This document shows, one piece after another, positions 1 to 62,416 of a stretch of DNA of 62,416 bases. This DNA is from Rhodospirillales bacterium (lineage in GTDB: Bacteria; Pseudomonadota; Alphaproteobacteria; Bin95), in the NCBI GenBank assembly GCA_038143065.1, contig JAYQLI010000011.1, positions 1 through 62,416 on the forward strand. The letters run 5' to 3'. The position numbers and the translations under genes are program-made. The stretch's first letter is position 1, and each line of letters starts with the position of its first letter. The notes below the pieces were generated by a model, which saw nothing but the letters and a program-made list of their open reading frames with translations, did no database searches and was not told the origin of the DNA.

Positions 1-865
1 CGTATTGCTGTCTTTATCGAAAGGTGCCTTTTGCTATGATAAACGGCGTAAATACCAGTGTCAAAATCGGTTGCCGTCGCATCATACGTATCGAGCACTG
101 CGACCAACCGACCAGAGGCTAGTTCATCTTTAATTGACCACCGCGGCAACAAGGCCAAACCCAAACCTGCAAATGTCGCCAACCGCAAGCTTTCAGCATT
201 GTTGGTTGTAAAATTACCCTTTGCTCTGATTTCTATGGGTGTTTCCGTTGGCCGTCTAAATCGCCAGATCGAGGGGAAGAGTTCGGAGAAATAAGTCAAG
301 CAGTTATGGTAGGGCAAATCATTGGGCGATCGTGGAGCAGCATGACGCTCTAGATAGGCAGGGCTTGCGCACACGACTCGCGGATTCGTTCCTATGCGAC
401 GCGCAATCAAAGAAGAATCCGTCAGCTCGCCTGTTCGAATAGCGATATCAATGGTGTGTTCCACAAGATCCAGATCCGAGTTACAAGCTTCAGCTCGACC
501 TTCAGGTCGGGATATCGTTGCAGAAATTCAGGGATCAAAGGTGCGACATGTTGTGTGCCCAAGGAAATACGCGATTGTACCCGAAGAGTTCCATAGGGGC
601 GTGCACTCAACTGACGCATTTCACCTCTCATTTCCTGGAGGTCTTGCAGCACTCTTTCAGCCCGGGAGAGATAAATCTGACCTGCTCCGGTCAGGGCGAG
701 ACGCCGACTGGTGCGATTGAGAAGGCGTACGCCGAGGTCATCCTCTAGGCTGGTGATTTGCCGCGAAACACTGGCTGGTGACAGTCCAAATCGCCGTCCT
801 GCAGCAGACATGCTCCCGGCTTGGGAAGAATAGATGAATAACTCCATAGCCTTGATTTTATCCAC
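1..865 (-). CDS. LysR-family transcriptional regulator (frameshifted; 3' end at or beyond window edge)
   Basis: ORF 422..865 has the LysR HTH (GSMSAAGRRFGLSPASVSRQITSLEDDLGVRLLNRTSR); the substrate-binding domain continues in another frame toward base 1. Confidence 0.9.
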
Positions 866-987
866 AACGCCGTCCCTATCTTTGCAAATTTCGAAAAGTA
901 GTTTATTATAATAATGTCGTGTTTTTCATTTGATACACAGATTATAGTCTCATGGAAATCAATTTACTAAGCCGTTGATGGAAAAAA

Positions 988-1739
988 ATGCGACTAAAGA
1001 AAAAAAGTGTCAATCATTACTGGGGCCGCTCATGGCCTTGGGGCCTCAACGGCTGAAATCTTTGCCGCTCAAGGGGCAAATGTCGTCGTTACCGATATTT
1101 CTGAAGCATCTGGCAAAGCGGTCGTTAGAAAAATCTTGATGCAGGTGGGCAGGCAGAGTTTAGGCCGTTAAACGTGGTGCAGGAAGCAGAATGGAAAGGG
1201 GTTATAGAAGAGGTTCAATTCAAATATGGTACGATTGACATTCTAGTAAATAACGCAGCTGTAAGCGGCAGCCACCCAGATCGCTTAAACTCTGAGACTT
1301 GGGATCAACAAATGGAAGTTTGTGCCCGTGGTTCATTCTTGGGAATGCAGGCGGTTATCCCGATAATGCAGATGGCAGGACAAGGTTCTATTGTCAATGT
1401 GTCATCTGTGTCAGGTTTGGTGGGTCTGCCTTGGATTCACATATGGGATATAACGCTGCAAAAGGGGCAATTCGCCTGGCCACCAAAGCCGCAGCGGTTC
1501 AGTTTACAGCAGATGGAGTGCGTGTCAATTCGGTGCATCCGGGAATGATGGCGCCGATGCAGACGGCCATGCTGAGTGGAGATCCAATCGCGCGAAAAGA
1601 ACGAATTGCCAAAGTGCCGATACAACGCGTGGCACGCCATGAAGAGGTGGCCTATGCGATACTGTTTCTTGCCAGCGATGAAGCGTCTTACATTTCGGGT
1701 GTTGAATTGCCTGTAGACGGTGGGTGGACGTGCCAATGA
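988..1739 (+). CDS. SDR-family oxidoreductase (frameshifted)
   Basis: IITGAAHGLG near 1015, DILVNNAA, YNAAKG and NSVHPG motifs across frames. Confidence 0.85.
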
Positions 1740-1789
1740 CATGGATATTACGCAGCGCAGTTTGATACGTAAAAAGAGGAACTAAGGAG

Positions 1790-2773
1790 ATGGTGGGAAG
1801 TCATGAAGCAAAGGACTGGGCTTTGGCCCATCTGAAGGCATTTTCACAAGCCCTTCAGCTCTCTCACAGAGGATTTCAAACTGGATGAAAACGGTCTGAT
1901 CTCCAATGCCCAAAGAGCGATCGATTGCGGGGCGCGTGGTGTGGGCTTTGGGTTTTTGGATGCTTGGGGATTTACCATCGCGCAGCGCAAACATGCAATG
2001 AAGTTGATAGCCGAAACGGTTCGAGGTCAAGGGTTGTGTACCTTTTACACAACCGATCACAGCATAGCAGAGACCCTTGCCCTCAGCACTTATGCCAAAG
2101 AGATTGGGGCGGATGCGATCTTTTTGTATGTTCCCTACGAATGGGCCTCTTCACAGGATATGATGTATGATTATGTTGCATATGTTGCAAAAACTGTGGA
2201 CATTCCGATCATCGTGTTCAACACACCTCATTCTGGGTTGACGTTGACACATCAAACAATGGCTCGGATCGCCAAAATTCCTAATGTCTGCGGATTTAAA
2301 AACGCAATCAAAGACCCACAGCATACCATAACAGCTTTTGACATGTTCGGCTCTGAGATGGTTGTGTCTTACCCTTTCGAAGATAGGCTGCTTGAGATGA
2401 CCATTCAGCATGGTCAACGAGCGTTGCTGGGCTCCACCAGCGTGTATTTGTTGCAAAGCCAGAGCGACAACCAATACGAGACTACCTTTCGTTTGCGCAG
2501 GCCGGTGACATTCAAATGGCAGAAAAGATCCAACGTGAATTAACTCCGCTAAGGGAGCTCTGGGCAGTATTTATAGTGTCCTGTGGAACGAGGAGAAAGC
2601 GTCTCACCCGGTGGGGCTGATTAAGCTTTGGATGGACATGATTGGCATGGCTGGGGGACCGTTGGCACCACCGATGCCACAGGTCGACGCAAACGTAAAA
2701 CTGGCCTTTCGTGAGAGGTTTGATGCCGCAGGATGGGAGCGCCTCTTATTTCCAGCCGCTTTGAAGCCAATAA
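1790..2773 (+). CDS. DapA/N-acetylneuraminate-lyase-family aldolase-like protein (frameshifted)
   Basis: AKEIGADAIF, IPIIVFNTP, KIPNVCGFKN (Schiff-base Lys), IKLWMDMIGMAGGPLAPP; RBS aaggag before ATG 1790; 3' end approximate. Confidence 0.75.
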
Positions 2774-2793
2774 ATTTGAATTGGGGATTAATC

Positions 2794-3546
2794 ATGTTGT
2801 TAAATGATAAAGCTGTAGTCGTAACGGGAGCCGCTGGTGGCATCGGGCGGGCAATTGCAGAGGAAGCCAAACGAGCTGGGGCGCGGCTAGCTTTAGTTGA
2901 TGTAGATGTAGAACAATTGCGTAAGACAGTAGCAAGTTTGAAAGATGGTGGGACTGAGGTTTTGCCTTATGGCCTAGATTTGAAGGATAGCGCTCTTTGG
3001 CAAAATACCATTGACGAAATTGCTAGCCACTTTGGTGGCATCGATGTGTTGGTCAACAATGCGATTTCGGTGAAATATGAACCCATGTCAGATGTGAATT
3101 TGCAGTCCTACAGACATCAGATGACGATCGGTCTGGATGCGGTGTTTTGGGGGATCCAGGCCGCCACGCCATATCTGGCCAAATCCGGGCATGGAAGCAT
3201 CATAAATATGACTTCACCCGCCTCGATCCACGGCATTCCCAATGGGTCCGTATATGCGGCAATCAAGGGTGCTATTTCGGCGCTCACTCGGCAGTGCGCT
3301 GTTGAATTGGGTGAAAAAGGCATCCGGGTCAATGCCGTAGCTCCAGGGCCTATTCCTACGCCAGGCACGAGACGAATTGTGGATGAAGCCGGATGGCAAA
3401 AACGTCTTGTCCGCAGTCCTTTGGGGCGATTATCCACCCCAGAAGGGGTTGCACGCACTGTGGTATTTTTGGCGTCGGATGCGGCGGATTGCATCAACGG
3501 AGATGTGGTTTTTGTCGATGGAGGACGCTCAATTTCGGCGCTCTAA
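2794..3546 (+). CDS. SDR-family oxidoreductase
   Basis: VVTGAAGGIG, DVLVNNA, YAAIKG, VNAVAPG; true start at 2794 inside ORF 2611..3546. Confidence 0.9.
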   Translation: MLLNDKAVVVTGAAGGIGRAIAEEAKRAGARLALVDVDVEQLRKTVASLKDGGTEVLPYGLDLKDSALWQNTIDEIASHFGGIDVLVNNAISVKYEPMSDVNLQSYRHQMTIGLDAVFWGIQAATPYLAKSGHGSIINMTSPASIHGIPNGSVYAAIKGAISALTRQCAVELGEKGIRVNAVAPGPIPTPGTRRIVDEAGWQKRLVRSPLGRLSTPEGVARTVVFLASDAADCINGDVVFVDGGRSISAL

Positions 3547-3578
3547 ATGGACTATTATGAACTGGAGAGAACACAGAT

Positions 3579-4442
3579 ATGCGGGTAGATATTAATTTTT
3601 GCACCCTAGATGGAATCCGCCTTTCCGCATTTATGTATCTGCCAGAGATGACAGAGGGGCCATTTCCGGCCATAGTAATGAGCCATGGTTATGGTGCGGT
3701 CAAGGAAATGGCCCTTGACCAATATGCCGAGTCTTTTTGCAAAGCTGGCTTTGTTTGTCTGCTATACGATCACCGCAACACCGGTGCAAGCGAAGGCACG
3801 CCTAGGGGGGAAATCGACCCTTGGCAACAAATCTCAGATATGAAGGATGCGATTACATTTCTTTGTGCTCGGGATGAGATCGATCATGAGCGCATTGGAC
3901 TTTGGGGAACCAGTTTTTCAGGCGGTCACTGCCTAGTGGTTGCTGCTACTGATCGCCGAGTGAAATGCGTTGTGTCCGTCGTACCGACAATTAGCGGTCG
4001 GCAGAATACCCAACGCGCTCGATCTTCGGCGGATTACCGGCAGTTTCTAGAGGATTTAAATGCAGAACGTGTCTTACGCTATCAGAGAAAAACACCACGC
4101 ATGGTTCCAATCTCTAAGCCCGGGGATGAGAGTTATGAATGGAGTAAAGTGGCGGGTGCGGGCACCACATATGTTAATGCTTGTACATTTCTGAGCCTCG
4201 GGTTGCGGGACTCTTATGAGCCAGGGCATTACATCGGGGCGATTTCTCCGACCCCTTTGTTGTTGATTGTTGCCGACAATGATACCAAGTGTCTGACGGA
4301 CGTGCAGCTTGCAGCCTATTCTAATGCGCATGAACCCAAAGCGCTGCGATTGATTCCGGGAGGTCATTACGATCCATACACAATTCAATTCGAAACCGTT
4401 TGCTCAGCGTCCCGTGATTGGTTGGTTTCGTGGCTCACGTGA
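3579..4442 (+). CDS. Alpha/beta-fold hydrolase (S15/FrsA-like)
   Basis: MSHGY oxyanion motif, GTSFSGG nucleophile elbow, C-terminal GGHYD. Confidence 0.85.
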   Translation: MRVDINFCTLDGIRLSAFMYLPEMTEGPFPAIVMSHGYGAVKEMALDQYAESFCKAGFVCLLYDHRNTGASEGTPRGEIDPWQQISDMKDAITFLCARDEIDHERIGLWGTSFSGGHCLVVAATDRRVKCVVSVVPTISGRQNTQRARSSADYRQFLEDLNAERVLRYQRKTPRMVPISKPGDESYEWSKVAGAGTTYVNACTFLSLGLRDSYEPGHYIGAISPTPLLLIVADNDTKCLTDVQLAAYSNAHEPKALRLIPGGHYDPYTIQFETVCSASRDWLVSWLT

Positions 4443-4470
4443 TCAGGCTATTGCCTCGAAAAGCTGAGGT

Positions 4471-5195
4471 TTAAGTTGATTTGGTCACAGACAACTCGGT
4501 CAATTTCAACGCGACCTTGCGCATCGCAGGGAGGTAGCGCTCCGGTTCAAACCGCGATGATGGGCAGGTGGTCGATAAAGAGCCTAGGCAATGGCCATTT
4601 ACGTCCAGAACCGGTATCGCGACGGCTGAAATTCCTGGGAGCGTCTCTCCACCTCCGCCGACAGAAAGCTGCTCGTTGCGTATTTTGGCGATGTCTTGGG
4701 GCGAGGGAAGGTTGTATCCAGAAGTTCGTGCGCGATCAAAAAGATCCGCAGGGCCGAAGGCAAGCCAGATCGAGCCTGAAGCGCTGTCTTTATAGGACAA
4801 CTCAGCTCCTACTTGCAGATCGGCCCGCAAGATGCTCTTAGATTCAGCGCGCAAAGCGATCACGAGCTTTTCTTGGTCCAGCAAGACCAGAGAAATTGCT
4901 TCTCCTAATTCAATGGCCAGTTCATCCAAAATCAACTGCGCTCTATTGTCAAAGCCAGCCTGCCTTATTGCGGCTGCACCGATTTGGTTCGCTTTGACAG
5001 TAAGGCGGAAACTACCGTCTGGTAAGCGTTCAAGCCAGCCTGCCTCTGTGAGTGTGAATAGGCGCTGATAGGTGGTGGCCCGAGATCGCCGATCAATTTA
5101 GCCATTTCCGAAATTCGGACAGAGCTCGACATTTCGGATATTTTATCTATTAGATTCAAACATTTAAGTGCAGTTGTAAGTGATCTGACCTGCAT
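4471..5195 (-). CDS. IclR-family transcriptional regulator (frameshifted)
   Basis: N-terminal VRSLTTALKCLNLI HTH; C-terminal ETLPGISAVAIPV...GSLSTTCP. Confidence 0.85.
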
Positions 5196-5212
5196 AGAAG
5201 CTCCATCTAAAT

Positions 5213-5251
5213 TGTATTCTTAAAAAATACATTGACGTTTATAAAAATACA
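5213..5251. promoter_or_regulatory. Putative IclR operator overlapping a -35 box (copy 1)
   Basis: TGTATTC-N5-AAATACATTGAC-N8-AAATACA; identical spacing to 10637..10675. Confidence 0.7.
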
Positions 5252-5385
5252 AGTGAAAAATTAGAAAGGATTGTAAATTGTCGATCTTTTTAATGAAACC
5301 CGCGGTAGCAAGTTATGTACGGACTTGAAATCTGACGAACCAAACGCCGCATACAGCACTTTTTGCCAGTTCGGGAGGAGAACTC

Positions 5386-6545
5386 ATGCAGAAACAAAGA
5401 ACAACTATAACCATGGTTGCACTTATTGCGGCAACCACCACCGCGTTTGCCGTGACCGCCAGCGCGCAAGAGTCCTTGAACTTTGCATATGGCACCCCGG
5501 CTGACTCTGGCGTCGGCCGGGCTGTGGACGGCTATATTTCCGCTGTCAAGGAACGTACTGGTGGGGATATTGATGTAACTGGGTTCCCAATGACTTTGCT
5601 CACGCAGGCTGAAGCCAGTCCCGGGTTGCGCGACGGTATTGCGGATGTAGGTTTGGTTATTACCGGATATTATCCAGCTGAATACAGTACCAATCTGTTC
5701 CTGCACGAGCTGAACACTATGGTCAATTTGCCTACAAATCCAAATGGCAAAGAAGCCTTGGCATTCAGCGGCGCAATGTTGGAATACACCTTCATGAACT
5801 GCCCTGAGTGTATGGTCGAATTCACCGCCCAAAACCAGGTTTATACAGGCGGTGGTGTTACGCCGCTGTATAACCTGCTGTGCAAAGATGTGAAGATCAC
5901 TTCGCTGAAAGAGCTTAAGGGAAAAAGGTTGCGGGCTGGCGGAGCTGGCTTTGTGCGGTTCGCCGAACATTTTGGCGCTACCGGCGTGAAATTACCACTT
6001 AGCGAGACTTATGAAGCACTCGATCAGGGGATACTGGAATGTGCCATGCTTAGTGCACCTGAGCTTGACAATTTCAGCCTCCATGAAGTTGTGACAGATG
6101 TTACTCTAGGAGTGCCCGGCGGAGCCTATGCGGCCATCGCTTCAGCAAATGTTAATAAGGACCGTTGGCTGTCATTGTCCAATGAACAGCGCGAAGCGCT
6201 GCTTTGGGGCGGTACTAAAATGACAGCGGGAATTACCTGGGGCTTCTACGCAGATGACGCAGGTGCCATCCAGAATGCCAAGGATAAGGGGATCAAATTT
6301 CACCAGCCTGATGCCGAGTTGAGTGCTGCGGTAAAGGACTTTGTACGTCAAGATTTAGAAACCGTTTCCAGCCTGTTCAAAGAAAAATATACGGTACAGC
6401 GTGCGGATGAAATCGCAGCGGAATTCTCAGAACTTCTGAAAAATGGTATTCGCTAACCGCAGATATTGGAAGCGAGGAAGAGCTTCATAACCTGTATTGG
6501 GATCAAGTTGTATCCAAAATTGATCCGGTTACATACATGCAGTAA
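5386..6545 (+). CDS. dctP: TRAP transporter substrate-binding protein (DctP-like)
   Basis: Signal peptide, LKELKGKRLR, ETYEALDQGILE; C-terminal frameshift. Confidence 0.85.
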
Positions 6546-6599
6546 ACGAATTATTAATAGCACCGTGCGGCTCTTTGCTGCACGGTGTTACAATTAATC

Positions 6600-7169
6600 T
6601 ACATTTAACTTGGGAAAGTTTCGTTGGAAGTAGTGGGTAAATCAATTTTCGGTTCGTTTCTTGGGTAACGGCGTTGAATTGTATTCTTCTGATGTGCCTT
6701 GTTGCGCATGTCACACTGGATGTGGTGATGCGTTATGTCTTTAACATGCCCCTTCATTCCACTATTCTTTTTGTGTCGGTTTACTATATGGTCGCGATTG
6801 CCTTTTTGCCCTTGCAGTGATCGAAGAAAAAATGACCATATAGCGGTTGAGCTACTGACCAAGCGCTTTCCAGACAACATACAAAAACTTTTGTTGGTTA
6901 TTTCAACTATTTTGACTTCTATAGTAACCGCTTTGGTGGCTGCTCGCACTGGGCAGGAAGCACTAACTCAATATAATAATGGGGCGTTTTCCATGGAAGC
7001 CGGACGCAAAGTATTAATTTGGCCTTCCTATTTCTTTTTGCCAATTGGTTTTGCCATGATTTCAGTGGTCGCGGCCTGGAAGGCTATCGCTATTTTGACC
7101 GGAAAGAAAAGTGGTCTTAGTACATTGTCTATTGAAGGTTCCTATATTCCGAAGGATCTAACAAAATGA
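6600..7169 (+). CDS. dctQ: TRAP transporter small permease (frameshifted; start approximate)
   Basis: HIAVELL motif, IWPSYFFLPIGF, position between dctP and dctM. Confidence 0.8.
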
Positions 7170-8476
7170 CAGAGTTGCAGATTTCAGGCCTGTTTATCGT
7201 TGTTTTGCTGAGTTTGATCTTAATCCGAATACCGGTTGGAATAGCTCTGATTTCTGTCTCCTTCGGCGGCTTGTGGCTAATGTTTAATTGGAACATTGCC
7301 TGGGGATCATTGGGCGTTGTCCCCTATAATTTTGCCAGCAGTTGGGTGCTTAGTTCCATACCTGCATTCTTGTTTATGGGGTTTATCTGCTACCACGCAC
7401 GCCTCACCCAGGGTCTGTTCAACGCTGCCCAGACGTGGCTTTCCTGATTGCCAGGTGGCCTGGCGATCGCATCTGTGTTTGGATGTGCTGGTTTTGCAGC
7501 TGTGACAGGCTCATCGATTGCCTGCTCTGCAGCAATGGGTAAAATTGCTGTACCAGAGATGGTCCGCAATCGTTACAGCCCAGAATTAGCCTGTGGCAGC
7601 GTTGCGGCTGCAGGCACCATCGGCGCTTTGATTCCGCCTTCAATCCTGATGATCCTTTTTGGCATTATCTCGCGCCAGTCTGTGAGCCAGCTTTTTCTTG
7701 GAGGCATTGTTGTCGGCCTTATCACCCTGTTTGCATATATTTTTGTGATTTACGTGCGCGTAAAGCTGAATCCAGATTTGGCGCCACCCGTAAAGATCAC
7801 AGCAAGCCGGATCGATAAGATTGCGGCCCTGAAACACACTTGGCCTATTCTAATAATTATCATCGGTGTTTTTGCAGGTCTGTTCGGTGGCGCCTTCACC
7901 CCGACAGAGGCCGGAGCAATCGGGGCTATGTTATCTATCGTGGTGGCAATCATTCATGGGACATTGACATTTAGCGCCCTGCGCATGGCTGCAATTGAGA
8001 CTATTACCACTACATCATCTCTGCTGATCATTGCCGTTGGAGCCAGCTTACTTACACGTTTTCTGGCCCTGTCGGGTATTGGAGATGTGATCTCCTCAAC
8101 AATTTTGTCCTTTGGTGCGTCCCCTTTGCTCATCATAATTGGCATTGTACTGGTCTATCTTGTGCTGGGGATGATGTTGGAACCTGTTGGTGCGATGCTT
8201 CTGACCTTGCCCATTGTGCTGCCCCTAGTTGCCGAAAGCGGTTATAGCCTGCTATGGTTTGGGGTCGTTCTGGTCAAATTGCTGGAGATCGGAATGATCA
8301 CACCACCAATGGGAATGAACGTGTTCGTTATCAAAGGGGTTGTTGGGAATATCGCGTCCCTTTCCGAAGTGTTCCGTGGAGTGTTCTGGTTCTTCGCGAT
8401 TGATTTGGTAATTGTTGCTTTGTTGATTGCCTATCCAAACATAGTAGTTTTTTTACCGAATTTGGTTGCGGGATAG
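7166..8476 (+). CDS. dctM: TRAP transporter large permease (in-frame TGA at 7445)
   Basis: LPGGLAIAS, GTIGALIPPS, FTPTEAGAIGA, IGMITPPMGMN. Confidence 0.9.
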
Positions 8477-8500
8477 CACATTCAGAAGGTTATCTCAGCT

Positions 8501-9273
8501 CTACATTTCATAGCCGCGGCGCGAAAAACTTGAGATAGTCCAGCCGCCATCCACAACCAACGTGTGACCATTGATATAACTAGCTTGGTCAGAGGCCAAA
8601 AAAAATACGGCATTTGCAATATCTTCGGGTCGGCCAAGGCGCGGGAAAGGAATAGGGTCGACGTTAAACGCGACAAATCGAGGGTCGCCGGAAATTCGGT
8701 CAGCGGTCAGGGGAGTTTCGATCTGTCCTGGTGCAATCGCGTTAACCCGGATGCCCCTTGGGCGATAATCCGTTGCCAATTGCCGCGTCATTCCAAGGAC
8801 AGCCGACTTTGACGCCACATAAGAAAACGCGCCCGTAAGACCAACGATGGCGGCAATTGAAGCGATGTTAACAATTGTGCCTCTGCCTGGGGAAGAACCG
8901 TCAATGCTTCGCGGGACATGCGAAAAACCGATGTCTGGTTGACTGCAATAAACCGGTCCCAATCCTCGTCCGAAGTGTCTGCGGCAGTTTGGGCGCGGCC
9001 TATGCCGGCATTGTTCACCAAACAGTCCAAGCGTCCGAATGTTTCCATAGTAGTTTCGATCGCTTGTAACGGTGCTGTTTTGTCGGTGATATTCAGATGT
9101 AATCCATTAAACGCGCCGGGGTAATTGTTGCAAAGCGACTTGGTTTCGGCAAGCTGCTCTGTGTTCAGATCGACGCCCAAAACGGACCAACCTTCCTTGC
9201 AGTATTTTAACGCAGTCGCTCGACCAATTCCTGATGCGGCCCCTGTGACCAATGCGCATGGTTGATCCTTCAT
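8501..9273 (-). CDS. SDR-family oxidoreductase (frameshifted)
   Basis: VTGAASGIG, LVNNAG, YVASKS, VNAIAPG. Confidence 0.9.
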
Positions 9274-9345
9274 AGTTGTTCCTTTCTAAATCGTCTTCTG
9301 GTGTGCCCCAACTGTAAAGATGCGCTTCCTAATGGGCGCAGAAAG

Positions 9346-10368
9346 TCATGTGAGCCTGTAAACCCGATGCGCCGTGTCATGAAACAAGGCAGTTTTTTCA
9401 TCTGCACTGTACGCTGCTGTCAGGCGTTTAAACGAATTCCAGAGCACATTGTAACTGCATGTCACCATATCAGGAGGAAAGATCGAATCGAACATGCAGC
9501 GCGCAACCCCGAAGTGTTCGATTGTATGTTCATAGTAGCGCCGCGTTTTTTGCATGAGTTCCTCGCTTGTCGGAGGGCGGTCCCTCAGATGCCAGCCAAA
9601 GCCGTTCATTTCAAGATTAAATCCACCCAATTTAGCAACAACATTAGGGCAGGTTGCGAGCTCTGCGATCAACTCTTCCCAATGGGGGAAAATCTCATCT
9701 TGCTTTCCTGCATAAGGCCCTTGTCCCAATGGTCCGCCAAAATGGTTCAAAATGATGGTCGTGTCCGGAAAAGCCCGAGCGAGATCAATTATTTGGTTTA
9801 GCTGTGTGTGATAACACCAGGCCTCAAAGCTGAGACCCAGAGGCGCGAGGCAGGCAAAGCCCTTTCGAAACTTTGGATCCCGACTCAGGACCTTGCTGGA
9901 GCAGTTTCGGCCTCGATGAATATCGGGACTATCATCATAATTTAGCTGATGTCGGATCCCACGAAATCGTCCTCCCCGCGCGCAAGTGGGACTCCAGAAC
10001 CGGTTGCACAGCATTCCCAAGCCTAAGATCTACAGCACCGACTATCCCGGCAGCAACTCTGGTTTTGCCATACAGCCCCGAAGCGCTCATGGCGGCAATG
10101 CCATTGGCGAATTCCGTCTCTCCAATGGGTTTCATTTCCTCTGGCCCGGAAGCGCGATACATCGATCCGCATTCCACAAACACGGTAGAAACAACATTAT
10201 GTCCGCAGGTGACGTCTGTCAGCAGTTCTTCAAAAGGTAGCGGTGGGCAACACATACTTCCCGAAATTCCCATAAATGATGGTGTGGATCACAAATTCGT
10301 AGCTCTGGATCAATGGTATCTTCCCTTAATCGATCCAACCATTCTTTGTTCGTGGGGTTCAAGATCAT
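9346..10368 (-). CDS. Amidohydrolase-superfamily protein (lactonase-like, Amidohydro_2; frameshifted)
   Basis: ICDPHHHLW near the N-terminus, ILNHFGGP, NVVAKLGG, RCMF-S-FP. Confidence 0.85.
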
Positions 10369-10636
10369 AGATTATCCTTTGTGAGATTTAACGATGTCTC
10401 TACGCACTGAAAACAGGCTTATAGTAACGATCAAAAATTGGTGCATTTCAGCCAATTGGTCGTTCTAACTGGGCAATTCATCGGCAGCAGAATGCCAAGA
10501 GTGGCATTGTAACCTTTCTAGCGTCCTTGATCCTGATTTGTCTAACAGTACTAACCTAGGATCGGTTCTGAGAAGAGATATTTTTGCGTAGCTGCTTTGC
10601 AAATGACGTAAAGATTAAAGGATTCACTCAGTATAG

Positions 10637-10675
10637 TGTATTCACAACAAATACATTGACTTCCTTATAAATACA
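10637..10675. promoter_or_regulatory. Putative IclR operator overlapping a -35 box (copy 2)
   Basis: TGTATTC-N5-AAATACATTGAC-N8-AAATACA just upstream of the CoA-transferase operon. Confidence 0.7.
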
Positions 10676-10716
10676 GTGGCAGATTTTGAGGCAGAGTAAG
10701 AAAAAGGAATATTATA

Positions 10717-11939
10717 GTGCGGATGGACACTTCAAAAGGTAGCCCACTGCAAGGGTTGATACAAATTGATGTGGGTAAGGGTTTTGATCTGCTGGACGGG
10801 GTCCGCGTTCTGGATCTGACCACATCGATCGCCGGGCCCTATGCTACGATGCTACTGTCTGATTTCGGTGCTGAAGTGATCAAGATCGAACGGCCCGAGG
10901 GGGATGATGCACGTCACTGGGGCCCTCCTTCCTAGATGGCGTGGGCCTGTGGTTTTTGTCTGTAAACCGCAATAAAAAGAGCGTGGTTCTGGATCTGACC
11001 ACCCAGGAGGGGCGCGATAATCTGTTTGCGCTGGTAAGAACTTCAGATGTTGTCGTCAGTAACCAACCTGTGTCGGTTCAGCAGAAACTTCGTGTGACTA
11101 TGGAGGATTTTCGGAGGGTCAACCCAAATATAATCATGACTTCGATCACAGGGTTTGGATTGTCTGGAGCTCGCGCGGATCTGACATGCTACGATCTTAT
11201 TGCCGAAGGGTATTCCGGCATAATGGATGTTACTGGCGCTGCTGAGAGCGATCCGCAAAAGGTGGGCGCACCAGCTGCAGACATGTTGGCGGGACAAGAT
11301 GCGGCCATGGCGACCCTGGCTGCTCTTTTCGATCGGAACCGTAAGGGCCGCGGACATCAGATTGACGTTGCTCTGGCCGAAAGCATGACGCGCTTTCTGA
11401 CGTGTAGAATTTCCTCTTACATGGGGTCTGGTGAGGTTCCAAAACGTTCCGGTGGAACCGATAGCGTCATAGCTATTTACCAAGCATTTGAAACAGCGGA
11501 TTTTCCAATCACACTTGGTATTGGAACCGATGCGATTTGGAGAAGATTTTGGACCGCAATGGCTCAGCCGGAATATGCTCTCGATCCGGCCTATGGCTCA
11601 AATGTAAAGCGGCGTGCCAACAGGCGGCAAATAATATCGGATATTCAAAAGCTTTTAAGGTGTCAAAGCCGCGAGCATTGGCTCGCTGTATTTGCCGCTG
11701 CACGTATACCTGCCGGGCCCATCAACAGCGTTGATCAAGTAGTTGCAGATATCGATTTTCAAGAACGCGGAATGATAGCTGCACTCCATGAAGACGGGCG
11801 CGTCACACCCCATGTGGGACTGGGAATACAAATTGATCAGACCTGCGCCACGCCCCGGTCAACCGCACCTCATCTGGGTGCTGATACTGAGGCCGTGCTG
11901 GCCCATGTGAGGACATTTGTTTCTGGAGACTATTCATGA
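10717..11939 (+). CDS. CaiB/BaiF (family III) CoA-transferase (frameshifted)
   Basis: [47 protein letters not shown]. Confidence 0.9.
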
Positions 11940-12713
11940 GCTACGACACAATTCTGTACCGCGAAGACGGACCGCTTGGTTGGCTGACTCTCAACCGGCC
12001 CCATGATGGAAATATGTTCACAGAAATCATGTGCCATGAAATCCGCGACTGTATAGAGACAGTCCGCCGTGAAACACGCACCCGCGTTCTGATCCTCACC
12101 GGGGCTGGAGATCGTTTTTTTTGCATTGGCGGGCGCAAAGACGGGATGGAGGACAGTAATCTCTACGCAGGGTCTTACCGACCCTTGAAATTTATGAGGC
12201 GATTGATCGACTGCAAAAAGCCTGTGATCGCCGCAGTTAATGGTTTTGCGGTAGGTGGGGAATGTCCTACAGATGGTCTGCGACATTACGATTGCCAAGC
12301 AAAGCGCGATTTTTCGTCAGGTTGGTCCGATGATGGGGTCATTCGATGCTGGCTATGGCACTTGGTATCTTGAGGATCTGGTTGGCAAGAAACGCGCCAA
12401 AGAAATTTGGTACCGCAACATGAAAATTACTGCAGATCACGCAGAGCGCATTGGTTTGATTAACAAGGTTGTGGCGGACGCAGATTTCGAGGCAGCAACC
12501 CGCGCTTATGCTCTTGAAATTACTGACCGGGGCGCCTTTGCGCTGGCCTCGATCAAAGCCGCGTTTAATGCGCGTCACGGCGGGGTGGCTGGTCTGTCCC
12601 GGGTGACCCATGATCTGTTGCTGCGGCCTTATTTGAACACCGAAGAAGCCAAGGAGCTTTCGGCAGCCTTCAAGGATCGCCGCTCTCCGGATGCCAATAC
12701 TTTTGGAAAGTAG
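11936..12713 (+). CDS. Crotonase-family BadI/MenB-like beta-ketoacyl-CoA ring hydrolase (frameshifted)
   Basis: FCIGG, QVGPMMGSFDAGYGTWYLEDLVGKKRAKEIWY resembles the BadI/MenB subfamily signature. Confidence 0.75.
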
Positions 12714-12720
12714 GCGTTGA

Positions 12721-14340
12721 ATGCGAGCGGTTCTTACTCTCCACACCCCAAAGAAGGCCAAGGAATATTACGAAAAAGGTCTTTGGTTGGACGATACGTT
12801 CTATTCTGTTCTAGCAAAGAAAGCGCAGTATCACGGCAAAGTTGCTGCGTTGTCGGACGCCAGGTTAACTTTGACATGGGAAGACCTTCTGATACGCGTA
12901 GATGCATTGGCCGCGCATCTGGAAAAATTGGGTTTGGGATCTGGTGATCGCCTTTCAATCTGGATGTCGGATCGGGCCGAAACGGTGATTGCCTTTTTGG
13001 CTTGTTCTCGGTTAGAACTCGTCTGTAATCCGTCCCTGCATAAAACCTACACCTGCAGAGAAATCGTTGGATTGCTAAAGCAGATGGACACGGCGGCTTT
13101 GATCACCGAAGCCGGATGGGGTGCGGATCGAGCTCAGGTCGATTTTGAGGCCCTTCTAAAAGATCTACCAGGGCTTAAGGCAGTTTTAACACCGGCCAAC
13201 TTCCCAACCAAAGCTCATAAGCCATTGGCTGCGCCTTCTTCAGACCCTGATGCGCTATTTTATCTGGCGTTTACTTCTGGCACAACTGGTGCGCCCAAAT
13301 GTGTCATGCATTCTGCCAATACGCTGCTATCCAATGCTCGTGATTTGGTCCAAACGTGGAAAATCGATCAAGAGACCCGTCTTCTGACGCTGTCGCCGTT
13401 GTCTCATCACATCGGTTGGGTTGCAGTTGGCCAGTGGCTTTTGTCAGGATGCCGCTTGGTTCTTGGGTCGCCACCAACCGGATATACGCCTCTGGATTGG
13501 ATTTTGGAAAACGGGGCCAGTTATGTAATGGGGGTTCCGACGCACGCAATGGATGTATTGGGCGAACAAAAGGCGCGCGGTTTGGATCGTTTGGGACTGG
13601 TTAGCACCTTTTACATGGCGGGAGCACCCATTCCCAAGATTGTTGCCGAAGAATTCGTTAAACAGGGAATCCGCCCGCAAAACGTCTATGGTATGACCGA
13701 AAATTCGTCACATCAGTTTACCCACCCTAGCGACACCATAGATTCATGGATCGAAACATGCGGACGCGGCGGGCCAGGCTACGAGGTGAAAATAGTAAGC
13801 TCTGAAGATGTCAATGTTGATGCAGTCCCCGGTGAGGTAGGACAGATAGTTGGGCGTGGGGCGAATTTAATGCTAGGTTATTTCGCTAATCAAGAAGCCA
13901 CCGAACGTAGCTTTAATCGAGACGGTTGGTTTTTGTCGGGTGATTTGGGTTCTATCGACGCATTGGGCAATCTGCGGATCGTAGGGCGACTGAAGGATCT
14001 GATCATCCGCGGTGGCCACAACATATTTCCAGCGCAAATCGAAGCGTTGGCATTGCGTCACCCTCAGATCAAAAAAGTCGCCGCTTTCCCAATCCCAGAT
14101 GCGCGTTTGGGAGAAAAAGTTTGTTTGGCCATTCAAGGGGACATCGATGCGGAAGATGTGCTTCCTCATCTCGACGAACAGGGATTGTCTAAATACGATA
14201 TGCCGGAGTGGGTCGCTTTTGTGACAAAATTTCCGCTCACCCCATCCGGAAAAATTTTAAAACGAGAATTGATAAACATGCATAAAAGTGGCGCGTTGGT
14301 TCCGCTTGCAGTGCGGTTTGAGCAAAGGAAGGAGGCTTGA
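12721..14340 (+). CDS. Acyl-CoA ligase (AMP-binding; AliA/cyclohexanecarboxylate-CoA-ligase-like)
   Basis: FTSGTTGAPK, YGMTE, GWFLSGDLG, GRLKDLIIRGG, TPSGKILK. Confidence 0.85.
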   Translation: MRAVLTLHTPKKAKEYYEKGLWLDDTFYSVLAKKAQYHGKVAALSDARLTLTWEDLLIRVDALAAHLEKLGLGSGDRLSIWMSDRAETVIAFLACSRLELVCNPSLHKTYTCREIVGLLKQMDTAALITEAGWGADRAQVDFEALLKDLPGLKAVLTPANFPTKAHKPLAAPSSDPDALFYLAFTSGTTGAPKCVMHSANTLLSNARDLVQTWKIDQETRLLTLSPLSHHIGWVAVGQWLLSGCRLVLGSPPTGYTPLDWILENGASYVMGVPTHAMDVLGEQKARGLDRLGLVSTFYMAGAPIPKIVAEEFVKQGIRPQNVYGMTENSSHQFTHPSDTIDSWIETCGRGGPGYEVKIVSSEDVNVDAVPGEVGQIVGRGANLMLGYFANQEATERSFNRDGWFLSGDLGSIDALGNLRIVGRLKDLIIRGGHNIFPAQIEALALRHPQIKKVAAFPIPDARLGEKVCLAIQGDIDAEDVLPHLDEQGLSKYDMPEWVAFVTKFPLTPSGKILKRELINMHKSGALVPLAVRFEQRKEA

Positions 14341-15109
14341 ACATGACAGTGGAACTTAGCCAAGTAGACGAATATGCGCTAATTACATTGAACCGGCCTG
14401 ACAAGATGAACGCGCTTTCCTTTCAGATTATTCGTGACATAGGCGATGCCATAGATGCGGCCCTCAAGACTGACGCACGGGCCCTTTTGTTCACTGGCGC
14501 TGGCGATAAGGCGTTTTGCGCTGGGGCAGACATAAAAGAGCTGAGAAATCGGTCATTCGCGGATCAGAAAGAAGGGGCAGAACTTGGACAAAGGGTGTTC
14601 GCAAAACTTGACTCCGCGCCGATTCCATCTTTAGCGCTTGTTAATGGATATGCATTTGGTGGAGGACTGGAGCTAGCTTTGGCCTGCAGTTTTCGCATCG
14701 CCTCTGTCGACGCAAAAATAGGGCTGCCCGAAATAAAAATTGGACTGATCCCTGGTTATGGCGGCACCCAGCGCCTTCCCCGTGTAATCGGAGAAACAAA
14801 AGCATTGGAGATGATCTCAGTGGTCGCACCATAGATGCGGAAGAAGCATTGCATATCGGTCTCTTAAACGCCATTGCCGATGGTGCGCTTTTGGATAAAG
14901 GCCTGTCCTTTTTACGTCGTATCACCCGGTTCAGCCTTCCATCGCTTCAATTTGCGAGAGAGGCGGTGCGGCGCGGTATGGAAACTAATCTAAACGCAGG
15001 CCTCAAGATTGAAGCAGATCTTTCGACGCTTGCTTACAGCACAGCTGACGCCGAAGAAGGCATGGCTGCATTTGAAGAGAAACGAAAGCCGAGGTTTCGG
15101 GATGTCTGA
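14337..15109 (+). CDS. Enoyl-CoA hydratase (frameshifted)
   Basis: FCAGADIKE, GGGLELAL, PEIKIGLIPGYGGTQRLPR (both catalytic Glu). Confidence 0.9.
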
Positions 15110-15806
15110 GGGACAGATCATCATCACAGGTGCAAGCAAGGGAATTGGTGCGGCTATTGCGATTGAATTGGAAAAGCGCGACTATCGGGTGATTTGCGTG
15201 TCCCGTTCTGGAGAGGCTCCAGCGGGCAAGGGTATGGCCTGCGATATGGGGGATGAGGCCGCTGTCGCCCAGCTTATCTCAGATGTGGGGCGAGATGCCC
15301 CAATCCTGGGTTTGGTCAACAACGCAGGGCTACACATTGGCAGTCCAAGTAATACTTTGAAAAGTGCGCAGTATCAACGGATCATGCAAGTCAACGCCAC
15401 AGCCGTCATGATAGCAAGCCGTGAGGCGTTCCGCTATCTGAAACAAAGCCAGGGAAAAATCGTAAATATCGGCTCATTCTTTGACAAGCTGGGGGTCCCC
15501 AACAATTTGGCTTATTGCGCGTCGAAAGCGGCGATAGCGGCAATGACCCGCTGTTTGGCAGTGGAATGGGCTCCTTATGGGATCACAGCGATTAATATCG
15601 CCCCGGGCTATATCCAAACCGACCTTAACAAAGAGTTTCTGGCTCGTGAAAGCGTGTGCGAATGGCTAGCCGAACGAGTGCCCGTACGCCGTCCCGGTCA
15701 CGCCGCTGAAGTTGCGCGGTTGGTTGGGGCAGTTTTTTCCGAGGACATCGGCTTTTTAACCGGAGAAACAATCTATCTGGACGGCGGACAGGGAATGAAC
15801 CACTGA
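15102..15806 (+). CDS. SDR-family oxidoreductase
   Basis: IITGASKGIG, LVNNAG, YCASKA, NIAPG. Confidence 0.9.
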   Translation: MSEGQIIITGASKGIGAAIAIELEKRDYRVICVSRSGEAPAGKGMACDMGDEAAVAQLISDVGRDAPILGLVNNAGLHIGSPSNTLKSAQYQRIMQVNATAVMIASREAFRYLKQSQGKIVNIGSFFDKLGVPNNLAYCASKAAIAAMTRCLAVEWAPYGITAINIAPGYIQTDLNKEFLARESVCEWLAERVPVRRPGHAAEVARLVGAVFSEDIGFLTGETIYLDGGQGMNH

Positions 15807-16972
15807 TGAATATTTTCGATAAACTTTACGAAAGCGCCGGTTGGAACGAAGAGGAAAGGCTGGTGCTGGATCAGGTCCAGCGGGTCGCAGATCAAGTCAT
15901 CGCCCCTCACGCAGAAGAGGCAGACACGACAGGCGAATTTCCGTGGGTAAATGTTAACGCTTTGAATAAGTTGGGGTTGAATATGCTGTTCATTCCTGAA
16001 CGTTTTGGCGGCGCCCCTATGCGGGTCAGACTGTATCTTGAGGTGGTGAAAATCATCAGTGAAGCCTGTGCTTCTACAGGAATCATCTACGCTACAAATT
16101 ACCACGGTATGAAACCGCTGATAGAATATGGCTCAGAGGCGCAACAAGCTCGGCTACTACCCGCAATTGCTGAAGGTGGTCTGGGGGCATTGGCGATTAC
16201 TGAGCCGACCGCGGGTTCTGACGCCACCGGAATGATGACTCGTTTTACGCTTGATGGGGATGAGATCATCGTCGATGGGACCAAAACCTTTATCACTAAT
16301 GGTGATGTGGCAGATCGAATTCTTCTGTTCGGTAAGTGGTCCGATATTGAAGGCCCAAAAGAGGCGATTTCCGCCTTGATCCTTGAAAAGGGAACCCCGG
16401 GGTTTGATGTTGTCGGAAAAGAGCGAAAAATGGGGCACAGGGCATCTTCGACCTGTATGTTGTCCTTTAGCGGGGCGAGGGTCTCACGGGCAAATTTGAT
16501 TGGAGAGCCCGGTGAAGGGTTACACATCCTTCTGGGGTCATTAAATAAATCAAGGCCTTCGGTGGCAGCCCATGCTCTTGGCATCGCCCGTGCGGCATTT
16601 AAAGATATTTTACACTATACGAATGAACGTCAGCAATCGAGGCGCAAAATCATTGAATTTCAGGGGATTCAATTCGGAATTGCAGATTTGGCTTCGGAAT
16701 TGGCCCTGACAGAAACATGGCTGGATCATGTGGCCAGAATGATTGATACCGGCGCTGAAGACTACAGTACGGAAGCCTCTATCGCTAAGATGCGGGCATC
16801 TGACCTTGCAATGAAAATGACAACCGAAGCCGTACAATATCATGGCGGCTACGGGTATTGTGCGGACTATCGGGCAGAGCGGCTCATGCGGGACGCGAAA
16901 ATCACGCAAATTTGGGAAGGGACTAACCAAGTGCACCGACAATTAATCGGACGGAGTTTCGTCAACAAATGA
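15806..16972 (+). CDS. Acyl-CoA dehydrogenase
   Basis: ALAITEPTAGSDA, GTKTFITNG, RDAKITQIWEGTNQV. Confidence 0.95.
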   Translation: MNIFDKLYESAGWNEEERLVLDQVQRVADQVIAPHAEEADTTGEFPWVNVNALNKLGLNMLFIPERFGGAPMRVRLYLEVVKIISEACASTGIIYATNYHGMKPLIEYGSEAQQARLLPAIAEGGLGALAITEPTAGSDATGMMTRFTLDGDEIIVDGTKTFITNGDVADRILLFGKWSDIEGPKEAISALILEKGTPGFDVVGKERKMGHRASSTCMLSFSGARVSRANLIGEPGEGLHILLGSLNKSRPSVAAHALGIARAAFKDILHYTNERQQSRRKIIEFQGIQFGIADLASELALTETWLDHVARMIDTGAEDYSTEASIAKMRASDLAMKMTTEAVQYHGGYGYCADYRAERLMRDAKITQIWEGTNQVHRQLIGRSFVNK

Positions 16973-17850
16973 GTGAGCAAATCAAAACCGTCGCTGTTTG
17001 CGGCGCAGGTGGCACGATGGGCGCGGGCATTGCGATCGTTGCTGCGCGGGCAGGCTTTCGGACCATCGCTTACGATGTTTCAGGCGTAAGCTTAAAACGG
17101 GCTTTTCAGCAGACCATCGCCTTCTTTGATAAATCGGTTGTACGAGGCAAAATGCGGGCCGAGGAGCGGGCGGCTGCGTTGGCCCGTCTCTCGGGAACCT
17201 CAGATATCGCAGATTTTACAGGGGCGGATCGGGTTATTGAGGCGGTATTTGAAAACCTGCAGTTGAAGCGGGAGCTTTTGGCTACCCTGAATGAGATTTG
17301 CCCAAACCAGACTATATTTGCCTCAAACACTTCGACCCTTTCGATTACCGAGATCGCCTCCGGCTGCGGGCGCGAGGATCGGGTTGTCGGAATGCATTTT
17401 TGTCTGCCTGCACAGATGATGAAACTTATAGAGATATCACCGGGGTTAAACACGTCACCAGAGACTTTCGCCCAAGCCTGGGCCTGGGCAGAGGCTGCTG
17501 GCCAATTACCCGTGGAAACACAAGATAAACCAGGGTTCATTTTGAACGCTTTGCTTGTGCCTTTTAACAATGACGCGATACGTGCCGTTGAGGCCGGTGT
17601 CGCAGGCCCAGCAGATATAGATGCCGCGATCAAAGTAGGTCTGGGGTATAAAATGGGTCCGATCGAATTGCTTGATCTCATTGGGCTCGATACACAACTT
17701 CGCCTATGCGAGGCCTTTTATCCGATCACACTAGATCCGCGTGCGGCCACGCCTCCGTTGCTTCGCCGCATGGTTGCTGCAGGTCACTTGGGTCGTAAAA
17801 GTGGACGTGGGTTCTATAGCTATGACGGCAACGGAATGTACGGAGGCTGA
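16969..17850 (+). CDS. 3-hydroxyacyl-CoA dehydrogenase
   Basis: GAGGTMGAGIA, ASNTSTLSI, GMHF, MGPIELLDLIGLD, GRKSGRGFY. Confidence 0.92.
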   Translation: MSEQIKTVAVCGAGGTMGAGIAIVAARAGFRTIAYDVSGVSLKRAFQQTIAFFDKSVVRGKMRAEERAAALARLSGTSDIADFTGADRVIEAVFENLQLKRELLATLNEICPNQTIFASNTSTLSITEIASGCGREDRVVGMHFCLPAQMMKLIEISPGLNTSPETFAQAWAWAEAAGQLPVETQDKPGFILNALLVPFNNDAIRAVEAGVAGPADIDAAIKVGLGYKMGPIELLDLIGLDTQLRLCEAFYPITLDPRAATPPLLRRMVAAGHLGRKSGRGFYSYDGNGMYGG

Positions 17851-17851
17851 T

Positions 17852-18478
17852 GTGAAGTATCAGATTATTTGTCATGCCCAAAGTAGATCCTTTCCCGAGG
17901 GTGATGCTTTCTACAATGGTCAGATCAACTCAGCAGATGTTGTCGTACATCTTGGGGGCAGGTATCAGCTCGATGCTGAAAAACTAGCGGTTCTTGTCGA
18001 ATTAGACACTGAATGCCTTGGCGTGCACACTGGCGAGCACAACTACAACTCTCCCTCTAATGCCGTTGGGTTTGCGCGGTTTATCAACGGCCAAGGGCTT
18101 ACAAATTTAATCGAGTTGGTTCGGCAACCTGCCACAACAGAAAACGCACTAAAGGCGGCCCGTACGGTGTTTGAAGTACAGGGATTTAAAGTTGTCGTTT
18201 GCGGTGATCAGGCGGGGCGCATTATAGATCGCCTTGTCCGACCAAAGTATAACGACGCGCTTCGGTTTCTGGACGAAGGTCTTGCCAGCGCCGAGGCAAT
18301 TGATATGACCTGCCGATTGGGCCTTTGGATATACGCAAGGCCCAATAGAAGCAGTTTACAAGGCGGGACTGCGCGCCATCATGATGTGAGTCAGGCAATT
18401 TTCTCAGTAACTGGCCGGCCAGGTTATGCCCCAGCGCGCGCTGCGGCTGTTGCCAAAGCGCGAGCGAACAAGAGATGA
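17852..18478 (+). CDS. Stand-alone 3-hydroxyacyl-CoA dehydrogenase C-terminal-like protein
   Basis: DQAGRIIDRLVRPKYNDALRFLDEGLASAEAIDMTCRLGL; no Rossmann GxGxxG motif. Confidence 0.7.
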   Translation: MKYQIICHAQSRSFPEGDAFYNGQINSADVVVHLGGRYQLDAEKLAVLVELDTECLGVHTGEHNYNSPSNAVGFARFINGQGLTNLIELVRQPATTENALKAARTVFEVQGFKVVVCGDQAGRIIDRLVRPKYNDALRFLDEGLASAEAIDMTCRLGLWIYARPNRSSLQGGTARHHDVSQAIFSVTGRPGYAPARAAAVAKARANKR

Positions 18479-19615
18479 TCGAAGGTGCTTTGGGAGGCTA
18501 AAGGTCCTCGATTTCTCTACTTTGCTGCCGGGGCCGATGGCATCATTATTTCTGGCCGAAGCAGGCGCCGACGTCATCAAGGTTGAACGCCCCGACCATG
18601 GCGAAGAGATGAGGATTTATGATCCCAAATGGGGTAGAGACAGTGTGAACTTTGCCATGCTTAATCGTGGGAAAAGAGCATCGCTTTGAACCTCAAGGAC
18701 CCCAAAGCACGGGACAGTCTTAACCCACTGATCAGAGAGGCCGATGTTTTAATAGAACAATTTCGTCCCGGGGTGATGAATCGCTTGGGTTTGGGCTTTG
18801 AAACTGTACAGGACCTCAATCCGAACATCATTTATTGCTCTATATCGGGCTATGGACAAAACGGGCCCAAGGCGGCGCGGGCAGGGCATGATATGAACTA
18901 TATCGGCGATGCTGGGTTGTTAGCGTTAAGTTCGGGGTCGAACGAAAATCCTGTGGTGCCGCCGGCATTAATTGCAGATATTGCTGGTGGTAGCTATCCG
19001 GCTGTATTCAACATCTTATTGGCGCTGATTGCACGCGACGCTGGAAAAGGAGGGGTGCATCTCGACATATCGATGTCTGATAACCTTTTTCCATTTATGT
19101 ATTGGGCAATGGGCGATGGACAAGCCACCGGAAGGTGGCCCGGCAATGCGGACGCTTTGGTCACCGGTGGAAGCCCTCGGTATCGGCTCTACCCGACCGC
19201 GGACGGAAAACTATTGGCTGCCGCACCAATCGAACAAAAATTCTGGGCGACTTTCACAGACGCAATTAGCTTGGCAGATGATTTGCGCCAGGATTCAATC
19301 AATCCGCGAGCTACTACTGAGGCAATCGCAAAGATTATCGCCGCGAGGTCTGCGCAGCATTGGGCCGGAGTTTTTAGAAATGCAGATTGCTGCTGTACTA
19401 TTGTTCAGACCATCCAAGAAGCCATGCAGAGCGAGCATTTTCACGCGCGAGGGCTTTTTGATAGGCGGATAAGCAGCGAAGATGGCGAAGAGATAATTGC
19501 GCTACCTGTTCCCGTGGTCGATGTTCTCCGTAGTGGGGGTGAAACTAGCTCAGGCCCTCAATTGGGAGCAAATAATGCTGAGCTCTTAACAGGTAATCAG
19601 TGTGATGACTTCTAA
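18475..19615 (+). CDS. CaiB/BaiF CoA-transferase / alpha-methylacyl-CoA racemase-like (frameshifted)
   Basis: LKVLDFSTLLPGP, EQFRPGVMNRLGLG, AGHDMNY (racemase-type HD motif). Confidence 0.85.
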
Positions 19616-21066
19616 TAAGTCGAAAGGACTGTCCATTGGTACCCACATTGGCGTCATTGGCGCTGGCGCCATGGGGGCCGGTATTGCACAGGTTGCGGCA
19701 GCGGCGGGCATCAAGTTTTTTGTATGATGTCTCACAACAGGTCGCTGAGCGGGGCCGGGATAGGATCGAGAAAGTACTTTTGCGTCGAGTCGAACGGGGC
19801 AAATTGAAGGCAATAGATGCGGCTGCGATGATTCAGCGGATTTCTGTCGCCCCAAAAAGTCTGACATGGCTTCAGTCGGCCTTGTGATCGAAGCCATTGT
19901 AGAAGATTTGAATATCAAGCGAGAGGTCTTTGCTCAACTTGAGGCAATCACTCGGCCGGATTGCATTTTGGCCACCAATACGTCTTCGATCTCTATTACC
20001 GCAATTGCATCGACGCTGCGCCGTCCAGAGCGAGTTGTGGGAATGCATTTCTTTAACCCTGCGCCGGTCATGCAATTAGTCGAGATTGTAAAGGGTCTGG
20101 CCACAGATCTCAAAGTTGTTGGGTGCCTGATGCAAACGGCCCGGGATTGGGGGAAAATATCAGTTGAGGTTGCCTCCAATCCGGGATTTATAGTTAACCG
20201 CGTGGCTCGGCCGTATTATGCCGAAGCCCTTAGGTTTGTTGAAGAGCAGCGCACTGATCCAGTGACGCTCGATGCAATCATGACCCAGGGTGGTGGGTTT
20301 CGTATGGGACCCATGGCGTTGATGGATCTGATCGGGAATGACGTGAATTTTTCAGTCACGACTTCGATTTATCACGCTACTTTCCAAGATCCTCGCTATA
20401 GACCTTCATTGTTTCAACAAGAGCTGGTCGCGGCAGGCTGGTTTGGTCGAAAGACAGACCGAGGTTTTTATGACTATCGTAGCGCTGCAGTTGTTCCCGT
20501 GCCAAAAAAACAACAAACTAGCCAGGACGCCCCTCTTTCGGGCTATCAGATTGGAAGTTTTTCAGAAGTTCAGGGTGTTTTCTTCATGCCGTCTGATGGC
20601 CGCAGTGCCGCTAGCGTGTCTCAGGATTTGGGCAAGCCCGTGTTGGTTCATGATCTTTATCCGTCTGGAACAGAATGTAAATGTATTGCCTTTAGTACCT
20701 CACGGGGAGTTTCTGAACTCTTATGTGTAGGTTTTGCCAACAGCGCGGCGCGCGCAGGAATGTGGGCTTTTAGGCTTGGTGATGGTCCCGGTTTACCGCT
20801 GGGCCGCACCTTGGCGATGATTGCTAATGAAGCCTATGACCTGCTGTTGCATGGAACTACCAAGGCCGCTGAAATTGATTTGGCTATGATAAAAGCTATG
20901 AATTATCCTCTGGGACCAATTGCTTGGGCCAAAAAAATCGGGCTGGAGCGGTTGCTGTGTATTCTGGATGCGATTTTTACGGAAACTGGTGATCCTCGTT
21001 ATCGTGCAAGCCTCGGCTTGCGCCATGCTGCGCTTTGCAGCCAAGAAACCGACGGAATGGTGAAAG

Positions 21067-21074
<8 letters not shown>
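19605..21074 (+). CDS. paaH: PaaH-like 3-hydroxyacyl-CoA dehydrogenase (frameshifted)
   Basis: GVIGAGAMGAGIAQVAA, ATNTSSISI, GMHFFNPAPVM, duplicated C-terminal domain (NYPLGP). Confidence 0.8.
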
Positions 21075-22285
<1,211 letters not shown>

Positions 22286-22319
22286 TGAAGATTGCGTTTT
22301 GGTGGTTAACCCTGAACAA

Positions 22320-22734
22320 GGCTATATCAGAACAAACCTACTTGCCGGCTTTGTCAGAATTAACAACTTGCCCGACAGCATCTTGGACTTTAGTTACTGA
22401 TACATTCCCAATCCTGTCTCCTTTCGTTATTTCAAAACCAGTCCAGAGATTATCCAGCTTGCGGTGATGCTGTATGTGAGGTTTCCACAAATACATAGTA
22501 AAAATTTACCCATTGTTTTCATTATATTATTTTTAGAAAAAACTTGAGTTTCAAAATAGGTTTCAAAACGCCCTGGAAATTGAACCTTTTTAAATTTGAT
22601 TGAAATTTATATTTATTGCCGGCGAGGAAAGTTATCAAACTGTCTGCTATTGGTCAAACTCGCTTGTCCCCAAATTCGCAAACAAGGTTAAAAGGCAAAG
22701 GGCAGATGCTTGGACTAATTAGTCTGACAGCACC
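22320..22734 (+). mobile_element. Internally deleted IS6-family remnant (two tandem left ends, transposase 5' fragment, right end)
   Basis: 22347..22490 aligns with 54144..54290 (..FRYFKTSPEIIQLAVMLYVR); 22705..22734 matches the right end at 54932..54961. Confidence 0.75.
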
Positions 22735-22765
22735 GCCACTAAACCCCATAATACATTATGTTGGC

Positions 22766-22797
22766 AAGGCTTCCAAATCGGGAGCCTTTTTTATTTT
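22766..22797 (+). terminator. Rho-independent terminator-like hairpin
   Basis: aaggcttcc-aaatc-gggagcctt followed by a T-run. Confidence 0.55.
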
Positions 22798-22866
22798 CGG
22801 GTTATAAGAATGCTCGTGACGATCGTGTGACGATCTTTTTATCTAGAAAGTGTTCTGCTTTGGTAC

Positions 22867-23526
22867 TCACAAAGCACCCTGCATAAAGCTCAGCATGAAC
22901 TCTGCGAATCTGAGCCTCGTCAGCACCAGCTTTTTTGCTTTGCGCTCAAGAATACTTATTGCTGCGTTCTGTGCCTGACGGACAGATCCTAGATCATCAT
23001 AGGCATTCAGCTCTGCCTGGTCACAGCGCTTTAAAAACTCGCTAAGACCATCTTTGGGTAAGTATGGCAGTTGCCCTACAACAGTGTTCGCCCAGGCAAT
23101 GTATTTAGGCGACGTTCTAACGTCCAATCCTCGGGCGGTGAGTTGGCGATTGCACCTATGTTCGAGGTTTTATCTGCCAGCTTAACAAGGCAGGCCTCTT
23201 TGCTCTTTTTAGCAGCGTTGATGATTTGCAGCTTTTTCCGATATGCTTTGGGCAATGACTTATCGTCTGTAAGCTCAGCAACGATGTCAGCGACATCTTT
23301 GTTGAACAGAGACTCTAGCTCGTCCACTGGAGGTGGGTGGACAGTCTTCCACTGTGTCATGCAGCCAAGCTGCTGCTATGACGATCTCAGAGCCGCTCCA
23401 ACGCTCTACAAGCGCCGCTACTTCTACTAGATGATTGGTATATGGTTCTTTGGCTTTTCCTTTGCGGAATTGCCCTTCATGGCGCACACGCGCAAACCGC
23501 TCAGCGCGGCTGATTAGGTCACTCAT
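22867..23526 (-). CDS. HD-domain small alarmone hydrolase (Mesh1/SpoT-hydrolase-like; frameshifted)
   Basis: HEGQFRKG..EPYTNH, AAWLHDTVED, ELTDDKSL, LVKLADKTSN. Confidence 0.85.
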
Positions 23527-23680
23527 TGACCCTCCTAAATGTTGTTGAAGTTTTTGTGGTTGGTTCTTTCCTCGCCACGAGACAGAAATGGGGTTTCTTT
23601 AGTTGGGTTTCAATAGTGACAATTGAGACCCACAAAAAATTGCGCTGCGTTATTCTGGGGGCGAACCAGCGGAGATCATT

Positions 23681-24300
23681 ATGTCTATCAATCATATGAC
23701 AATTACTAAGGTGCCATGTAGCTCAGACCGGATTTATGATGCAGCGGATTTGCTTAACCATTTTGCTTCTGATCTGGAAAAAAATACTAATGCGATTTTT
23801 TACCACTTTTGCAAAGTTATATCAGGTCAGGACTTTCTGGAGACTTATTATTTTTATCAATGTTTAAGTCTATGGATGATGTTGAAAAGTCTTTCGAACG
23901 AATGGACGACTCTGACCATTTCGCCAAAATACAAAAAATACAAGACTCTGACAGGGTCATAACCGATATCTATAGTTTTCTTGAAATCAATTTTGTTGAG
24001 TTGGCATTAAAAACAACCCTTCTACATTTCTTTGAGTTCTGGATACCTAGAAGGATTAACTGAGGCCGAATTTGTGGATCGGTTAATAATGTTACCTCAG
24101 CATTTTCTGATAGTGGCGCGCTAACTATGAGATTGGCTAAATGTTTAATTGGGGCAAGGCCGGATACTTATTTGTTTGGCGTCACTTTCAACTCGTTATC
24201 ATGCTTAAATGAAAATGCATCTGCACTCGCACAAAACTCTGAGTATCAAGAGCTAAGTAGACATTTCCTAGGTCAAAATAAACCCTACTTAAGTTTTTAG
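23681..24300 (+). CDS. Hypothetical protein (~200 aa across frameshifts)
   Basis: RBS ggag before ATG 23681; coding-like sequence continues across frames to a stop near 24300. Confidence 0.5.
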
Positions 24301-24309
24301 GCTAACCCC

Positions 24310-24507
24310 ATGCGCACACTCCCTAATAGCACTCTTGATGACACTCACGACGCAGGCGGGAGCTGAAGGCCATAAATTGAAAAAATGACCTGCCAAATGA
24401 CTGGAGAAATGAAATTCGGCGCATGTGGTCGGAGCGGCGAGGTTGAATTGGTGTTTTATTTCCACAATGCTGTAGATGTAGAATTGAGTGAAGAAGTAAG
24501 ATGTTGA
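24310..24507 (+). CDS. Small putatively secreted protein (frameshifted)
   Basis: Removing one C gives the signal peptide MRTLLIALLMTLTTQAGA. Confidence 0.35.
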
Positions 24508-24522
24508 AGGAATAAAGCGCTT

Positions 24523-24738
24523 ATGAACCTTGGCGGTAACGATTTTGCCAATAACGTCACACTTATCCTCGTATCGGTGCCAGCAGTATTATTTGCGCCC
24601 ATTTTAATCATTGGCTTCATCGAAACACAGTTTTTGCATGAAGAAGTGATAAACCTTCAAAATAGTGTGAATAGAATAATTTATTGGATTATCGTCACCG
24701 TTTCCCTTCTTCTGTTTAGCACGCTGGAAAATGGATAA
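24523..24738 (+). CDS. Small two-TM hypothetical protein
   Basis: Two hydrophobic stretches; overlaps the next ORF's start. Confidence 0.4.
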   Translation: MNLGGNDFANNVTLILVSVPAVLFAPILIIGFIETQFLHEEVINLQNSVNRIIYWIIVTVSLLLFSTLENG

Positions 24739-24970
24739 AAGCTATGCAACCGCAAAATGGATTAGGGTTAAGGCAAGCCCTGTAAATGACTCGCGCGCGC
24801 ATCAGACAGACGGAGAAACCTTCACAACAATAACAGTTGCTTGGAAGTTCACATTTGATGGAAAAGAGCATGAAGTACCCTTTTACTCACGAGACCAGTT
24901 TACACTTGATAGAGAGATTTACTGGAACCCAAAATCAAATAAAGTGGATAACGAGCTTCTTCATGAATAA
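24731..24970 (+). CDS. Small hypothetical protein
   Basis: 79-aa ORF overlapping both neighbours. Confidence 0.4.
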   Translation: MDKSYATAKWIRVKASPVNDSRAHQTDGETFTTITVAWKFTFDGKEHEVPFYSRDQFTLDREIYWNPKSNKVDNELLHE

Positions 24971-25148
24971 ACTAGCGTTTGTTATTTATGCAGTTATGAC
25001 AACATGGTGTGCTGTAGAAATTGTAAACCAAAGCATTGTAATCCAGCTCTCAGAGAACCTCTTGTTCATGGTACTGCCTATTCCTATCGGCTTTTTTATC
25101 TACCTGGAAATTAAAAGTCGAAGAACTTACCCCGGGCCATCAGATTAG
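24963..25148 (+). CDS. Small two-TM hypothetical protein
   Basis: MNKLAFVIYAVMTTW...LLFMVLPIPIGFFIYL. Confidence 0.4.
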   Translation: MNKLAFVIYAVMTTWCAVEIVNQSIVIQLSENLLFMVLPIPIGFFIYLEIKSRRTYPGPSD

Positions 25149-25428
25149 CGAGGTCTGATGCGTCTACGCGCGAGATGGGGCAAGTTTGCAGTAAAACTAT
25201 GAGCGGAAAGAACCCGGAAACCCGCAGCCATTCGTTTACGCTGTCAGCCTGATTAAGCTTCTGCTCCGCTTCTCTGGCTTTGTCCTGTTCGGCCAAAATG
25301 CGTGGACCCCACTCCGCTCCAATATCTGCAGGTTAGCAGATAAGCTGCAAGCTCAGATTCACTTAAGACTCCACATATTTCCCCTGCACCGCGTTACTCT
25401 GACAGCAATTAATTTTTTTGAGGACGGT

Positions 25429-25708
25429 ATGTCTGTAGAGATTAAACAAATCGATCGATAACTTTGAAGTGACAGTCTCGTCAGATGCAGTCACATAGCA
25501 CAAAGTTAAAATCTCTAACGAGGCCTACTATAGATATTCTCTTGGTGATGTTACCAAAGCTCAATTAGTGAATAAAGCTTTCCTATTTTTGTTACGAAAA
25601 GAACCCAACACATCTTTACTCACAAGCTTCAGTATCGAAGAAATAGAGAATTACTTTCCAGAGTTTAAGAATATAAAATCTATGGATTGGTTAGATATTT
25701 CAATCTAA
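25429..25708 (+). CDS. Small hypothetical protein (disrupted)
   Basis: RBS gagga; reconstructed FEVTV...FLFLLRKEPNTSLLTSFSIEEIENYFPEF; one indel and one stop. Confidence 0.45.
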
Positions 25709-25740
25709 GCATTTCTAGGCAGTGGCATTAAAAAACTGTT

Positions 25741-26282
25741 TCAATACCTATTCCACACATCATACTTCTTCCAGAGTTTGCATGATGTATTATCCATCAT
25801 GGTCTTTCCAAAATCGATGCCGTTTATTTTACAATAACCGACCACTCTATCGTAAGTGGTCGCACCCGTTAATGCGCACACCGCATATTGACCTTGAAAC
25901 CTTTGGCAAATTTCGTGACACGCTTACCCTCAGATGTGCTATTTTCAGGGCAATCTAGTGCGGAAATTTTACAGCTTTTCCTAATACCTCAAACGTATCC
26001 CCATCTCGCACATGCGTGATTTTACCTTCTAGAATGTTCTTATTTTGCTGAGTTTGAGTATCAGAGCTAGGAAGCCATGATAACTTGAAGTGATATACTC
26101 TGGTTTTCATAAAGCCAAAAGCCGCCCAAAACGGCCAAGCTGAAAAGAAATAGGATGCGGTTTGAACTGATGTTTCTAGGGTTTTTACGATAGACACGTT
26201 TAGGTCTATGACCAACTTTAAGGCCTTTTAGATATTTGTTTTTTTGCCAAGGAGAGCGTGGTTTTTTACTATTATCAATCAT
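25741..26282 (-). CDS. Thermonuclease (SNase)-family protein with N-terminal TM segment (frameshifted)
   Basis: EGKITHVRDGDTFEV, then ISALDCPE and TYDRVVGYC in the next frames. Confidence 0.75.
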
Positions 26283-26657
26283 CTTTAAACTAAACAGATG
26301 GTGGTCAGGCTGCCCAAATCCTTTTTTACCTTCATGGGATGGGCTGTTTAAGGTTATCAGAGTTTGGTCTGTTTGGGTTTGCTACCATCAGGCAAATAAG
26401 TGTTCTCCCTATTTATTCGCCTTCTGATGTTTTCCATAGAATATTCATTCAGACTTCTTTAGGTTTGCTAAATTTTCTAAACAAATACCTACCCAACAAA
26501 AAGGTTAGCAATATGGTGGTAGTCCTGTTGAAAAAATAGGATAGCGGCGGCTTGATATACATAATCGTCGTAAGGCGTGGTAAGAAATTGACTGAGTAAA
26601 GGCCAAGATCCTAGCCGCTCTTTTTTGCGAAATCCGCTAACGCAATCCACGTGTTTA

Positions 26658-26849
26658 GGTGGCGGTCGACCCACGAACTCACGCTATTCAGACATCAGCG
26701 CTTCACGCGAGGCATCCGCCAAACCATCCAAATCTAGTCTCATCATCTACTCCACTCCGTACAATCATCTCGTACTGAGCAGAGCCCGACGGTATTCGGG
26801 CATATCTACACACAGGCTTGCGGAGCGCGGAAGTCCAGTGGAAAGAGCA
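26658..26849 (-). repeat. Direct repeat copy A: leader plus 5' remnant of a DUF2924-like gene
   Basis: Aligns with 38229..38416; minus strand carries CCACTGGACTTCC and encodes MRLDLDGLADASREALMSE*REFVGRPPPKH. Confidence 0.8.
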
Positions 26850-26899
26850 GGGGATTGAAAATCCTCGTGTCGGTGGTTAAAATCCGCCCCCGGGCACCA
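26844..26899 (+). tRNA. tRNA-Phe(GAA) 3' fragment (pseudo-tRNA / att-like site)
   Basis: AGAGCAGGGGATTGAAAATCCTCGTGTCGGTGGTTAAAATCCGCCCCCGGGCACCA: anticodon arm, T-arm with degenerate loop and CCA end; no pairing 5' acceptor strand. Confidence 0.85.
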
Positions 26900-27020
26900 C
26901 TTTCCAGCTAGTAAATCGAAGAAAACCTAAGAAAACAGGGGTTTTGTGTTACGTCGGGATCATTTTCGGGACCGCTTTATGGACCATTTTATATGATGTT
27001 GTTACTTGCGCCCATCCAAG

Positions 27021-28060
27021 TCATGCAAATGTAGCGCCGATGATATTTTCGCGGGTGATTACGCCAGTCAAGATCGGGCTCGGTTTGAAGGGCCGGTTCT
27101 CTAGATGCGAAATCAGCGCCTCGACTGTTTGTTCAGCTACAATACGAACATTGAGGTGAATCACGATGTCCATTGTGCCATCCAATAGATATGATTTGGT
27201 GCGCGATGTAAGGTTATGGCCGATGAAGACGACCTCGTTTGCGACGCCTAAATCTCTCAGCGCACGCACGACGCCTTGATGTCCACCCCCAACGTTATAA
27301 ATACCGACAATATCGTCCCGTTGGCTGAATGCCTGCTGAACCCCCTGGTAGTTGCCTTCTGAGTCATCATGTCCATTAAGGGCTATAGCTTCTCTGATAT
27401 GTGAGAAATCCTGCCGCAAGCAGGCACGAAACCCGATCTCGCGATCTTCGTGCACGCGGTAGAGTTCACCGCCTGTGACCACGAGAACAGATCCCGCCTG
27501 CCGCGTGAGACGCCCCATCAGATAACCGGCGGTCCGGCCTGCGGCACGATTGTTTATACCGATGAAACCAATTGGCGCCGGATGTTCAAGCCCGGACATT
27601 ATGGTGAGTGTTGGGATGTTGAGTTTAGCGAGTCCTTCAACGGCGCCGTGCACGCGCGGATCTTCTAGCGCCTGAAACGCGACCGCGTCAACGCCTTGAC
27701 CTGCACATGCGTGGAGCTTTCTGGCCAGCAATGCCGGCTCCAGTTTCTTGGTGAAAACACATTCAATGGTAGCGTTACCGCGTGCGCCATAATCCTGAAG
27801 GCATTCGGCTAGAAGATCGGTCGATGGACCAGCCTCTCCGGGCAGGAACACCTTTAACCGCCAGGGTCTGGGGCGTGAACCGAGCGATGTACCGGCCTCT
27901 ATCGCGCGTTTGGCCTGAATTACCCGCTGTCGGGTCGACTCACCCACATGTGAGCGGTTGTTGAGAACGCGGTCAACCGTAGCTGTACCGACTCCTGCAA
28001 GCTTGGAGATCGCTGAAATTGTCGCCTTTTTTCGGAACGAATCTCATCTGAATCAGTCAT
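27021..28060 (-). CDS. LacI-family transcriptional regulator
   Basis: ATISAISKLAGVGTATVDRVLNNR HTH upstream of ORF 27021..27947; periplasmic-binding-protein-like domain. Confidence 0.9.
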
Positions 28061-28061
28061 A

Positions 28062-28136
28062 TTTACCATCAAATCACACCAAAAATGGTCATTACTTTAA
28101 ACAATTTACATCAATTTACATCAATTTATCAATTTA
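28062..28136. promoter_or_regulatory. Tandem CATCAA direct repeats in the divergent LacI/dctP promoter
   Basis: tttaccatcaaa ... tttacatcaa tttacatcaa tttatcaa. Confidence 0.45.
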
Positions 28137-28235
28137 ATGCAAGTTTTTATTGCCAATGGGCGCGCTCGCTGCAGATGCTCCGCCTCACTAGTAAATACAA
28201 TTACGCAGCCGATCAAATGGCAAAGGGAGGAACAA

Positions 28236-29227
28236 ATGAAATCTCTAACGAAAATCTTGGCAAGTGCTGCCAGCGGTGTTATCTGCGCGTCGACGGCGCT
28301 GGCTGCCGACTTCACCTTTACATATGGGCAGTCTCAGCCAGAAAGCTCTTCGCGCGGCCAGTCCATGGTCTTCTTCGAAAAGAAGTTGAAGCGCGTTCGA
28401 ACGGTCGGATCGACGTTCAGAACTTTTTTCGACAACACGCTCGAACCGAGCAGGAAATGTACGACCAAATGGCGACTGGCATTATTCAAGGACGCGCGGT
28501 GGTTTCTTCGCCAACGCAAATCCGCAGTTCAATATCTATCTGCTGCCGTTTCTGACCGCGGGCTGGGATGAAATGCGTTGTCTCGTAGGTTCTGATTTCA
28601 CGGATTCTGTCGAAGCCGCTGCTGGAAATGGGGTTCATGTTCCGGCGACCGGAGTTAGCCAAGGTTTCCGGATGTACACAAACAATGTACGCCCGATCAA
28701 TCAGGTATCGGATTTGCAGGGCTTGAAAATTCGCGAACCACAGACGGACTTCTTTATCGCGGTAGCTGAGTCGATGGGGTCGATTGTGACTCCCATGGCG
28801 TTCTCGGAGCTGTATCAGGCGTTCAAAACCGGCGTCATTGATGGTCAGCATAATCCGCCGTCCAACATTTGGAACGCGAAACTTTACGAAGTGCAGAAAT
28901 ATCTGAGCGTCACAAACCATATGACTGGACCAGACCCAATGCTGATTAACAAGGCGTGGTATGATAGTCTCCCGGCGGATCTTCAGCAGATCGTGAATGA
29001 AGTTGCAGATGAAGCCCTGAAGCTGAATGATGAACTTGCTCAAGCGGCTGAATTCAAGTTGCTTGGATGAGCTTGGAGCCCACATGGAAATTAACACGCT
29101 CTCCGCTGATGGCGTTGCGTCATTCCAAGCAGCGGTTGCTCCTGTTTATCAAGCAGGCATTGACGCTGGACACTACTCCCAGGCTGATCTGGATGCCGCA
29201 ATGGCCGCGGCCAAGTCTTGTAAATAG
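28236..29227 (+). CDS. dctP: TRAP substrate-binding protein (frameshifted)
   Basis: Signal peptide, DLQGLKIR, PMAFSELYQAFKTGVIDGQHNP, YEVQKYLS. Confidence 0.9.
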
Positions 29228-29243
29228 ATCGGCATAGTCGATA

Positions 29244-29270
29244 CCTTGCCCTGCTTTCGAGTAGGGCAGG
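29244..29270 (+). terminator. Stem-loop after dctP (mRNA stabilisation or attenuation)
   Basis: gccctgct-ttcg-agtagggc hairpin, no U-tract. Confidence 0.4.
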
Positions 29271-29336
29271 AACTATCTTAGGTCGACCGCGTGGCCCACG
29301 TAAACTTGGGCTAGGCGCCTTTTCGACGGTGAGAAA

Positions 29337-29843
29337 ATGGAAGCGCTAAAATCGTTCGAAGACTGGCTTACCAAGTTCCTGGAATGGATATTGGTTGGAT
29401 TATTCGGTCTTTTCATCATCCTCGTTATCTCAATCGTCGTCCTGCGCTTCGGATTTAACTACGGAGTCGTCGGTAGTGACGAACTCGTCCGAAAGAGTTT
29501 TGTTTTCACCAGCGCAATTGGGGGGGCGGTGGGCATCACTCGGCAGGAACACATAGCGATCACCTTCTTCATCGACAGCGGACCGCGCGCGCTGAAAAAA
29601 GCTCTTTTTTTGGTTGGCCTGTTTCTTGTTGGATTAATCAACGTTGCGATGATCTGGTACGCATGGAGTTGGATCGGCACTACGGGCAGTTACCCATGGC
29701 AACCGTTCAATCTTCCCAAAGTTATTGTGCAAAGCGCGGTACCGATTGGGTGTGGTCTTGCGACATTGGCCTGCGCGATGAAAATTGTTCTGACGCTCGG
29801 CGGGTGGGTGAACCTCGACGTTGTCTGGCTGCCGGAGGATTAA
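29337..29843 (+). CDS. dctQ: TRAP small permease
   Basis: Four TM segments, SDELVR, EHIAITFF. Confidence 0.88.
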   Translation: MEALKSFEDWLTKFLEWILVGLFGLFIILVISIVVLRFGFNYGVVGSDELVRKSFVFTSAIGGAVGITRQEHIAITFFIDSGPRALKKALFLVGLFLVGLINVAMIWYAWSWIGTTGSYPWQPFNLPKVIVQSAVPIGCGLATLACAMKIVLTLGGWVNLDVVWLPED

Positions 29844-29847
29844 TTCG

Positions 29848-31126
29848 GTGATCATTCTACTTATCAGCCTATTCATCCTTCTGCTTGTCGGCGTCCCGAT
29901 CGCCTATTCGCTCGGCCTGTCCGCTATGGCTTACTTCCTAATTGAAAAGCCGATGCTGACGGGAATCCTGCCCCAAAAGTTCTTTGCGGGTATGGACAGT
30001 TTTGCCCTTGTTTCATTGCCTCTATTCATCCTGATGGGTCTCGTCATGAACAGCGGTGGTATCACAGCCCGACTACTTGATCTGTCCATGTTCTTCGTCG
30101 GGCGCCTTAAAGGCGGCCTTGGCCTAGTTAATGTCGTCGCCTCAATGATCTTTGGCGGCATCTCTGGTTCCTCTGCCTCGGACACCGCCTCCATCGGATC
30201 AGTGCTGATCCCCGAAATGGAGAAGCGAGGTTACACGAAAAGCTTTGCAGCGGGGATCACGGTTGCATCTTCAACCATGGGAATGATTATTCCGCCATCG
30301 GTGCCGATGATCTTATATGCGATTGTAGCGCAGGAAAGCGTGGGGCAGCTGTTCTTGGGAGGCATCATTCCTGGGGTTATGGTTGGTGCGTTCCAACTGT
30401 TGTTGGTCTACTGGGTAGCCAAACGCAAGGATTTCCCAACCGAAGATATTCCGTTCACGATGCAGGAAGGGGTTCGTCAGCTCAAAAGGTCGGCGGTCGT
30501 CGTAATCATGCCCGTGCTGATTGTTGGTTCGGTTGTATTTGGCATCGCCTCACCAACCGAAACCGCTGGGCTGGCTGTCGCCTACGGGCTTTTGATCGGG
30601 CTCGCGATCACTGGGACCTCAGTTTTGAAGGAAATGCCTAAACTGATGCGCAGTGCCATCATCACTTCGGCCAAGATCATGATGATTATAGCATTTTCAC
30701 AGCTATATTTGGGTTCTGGCGCTCGAACGGGTACCTGATCTATTGGCTGATTTTGTGATCAGTTTAGGACTAGGGCCGATTGGACTGATGCTCGTGATTG
30801 CGCTTTTGGTTCTTATTGTCGGCACCTTTATTGACGTTAGTCCGGCGATCTTGTTGCTAACGCCGGTACTTTTGCCAGCCGCTCAATCGGTTGGCGTGTC
30901 GGGCGTGCATTTCGGCGTCGTTTTGGTCAGTGGACTTGCTGTCGGTGCCTGTACCCCACCCGTGGGGAATTGCTTGAACGTTTGCGCCGCGATTGCGCGC
31001 ATGGGAATCGGTCAGATATTCATTGGCGCGGCACCGTTCCTGGTGGCCAACGTCGCTGTTCTGGTTCTGCTTTGCCTTTTCCCACAGCTTGTACTTTGGA
31101 TCCCGGAGGTGTTTTTTGGATACTGA
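29848..31126 (+). CDS. dctM: TRAP large permease (frameshifted)
   Basis: GGISGSSASD, GMIIPPSVPM, TPPVGN. Confidence 0.9.
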
Positions 31127-31252
31127 CAATCTTAGGTTCATTGGGGTGTTTCGGGAAACGGCCTGGCGCATCGCGCAAGAAAACCCCGACCATAATGCGC
31201 TTAGGCGTTAACCTCGAAATTTGCTCCGCATTGCTGCGGCAACCAAGGAAAA

Positions 31253-32163
31253 ATGATGATGAATACTGGTGTAGTTGGCTTAGGCGACATGGGCTCTGGA
31301 CTGGCAAAAAATCTGATCAAGTCTGGGTTTCCGTCTTCTGGATTTGACCTGAGTGAATCCAGAATGAAGGCGTTTTCCGATTTGGGAGGAAGTCCCGCAG
31401 CTAGCGTAAAGGATCTCGCCCGAAAAACTGACGTGGCATTTGTCATGGTCATGACCGGCGATCAGGCGAAGTCAGTGATCCTCGGTGATGATGGTTTGGC
31501 GGCAAACATGCCGAAAGGTTCAGTCATAATTCTAACTGCGACGATAAAACCAAATGAAGCGACTGAAATTGGAAAGGCCTTGAATGGGACTGGAATCGGT
31601 TTGGTCGACAGCCCAGTCTCAGGCGGATTTCCCGGCGCGCAAGGTGGTACACTTACAATGATGGCTGCTGGATCTGATGCCGATATGAAGACCGCAAGGC
31701 CAGCAATGGAGGCCATATCCAGTACTATTTGGAAGGTCGGAGATCAACCAGGTCAAGGCCAAACGGTAAAAGCGTGCCTACAATCGCTTTTGGGGCGATG
31801 TTCTCGGCGACGTTCGAGGCCGCTGCCATGGCTGCTAAGGCAGGGATAAGTGGTCAGGCGTTTTACAACGTCGTCGCCAATGGTTCGGGCGGGTGTACGG
31901 TTACGAAGGCTGCTCTTGAAAATATCATTGATCGAAAATTCGAGGGAACTGGCAGTCACATTGCCACAATGCACAAGGATCTTACGATTTCTATGAATTT
32001 AGGCGAACAGCTGGGTGTACCGCTCCATACTGCTGCCGCTGCTATGCAGATCTTTCACGCTGGCAAAACCAAATACCCAGATGGCGACAACTGGGTTTGC
32101 ACGCGCGTTATCGAAGAAATCGTTGGCGCAGAACTTCATAGGGATGGAGCAAGACAGATATGA
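31253..32163 (+). CDS. Beta-hydroxyacid dehydrogenase (3-hydroxyisobutyrate/L-threonate dehydrogenase family; frameshifted)
   Basis: GVVGLGDMGSGLA, VDSPVSGG, GQTVK, HKDL. Confidence 0.85.
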
Positions 32164-33021
32164 AACTGGGCGTAATTTGTGACGGCATAAGCCGCGACCT
32201 ATCTCGTGCGTTGGATGTCATGGACGAATTTGGCTTGGAATATGCAGAGCTACAATTCGTCGGCGAAAATGAAGTCGGCGATCACTCCGCAGAACAAGTC
32301 AAAACGATCGATCGGTTACTACGCGATCGTGGAAAGCCTGTTTCTTGCCTTTCGAGGCATATATTTGCGGGCATGACATCTGCCAATCGGCCGGGTGACG
32401 AGCTTCATACCCAACACATGGATGCCTTAAAGCGCGTTATCGAAATGGCCCATGTCGTTGGATCGCCGCTGGTGCGCATCATGACGCAGAAAAAGAGCAA
32501 ATTCTGTGGGGCCGCAATGGAGCCGAAAAGTGGAATGTAGCTCATGGGGCATGGGAAACGATGCCGCCTTTAATCGCGCCAGCCTGCGAGCTTGCAAGAT
32601 CTGAAGGCATCACGTTGGTCGTGGAAACTGGAAACGGCACAATGGTCAATTCAAACTACACCGCCCGCCGTTTGATCGACGAACTGGACGCCAAGGACGT
32701 GCTCAAGGTGCTGTGGGACCCAGCCAATAACTGCTGGTGCCACGAACGCGCCTATCCGGACGGCTATAATGAGGTCCGGAATGGTTATCTCGGCCACGTA
32801 CATATCAAGGACGTGCAGGTCGATACCCCGAAGGCCACACTTGAGGTACGCGAAATGGGCAAGGGCAGCTTGCTGATCAGTTCCACCCATTGGCCGATGC
32901 AATGCGTGCGGACGGGTATGACGCTGTCATCAGCTTTGAAAGCGTCTACCACCCTGGAAACGGAAACTTCGAGGACGGGTTCAGGCGGTGTATCGACCTC
33001 TTCAAAGAGATTTTCGGTTGA
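32160..33021 (+). CDS. Xylose-isomerase-like TIM-barrel (AP_endonuc_2) sugar isomerase/dehydratase (frameshifted)
   Basis: LVVET, LWDPAN, HVHIKD and SFES metal-ligand pattern. Confidence 0.8.
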
Positions 33022-33030
33022 GGAAACAGT

Positions 33031-34179
33031 ATGAGAAACTTTCGCGTCGGACTAATCGGCACTGGGCGGATCAGCGAAGTTTATTTACGAAATTGTGCGG
33101 CCTTTGGCGAACTGGAGATTGTTGCCTGCGGATCGCTGAACATGGATGAAAGCCACGCCAAGGCGGCAGAGTTTGGCGTGCCGCGCGTGGCGTTACCAGA
33201 GGAAATCATCGCCGATCCAGAGATTGATTCGATCCTCAATCTGACCATTCCGGCGGCCCACGCCAACGTCAGTATCGCCGCGCTTGAATCGGGCAAACAT
33301 GTCTATTCGGAGAAACCTTTCGTCACGGATCTCATGGATGGACGTCGTATTTTGGATTTGGCGCGCGAAAAGGGCCTGACCGTTAGCAATGCACCAGATA
33401 CCTTTCTGGGTGGGCGCTGGCAGACGGTGCGAAAACTACTTGATAGCGGTGTCATCGGGGCACCAACTGGAGTGGCCGCATTCGTACCCACGCGTGGCGT
33501 CGAACGCCACCACCCAAACCCGGATTTCTATTATGCCAAAGGCGGCGGGCCGCTTCTTGATTTGGGTCCTTACTACTTGACGGCGATGGTATTTCTCTTG
33601 GGTCCGATCCGACAGGTCGCGGCCATGGGCAAGAAGACCTTCGCCGCTCGGATGATCGAGAACGGACCGCGCAATGGCCAGGTGATGCCGGTCGAGGAAG
33701 ACACCCATTGCCTTAACCTCATCGCATTTGAAAACGGGGTAATCGGTGAGATGATGGTCAGCTTCGACGTCTGGGAAAGCGAAACCCCGCGTTTCGAGAT
33801 CTATGGCGAGGACGGCACTATTTGCATCCCTGATGCTGACCCTGGCGATGGAGCGAATATCTTTCATGGACCTGTTTGGTATCGCACCCGAAAAGAGGCA
33901 CGTTGGAGCATGCGACCCCGACCCGTTGCCCCAGCGGAGTGGTGCGTTGCCAGGAACACTCATGGCTTTAACTACGATGCGCGTGGTGTTGGCCTATTGG
34001 AAATGGCGGATGCCGTCACCAATGGCCGCACCCCCCGCGCAAGCGGCGCGTTGGCCTATCACATAACCGAGGCGATGCAGGCCATGTTGACTTCTGCCCG
34101 AGAGGCTCGGTTTGTCGAAGTGGCCAGTACCTGCGCGCGGCCTAAACCTCTACCCGAAAACTTCCCGGAAGATTGCTAA
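33031..34179 (+). CDS. Gfo/Idh/MocA oxidoreductase
   Basis: GLIGTGRIS, GKHVYSEKP, GGGPLLDLGPYY. Confidence 0.92.
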   Translation: MRNFRVGLIGTGRISEVYLRNCAAFGELEIVACGSLNMDESHAKAAEFGVPRVALPEEIIADPEIDSILNLTIPAAHANVSIAALESGKHVYSEKPFVTDLMDGRRILDLAREKGLTVSNAPDTFLGGRWQTVRKLLDSGVIGAPTGVAAFVPTRGVERHHPNPDFYYAKGGGPLLDLGPYYLTAMVFLLGPIRQVAAMGKKTFAARMIENGPRNGQVMPVEEDTHCLNLIAFENGVIGEMMVSFDVWESETPRFEIYGEDGTICIPDADPGDGANIFHGPVWYRTRKEARWSMRPRPVAPAEWCVARNTHGFNYDARGVGLLEMADAVTNGRTPRASGALAYHITEAMQAMLTSAREARFVEVASTCARPKPLPENFPEDC

Positions 34180-34182
34180 ACC

Positions 34183-34842
34183 ATGCCGATCCAAACTCTT
34201 GATATCGCCGAACCATTTTTCACAATCAGGCTGATCACGGATGATCAATCCTATCCGATTGAAGGCAAGGTCATCCTCCTCAATCTCTCAGAAACCCCAA
34301 TACGCATCCGCGAACAATCGCTCGGCGCCCTGCAATCAGTAGTGTTGGCTAATACGATTGCCGAGGATGTCACCCATGCTGCCGTGATCGAGCGTTTCGC
34401 CGATTACGAGGATGAAGACGCGTTGATGGCGCGTGTGCGCGGCACCTGGCCTTCTGCCTTCGAAGTACGTCAGGAAGAGCGCCTGCGCGGCATCGGGCAC
34501 TATATGTCGCCCAAGGTCTGGATTGGACAGTTTGGCTTCACCGTGTATCACTCTTCTACTGTGCCATTGAATGTAGGCCTGCATCGTGAACATGCCTTCT
34601 GCCCGGTGCCGGGCTTTCGTGAGGTGCACACACAAATCATGGGGTTTGGTAAGATGCAGCAATGCCGTGAAAAGGACGTGGCGTCGCTTTATCTAGAAGA
34701 ACCTATGGCGCCGGGCACCACGCATCGCCCGATGTATGATGCTGCAGGCAAATTCCCGTGGCATCAGTTTGAAACTATCACGCCCTCAATCTTCATGGCG
34801 GTTGAGATGCTGCCCGAAGGCGCGATCCCTCCGGAGCTTTGA
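34183..34842 (+). CDS. Cupin-like metalloprotein resembling the aldos-2-ulose dehydratase/isomerase cupin domain
   Basis: GLHREH..FREVHTQIMGFGKMQ...THRPM...FPWH pattern (family recall, not searched). Confidence 0.5.
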   Translation: MPIQTLDIAEPFFTIRLITDDQSYPIEGKVILLNLSETPIRIREQSLGALQSVVLANTIAEDVTHAAVIERFADYEDEDALMARVRGTWPSAFEVRQEERLRGIGHYMSPKVWIGQFGFTVYHSSTVPLNVGLHREHAFCPVPGFREVHTQIMGFGKMQQCREKDVASLYLEEPMAPGTTHRPMYDAAGKFPWHQFETITPSIFMAVEMLPEGAIPPEL

Positions 34843-34845
34843 TCC

Positions 34846-36028
34846 ATGTCTATTTTGCCAGTGACCTTTGACTTTAACGGTGCCTGCCCCTCGCAGTCCC
34901 GCCGCTTGCGCCTTGGCGTTGTTGGTGGAGGGCGAATATCGCATACTCAGGCAATGGCGGCGCGGCTGACGGACCGCTGGGAGGTCGTGGCTGGGGCGCT
35001 GTCCTCGGATCCCGCCCGCGCCAAAGCGGCCGCGAGGATTGGCACCTGCCCGAAGAGCGGTGTTACACCTCTTTCGTCGAGATGGCCGATGCTGAAGCCA
35101 ATCGCGCCGATGGTGTTGATGCGGTAATGATCACCACGCCCAATCATGTGCATTACGAAGCGGCGCTGGCCTTCCTTGATGCCGGGATTGACGTGCTTTG
35201 TGACAAGCCGCTGACCAATGAGATGGCCGACGCTGATGCCCTGGTTGATGCCACAGCCAGAACGGGATGCGTATTTGGCGTCTCCTACGTCATGTCTTGT
35301 TTCGCGATGATCCGGCAGGCGCGCGAGATCGTGGCAGCAGGTGGCGTCGGCAAGATCAACCAGATCCACGTGGAGTTCATGCAGGATTGGATGACGTCCG
35401 ACGATGTTGCCGAGGCAGCTCATGTAAAATGGCGGCTCGACCCTGCGAAGTCAGGGCGCACCTCCTGTGTTGGCGATATCGGTACCCACGCGGTGCATCT
35501 CGCACAGTTTGTCAGTCATCTGCCCTAACGCACCTGCGCAGCGAATTCCATGTCTGCGGCGCACCAAAGCCGCTGGAAGACACGTTTTTTGCGTGGACCC
35601 GCTATGCAGCTGACGTGCCGGGCACACTGTTAGCGACACGCCTTGCCCCAGGCAATCGCGGTGGTTTGCGGCTGCGCATTTTCGGCTCCGAAGGCGGGCT
35701 GGAATGGGACCTGGAGCATTCGGAGTATCTCAAACACGCCCGCTTCGGAGAGCCCGACCGTATTCTTAGCCGTGGCCATGCGCATGGTGTATCACAAAGA
35801 ACCGAACGTCTTATCCGTACGGGTCGCGGGTTCCCAGAAGGACTAATCGAGGCCTGGGGCAATCTTTATACAGAATTCGCGCTGGCCACAGCTGCTCGTC
35901 GAGACCAGATAAAGGTACCGGACACCTGGCTGGACATGCCACGAGTGGCTGATGGAGCTGCCGGTGTCCAGTTCATCGACGCGACGGTTCGCTCGAATGA
36001 AAAGGGCGGCGCATGGGTAATTATCTAG
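34846..36028 (+). CDS. Gfo/Idh/MocA oxidoreductase (frameshifted)
   Basis: LGVVGGG, ITTPNHVH, CDKPL, GDIGTHA. Confidence 0.88.
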
Positions 36029-36110
36029 TTCTCCACCCTTGGGGTCCGCGTCCTTGTACGCCGAAGACCTTATCCCGTAGAATCGCCCATCAAGCAAGGA
36101 GGGTAAAACC

Positions 36111-37256
36111 ATGCCCCATCGCCCACTCTCTGAAATAAGAGACACACTGAAACCGCAATGGTACCGTTCCAAAATGCGGCCTGAGCGCTTCCGTGAACTG
36201 TCCAAGCGCGATGATCGGAAAGGCTGGGTGCAGGCTGGTGGGCACTTCGCCCTGTTCTGCCTCACGAGTTTGGCGGTTTACCTGACGTGGGCTCAAGGTG
36301 TGTGGCTTTTATTTCTGATCGCTCTTTTCGTACATGGCACATTTGCCTCATTCTTTCGGGGAACAGCCGTGCAAGAACTTGGACATGGGACAGTGTTCCA
36401 GAGCAAGCGGTTGAACGATGCATTTCTTTATCTATTCAGTATGATCAGTTGGTGGAACCCCTTCGATTATGCCGCAAGCCATACCTATCATCACCGCTAC
36501 ACGTTGCATCCCGAGGGCGATCGCGAAGTTCTGATGCCGGTTCATCCAAATGTTGGCCGAACCTTCCTTTTGCAGATTTTCACACTAAACGTTTTTACCC
36601 AACCAGGACGCACATTCGGCAAGGGCGGCATTTTGTCGGCTATCTGGATGACGATGCTGGATGCCGTTGGGAAACTACCCTCGAACGATGTTCCAGCAAA
36701 CGAATGGCTACGTGCATTGCATGAAGATCAACCCGAACAGGCTCGGAAATCCATGTGGTGGTCGCGTATCCAGTTGGCGTTTCATGGCCTTGTCCTGATG
36801 GTGGCGATTAACACTGGCCAATGGGTCTTGCCGCTGATCCTAACACTTCCGAGTTACATAGCGAACTGGCTGAGTTACTTTGTCGGGCTGACCCAGCATT
36901 GCGGGCTGACGGAAGCGACAACGGATTTCCGAAAGAACACGCGCTCTATCCGCCTGCCGAAATTCGTTGAGTTTCTTTATTGGCATATGAACTGGCACAC
37001 CGAACATCACATGTACGCCGGTGTACCCTGCTATAACCTACCGCTCCTTGCGTTAGAGATCAAAGACGATATGCCAGAGCCGCGTACGCTTCGTGGGGCG
37101 TGGCGTGAGATGCTTGACACTTGGGAGCGTCAGAAGACTGACCCTACTTATGCGTTCGATACGCCCCTGCCTGCGACGGCAAAAACAACTTTACGGCAGG
37201 CGGCAGGCACCGAAGAAAAATCCATTGGTGAACTAGCCCCGAGAGGGCTCGCATAG
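36111..37256 (+). CDS. Membrane diiron fatty-acid-desaturase-family protein, MocD-like
   Basis: His boxes QELGH, HTYHH, HTEHH; QHCGL and GVPCYNLP. Confidence 0.8.
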   Translation: MPHRPLSEIRDTLKPQWYRSKMRPERFRELSKRDDRKGWVQAGGHFALFCLTSLAVYLTWAQGVWLLFLIALFVHGTFASFFRGTAVQELGHGTVFQSKRLNDAFLYLFSMISWWNPFDYAASHTYHHRYTLHPEGDREVLMPVHPNVGRTFLLQIFTLNVFTQPGRTFGKGGILSAIWMTMLDAVGKLPSNDVPANEWLRALHEDQPEQARKSMWWSRIQLAFHGLVLMVAINTGQWVLPLILTLPSYIANWLSYFVGLTQHCGLTEATTDFRKNTRSIRLPKFVEFLYWHMNWHTEHHMYAGVPCYNLPLLALEIKDDMPEPRTLRGAWREMLDTWERQKTDPTYAFDTPLPATAKTTLRQAAGTEEKSIGELAPRGLA

Positions 37257-37283
37257 CGTGGGCAATTTAAGAGGAGAATTGGG

Positions 37284-38114
37284 ATGAAACGGATCTACGA
37301 CTGGGATGCGAAGTTTTGCTTGCGCAACTATACTACCGCTGATTTGCTAGCGTTGAAGGGTGTCCGGAAACTCACCCAAACCACTGCCAATTCCGAAGAA
37401 GAGGCCGCCGCTGCCGCCGACGCGGGAATCGATTTGATCATGGTCAATGCGGTTAATGCAGAGGCGGTACGCTGCGGTGCACCAAATCACTTTTACACCG
37501 CTGCGATCCCGATGCCGGATCACCCTACAGAAAAAGACGTATTGGAAGCTGCTTTTCTGGCCATGAAACGAGGCGCGGATTCAGTCTACACCGCACGCGG
37601 TCCGCATGTCGTTGAGTTGCTGGCGCGCGAACAAATACCCGTCATGTGCCATCTTGGTCTTGTCCCGCGTCGTTCGACATGGAATGGCGGCCTTCGCGCC
37701 ATCGGCAAGACGGCCGAAGAAGCTTTAGCACTTTGGCAGAATTTCCGCGATATGGAAAATGCGGGTGCATTCTCTGTGGAAGCAGAGGTGATCTGTGATC
37801 GCGTAATGGCCGAGATCAGCAAACGAACCACGCTGATTACGTCGTCGCTGGGATCAGGCGCTTGGGCTGACATTATCTATCAGTTCCAGAACGACATCTG
37901 CGGTGAACAACCCGAAAGCCCCCGCCACGCCCGCGCATTTGGAAACCTCCACCGGTTACAGGAACAGATCCGCTCGGAGCGTCGAACGGCACTTTCCGCC
38001 TTCCATCAGGCAGCAAATTCAGGCGACTACCCCGCCACTTCCGAAACCGCAGCGATCGCGGACGAAGAATTTGACAGGCTTTTGACTATCTTGGCGAACA
38101 CCGGTGCTCATTGA
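37284..38114 (+). CDS. Divergent PanB-like (ketopantoate hydroxymethyltransferase fold) protein
   Basis: IPVMCHLGLVP, AGAFSVEAEV, PRHARAF; lacks the canonical LVGDS motif. Confidence 0.75.
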   Translation: MKRIYDWDAKFCLRNYTTADLLALKGVRKLTQTTANSEEEAAAAADAGIDLIMVNAVNAEAVRCGAPNHFYTAAIPMPDHPTEKDVLEAAFLAMKRGADSVYTARGPHVVELLAREQIPVMCHLGLVPRRSTWNGGLRAIGKTAEEALALWQNFRDMENAGAFSVEAEVICDRVMAEISKRTTLITSSLGSGAWADIIYQFQNDICGEQPESPRHARAFGNLHRLQEQIRSERRTALSAFHQAANSGDYPATSETAAIADEEFDRLLTILANTGAH

Positions 38115-38228
38115 CTGGTCTCGAACCCTTCTGTGCGATGCAATGCCATTGTGTCGCTTATGAGAGCGATTGCTGTAAAAGCGATTTCTGCGACTGGATA
38201 GGATCGACTTGATCTCGCTTAAAAAGTG

Positions 38229-38416
38229 GGGCGCGGGCGACCCACGACCTCACGCCACTCTGCCGTCAGCGCCTCACGCGAAGCCGCTGCCAAACTATCC
38301 AGATCAAGTCTCATTATCCACTCCGTGCAATCATCTCGTACTGAGCAGAGCCCGACGCTATTCGGGCACACCTACACACAGCTATACAGAACGCGGGAAG
38401 TCCAGTGGAAAGAGCA
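38229..38416 (-). repeat. Direct repeat copy B: leader plus 5' remnant of a DUF2924-like gene
   Basis: Aligns with 26658..26849; encodes MRLDLDSLAAASREALTAEWREVVGRP. Confidence 0.8.
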
Positions 38417-38561
38417 AAGATGGCTGGATCTCCGAATGGGCTAGTTGGGCTGAGAGAACCATCTTTAGAGACAGCAGGAGTTTGAATGGTCCGCAATTGT
38501 TCAAAGCCAAACCTTTGAAATACTCAATCTGAGAGGAACCCTGTGTCTCGTAGCGCGGTTT

Positions 38562-39260
38562 TTACCTGTCGAACGATATCGGCGCTGGTGTGGCGCCTGT
38601 GTCGTTTTGGTGAACATGTTGGGTGAGAGTGAATTTTTCACAACGCTGCAGGACGCGTGAAATTCTTTTTGCCCCTGTAGCCTTGGAGATGTGAGCAACA
38701 TTTTCAGCAGTGATCCCGCCGCCGGGCATGATAATGATTGCTTCACCAGCATGTTGAACCATCTTGGCGATTTCAGAAGCTCCGATGTCGGCGTTTTGGG
38801 CGCCGCCAGAGGTCAGGATCCGATCAAAACCCAGTTCAACCGCCATATCAATAGCGCGCAGTCGGTCTGTAATAACATCAACCACACGATGCAGCGTTGT
38901 ATCTAAACCTGACGCTTTATCCATAAGGCGCCCAAGGGATTTTATGTCCAAATTACCGGCCCCATCTTCGATACCGAATACGACACCGCTTAGGTTGTAG
39001 GAGCGCGCGGTTGAAATATCATGCGCCATTATTTCAATGTCATGCGGATCATAATTAAAATCACCGGCACGCGGTCGGATCATCACATGACAGGGGAGTC
39101 CGGCCTGCGCCGCGGCCTGCATTAAACCGGCTGAAGGCGTCAGGCCTCCTTCGCTCAGAGAGGAACACAGTTCAATCCGGTCTGCCCCTCCTTTCTTGGC
39201 AGCCATTAATCCCGCAAAAGAATCCACGCATACTTCGAGTATAGGACCAAATTTATTCAT
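38562..39260 (-). CDS. cutC: CutC-family protein
   Basis: LEVCVDS, GADRIELCS, GGLTPS, MIRPRAGDF, RILTSGG, MPGGGI. Confidence 0.92.
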   Translation of the reverse strand: MNKFGPILEVCVDSFAGLMAAKKGGADRIELCSSLSEGGLTPSAGLMQAAAQAGLPCHVMIRPRAGDFNYDPHDIEIMAHDISTARSYNLSGVVFGIEDGAGNLDIKSLGRLMDKASGLDTTLHRVVDVITDRLRAIDMAVELGFDRILTSGGAQNADIGASEIAKMVQHAGEAIIIMPGGGITAENVAHISKATGAKRISRVLQRCEKFTLTQHVHQNDTGATPAPISFDR

Positions 39261-40421
39261 TTTTTCTTGGTAGCTGTAATAAATCTGCGAGTGATCCCTG
39301 ATATTCTAAACCGTCGGTCAAGCAAATAATGTCTTTTATGCTGCGGCCCTGCAACTGATCCAACTCTAGTCCCATCGCGTTACCTGGTATGGTTATGGCC
39401 ATTTTCAAAGCATCTTCTGCAGAAATTCCGATGCCGTCTACCAAGCGTTTAACACCTTCGTTTTGAGTTGTGTGGGCGCCTGCCAGACCACCTTCACTGT
39501 TGACCAAACGGTTGTTGATAAGGGCAACCTTTGATCCGTACAGATTAAATTCGGTCGGGCCGCCAACGGTGGGCATAGCATCTGAGACAAGATACATCCG
39601 ATCCGAGACGGGCCTTGCGCGAATGGCCATTGCGACCATTTCATCGGCAACATGTATTCCGTCACAAATAATTCCAGCGAAGGCGTGCGAGTTGATCGCC
39701 GCGCCCACCACACCGGGCTCACGGCCCGCCATGGGCGGCATCGCGTTGAAAAGATGTGTGAAGCAACTCGCGCCGGCTTCTAGCGCGCGGCGCACTACGT
39801 CCGCTGGGGCCTTTGAATGGCCGATCGAGACCACTGTGCCCAAGTCGACCAAACGGCTAATGTCTTCCGGTGAAACGACATCTGGAGCGAGAGTGAGCAT
39901 CGTTGGCACATGAGCGCTCCTAAGTCTCTCGACGAGCCGGATAGTGTCTTCATCCAAGGGTCTGACAAACTCTGCCTTATGCGTACCACGCCTTTCTACC
40001 GATATGTGCGGGCCCTCGATATGCATTCCCAAGATGCCATTTTGGCCTACGGCTTCCATTACCGCATCAACGGCCCGGCTTAAGACTGATACTGAATCTG
40101 TGATGACTGTCGGCAAAATTCCTGTTGTCCCATATTTTCTGTGCGCTTTGCGATGTCCCAAATCGCCTCTTTGGTCGGTGTCTCATTCAAGAGAACGCCA
40201 CCGCCACCGTTGACTTGAAGGTCTACAAATCCAGGAGAAATTATACCTTCAAAATCAATTACCTGATGGGCTTCTTTAATCTGAATATCTTCGGTGAATA
40301 TCTGGACCCTTCCGTTCAAAACCCCTAGCACAGCTCCCATATGGAGCCTTCCTTTGTTGAACAAACGAGACGGACGGATCCATTGTGTAATATCAGCAGC
40401 TTCAGTCACCACGGTCCCCAA
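39253..40421 (-). CDS. nagA: N-acetylhexosamine-6-phosphate deacetylase (frameshifted)
   Basis: PGFVDLQVNG, HIEGP, IGHS, THLFNAM, DGIHV, VSDAM. Confidence 0.92.
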
Positions 40422-41661
40422 AAATAGGGCAACAGAGCGCCTTGAACTTCGCTTCGAACGATTGCGCGCCCGCGTGATGCTGCCAATCCTTCCGAACGCT
40501 TTAGGACGTCTGATGAAAAGCTTTTTGCCAAAATGTGTTCGGGGACTTTCAACTCATCGAAAGTCAAAATTAAGGCCTCAACTGCCTCTTGAACGGCCGG
40601 CAATGGCCAATAGTATCGGATACGATCTGCATAACTGAAGTGCCATTTAGACATGTCGTCCTCTGAGTAATGCGATCTCCAGTGTTCAGGATTGTTGCGC
40701 ATCGCAGCTTCCATAACCTGAGGAAGTGCAACCTCCGAAGGGGTTAGCTTTTGAACAATGTGATCAAGAGCATAAAGCGCTCTTCGCAATGCGAAAGTCA
40801 GTGCTGGACCAACTTTTGGAATGCAAAACCCATGTCAGCAAGTTTTGCGAATGTCTCTGGCGGTTGATAATCTGTTGAATGTGCTTCAAGGCAAATTTCC
40901 GTATACTCCGAAATAGCCTCGCGAAGCCCGGGGTCTGTGGCGTTTGCCATGGTGAAGACGTGATCTGGTCCAAACTCAACACCCGGCTGAACCACGAGTG
41001 CAGAAACTTGAGGCCACGAATCTGCGATTCCCTTTTCGGCGAAGGCGGCGCGGTGTGCCATGAGAGTTTTGACCGCAGCTTCAGGAGATGTCGGTATAAT
41101 ATGCCCGTCTTCGCCAAGCCGTGCACCACCAGGGGCAGGGACCTCGGTCCCGATCACAAATATCAGGTCTTTGGGCACGGGTGCGGCATTGAGACAACTA
41201 ACGGCTAGAAGCGCAGCCCGTTCAGCAGCTGTTACATCGTCGAGCATTGGCGGTTCTCCCGCACAACCTCCTGAACAATCGAGATGGATCTTTTTGATGC
41301 CTGCGCGTACATAATCGGATACAAGGTCATGTGCCTTGGCCATGGCCCTATCAGCGGTTTCTGATTTCCACACCTGTGGACCCAAATGATCACCACCAAG
41401 TTCTACAATATTCGGTGCAATTCCATATTTGGATTTTAGGTCATCAATGAACGCGACGAATGCGCGTGCATCCATACCTGTATAGCCCCCGAACTGATTG
41501 ACCTGATTTGATGTTGCTTCAATCACCAGCGGTCGGTTCAGACTTGAAGCAAGCTGTAAAGAGGCGCTCAAAACCTCTGGATGTGCAGAGCAAACCGATG
41601 GAATTGTTATACACTCGCCCGCCTTGTTACGGGCAATAATATCCCGCAGCATATCAGACAT
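40406..41661 (-). CDS. agaZ: AgaZ/KbaZ-family protein (probable tagatose-6-phosphate 4-epimerase; frameshifted)
   Basis: SVCSAHP, IEATSNQVNQFGGYTGM, GGDHLGP, IGTEVP, EAHSTDYQ, DRIRYYW. Confidence 0.9.
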
Positions 41662-42547
41662 GATAGGCCTCATATGCCGCGCCAAGAGCTGCAGCCGTCT
41701 CGCCGCGGGTTCCCAGCCGAATGGTGGAAGCGTAAGTTCTCTCCAGGCAACTCGCTTTAATGCACTTTCAAGCGCTTGAATTATGCCCGGAATTTTTGAC
41801 AAGCCGCCACCCAGAACGATTGTCCTTGGATCGATGGTGGTCATTATGGTCAAGATTAGGGCAGCATTTATCTCGCACCAAATTTCCCAGACGCGGGAAA
41901 TGTCTGGATTGGAGCGACCAAATTCAATCTCACGCGAGGTCAAATCGCGCCCCAAAATATGCTTAGCCAAACGTTCCATTCCGGGACCGGAACCGTAAGT
42001 CTCGTAACATCCAAATCGGCCACATCCGCATTTAAGTATGGGAAGATTGTGCGCAGCAATGATTGCGCCTGAAATTGGCATATGTCCGAATTCCCCGATT
42101 GACCATCGCCGTTATTGATCAAGGCGCCGTCTATGGAAACACCGCCCGCAATGCCTGTTCCTAAGACGAGGCCGACGATTGTGCCTTTTGATTGCTCAGC
42201 TCCAAAAATAGCTTCGGCTTGAGTGAAAGCCCGGCAGTCATTAAGCCAAGTATACCGCCCGCCAGCAGCCTTGGCGACATCCTGAGCAAACGGCATTCCA
42301 TTGGCTGGTAAATTTGCGGAGATCCAAGTGCCTGAGTTTGGATTTGAAAGGCCTGCCGCTGCGATCCCTGCGGGCAAATTGGGGTTTTCTTTCTGTAGCC
42401 AACAAATTTGATCGACCACTGCGGCGACCAGTTCGAGGTAGGTCGTCGGTGTTTCAATGCGGCGTTTGTCGGCGACGTTCCAATCCGCATCGAACTTTGC
42501 GCCTCAATTTTGGTTCCGCCAAGGTCTATTCCCCCAGCTCTAATCAT
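41650..42547 (-). CDS. ROK-family sugar kinase (N-acetylhexosamine kinase-like; frameshifted)
   Basis: GIDLGGTKIE, LNDC, LGTGIAGG, CGCGRFGCYE, VLGGGLS. Confidence 0.88.
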
Positions 42548-43636
42548 TGTACTGGCTCGATGAGGGTGAAGTTGCACGCCTGAAACCACGCGCGTCAGTG
42601 TTGATTGCCCAACAAACGGATCATCAACCCTAAGGCCAAGTCTATCTGACCAGACTACTGAAGCGAGCTGTGCGGGCATTACGGAAAGGACGCTATCCCA
42701 CACTGAAGACCCAATTGATTTGGTTGAAAAATTTGCGTCTTCGCCAATTGTCATTGTCGTCGCCTCCGGAAACTGTATACGCAGCTCTTCAACTAAATCG
42801 GCCTCATATTTTGTTGCGGGATACCCAGCGCTGTGCAGGACATAAATTGCTGTTCCACTCGATATAAAGCTCTTTGGGCCGTGGCGAAAACCAAGGGTAC
42901 TATCCCAAAGCGCGGGGATTTTTCCAGCAGTCAGCTCCATCACTTTCAGCGCGGATTCTCTGGCGGCAAAGGCCATTGGGCCGGAGCCGACAAAGACGGC
43001 CCGTGACGGAACTTCTGATCTGAGGATTTGACTGGCAAATACCGGTAAAACGGCTTCTGCGTGCTCAGCTAAGCGGCGTATATTATATCTCGCGTCGGCA
43101 CCTGTATCAAAAATGGATAGCGCTGTCAGAAGCATGGCAGAAAAGCTCGAAGTCATAGCAAAGCCAGCGTCGTGACAGGCATCCGGCAGTAAGATGGAGC
43201 GACCTAAAGTGCTTTTCGCGAGAGCGCTTTCTGAATTACATGTGATGTTTAGGGTTGGCAGCGAGGGCGCCAGAACTTCGATGGCGCTTAAAGTCCCGAG
43301 TGTTTCACTTGAATTTCCAGATCGCCCAAAATTGACAATTAGGAGGTCGTTTGGTGGATTGTTGAGATAATATCCAGCACGGGCGACAAGGTCGGTTGAT
43401 GGAACGGAGCGAAATCGGATGCCGCCTGCATTGGGCAGGCCAGCGGCAATGATGTCACCGATATATGCCGATGTGCCGGCTCCACAAAACCAGACCTCTT
43501 TAATGCCGAGTTGCGCAATCCAACTTTTGTACGCCTCAGCAGAAAAATCATTCGACCAGGCACGCCAAATGTCTGGCTGCGCATGGATTTCCTGCCAAGT
43601 ATTCGATTTCTGGATTTGGTCGATAAGAGAGTTCAT
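42544..43636 (-). CDS. agaS: AgaS-like SIS-domain galactosamine-6-phosphate deaminase/isomerase
   Basis: GAGTSAYIG, RSGNSSE, GFAMTSSFS, ESALKVMELTAG, GFRHGPKS, TRVVSGV. Confidence 0.88.
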
Positions 43637-44648
43637 GAGGTTCTAGTGACCTTGGAAAGTGTGGAGGGGTTATCTGGGTCATGCCCTAAATCAAGCGCTG
43701 TGTTAAGTACAACGGGATAAAGCATATAAAGCAACATCGCCGCCGCTGCGGCCGAACAAAACAAAGCTTCGTAAAGGCGGCGCTAACCTGAAAACATCAG
43801 CACCAGCCGCCCTAAATTTTAGCTCGGCTTTGTCCAGACTGGCTTGGCTTTCGGGTTCACAGGTATCGAGTAATAGGACAAACAAGGAGTTTGTCGCCAA
43901 TTGCAACGGGCCGTGCAAAACTTCGGACGCCGAATAGGCCTCAGCATGCAGTGCGATAGTTTCTTTAAGTTTAAGTGCCACCTCTTGGGCTGCGCCAAAT
44001 CCTGCACCGCGACCGACGACGTAGACATGATTAGCGCGCTGCAAGGCAAATCGTAATTCCTCAAGTTCTGCAAAATCCGTTCGGGCTAGGTTACGCATTG
44101 ATACCGAAGCATTTTCTGGCGAAATCCCGATACGCAGGATCCAAAGCCGACAAAAGCGACATGCCCGCCGCGATGGACCCAATTACAGATTTTGTCGCCG
44201 GAACAGCGCGTTCAATCCCCGCATTTATCGGAATTGTAAGATCAGCGACATCTTCAACAGGAGAGGCAGGTTGATTGGTCAGCGCGATAACGTTTCCGTT
44301 TGCCTTCCTGATGCCTTTCGCGCAGGCAACCAAATCATCGGAAGTACCGGATTGAGAAATCACTAATCCGGCGGTATCCTCCATCCGGATACCCTGATAA
44401 ATCGAGAAGATTGAAGGAGGCAGAGATGTCACCGGTTTGTGCAATCTAGACATGAACAGGTAAGACAGAATATTGGCTACTGCATCTGAGGATCCGCGCG
44501 CGATGGTGTAAAAGGCGCGCGTCTTAGACAAATCTTGAAAGAAAAGGGCAGGGCTGTGGTCCGCGATTGCAGTTGATGCAAAGACTTCGGGAGCTTCTAA
44601 AATCTCAGCTGCCATGAACTGCCCTGGTTTTTTCTGAAAGGCTATCAT
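43633..44648 (-). CDS. SIS-domain glucosamine-6-phosphate deaminase (NagB-II-like; frameshifted)
   Basis: ARGSSD, ISQSG, VPATKS, EVALKLKE, EVLHGP, C-terminal LSKVTRT. Confidence 0.85.
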
Positions 44649-45789
44649 TTCGTACGTAAACCAAACTTATCAAATTCTGCCCAAAATGGGCTTAGGTCGA
44701 CGACTTGGCCGATCTCTCGTGCTTCATCAAGCGCAAGAGCCGTAATCCCTGCCTCCAATGCATCCACAATGCCGACCGGTAACTGATCGAGCTCGCCGCG
44801 AAGAAACGCAACTATATCAGCAACCATCATATGATCTGCTCCGTAATGGGCGCTGGCTCTTGTGCTATCCTGATTGGTGTAGTCTGCTTCGAACGCCACG
44901 GAGCCATCTCGTTTAGTGACTTTCAGGTATCCGCGAACAAAATCGCCTTCCGCCATTCCGTGTGTACCAATAACACAAAATCGGCGGTGTTCGTCTGGTA
45001 CATTCAGGTTGGTATGAAACGCCAGCGAAGGGCCGTTTTCGTAATCAAGAATGGCTGTTTGAAAATCAATAATATCACCGTTTGATTGAAACGGATCATC
45101 GACGCTGTCCCAAACAGACTTTTTTATATGAAAAATCTCGGCTTCAATGTTTGATGTAGGGGCATTTTGGGGAGAAAAGAGCGCCGTCCGCCAAAGCTCG
45201 CAACCCTTTTGGGGCGCGAACCCGTTATCATGTTGTAGATGTCCAGATCGTGGCAGCATTTTTCTAGCATGAAGCCGCCCGAATGTCCGACCATGCGGCG
45301 CCAATCGCGCATGAAAAATGCGCCATGATAAGGTCCTATATGTTCATTGCCCTCAATAGAGACAATTTCGCCCAGATGACCGTTCGTAATTGCTCGGCGC
45401 AGATCTACCATATGTTGTGAATGGCGCAGAACCAGACCAACCATGACGCGGTCAGTACCAAATTCTGCCAATAATTTTGCAAGCTTCAGCGTGTCGTCCT
45501 TATTTGTGACTACGGGTTTTTCAGTGAAAACTCGAACACCCGCCCGCAGACCTGCTTCGATCTGTTCCAGATGAAACGCATTAGGGGAGCAGACAAAAAA
45601 CAGCTCAGGATTGGTTTCTGAAAGCATCTGTTCAATTGAGCCGAACCGTCGAGTGTCGGTTCCGATCATCTCAACGTGGCTGGGCTGGGGGTCAAAGTAC
45701 CCCACAACTTGCACCTCTTTCATCGTCTCCTTGAAGATCGAAAGAACGTGTCCTGCACGCAAACCAATTCCTGATGTTACGATCCGCAT
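44645..45789 (-). CDS. Gfo/Idh/MocA oxidoreductase (frameshifted)
   Basis: GIGLRA, CSPNAFH, FTEKP, SGGFMLEKCCHDLD, HYGAD. Confidence 0.88.
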
Positions 45790-46898
45790 CGATACCCCCT
45801 AGCCGGAAATTTCAGGCGCCTGAAGACGGCGCATAACGGTTCCGAAGCGTCGAAAACATGGCAGTCTTTGGGGTCAAGTGTCAGTTCAGTGGTTTCCCCT
45901 TCGCGGACATTTGCCACGCCGTCCAAAGCGGCACATATGCGCGAACCAGCGTCTGTTGTCCCATAAGTGATTGATGTGCCGCCAAGGCGTTCCACGACCG
46001 ACACGTTCAGTTTCAGGCCCTTTGGTCCTTGGGCTATATTTTCCGGCCGAATGCCGATGTCCACGTTTTCGCCGATTGATGCGGAGCCGGTTTCAACCGG
46101 TAATTTCAGTTGAAGGCCGTTCTCCATCTGGACAGACAACCCATCTGCATTTGCGCCGGTCACCTTGGCAGGCAAGAAGTTCATGTTGGGCTGACCTATG
46201 AATGAGGCTACGAATTTAGTCGCTGGATGATGATAAAGTTCCATTGGCGTCCCAAATTGTTCGACACGACCCTTATTGAGCACCACAATACGGTCAGCCA
46301 TTGTCATGGCTTCAATCTGGTCATGCGTCACATAAATCATCGTCGCCTGCAGGTCACGGTGGAGCTGAGATAGTTCGACGCGCATATCACCCCGGAGTGC
46401 CGCATCAAGATTTGATAAAGGTTCATCGAAAAGGAAAATTTTAGGCTCTCGAACGATGGATCGTCCGATAGCCACTCGCTGCCGCTGGCCACCTGACAGC
46501 TGAGCGGGTTTTAGTTTCAGTTTGTCATTTAGTTGAAGAATGTCGGCCGCTCTTGCAACACGTTCTTTCAGCTCTGCCTCTGGCATCTTTGCGACCCGGA
46601 GTGGGAAGGCGATATTTTCAAACACTGAAAGGTGCGGATAAAGCGCGTAGGATTGAAAGACCATCGAAATTCCACGATCAACTGGATGCGCCAAGCTGAC
46701 GTCTTCGCCATCAATCACAACGGAACCGTTCGTTGCCTCTTCCAAGCCCGCTATAATGCGCAACAAAGTGGATTTACCACAGCCAGACGGTCCAACAAAG
46801 ACGACGAATTCTTTGTCCTTGATTGACAGTTGAATGTCATAAAGCACCTTGGTCTCGCCGAATGACTTGCTGATGTTATTGAGGTCAAGCCTGGCCAT
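45777..46898 (-). CDS. Carbohydrate ABC transporter ATP-binding protein (MalK/UgpC-like)
   Basis: GPSGCGKS, LSGGQRQRV, DEPLSNLD, VTHDQ. Confidence 0.95.
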   Translation of the reverse strand: MARLDLNNISKSFGETKVLYDIQLSIKDKEFVVFVGPSGCGKSTLLRIIAGLEEATNGSVVIDGEDVSLAHPVDRGISMVFQSYALYPHLSVFENIAFPLRVAKMPEAELKERVARAADILQLNDKLKLKPAQLSGGQRQRVAIGRSIVREPKIFLFDEPLSNLDAALRGDMRVELSQLHRDLQATMIYVTHDQIEAMTMADRIVVLNKGRVEQFGTPMELYHHPATKFVASFIGQPNMNFLPAKVTGANADGLSVQMENGLQLKLPVETGSASIGENVDIGIRPENIAQGPKGLKLNVSVVERLGGTSITYGTTDAGSRICAALDGVANVREGETTELTLDPKDCHVFDASEPLCAVFRRLKFPARGYRCGS

Positions 46899-46969
46899 GT
46901 GGGTTCTTTCTGTATCGTAAAATTGGTGCGAGGGCGATTGCTGGCCCCCGCGTTTCGCTTGCGTAAAAA

Positions 46970-48181
46970 TTAAAGAGCTTCGTCCAGCTCTTGGGCTGCA
47001 ATCTCAACCAGTTCGTCTACCGAACCTTCACCCAGAATGATGCCCTGGATCATGTTGGTGAACGCAGACTGAAGGCCTTTAAACTCTTCAACCAGAGGTT
47101 CTGGGCCGCCAATGCCGATACCACGTACAAAGACCTGCCAGTAGTCATCGCCTTCGTAGTATGGGTTTTCAAAGCCCAACTTGGCATAGTCAAAGATTGG
47201 CGTCAGACCCCATTCGGTATCTAGTGCATACTGGGATTCACCCGTGGTTAGCATGCCAGCAAGTTTATGTGCCAGTTCTTCGTGACCAGACCCTTTGAAC
47301 ACAGCAATCGAGTCAGTAATCAGAAGCGTGCCGTTGCCACCCTGTGGACCCGCAGGGACCGGAACAGTGATTTCCTTGATGTTGGCGTTGTGCTGACCAC
47401 GACCCCAAGGACCGTCGATGTACATACCGATTTTGCCGTCGTTATAAAGGTCTTTCAGCTGTGAACGTTCCCACGCAGTTGGGCCTTCCTGTGCCACGCT
47501 GATAAGCTTTTCATAGAACGCCAGAGTTTCGCGGGTGTTGGAAGAATTCAGCTTGTTTTCACCCGTGACCGGGTCAATTACAACACCACCATTGGAGTAC
47601 AGATAATTAAGGAATTGGTGCATAGTGTTGTCGAAGTCTTTACCGGCAATACCAACGCCTGCTGCGTCCGTGTTATCGTTGATGGCTTTTGCCATATTGT
47701 ACATGCCGTCCCAAGTGCGCGGTGCAACACACTGCAAGCCCGCTTGTTCCACCAAACCACAGTTAATGAAAAGCGCTTTGGTCGAGAAAGCACGCGGATA
47801 ACCCCATTCCGTGCCTTCAACCGTAACTGTGTTCAGAATTCCAGGTTGATAGGCACCACGGGTCTCATCGGAAATCTGTGCTGGGACGATCAGGTCGTTG
47901 TTTGCCAACTGACGCAGGGTCCGAGAGCCCATGTAAGCGATAGATGGTGGATCACCCGCCGATGCCAATGTCAGAGATTTGTCCTGACATGTGCCCCAGG
48001 GAACAGCCTCAATATTGACGGTAACGCCTGGATTTGCAGCTGTGAAGGCATCCACAACGGTTTGGTCTGCGTCACGGATTTCACCGCCACACATAATAAA
48101 GTGAAGCTCTTGCGCCTGGATCGACAGCGTCGAACCAGCCACCATCACAGCCCCTAAAGCTAGTGTTTTCAAGTATCTCAT
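46970..48181 (-). CDS. Carbohydrate ABC transporter substrate-binding protein
   Basis: Signal peptide, CUT1 binding-protein-like sequence, operon context. Confidence 0.9.
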   Translation of the reverse strand: MRYLKTLALGAVMVAGSTLSIQAQELHFIMCGGEIRDADQTVVDAFTAANPGVTVNIEAVPWGTCQDKSLTLASAGDPPSIAYMGSRTLRQLANNDLIVPAQISDETRGAYQPGILNTVTVEGTEWGYPRAFSTKALFINCGLVEQAGLQCVAPRTWDGMYNMAKAINDNTDAAGVGIAGKDFDNTMHQFLNYLYSNGGVVIDPVTGENKLNSSNTRETLAFYEKLISVAQEGPTAWERSQLKDLYNDGKIGMYIDGPWGRGQHNANIKEITVPVPAGPQGGNGTLLITDSIAVFKGSGHEELAHKLAGMLTTGESQYALDTEWGLTPIFDYAKLGFENPYYEGDDYWQVFVRGIGIGGPEPLVEEFKGLQSAFTNMIQGIILGEGSVDELVEIAAQELDEAL

Positions 48182-48218
48182 TTGATTTCTCCCTTGGACA
48201 TTGAGATTGTTAGTTTTT

Positions 48219-49076
48219 TTACTCCTTCACCGCACCTGCGGTTAAACCGGCGACGAGGTATTTTTGAAGGAACAAGAAGATGATCATTACGGGCAGCACG
48301 CCGGTAAGGGCTGCGGCCATCATCTCGTTCCAAGTCACCGACTGGTAGCCGATGAATTCGAACAGACCTGCGGGAAGGGGTTGGTATTCCCGGGTCTGAT
48401 TGAATGTGATTGCGAACAGGAATTGCTGTGCATAGGCGCCGATGAATACGGCTATACTCACAACAAGTAATCCTGGTAAGGCAAGCGGTAGTACGACGCG
48501 GCGCAGTGTGTAAATCCGAGACGCGCCATCCATAAAGGCGGCTTCTTCTAACTCAACTGGAATTTTTTCAAGATATGATCGCAACAACCAGATTCCAGTT
48601 GGTATTAAAAAGGCCACACCGGGAACGATCATCGCCCAATAAGTATTTAGGATTCCAATAGTTGCCATCACTCTGTACAGCGGGATCAAAAGGACAGCTC
48701 CTGTAAACATATTAACGCCCAGAAAATCGAGAGGCTGATGTTTTTGAACGGAAAATCTAAACGCGCATAGGCATAGGATGCCGGGATAACAAAGATCAAA
48801 GTGATCAATGTTACGGCAGTGGAAATGAATATCGAATTCAAGATATATCGACCTAGCAACGGGACGGTGTTCCACATATCTTGGTAATACCTTAAAGCTG
48901 AAATCATCAGACCAAAACTGGTAAGGGCTGCGGAAAAGGTGCTCCAGTGGGCGCAAAGATGCCATGAACATTTCAAAAAACGGGAGCAGCAGGAAAATGA
49001 GGAACGCTGCCATAGCAACGTAAATCCCGATTATTTGCCAGATTGAATACCGATCCATCATGTTACTTGGTCCCAT
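48219..49076 (-). CDS. Carbohydrate ABC permease (frameshifted)
   Basis: IPVELEEAAFMDGAS EAA loop, QKYLVAGLTAGAVK. Confidence 0.92.
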   Translation of the reverse strand: MGPSNMMDRYSIWQIIGIYVAMAAFLIFLLLPFFEMFMASLRPLEHLFRSPYQFWSDDFSFKVLPRYVEHRPVARSIYLEFDIHFHCRNIDHFDLCYPGILCLCAFRFSVQKHQPLDFLGVNMFTGAVLLIPLYRVMATIGILNTYWAMIVPGVAFLIPTGIWLLRSYLEKIPVELEEAAFMDGASRIYTLRRVVLPLALPGLLVVSIAVFIGAYAQQFLFAITFNQTREYQPLPAGLFEFIGYQSVTWNEMMAAALTGVLPVMIIFLFLQKYLVAGLTAGAVKE

Positions 49077-49983
49077 AATGTTTGGAGACTTTGTTCAGCA
49101 GCCATAGATAAGCCACAGAAAAGAGCCCAAGCAGGCAAACAATAACGATTGTCCGCGCTGCTCCTTCGCCAAACTTTCGGCTGGAAAAAGCGGTCTTATA
49201 GCTGTCGATGATCATTGTGGTCGTGGCAGATCGCGGCCCGCCTTCAGTGAGAATCCAGATGATTTCAAAACTGTTGAAGGTAAATATTGCCGACAGAAGC
49301 GACATTGACACGATTACTGGCATGATCTGCGGGATAGTGATACGGTGGAAGCGATACCAGCGTGAAGCACCATCAACCCAAGCGGCCTCATACAGATCGC
49401 GGCTGACCCCTTGCATCGCTGCCAGAAAGAACAGCGTTACCATGGGTACACCAACCCAAACATCAGCAACCACAGCGGAATAAAAGGCCGACTTTTTATA
49501 GGCGAGGAATTCAAATGATTTGTCGACAATTCCAACGTATTGCATAACGCCAGAAAGTAGCCCGAAGGCCCCATTATACAGCCAAAGCCAACCGATCATT
49601 CCGATCGCAATTGGAATGACCCATGGTGGTAGAACAAGGATACGGAAAAGAGCACGCCCAGGTATAGCCGCGTTCAAAAGTGTGGCGCCGATTAATCCCA
49701 ACACAAGTTTCAGACCGACCGACAGAAACATCCAATAGAACGTACGCCAAACTGTCTGTTTGAACTTTCGGCTTTCGGCGAGGTCCTGGTAATTCTCCAT
49801 TCCCACATAGGAGAAATTGGGGCCGATCCTCGTATCAGTAAAGGAAAGCCGTAAGGTTTCAGCCAAAGGCCACGCGACAATTATGGCAATGAACAACATG
49901 GCTGGTGCAATGAGGAGCCAGGCAAAGGCACTCTCAGACAGCCTCTTAGGGCGCGTTTGTGGTGCATTTGTAGGCGCTTTCAA
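49063..49983 (-). CDS. Carbohydrate ABC permease
   Basis: LYEAAWVDGAS EAA loop, ILTEGGP. Confidence 0.92.
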   Translation of the reverse strand: MKAPTNAPQTRPKRLSESAFAWLLIAPAMLFIAIIVAWPLAETLRLSFTDTRIGPNFSYVGMENYQDLAESRKFKQTVWRTFYWMFLSVGLKLVLGLIGATLLNAAIPGRALFRILVLPPWVIPIAIGMIGWLWLYNGAFGLLSGVMQYVGIVDKSFEFLAYKKSAFYSAVVADVWVGVPMVTLFFLAAMQGVSRDLYEAAWVDGASRWYRFHRITIPQIMPVIVSMSLLSAIFTFNSFEIIWILTEGGPRSATTTMIIDSYKTAFSSRKFGEGAARTIVIVCLLGLFSVAYLWLLNKVSKHYGTK

Positions 49984-50054
49984 GGCCTATCCTCCGCAGT
50001 TCGATCTGTGTCGAAATGATTCTTTTTCCCTATGGTACCTAATTTTTCAAAAAT

Positions 50055-50177
50055 ACTACCAATTAAATACCAAATTTTGCGAGCATACATAATTTACTTT
50101 TATTTTTGGCAAAAAAATGCCTTAGACCAGTTAAATATGAAGTCGAAAATAAGAATTGGTATTTTTTAATAATACCA
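50055..50177. promoter_or_regulatory. NagQ-type operator sites
   Basis: Minus strand TGGTATT-taat-TGGTAGT (50055..50072); TGGTATT at 50157..50163 and AATACCA at 50171..50177. Confidence 0.7.
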
Positions 50178-50190
50178 AATCGAGGGCCAA

Positions 50191-50958
50191 ATGACTATGA
50201 TGGTATCTAAAATTTACTCGGCTGAGCGTTGGTTCGAAGCTGGGCAAGGGCCGCGATATCAACAACTGCGTCGTTACCTGAGAGCGTCCATACGTTCTGG
50301 TGAATTGGCTGCAGACACTCAGCTTCCACCTGAACGCGTCTTGGCCGAATTAACGGATGTCAGCCGAGTAACAGTCCGCCGAGCGATTTCTGCGCTTGCG
50401 GACGAAGGGCTTGTCGAACAGCGACGCGGAGCGGGCACTTTCGTCCGACCTCAGGTTGAAAAATTAGAACAATCTCTGTCTTCATTGGTTTCGTTCTCTG
50501 AGAATATTCGTTTGAGGGGCCAGAAGCCGTCATCACGGGTTTTGCAACGGGGACTCTTTATGCCGGACATAAATGAATTTCTGATACTTGGACTGACACA
50601 AGCGTCGCGTGTAGCACGCATCAAGCGGCTTCGTTTCGCAGATGATACGCCACTCGCGATTGAAACTTCAACTGTACCGGCCGATTTTATTCCTGATCCT
50701 GAGAGTGTAGAAACCTCTCTTTACGAAGCCTTGCGTGCTCGTGACCATGCGCCAGTCCGCGCGGTGCAACGTGTCACGGCTTGTAATCTGGCGCTCAAGG
50801 ATGCTGAGTTATTGGGGCTAACGGCAGGGGATGCAGTTTTATCCATCCAACGTATAGCGTTTTTGCGTGATGGTCGAATTGTGGAACTAACCACAGGTTA
50901 CTACAGATCGGATATGTATGACTTCGTCACTGAATTGCGATCGGAGGCTGATGAATGA
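50191..50958 (+). CDS. GntR/HutC-family regulator (NagQ-like)
   Basis: LPPERVLAELTDVSRVTVRRA HTH, UTRA domain, amino-sugar gene context. Confidence 0.9.
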   Translation: MTMMVSKIYSAERWFEAGQGPRYQQLRRYLRASIRSGELAADTQLPPERVLAELTDVSRVTVRRAISALADEGLVEQRRGAGTFVRPQVEKLEQSLSSLVSFSENIRLRGQKPSSRVLQRGLFMPDINEFLILGLTQASRVARIKRLRFADDTPLAIETSTVPADFIPDPESVETSLYEALRARDHAPVRAVQRVTACNLALKDAELLGLTAGDAVLSIQRIAFLRDGRIVELTTGYYRSDMYDFVTELRSEADE

Positions 50959-52790
50959 GCCTACACAAATTTTTGGCCGAAATTCGTGGTGTTGAAATTC
51001 ATTGTTCAATTACATCTGATGGTCCATTGGACGCACCCATATTTTGCTTTTCGCTCATGGCGCCACCGGAAGTCGTTTCTGGCGGAACCTTTGATACGGT
51101 CAGACGGCGGCTACGGCGAGGTTCAGTTGCCCGATATAAAGGCAGGCATGACGCATCATTTCATTTTGCGTTACGCTAATCCAACTTACACTCCAAAGAA
51201 CAGGGCGTGGCTGCCACTTGGCGCATACTTGCGCTGTGGTGAAGATATTGTTGAGCTTCCAAAGCTTCCTGCAGGCGTTACAACTCCGGGCACCGAGGCC
51301 GTGTCCACAAGTCAAGGATCTATGTTTGGTGCCGAAACCATATTCTTGGACAGCAAGTGGCGGATATCTTCCTCTTCGATCGGTTAAGCAAAAATCTCCT
51401 CTTTGGCATTTTCTTGACGCGCTGGCGGTGCGTTGCAACTTGCCGCCATTGCAGGATGACTGCGGCGCTCTGACAACCTTGGAAAAGGATGACATGATCC
51501 CCGCCGACGGGTATCGCATTGAAATCACTCCTGAAGGGCTCGACGTAAGGTATGGGGCTCAACAAGGTGCCCACTATGCCGGTATAACTTTATTGGTGCT
51601 GCGCGAAACCCACGACGGCAACATCCCGTGTGGCGTCATAGAGGATCACCCAAGGTTTGAATGGCGCGGTCAGCATTTGGATTGCGCGCGCCATTTCTAC
51701 AAAGTTGACTCGATCAACAAGCTTATCGATGTGATGGCATTGCTGAAGATGAATCGCTTTCACTGGCACTTTTCAGATGACGAAGCATTTCGCTTAGAAC
51801 TGCAATCTGTTCCGGACTTGGCAAAAAAAACAGGCCTGCGCGGTGAAAATCAATTGGTGCCCGGCGTTTTTGGTGGCGGTGCAATATCGGGTGGGACTTA
51901 CAGTAAAGAAGACGTCAAAGCCATTATTAAACATGCGCAGAGCGTGTTCATCGATGTGTTGCCAGAAATCGAATTTCCAGCACACGCTTTGGCCTTCACG
52001 CGGGCGTTTCCCAAAAACTCGAGATGCAAATGATACCGGCACAGAGGCTAGTGTCCAAGGCTACATTGAAAATGTCCTGAACCCTGCAATTCCTGAGACA
52101 TGGCAGATTATCGAGTCCATCGCTGAGGAGGTGAGCACTCTGTTCCCGTTTGCAACGCTGCACTTGGGCGCGGATGAACTTCCCGAAGGGACTTGGTCAG
52201 GTTCGCCCTCGGTAAATCGGTTGAAGGCAGAAGAAGGTTTGGAAAGCTCGGATGATGTCCTTGGTTGGTCTCTGCATAGATTGGCGGCAAAACTCGCACT
52301 AAAGGGGATCAGATGTGCCGCTTGGGAAGAAGCAGCGCGTGGCAAAGGCGGTGGAATTGGCAACAATGCCTTACTCTTCAGCTGGACAGGTCATCAGGCC
52401 GGTATTGAGGCTGCGAAGTCTGGGTATGACATTATTATGTGTCCCGCACAAAACGTATATTTGGATATGGCACACAGCGACAACGTTGATGACTGGGGAG
52501 CAGCGTGGGCTGCATTCGTGGGCTTAACGGATACTATCGATTGGGCAGTAATTCCCGATGATGAAATTGCTGATCGGGTTCTCGGCGTTGAAGGTACTTT
52601 CTGGTCGGAGTTCACGACGCAAGATCAGGAGATGCAGGCTATGATTGCTCCGCGTATAATCGGTGTGGCGTCTAAAGGCTGGGTTGATGAACCACTTGCG
52701 CAGGAGGAGTTTTTAATTAACGCGCGCCGTTTTTGCGAAATCTTTACAAAAATGGATTGGAGCTGGAACACTGCTTGCTTTTCCAACTAG
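50955..52790 (+). CDS. GH20 beta-N-acetylhexosaminidase (frameshifted)
   Basis: PRFEWRGQHLDCARHF, FHWHFSDDE, PEIEFPAH, HLGADE catalytic motif, FWSE. Confidence 0.92.
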
Positions 52791-52799
52791 GTGGTCGCC

Positions 52800-53944
52800 A
52801 TGTCAACACTTTCAGCAAAAAGCGCCGTTGTTTTTTGCATGGCATTATTTATGGTCCAGCCAATACAATTTGGGGTTTGGCTTTCGCGAATAGCGGAAGT
52901 TCAAACAGAACTTGGATTGTCGAAGTCTGCATTAGCTTTCGCCTTGCTGGGTATGCCTGTTGGTTTACTGCCCATGCTCTATTTTGCGGGAGCGGTAATT
53001 GACCGTATCGGTGTTCGGTTAGCTTTTTTCGGGGCATTTCCATTAATGCTTCATGACTGGGGTGTTTCCAGCATTGGCTAGTAGTGTATCTGACCTTTTT
53101 GTAGGACTTATGTTACTGGGGATGAGTTTCGCTTTCGCAGAAGTTGGGTTAAATGTAATGGCAGCTCAACTGGAAAAATCCTACCAGATTTCGATCATGA
53201 ATCGCGCTCACGGATCTGGAGTTTAGGCATTATGTTCGGCAGCCTAGGTGGTGTACAAATGGCCACTCTGGACATTTCTGTTTTGCATGCGCTTGCAATT
53301 ACTGGTGTCACGCTTTTTCCCATTCTGTTGATAATTTCATGGTATGTGCCAAAGCAAATGATCCCAAAACAAGCGCCTGCGAAGAAATATGAACCATGGC
53401 GCATCCCGAGTGGTCTCTTTCCGATAATTGTGTTTGTATTTGGGGCTACACTCGCTGAGGGTGCAATGCATGATTGGGCCACGGTTTATATGAGGGAAGC
53501 TCCCTGGTGGGGATCATATTATGATGGCCTAGCTGTGAGCGTTTATGCTGGCATGATCACATTCGGACGATTTGTTGGTGATACCCTTAAATTGAGACTT
53601 GGTCCAGTTGCGCTTGCTAGGATTTGCATATCATTCGCTATTTTGGGTGTTTAAGTTTGGTGCTATCTGGCTCAATTTGGATGTCTTTAATTGGATTTGG
53701 CCTTGTAGGTTTAGGCGTGTCAGTGGTTTTTCCGCTAGGCGTCAGCGCGATAGCTCATTTGAGTGAGCGTCACCAAGCGCGAAATGTTTCTGTTATGACA
53801 TTTGGGGCGCTCGCTGGATTTCTAATAGGACCGCCGTTAATTGGGCTTCTCGCAGAATTACTGAGCCTAAGGAAAGGTATTAGCATATTGATACCTGCTC
53901 TCATAATTAGTTTGTTTATGTCGAAGCGCCTGCTTCGTCGATGA
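52800..53944 (+). CDS. MFS transporter (frameshifted)
   Basis: Multi-TM; LAEGAMHDW, GRFVGD, GFLIGPPLIG. Confidence 0.85.
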
Positions 53945-54143
53945 TATTTTTAAAAGAAATTCCGATATCACAAAAATAGTTTTCAATTTTTATGACTGAA
54001 ATATGTCTCATTACCTTCAATCCCAATAGGTAAGTGATCGAAGCTAAAGGTCGCAAACTATTCACTGGTTGATTCGTTGAGTATCAATCCAAAACCAATC
54101 GACAGATCGTTTATTCATATATGGCAATGTGCCTATAAATTTT

Positions 54144-54961
54144 GACACTGTCAGAATAAACCACCTTGCCCGACAGCGTGCTGGATATTAGCTTCCGTGA
54201 CATGCCTAATCCTTTATCCTTCCGCTATTTCAAAACCAGCCCTGAGAGGTCATCCAACTTGCAGTGATGTTGTATGTAAGATTATTACTCTCACTGAGAA
54301 ATGTTGAAGACCGTCTGCCTGAACGAGGCGTAGATGTCAGCTATGAATCCGTTCGGTACTGATGGCATGGGTTTGGATCTCAATTTGCAAGCCAGATCAA
54401 AAAACGCAGGGCAGAGGGGATACAATCCAGTAATTGGAAATGGCACCTAGATGAAGTCTTTGTGAAGATAAATGGCGAAAGACATTACCTCTGGCGCGCA
54501 GTCGATCATGAGGGTGAGGTTCTAGAAAGCTACGTGACCAAAAGAGGGGACAAGAAAGCCGCTCTCAAGTTCATGAAAAAAGTTATGCGCCTTTATGGAT
54601 CTCCCAATGGAGATCGTTACAGATAAGCTTCGGTCCTACAGTGAAGTAGCAAAAGAGCTGGGCTGTTTAGATAAGCAAGTTACCGGGCGGTGGGCGAATA
54701 ACAGAGTTGAGAATTCACATCTGCCGTTTCGACGACGAGAAAGGGCTATGCTTCGGTTTAGGCGTATGCACAGTCTACAAAAGCTCGTCTCAATCCACGC
54801 ATCGTTTCACAATCTGTTCAACTCACAAAGGTCACTCTCAAAACGTAAGCACTTTTAAGTTTAACCGTGACGCTGGTCTCACCAGTGGCGCTACTTACTG
54901 ATCTCACAGAAAGGGCCGTTAATTGATTGCTGATGCTTGAGCCGATTTGTTTGACAGCATC
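54144..54961 (+). mobile_element. IS6-family insertion sequence, degenerate transposase
   Basis: WHLDEVFVKINGERHYLWRAVD, VTDKLRSY, NNRVENSH; ends GACACTGTCAGA...TTGACAGCATC. Confidence 0.9.
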
Positions 54962-55190
54962 TCAGCAACGATTTAGATCGCAAATTTATGACGGTTAAGT
55001 CTTCCGGCTGAGTTATAAGCACCTGTCATGGCCTGCTAAAATAAACCGTCTTGCCAGCTAAGTTCGCGAGCAGCTATGCGGCTAGTAGTTATATTTGTCA
55101 GGGTAGTAGTTGAGAGATGGTTGAACAATTGAATTTTTGGCTCATTTTTTGCTCACCAAGAAGATAAAGCAATAAAAAGGATCGAAAAAA

Positions 55191-55573
55191 ATGTCAGACT
55201 CTAATAAGCGCAAATTTAATTATTGAAGGTGACATTAAAAGTGATGGAAACTTGACTGTCGATGGAAGAGTAGTCGGAATGTCAGCTGCATAAATGTGAC
55301 CATAAATTCGGGTGGGTTTTATTCAAGGAAACATACGAGCGCATCATCTTGTCAGCCTTGGAAGTATTTCAGGAGATATTCACGCCAAAGTGTTGATCTT
55401 AAAGAAGGCTCTACCACTAAGACTAATTTGGAAAGCGATAATCTGCAAGTCAGCTCTGGGGCCGTGCTCCAAGGGAAGGTAAATATCAGCGGAGCATCGA
55501 CCTCAACCCTGAAGGGCATAAAAAATGTACCTCATATGAAAGATTTTCAGGCGTTTTCAGCTGGAGAAGAGTA
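55191..55573 (+). CDS. Bactofilin (polymer-forming cytoskeletal) family protein (frameshifted)
   Basis: LIIEGDIKSDGNLTVDGRVVG, LQVSSGAVLQGKV beta-helix repeats. Confidence 0.7.
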
Positions 55574-55574
55574 G

Positions 55575-55800
55575 GGCAATACCGCCAAACATCATTTTCA
55601 TTATGGCCGACGACCATGCTTCCATTGCCATTAGTGCTTACGGTTACGGTATAAATCAGATGCCGAATATCGATCGCTTCTCACACCAAGGCATCCGGAT
55701 TAAATCATTGCTATGTGACGAACGCCATCTGAACGCCGGGTATGGCTGCGTTTGTAACTGGAACGTATAATCACGTAAATTGTGTAACGAGATTAAACAC
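55575..55800 (+). pseudogene. Sulfatase N-terminal fragment
   Basis: PPNIIFIMADDH..ISAYG...PNIDR; decays before an IS6-type end at 55870..55899. Confidence 0.65.
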
Positions 55801-55960
55801 GCAGAAGCCGTTCTAACAGAGTGGAACTCTCTTGTATGGCTTAGTAGAATGTACGCTCTCAAGGCTTTTGATGCTTGGGCTTGTTTGTCTGACAGCACCG
55901 CTTTAAAGAGATGTTGGTGTTGAGGAGCTGATTACTCAGCCGCTCATTGACACTAAGTCT

Positions 55961-56312
55961 TTAGTCTAAAATCAGTGCGCCAAGCTTTAAAAGATAGCCA
56001 TAGAATACAGTTAAAGAGCAAACAGCTAGTGCCATACCGATTTGCCCCATATCTCCAGATGCAAAACCTTCGCTTCCGAAGATTGCAATAATGCCAATAA
56101 TTGAACCTATCCATCCGGCCCTTACAGCACCATCTCCAAATTTTTGGATAAAGCTTCCATCACCTTTTGCTGCCAAGGCAAATAATACTCCCACAACCAC
56201 GACAATAATTGCTGATGGCATATCATGTACTATTGACATTGCCTACGATTGCCAAGGTGGCTGCAATAATTGTGCATAGATAACAGTGCAAATAATTTTT
56301 GTAGTTTCCATT
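55961..56312 (-). CDS. Small MotA/TolQ/ExbB-like membrane protein lacking the cytoplasmic domain
   Basis: DMPSAIIVV, GWIGSIIGII, IGMALAVCSLTVFYG. Confidence 0.55.
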
Positions 56313-56391
56313 TCTTACCCCATTTGTTAGCTGGCCTGACCCAATTAAATTTAAGTAGATTCTGTCAAATTAATATTCAAGAAAGTTGCTG

Positions 56392-56527
56392 ATGACATCG
56401 CGCCAAAAATATACGTTCATTGAGGCTTACTGTTTAATTCCAGAAGGCGCTCAAGTTGGTCAGCCAATCAAGCTGATGAAGTTCCAGCGTAAGTTTATTC
56501 TGGACGTCTTTGATAACCCCGCATGGC
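56392..56527 (+). pseudogene. Phage terminase large subunit 5' fragment, copy 1
   Basis: FIEAYCLIPEGAQVGQPIKLMKFQRKFILDVFDNP. Confidence 0.7.
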
Positions 56528-56605
56528 TTAAGCTGAATGCGAGTCTCAGAGCGGCTTAAAAAAGAGGTCGGTGGAGGAGTGAGGCTGATCGCCCAACCGA
56601 TTAAA

Positions 56606-56887
56606 TTAGTCGAGAGTAAGCGCAAGTTTCACCAGCAGCGGTACCAACTACTTTCATACTGGCGGCGTCTGAAGCCGATGCTCTAATTTTATCTAAAGCT
56701 GCTTCTACCTCTTCTTTACTGTTCCACATTGTCATCGTTCCTAATTGAATTAGCACCTGTGACAGTGGCTCGCATTTTTGTTGCGCACCTGCTGCCTTCT
56801 CATTTTTGAGGCCAAAAATTTCTCGCGTTTTTTCGAAGCATTTTCGACGTTTCCGTCAAATTCCCAATCAGTAAAAGTCACAAACAT
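56606..56887 (-). CDS. Small hypothetical protein (frameshifted)
   Basis: RBS aaggaga; MFVTFTDWEFDG...MTMWNSKEEVEAALDKIRA. Confidence 0.55.
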
Positions 56888-56971
56888 TTTTTCTCTCCTT
56901 TGCCGGTAAATATAGACAATCAAAAGGATCCTATGCGGGTCAATACTTACGCAACGGAAGGTGATATTAGT

Positions 56972-57094
56972 ATGACACGCGGCGAAAATATTTGCGCATT
57001 CATTATGCATTACTGACTGATCCCCTGCAGGCGCTCAAGTCGGACAGCCAATCAAGCTGAAGTTTCAGCGCAAGTTTATGCTGGATGTGTTTGA
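56972..57094 (+). pseudogene. Phage terminase large subunit 5' fragment, copy 2
   Basis: MTRGENICAFIMHY*LI-PAGAQVGQPIKL-KFQRKFMLDVFD; abuts an IS6-type end at 57096. Confidence 0.7.
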
Positions 57095-57114
57095 TGGTGT
57101 TGTCAGTCAAACTT

Positions 57115-57432
57115 GAACACCCCCGTAAAGCACCAATGCTCAGCGTTCCATAGCCGTACTGTCATCAATTACTGATGTAACAGCACGATCATAAGAGAGT
57201 AAGCTTTCAGTGATATGTTCATGAAATCTTTGACCGGCAGGTGTCGGCTTAACCCCGCTTCGAGAACGATCAATGAGGCGTACACCTATCTCGGCTTCTA
57301 GTTCTCGCAGGCTTTTCGATACTGCGGCAGGTGTCCTGTGGAATGTTCACCGCTCTGGCCAAACCTTCTGCGACTCTAAATTTCTGAAAAAAAACGCGCA
57401 TGGCGCAAACTAATATTAACTCGTTTGTTCAT
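57115..57432 (-). pseudogene. Truncated LysR-family regulator
   Basis: TPAAVSKSLRELEAEIGVRLIDRSRSGVKPTPAG; cut off next to the IS end. Confidence 0.7.
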
Positions 57433-57539
57433 AACCCAGTTACACAACTATTTAGTTAAGCTAACAAGTCAAATTTTTCGTTTTTGTTGCTTATATGGTT
57501 TCCTTAGAGATGCCATCAAGATAAAGAGCAAATCTTGAT

Positions 57540-57670
57540 ATGGATGATCACGACCTACACTCACCTTTGATCGATCTAACAAAAAAACGACAGATGCCGG
57601 AATTTGTTCTTGGTGCTCTTCTACTAGTCGTCTTTGTCAGTTTGACGGTCTTACAGGTGGTTAGGCGCAT
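57540..57670 (+). pseudogene. Possible TRAP small-permease 5' fragment
   Basis: PEFVLGALLLVVFVSLTVLQVVRR; divergent from the LysR fragment. Confidence 0.35.
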
Positions 57671-57720
57671 AGGCACCCTCAATCTTTTTGGGCAGTTGTC
57701 TAGTTTCATTAATAATTCCA

Positions 57721-57741
57721 TGTGTCACAAATAGTGACACA
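57721..57741. promoter_or_regulatory. Perfect palindrome upstream of the XRE gene
   Basis: TGTGTCAC-aaata-GTGACACA. Confidence 0.55.
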
Positions 57742-57757
57742 ATAAATCCCAGGAGTC

Positions 57758-58009
57758 ATGACGAGCGAGCAGATCAGAATGGCGCGTACGCTCTTCGGTG
57801 GAGCATTGATGTTTTAGCGGAAAAAACCGATGTGAGCTCGCGGACTATCAAGCGAATTGGGGAAACTGGAAGTCGGTATACCTGTTGCAACAGAAGCGAA
57901 CCTACGCCTCATCCGCAGAAACCCTCAGGCCGCCGGCATAAGATTCATCGGCGACGCGGGTGACCCCGGGCCAGGCGTGCGCCTCTGGTCAAGCTCAGAT
58001 CAATCCTGA
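57758..58009 (+). CDS. XRE-family HTH protein (frameshifted)
   Basis: MTSEQIRMAR..LRWSIDVLAEKTDVSSRTIKRI; RBS aggag. Confidence 0.75.
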
Positions 58010-58111
58010 CGGATAGTCAACCGCAAACTACATGAAGTATAAACATTTGCGGTTTTCTATATGTAGTGGCGTGGTAAGCTCTGCCCAACGGTAACAACCA
58101 CGAGCAGATAC

Positions 58112-58770
58112 ATGGCACACGACTTAAACCCACTCCGGCCGGTGACTTTGGGTCACTGGCAATCCACGACCTCCTGCCCGAGCGGCCGGCGCTCATTGGC
58201 GAGTTCAGCCTGGCCTACGAGGCCTTCCGGGGGGCGACGATCGCCGACCTCGCGCCAGTCACGAAGTATGAATACCTCCAGGCGCTGCAGCTGGCGGACC
58301 TGAACTGGGCGATCCTGCAGGCGAAGGCCTCCGCGGAGGTGGAACTCTCCAGTGGAACCGAGCGGACCGTTCGGGCGCGCAGCTCCCAGTGCGAAACTCG
58401 AGGGGCGCAGGGGAGCGTGAGTACGACCGCCTGCTACTAGCCTTCGAGGAGGGCGGCGGCGATGAGGATGACTTTGGGGACCGTCGTGGATTGGGACGCC
58501 CCATTAGAGCAGAACATTGAGAACATCGTGGCGGGCCTAAAGTCGAGAAGACCCAGTGGCGCGGGAGGCCGCCACTGCCGAGGCGATCGCGCTGGGCGTC
58601 GACCGCCTGGTCCTCAGCGCGCAACTCCTCAACAACTCAGGCTTCCGGCGCCACTCGGAGAAGCTGCCCGACCTCGAGAAGCGTGCTTGCCTGCTGTCGG
58701 CTGAGTACCGAGAGGTCCAGAAGTCGCGCCCCATCGACGTCGTCGGTTTCGAAATTGAGAAAATGACGCA
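58112..58770 (+). CDS. GC-rich hypothetical protein (frameshifted)
   Basis: HDLLPERPALIGE...DLAPVTKYEYLQALQLADLNWAI across frames. Confidence 0.5.
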
Positions 58771-59339
58771 GCGCGCCACTGGACCAATTACCGCTGAGGG
58801 GAAGGCGGTGTCTGCTCGAAACGCGCGCAAGCACGGGCTGAACGCGCCCCCGGAAGAGTATCTGGTAACTGCGTGGTTTTAACCTCATCCTGAATAATGG
58901 CGAAGACGCTCTGGAGGAGCCCAACGCAGATGACCCACGTCCGGGAGGCAGCCCTGAGGTTGGCAATTGCGGGAGGCGCGCTACCGCCGCGCCTTGCACA
59001 AAGTCAGACACGCACGACCGGGAGCCCAATTCCGCGCAGCAGGTGGCCAATAAACTTTCGCGGACATTGATAATGTGTTGGATTCATGCCAAAAAATTCA
59101 GAGGGCCCGCCAGATCCCTTCGAGCTTCAGTTCAAATTTGCCTTAAGCAATCGAGATGCTTTTGGGTGGGGTTGGACGCGAGCGTCGCCTACACCGTCGC
59201 TACCTCGGCGAGCGCAGGCGCAGCACGTCGGAAGGCCTTGAGGGCGTGGTGCGCCTTCAACCGACGAAAACCGAAATTCCCGAAACGAACTCAATTTACA
59301 ACTTATAAGGAGAATATGCACCCGAATTCAGGTTGCTAG
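58763..59339 (+). CDS. Hypothetical protein with TGPxTxEGK..S.RNA.KHGL motif (frameshifted)
   Basis: MTQRATGPITAEGKAVSARNARKHGLNA; 3' CGAAACGAACTCAATTT. Confidence 0.6.
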
Positions 59340-59716
59340 TGCCTGCGCAGGCGGTATAGCAGGCCCAAGCCAATGCCCAAGATCACGCCCACAATGTCTG
59401 CGAACCAGTCGTTGACGTCTGCGCTTCTGTTGAAGCTGGGCTGAATGACCTCGATGATGCCGCCGAAGCGCTCGCGCCGATGAAGACTGGCAGCAGTCCC
59501 AAGTCGGCCCGTGCGGGCCAGGAAGGCGAGCGCGGCAAAGGCGATTAGAAAGGTGCAAAGCTTGTCGCTGCCCTCCGGCGCCGGGGGTGGCGCTTCCGGG
59601 GCCAGAGCATCGCGACGGTTGGGGTGAGCGTCACGATTATGGTGAGGGATGTCAGGTACTTGCGCATGCAAACCGCGTATAGGCGCTGGGCGCAGAACGC
59701 AAGCGGAAGCTTTCAC
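59336..59716 (-). CDS. VanZ-like membrane protein (frameshifted)
   Basis: GSDKL..FLAFAAL, GGIIEVIQP..NRSADVNDWFADIVG. Confidence 0.7.
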   Translation of the reverse strand: MKASACVLRPAPIRGLHAQVPDIPHHNRDAHPNRRDALAPEAPPPAPEGSDKLCTFLIAFAALAFLARTGRLGTAASLHRRERFGGIIEVIQPSFNRSADVNDWFADIVGVILGIGLGLLYRLRRH

Positions 59717-59932
59717 TTGGAGGGTTCGCGGTTAAGTGGAAGAAGAGAGCACAGGAATCAGGGGTTAGAGTTCCGATAAAAGGGTAGTTGAGGCGCGCAA
59801 CATATTGTCGTAGACATTGAGATATGCAAAGTCGCCGCTTGTGGTATTTAGTGGGAAACTGCGACCGTATTTAAGATATTTTTTTCAGGAACTTTCTTGA
59901 CCTTCTCACGTTGACCTCATTATAGGCACAAA

Positions 59933-61041
59933 ATGATGAAAAAATTATTAAGTGGGGCATTCTCAACTGATACCGAATATTCTGGTTCTGCTACTTGTTT
60001 TTTAAGTACATATGCGCTCTCCTCTTTTTGCTATTCACCGAGAGCGTGAAGAGCATTTGCAAAGCGTGCAGCCCGTCATGTCAATGCAACGACAAGCTGT
60101 TCATACGGCTCCGACGCCGAGGGTGGGAATTGCCAGTATTGCAGTTGAATTCTCTCTCTGGAGCAACTCTTATCAGACAATGATTTATTTGGGACACTGC
60201 TGTGGACCACTTTTTTACCACGTCTTTGTCATCAGTTTGCAATTTAGGCCCTGATACACCGCCATCTTTGCGTCTCGGAGTGGCAGCACACCATCGCTGT
60301 AGTAAGCCATTCTTATTTTGAGATATTGCATATCACCGCGTCGATCTTCCCGGTGTTGACATCCCTAATGTCGGTGACCTTGGTCGGTATGACCTTCACA
60401 ATTTTGCGTCACGACGGGAATGACGCATGCCATCAATTTAATCTGATGGCTTGAATGGGCTGTCTAGCGCTGTCGTCATTACAGTGGATCACTTTGGTCT
60501 CGTTGCGAAGATCATTTATGGACATGCAGACCTTGTCTCTTTATGAATGCCGTTGTCTGTGTTGCCTTCATTGGATTTATGTGTGTGAATTTCCCCAGGC
60601 GTGTCTTTTTGGGCGACGCCGCTTTCTCTATAGGAGCACTTGATAGCCTGGAACGCGATTGTACTTTTGAACCGCGAACCTGACATATCAGTGGGGAATT
60701 TACTGATTCTTCTTTGGCCAGTTGTGGACACTTTATTTGCGATGGTCCGACCTTTTGACTGGGCTCTCCGTCTCTCAGCCTGATAGGCTCCACTATCACC
60801 ACGTCCTAATGCGGCTTGCGCTGTTGATGACCCATGACTCAATCGGAAAGAAGAAGCAAACCTATCGGTTCACGCTCCTGTCTTGGCCCTGATGGCAGTC
60901 CCATGTTTCTTGGGATATTATATGATTGACGACACGCGGGGCATTGACAGCAATTGTTGCTTTTACTCTTTGCCTATGTCATTACTTATCATTTTTCTTA
61001 TTCGCAACGCTGTTAAACTAAGAAAAAGAATTAGCGGCTGA
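59933..61041 (+). CDS. DMT/EamA-like membrane protein (heavily frameshifted)
   Basis: Hydrophobic segments across frames (..ATPLSY.., LSPVSQP); boundaries approximate. Confidence 0.4.
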
Positions 61042-61138
61042 TCCCGACAGTTAATCTTCAGATACCTGCATTTGATTTTCCAATCTAGTTGCGTTATAAC
61101 AATTGTTATACAACTCAGTAAAATTGGATGAAACTTCA

Positions 61139-61363
61139 ATGACTGCGCTCAAAATCACATCTGTTGGTAATTCCGCTGGCGTCCTATTGCCCAAAGAACT
61201 TTTGACCAAACTCCGGGTCGATAAAGGGGACGTCTTGCATGTTATTGAAACCGAGAACGGCATTGAGCTTACACCCTATGACCCTGAATTTGATGCGCAG
61301 ATGGCGGTTGCAGAAGACATCATGCGCGAAGATCGTGACATCTTGCGAAAACTGGCTAAATGA
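61139..61363 (+). CDS. AbrB/MazE/SpoVT-type antitoxin
   Basis: MTALKITSVGNSAGVLLPKELL...LTPYDPEF...LRKLAK. Confidence 0.88.
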   Translation: MTALKITSVGNSAGVLLPKELLTKLRVDKGDVLHVIETENGIELTPYDPEFDAQMAVAEDIMREDRDILRKLAK

Positions 61364-61758
61364 CGGAACCGATCTGGATCAATTTACGCGTGCTATGGGA
61401 GGCGCTCATGATCGGCAAATCAATGAGCATGGTGGACTACCGGGGCTTCGTGATGAGGATTGCTTTTATCCGCCATCTCAGGCCCGAAATGCCTATCATT
61501 ACTTTCTAGTCAAAACCAGATGTGGCTGAACTCGCTGCATATGAGTTCGGACTTGCAAATCGTTCGTTCAATGACGCGAATAATGCACTGCACTGATAGC
61601 AATGCGCCTGTTTCTAAAGTTAAACGGATACGATTTAGCAGCCTCTGAAGAACCAAGTATAAAACGATCATACGCGTAGCTGCGAGGCGATATCAGTGAA
61701 GATAGACTCGCGCAGTGGATTGAAAACCTGGAAGATAAAAAGTTAAGCAAATATTAGT
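61360..61758 (+). CDS. doc: Death-on-curing (Fic/Doc) toxin (frameshifted or degenerate)
   Basis: HDRQINEHGGLPGLRDE, FNDAN-RTAL, FLKLNGY; start overlaps the 3' end of the antitoxin gene. Confidence 0.8.
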
Positions 61759-62416
61759 CTTTAAGCTACGAGGTTTAGGGGTTTAAATAAGCTTATAATT
61801 CTAGGTCTTGTTGTAAGCTCTCAAGAAATTGCATAGGCTGCCCTTGTCTATCTAAACCAATGTATGCAAGTGGAGGGCTGAAAACATATCACTCTAAAAT
61901 TCAGTGATTGCTAGAGATCTCAGTAGAAACTCTGATGGGAATTCAGAGCAAGCGGTGTCAGTGTCAAAATTTTAATCTTCATAGCTGTTAGCCAAGATTA
62001 AACTGATTGCTCCCCAAATTTACACACCAACGTCCCCATACTAATCTCTAGATTTACGATCCGCAATGCGTAGATCCTGATTTAAAAGCTGCAGGCCTTG
62101 TCAAAATTACACTTCAAGATCGTATGCAGTTTTCAACTGCCCTGGCAAACTGCCGAAACTGAAACCCTCTCAGCTTTTTCATCCAAAAACAGCAATTAAA
62201 AATCAAATGAAGATTCAAGCTAATATTGTTACACAACAAACATGAAGCAAATCAGTAAATTATCATTTTCAAATAGACAATTTAACCTGACTAAGTTTCT
62301 GAACGATAAGGACGCTTCATCAAAAGAATAGGGATTATTTTTTGATGAACAACAATTGTCAAATTTTGCGGCGATTGCAGTTGGAACCCAGATTGACTAT
62401 CTTCAACTGCTAAGGC

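Follow-up and report, generated by a model that had tools for sequence, protein, structure and literature searches.

A four-module gene island of a marine alphaproteobacterium as a candidate catabolic locus for an acidic carbohydrate-like or cyclitol-like compound

Introduction

Which compound, if it is a single one, would be taken up and broken down by the products of a gene set that joins a TRAP importer to two Gfo/Idh/MocA oxidoreductases, a membrane di-iron oxygenase and a paralog of PanB? This question is raised by contig JAYQLI010000011.1 (GCA_038143065.1) of a Rhodospirillales bacterium, whose entire 62,416 nt are termed the window here and supply all coordinates; the stretch studied spans positions 27021-38114. 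A first-pass annotation had read it as a single cluster for an O-methylated or branched cyclitol, an anhydro-sugar or a sugar acid. We assign a probability of roughly 0.55 to a modified version of that reading, in which the island is a LacI-controlled catabolic locus whose substrate would be an acidic compound resembling a carbohydrate or cyclitol and probably derived from algae, and in which four conserved modules have been joined.

Gene content and layout

The island consists of a LacI gene on the minus strand followed by ten co-oriented units running from DctP to a PanB-like protein, and it is bracketed by direct repeats of about 100 nt:

26751-26849: left copy of the direct repeat (89% identity to 38317-38416)
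26825-26896, plus strand: weak tRNA-like sequence over the end of the left repeat (Rfam tRNA 29.6 bits, gathering score 29)
27021-28031, minus strand: LacI-family repressor, divergent from the operon (Peripla_BP_4); start region disturbed by indels
28245-29224, plus strand: DctP, TRAP solute-binding protein (Pfam DctP); at least three frames
29337-29843, plus strand: DctQ, small TRAP membrane subunit (Pfam DctQ); intact
29821-31126, plus strand: DctM, large TRAP membrane subunit (Pfam DctM); frame break near 30704-30743
31253-32163, plus strand: HIBDH-type beta-hydroxyacid dehydrogenase (NAD_binding_2 and NAD_binding_11); break at 31789
32160-33034, plus strand: xylose-isomerase-like TIM barrel (AP_endonuc_2); breaks at 32492 and 32866
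33031-34179, plus strand: Gfo/Idh/MocA oxidoreductase 1 (Gfo1); intact; top PDB match 4fb5
34183-34842, plus strand: 219-aa protein, predicted bicupin; intact; no Pfam family
34846-36028, plus strand: Gfo/Idh/MocA oxidoreductase 2 (Gfo2); breaks at 35034 and 35523; PDB match 3v5n at 1.5e-88
36111-37256, plus strand: "MocD-like" membrane di-iron oxygenase (FA_desaturase); frame intact; Q at residue 88
37284-38114, plus strand: PanB-like protein (Pantoate_transf, 100 bits); intact
38317-38416: right copy of the direct repeat, paired with 26751-26849

No tRNA was called by ARAGORN at 26825-26896. From DctQ to the PanB-like gene, consecutive genes overlap or lie at most 127 nt apart. The families and their order are those listed by the first-pass annotation, although the HIBDH-like dehydrogenase was left out of its title, and the ten genes that it counted are not all intact as written, their frame breaks having escaped its notice.

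Modular composition and recurrence in other genomes

Four modules make up the mosaic of the island; each is conserved separately, and they recur in marine and root bacteria. The first comprises the TRAP importer and LacI; the second, the HIBDH-type dehydrogenase and the TIM barrel, the former lying directly upstream of the latter in 72 of 80 loci; the third, the two Gfo genes with the 219-aa protein between them, Gfo1 being present in 16/16 and Gfo2 in 15/16 loci centred on the 219-aa gene; and the fourth, the oxygenase and the PanB-like protein. Neighbours of the second module include UxaC, UxuA, mannitol dehydrogenase, MR_MLE, IlvD/EDD, Gfo and TRAP genes, and often belong to uronate or sugar-acid metabolism. 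The pair occurs widely and is linked to a variety of sugar-acid clusters.

The co-occurrence on which the first-pass annotation depended is found in two further lineages. In Ruegeria sp. HKCCA6707 the same seven enzymes and LacI are present in conserved order, and in two metagenome-assembled genomes of Hoeflea (L211 and L244) all island families occur together, differently arranged and with an oxygenase that is a paralog, so that the grouping is more than chance. Part of the set returns in other loci as well: the PanB-like, oxygenase, LacI, TRAP, HIBDH and TIM genes all recur in L228 and L229, while L245 has the same genes with no PanB-like gene in the stretch examined. The combination of oxygenase, Rieske ferredoxin and PanB-like protein is found in L211, L228, L229, L244 and rhizobial plasmids.

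These observations have to be weighed against a chance mosaic, in which four independent modules, each serving a different substrate, were recombined on a mobile island and form no single pathway. Each module is far commoner without the others; the full set lies beside the oxygenase in only 1/80 oxygenase-centred loci, where the usual neighbours are unrelated genes (PGI, PEPCK, RecO, peptide ABC transporters). Aliishimia (L015/L213) has LacI, HIBDH, TIM and oxygenase in that order but lacks the Gfo triad, so that the triad looks inserted, and the widest gaps of the island (83-127 nt) fall at two module borders, DctM/HIBDH and Gfo2/oxygenase. Chance assembly would not, however, predict the rearranged Hoeflea set with its paralogous oxygenase, and it sits poorly with the recurrence in L228, L229 and L245, with a single divergent LacI and with the 4-nt gene overlap across the TIM/Gfo1 border. 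We thus regard this explanation as unlikely, though it deserves to be kept in mind; as to the single cluster first proposed, its families do group elsewhere, but its ten genes form modules that are mostly found apart.

Importer, dehydrogenase and TIM barrel

The reading of the island as one catabolic locus begins with uptake. The TRAP set is complete (Pfam DctP 164 bits in a fragment, DctQ 74.5, DctM 255 and 91). The arginine of the GFR motif, which we take to pair with the ligand carboxylate in TRAP binding proteins, is kept, as seen when the 88%-identical Aliiroseovarius DctP is aligned to the GFR of PDB 4p47; the motif can also be read in the DctP fragment of the window. The ligand is thus probably a carboxylate, as judged from sequence, and of the substrates first suggested an acid is favoured over a neutral methyl-cyclitol.

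For the HIBDH-type dehydrogenase, the best NCBIfam match is L-threonate dehydrogenase, with a score of 210.9 bits where the cut-off lies at 350. The TIM barrel was matched by no NCBIfam model. Across 45 sequences, its residues E160, D191 and E265 never vary and H219 hardly does, and this conserved Glu-Asp-His-Glu set presumably provides the metal ligands. Its predicted model (pLDDT 96.3) gives Z values of 24-28 to isomerases and epimerases that share the xylose-isomerase-like fold, and the model and profile matches include, among many others, IolI, IolE, 3-keto-glucoside 4-epimerase and 2-hydroxy-3-keto-glucal hydratase. It is predicted to be a metal-dependent isomerase or epimerase.

The Gfo triad and its bicupin

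The 219-aa protein belongs to no Pfam or NCBIfam sequence family; it has 895 relatives, and among the 120 listed the only name is "hypothetical protein". Its predicted model (pLDDT 79.7) superposes on 4a7k_A with a VIA Z of 15.2 (rmsd 3.1, 205 residues; next entry 9.8), its Foldseek matches include bicupins, and an Atlas score of 0.94 links it to a cluster with AUDH_Cupin (PF18637) in 33% of its members. The Pfam model of AUDH_Cupin itself matches 0/17 family members at E values up to 10. On the strength of this modelled fold, the protein is predicted to be a bicupin similar to the cupin domain found in aldos-2-ulose dehydratase, and its earlier label of cupin holds by fold.

Both Gfo enzymes group with PDB entries of the scyllo-inositol dehydrogenase clade (PMC5969746). 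The myo-inositol (iol) pathway, which comprises IolG, IolE, IolD, IolB, IolC and IolJ, is poorly matched: the IolG equivalog scores 75 bits against 355, and a TPP enzyme of the IolD type, a kinase and an aldolase are absent from the island. The levoglucosan pathway (LgdA, LgdB, LgdC) is poorly matched too, its dehydrogenase equivalog scoring 61 and 90 bits where 650 is required. A paralogous Gfo-TIM-Gfo cluster lies on another contig (C32) of the same genome.

The oxygenase and the PanB-like protein

The oxygenase matches FA_desaturase at 86 bits, and its histidine boxes (residues 88-92, 124-128 and 296-300) are conserved in 77/77 sequences save for Q88 of the window, residue 88 being H in 76/77 relatives. 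Its first label, "MocD-like", was right at the family level: in relatives, a gene for a MocE-type Rieske ferredoxin separates the oxygenase gene from the PanB-like one, and in rhizobial plasmids LacI is accompanied by a desaturase ("mocD"), MocE, a reductase and a "panB" paralog. In marine relatives of the island, identity to the rhizobial counterpart is 72% for the Rieske ferredoxin (with "MocE") and 51% for the oxygenase. The oxygenase of the window is 30-32% identical to the Rieske-linked paralogs and 30% to the rhizobial enzyme, and no ORF for a Rieske ferredoxin or reductase was found beside it in 36028-38560.

The PanB-like protein misses the PanB equivalogs (TIGR00222, 68.9 bits against 207.55; NF001452, 82.5 against 272), and its profile matches E. 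coli PanB (1m3u) at E 7e-26. In the 1m3u alignment it carries Ala, Tyr and Ala at PanB Asp84, Lys112 and Glu114, as do 11 of 13 family members, the other two having Gly, Tyr and Ser; the positions aligned with His136 and Glu181 are kept. In the E. coli enzyme Asp84 is a metal ligand, and Lys112 and Glu114 are functional positions also. The GDS-type motif at the N-terminus of PanB is absent. The second "panB" of Rhizobium etli plasmid p42e, RHE_PE00443, is described as not complementing a panB mutant in the account given by PMC3082293. In the 45 kb of p42e that were examined, the only PanB-like gene follows the desaturase, MocE and reductase genes, and RHE_PE00443 is most likely this PanB-like member of a mocDEF-like operon. 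Because the three positions are gone and the rhizobial member does not replace PanB, the one-carbon removal first ascribed to the paralog is to be regarded as putative only; its placement in the Pantoate_transf family stands. The genome has three further PanB-like paralogs, none of which was seen beside a desaturase.

Could the island be a variant of a described pathway?

A second alternative is that the locus is a variant of inositol/rhizopine (iol/moc), levoglucosan or 3-keto-glycoside, or hexuronate catabolism. The clade of the Gfo enzymes, the TIM matches, the similarity of the oxygenase and Rieske ferredoxin to mocD and mocE, and the frequent UxaC, UxuA and UxuB-type neighbours of the HIBDH-TIM pair are all consistent with it. 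Yet 0/8 scanned proteins reach a curated equivalog cut-off, the TIM barrel and 219-aa protein lack any NCBIfam match, the enzymes missing for the iol route are missing here as well, and TRAP with LacI takes the place of MocB and MocR. We know of no bicupin or PanB-like protein in any of these pathways. This alternative we consider improbable, which agrees with the earlier remark that the combination is unfamiliar from described pathways; literature searches returned no published account of the cluster.

Frame breaks in the assembly

As written, six of the eleven genes are broken by frame (LacI at its start, DctP, DctM, HIBDH, TIM and Gfo2), DctP lying in pieces at 28245-28499, 28492-29064 and 29060-29224, DctM and HIBDH in two frames each and TIM and Gfo2 in three each; DctQ, Gfo1, the 219-aa gene, the oxygenase and the PanB-like gene are intact. 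All five breaks in enzyme genes are one-base deletions with respect to the Ruegeria homologue. Contigs from four of four other runs, at about 99.7% identity over the locus, have compensating indels at the listed breaks: at 28032 and 28037 for the LacI start (4/4; residues 15-350 of Ruegeria LacI align in one frame at 88%), at 28206, 28377, 28424, 28442, 28489 and 29063 for DctP, an inserted TA behind 30703 in DctM (runs X1 and X2), an extra G behind 31791 in HIBDH (4/4), an extra A behind 32489 in TIM (4/4), and two gaps in Gfo2 in the records that span that stretch alone (X2 record 28, X10 record 14). Since the essential rpoB on the main contig is also split into two pieces, the frame breaks are assembly errors and belong to this assembly, not to gene decay. 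True decay of the cluster into pseudogenes would fit the six broken genes, the split genes found throughout the contig and the lower long-ORF cover of small contigs than of the main contig, but is very improbable given the compensating indels, the split rpoB, an indel-to-substitution ratio far above that expected of natural divergence (18 gaps to 25 substitutions across 10.4 kb in X1 record 1) and the metal-ligand histidine of the oxygenase, for which 36374 is T in 4/4 other runs, giving H instead of Q at residue 88.

Horizontal acquisition

The island has a GC content of 0.538 and the genome one of 0.473, and island DNA is 80% identical to the Ruegeria locus (L001), with proteins at 65-93%. 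The C-terminal part of RpoB, in comparison, has full-length identities of at most 76% among the matches listed, with 80% in a single partial match; its identity to Rhodobacteraceae is about 70%. The 219-aa protein was found in none of 30 relatives searched, and the direct repeats have extra copies on two other contigs (C48 and C10) of the genome. The GC offset, the identity to Ruegeria DNA, the failure to find it in the relatives searched and the repeats together point to its horizontal acquisition by a marine alphaproteobacterium. In other runs the flanks differ at 26989 and 38223-38238. The locus is present in six RNA-library runs, and RNA contigs cover 29161-33413 and 35409-38224; DNA carry-over is possible, and these contigs are no proof of a transcript.

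A proposed pathway

For the catabolic island, we infer the following steps, their order and the class of substrate. The DctPQM importer would bring in a carboxylate, after which Gfo1, the bicupin and Gfo2 would act as a triad that oxidises, dehydrates or isomerises, and reduces: one Gfo would form a ring ketone, and this intermediate would be the substrate of the metal-cupin, just as keto-sugars are that of the cupin domain in aldos-2-ulose dehydratase; reduction of the product would fall to the other Gfo. The HIBDH-type dehydrogenase and the TIM isomerase or epimerase may then convert a hydroxy-acid or keto-acid intermediate. The oxygenase, fed in relatives by the MocE-type Rieske ferredoxin, would hydroxylate a methyl or methoxy group, and the PanB-like protein may handle the resulting one-carbon or hydroxymethyl unit.

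Comparison with known systems

Among the known systems nearest to the island is the moc system, where MocB is an ABC-type binding protein and MocR the regulator. To our knowledge, there is no biochemical proof of the function of MocD. Like the island, this system has an FA-desaturase-type oxygenase, Gfo/Idh/MocA dehydrogenases, an AP_endonuc_2 TIM barrel and a divergent regulator; its uptake is of the ABC type with MocR, whereas that of the island is TRAP with a LacI-type regulator, its oxygenase is adjoined by MocE and MocF, neither of which accompanies the island oxygenase, and only the island has the HIBDH-TIM and Gfo-bicupin-Gfo modules. The mocDEF genes, with mocA and mocC, are cited as rhizopine catabolism genes (Bahar et al., 1998, as cited in PMC10107442), and SM_b20817-20820 on pSymB of Sinorhizobium meliloti 1021 is presented as a "mocD-mocE-mocF" operon in PMC11387232.

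In the levoglucosan and 3-keto-glycoside routes, a Gfo dehydrogenase, an AP_endonuc_2 lyase or hydratase and a Gfo reductase act together (PDB titles 8ro4 and 6wn6). The island resembles these routes in having, between two Gfo enzymes, a metal enzyme expected to act on a keto intermediate, but the middle enzyme is a TIM barrel there and a predicted bicupin here; the island also differs from the levoglucosan route in falling far short of the dehydrogenase equivalog and in its probably acidic substrate. A beta-hydroxyacid dehydrogenase adjoins a xylose-isomerase-like TIM barrel in LtnD with OtnI of the L-threonate pathway and in glxR-hyi of E. coli, and in such pairs, as in that of the island, the TIM barrel would shift the carbonyl of a small acid or invert one of its centres. 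Unlike the L-threonate pathway, the island has no kinase or decarboxylase, its HIBDH scores 211 bits against 350 and its TIM barrel has no NCBIfam match.

Aldos-2-ulose dehydratase/isomerase of Phanerochaete chrysosporium (PDB 4a7k) is attributed to Claesson et al. (2012), as cited in PMC4795551. Its bicupin domain (chain residues 457-735) superposes on the predicted model at 10% identity, and it acts on a keto-sugar, as the island bicupin is expected to act on one supplied by a neighbouring oxidoreductase; its chain has 879 residues, in contrast to the stand-alone 219 aa of the island protein, which is bacterial and set between two Gfo genes. E. coli PanB (1m3u), finally, has its fold family in common with the PanB-like protein, while Asp84, Lys112 and Glu114 are changed throughout the PanB-like family.

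Gene content and setting of the island

The island at window positions 27021-38114 is real, was acquired horizontally, is intact in nature and is catabolic, with an undescribed function. The window is a complete contig (C11, 62,416 bases) of a genome of 4.63 Mb in 52 contigs, and the island within it carries the following genes.

Genes of the island
Within 27021-38114, minus strand: LacI-family gene (by homology)
Within 27021-38114, plus strand: DctP, DctQ and DctM of a TRAP system (by homology)
Within 27021-38114, plus strand: HIBDH-type dehydrogenase (NAD_binding_2 and NAD_binding_11)
Within 27021-38114, plus strand: TIM barrel (AP_endonuc_2)
Within 27021-38114, plus strand: Gfo/Idh/MocA oxidoreductase (Gfo1), a 219-aa protein without any Pfam match, and a second Gfo (Gfo2)
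Within 27021-38114, plus strand: FA_desaturase-family protein (the oxygenase), then a Pantoate_transf-family protein (PanB-like)

All gene families named in the first-pass annotation are present, together with the HIBDH-like gene. As written, the window does not provide ten uninterrupted genes. From DctQ onward, neighbouring genes overlap or sit at most 127 nt apart, and no electron-donor gene lies beside the window's oxygenase. The island combines known enzyme families in new ways, as a mosaic that also holds one protein family without any annotation, and it can be divided into four modules: the TRAP system with LacI, the HIBDH-TIM pair, the triad of Gfo1, 219-aa protein and Gfo2, and the oxygenase with the PanB-like protein.

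Elsewhere in the window, positions 1-22005 hold a LysR gene, SDRs and a DHDPS-like gene, several genes in this stretch being split, with a second, broken TRAP system at 5386-8476 and a CoA-transferase, enoyl-CoA hydratase, acyl-CoA ligase, acyl-CoA dehydrogenase and thiolase set at 10941-22005. At 38562-52790, CutC is accompanied by GatZ/KbaZ-like, ROK, SIS and Gfo genes that lie on the minus strand with an ABC sugar importer (39253-49983), and by a GntR/UTRA regulator and a GH20 hexosaminidase split in two (50191-52790). This region resembles a cluster for amino-sugar utilisation and is frame-broken too.

Frame breaks as assembly errors

Compared with intact homologues, DctP is split over at least three frames and DctM over two, HIBDH lies in two frames (break at 31789), TIM in three (breaks at 32492 and 32866) and Gfo2 in three (breaks at 35034 and 35523), and the start of LacI is disturbed. 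Relative to the locus of Ruegeria sp. HKCCA6707, each of the five enzyme-gene breaks is the loss of a single base. The stretch is matched nearly verbatim in 14 DNA runs (0.91-0.92 of sampled words), and the sampled-word share is 0.52-0.86 in six RNA-library runs. RNA-library contigs cover the locus, although coverage alone is not proof of transcription.

Contigs of four other sequencing runs (X1, X2, X10 and the RNA run X15) were compared with the window, and all four aligned. All four have one additional G after 31791 and one additional A after 32489, and further indels are located at 28032, 28037, 28206, 28377, 28442, 28489, 29063 and 31240, where the insertion at 28377 is shared by three of the four runs and is absent from X15. 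Six more indels lie outside those listed, and correction of the breaks at 32866, 35034 and 35523 is inferred solely from the gap counts of spanning records; those that span the Gfo2 breaks alone have two gaps in X2 (record 28) and X10 (record 14), and one each in X15 (records 23 and 24). For the DctM break, no correction at 30703 is among the indels listed for X10 and X15, and record 11 of X10, which spans this break, has three gaps, one of them (31240) among the indels listed. Between the window and one 10.4-kb contig there are 18 gaps and 25 substitutions, a ratio that is not known from natural divergence.

Outside the window, on the main contig of 2.86 Mb (C35, 2660058-2664196; locus L097), the essential gene rpoB is likewise split, into two pieces that overlap, a sign that consensus errors occur across the genome. 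At a catalytic position of the oxygenase, residue 88 (window 36372-36374), the assembly has Gln, as opposed to the first His of the HELGH box in 76 of 77 relatives, and a T for A at 36374 in all four runs restores this His, so the assembly contains substitution errors besides indels. Real pseudogenisation was rejected on the compensating indels in other runs and the split rpoB. Because of these two observations and the error at residue 88, the cluster is treated as intact in nature, and the frame breaks of this genome should not be taken as gene decay.

Foreign origin

The GC content of the island is 0.538, as compared with 0.473 for the genome. Its enzyme genes share 80% DNA identity and 65-93% protein identity with the Ruegeria locus, in identical order. 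The C-terminal part of the host RpoB is at most 76% identical over full length among the matches listed (80% over one partial match) and approximately 70% identical to that of Rhodobacteraceae, which places the host among alphaproteobacteria outside this family. A search of 30 relatives (nine of the same genus; genomes 77-100% complete) did not find the 219-aa protein. Direct repeats of about 100 nt, 89% alike, flank the island on both sides.

Direct repeats
26751-26849: left copy
38317-38416: right copy

The same genome has more copies of the repeat on its small contigs C48 and C10, and some contigs of other runs depart from the window at 26989/26990 and at 38223-38238. The left repeat runs into a weak tRNA-like match at 26825-26896, where ARAGORN finds no tRNA. 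To the left of the island is a 4.7-kb stretch (window 22000-26750) with a GC content of 0.42, almost free of ORFs of at least 120 aa. A frame-split HD-domain gene, small alarmone hydrolase-like, lies inside it at about 23076-23526.

Individual proteins

For the 219-aa protein, 895 relatives were found, and every name among the 120 listed reads 'hypothetical protein'. It matches no sequence family in Pfam or NCBIfam, and the best E value among PDB sequences is 0.92; its C-terminal half is nearly invariant, with His and Glu conserved. A model built on 17 sequences (pLDDT 79.7) matches bicupins in Foldseek, and a Foldseek-independent search relates this predicted fold to the bicupin domain of aldos-2-ulose dehydratase (4a7k_A; Z 15.2 over 205 residues, rmsd 3.1); the next entry scores 9.8. 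Independently, a protein atlas lists for it, at a score of 0.94, a cluster in which 33% of members have AUDH_Cupin. The Pfam AUDH_Cupin model itself gives no match. Fungal aldos-2-ulose dehydratase is counted by one report among the few cupin dehydratases (PMC4795551). Gfo1 and Gfo2 both group with PDB entries 4fb5, 3v5n and 3dty, which another report groups with a broad-range scyllo-inositol/L-glucose dehydrogenase (PMC5969746).

In the TIM barrel, a Glu-Asp-His-Glu set is invariant or nearly so, and the model (pLDDT 96.3) is equally like many isomerases, epimerases and hydratases of the same fold. Assignment as OtnI or Hyi was rejected, as there was no NCBIfam match and the fold search returned many generic isomerase/epimerase entries (Z 24-28). 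HIBDH is nearest to L-threonate dehydrogenase, with a score below the cut-off, and DctP keeps the GFR arginine.

Positions that align with His136 and Glu181 in PanB of E. coli are retained in the PanB-like family, and in all 13 members aligned Asp84 is replaced by Ala or Gly, Lys112 by Tyr and Glu114 by Ala or Ser. In PanB, Asp84 is a metal ligand. The second 'panB' of Rhizobium etli p42e is described in one study as having no detectable metal-binding domain and not complementing a panB mutant (PMC3082293). Within the 45 kb examined of p42e, the sole 'panB' gene belongs to a desaturase-MocE-reductase operon. None of three further PanB-like paralogs in the present genome was seen next to a desaturase.

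Conservation of the modules

Loci were fetched around the oxygenase (80), the 219-aa protein (16) and the TIM barrel (the best 80 of 450 relatives in species-representative genomes, each at least 82% identical). Among the oxygenase-centred loci, the full set is found in one of 80 (the Ruegeria locus), HIBDH and TIM in six, and a PanB-like gene directly downstream in eight; otherwise its surroundings consist of unrelated genes for housekeeping or transport. On this heterogeneity, the idea of an operon conserved around the window-type oxygenase was rejected.

Gfo1 is upstream of the 219-aa protein in 16/16 loci and Gfo2 downstream in 15, the contig ending there in the sixteenth. Elsewhere, the triad usually occurs with a GntR regulator, a further Gfo and another TRAP system, and with a QuiC-like AP_endonuc_2/HPPD fusion, a citryl-CoA-lyase-like protein, a TPP enzyme and an acylating aldehyde dehydrogenase. 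In other Rhodobacteraceae (loci L082, L085, L088, L089, L096 and others), the triad was seen with the fusion, a citryl-CoA-lyase equivalog, the aldehyde dehydrogenase and the TPP enzyme, and this extended cluster is different from that of the island and likewise undescribed. Reading its TPP enzyme as iolD and its aldehyde dehydrogenase as iolA was rejected, the former being acetolactate-synthase/Xsc-like and the latter acylating and SauS-like, both having missed the cut-off.

HIBDH is directly upstream of TIM in 72 of the best 80 relatives, in surroundings that vary and abound in genes for sugar acids: UxaC, UxuA, the mannitol-dehydrogenase family, and enolase-superfamily and IlvD/EDD dehydratases, together with several Gfo enzymes and TRAP systems. 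Many carriers have names from taxa associated with seaweed, among them Granulosicoccaceae, Tateyamaria, Rhodophyticola and Devosia rhodophyticola.

The first-pass annotation had named a failure of the genes to co-occur elsewhere as grounds against its proposal, and this objection falls, since genes of these families co-occur in Hoeflea, Aliiroseovarius, Paracoccaceae, Nioella and rhizobia. In two Hoeflea MAGs, three genes come first and lie on the minus strand, namely those for the PanB-like protein, a Rieske ferredoxin and a paralog of the window's FA_desaturase (32% identity); they are followed by a second LacI, a LacI at 82% identity, DctPQM, HIBDH, TIM, QuiC-like fusion and Gfo, and finally Gfo1, 219-aa protein and Gfo2. 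The arrangement PanB-like, Rieske and oxygenase, then LacI, then TRAP, HIBDH and TIM is that of Aliiroseovarius crassostreae and of a Paracoccaceae MAG; a Nioella genome has the same set, with no PanB-like gene within the stretch examined. On rhizobial replicons, a LacI gene accompanies a desaturase, 'MocE', ferredoxin reductase plus a '3-methyl-2-oxobutanoate hydroxymethyltransferase', with an inosose-isomerase-type TIM barrel adjoining.

Carriers of the rhizobial operon
Plasmid of R. leguminosarum CB782 (locus L259)
pSymB of S. meliloti 1021 (locus L260)
R. etli p42e, 488817-494454 (locus L262)

Proteins with approximately 30% identity to the oxygenase occur in 276 plasmid records. In S. meliloti 1021, the first four operon genes are SM_b20817-20820, with mocD, mocE and mocF, according to a published account (PMC11387232). 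No published functional study of the rhizobial operon was found in the literature.

Proposed function and comparison with known systems

In the pathway proposed here, the TRAP system would import a carboxylate once LacI is relieved, one Gfo would oxidise a ring hydroxyl, the bicupin would dehydrate or isomerise the keto compound, and the other Gfo would reduce the bicupin's product. The HIBDH-TIM pair would then handle the hydroxy-acid or keto-acid product, while the oxygenase and PanB-like protein would remove or process a methyl-derived C1 group. That the C1-removal module (oxygenase, PanB-like protein and, in relatives, Rieske ferredoxin) and the bicupin keto-sugar triad, both undescribed, together degrade a methylated algal acid, such as a ring compound of the mycosporine/gadusol type or a methylated uronate, is a speculative reading, to which we give a probability of roughly one in five. 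On this reading, the membrane di-iron oxygenase would hydroxylate an acidic sugar or cyclitol at an O-methyl or C-methyl group, and the PanB-like protein, without PanB's metal ligand, would remove the resulting hydroxymethyl or formaldehyde or capture it, with tetrahydrofolate as a possible acceptor.

Judged from search listings, no catabolic gene cluster for mycosporine or gadusol breakdown was found in the literature; the publications covered, mostly as listings and abstracts, likewise gave no bacterial anhydrofructose, pinitol or mycosporine catabolic cluster and no description of this cluster or of the function of SM_b20818-20821. Of the four modules, three are unstudied and occur widely: the bicupin of the triad has its 895 relatives, many of the 450 TIM relatives that mark the HIBDH-TIM pair come from seaweed-associated genera, and the oxygenase/PanB-like pair extends from marine Roseobacter-group bacteria to the symbiosis replicons of Rhizobium and Sinorhizobium and to Deinococcota. 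Working out one carrier would allow hundreds of clusters to be annotated, could reveal use of a methylated or ring-shaped acid by marine and root bacteria, and would assign a function to the misannotated 'second panB' of rhizobia.

On the joint reading, the triad would represent a new bacterial keto-sugar dehydratase/isomerase route, kin to the fungal aldos-2-ulose dehydratase. A paralogous cluster is located on contig C32 of the same genome (locus L261, 4086-8154), behind an ABC sugar importer, with an AP_endonuc_2 protein, a Gfo1-like protein (41%), a 351-aa TIM barrel and a Gfo2-like protein (40%). This cluster has a TIM barrel between its two Gfo genes, where the window has the bicupin, a layout that agrees with a shared logic.
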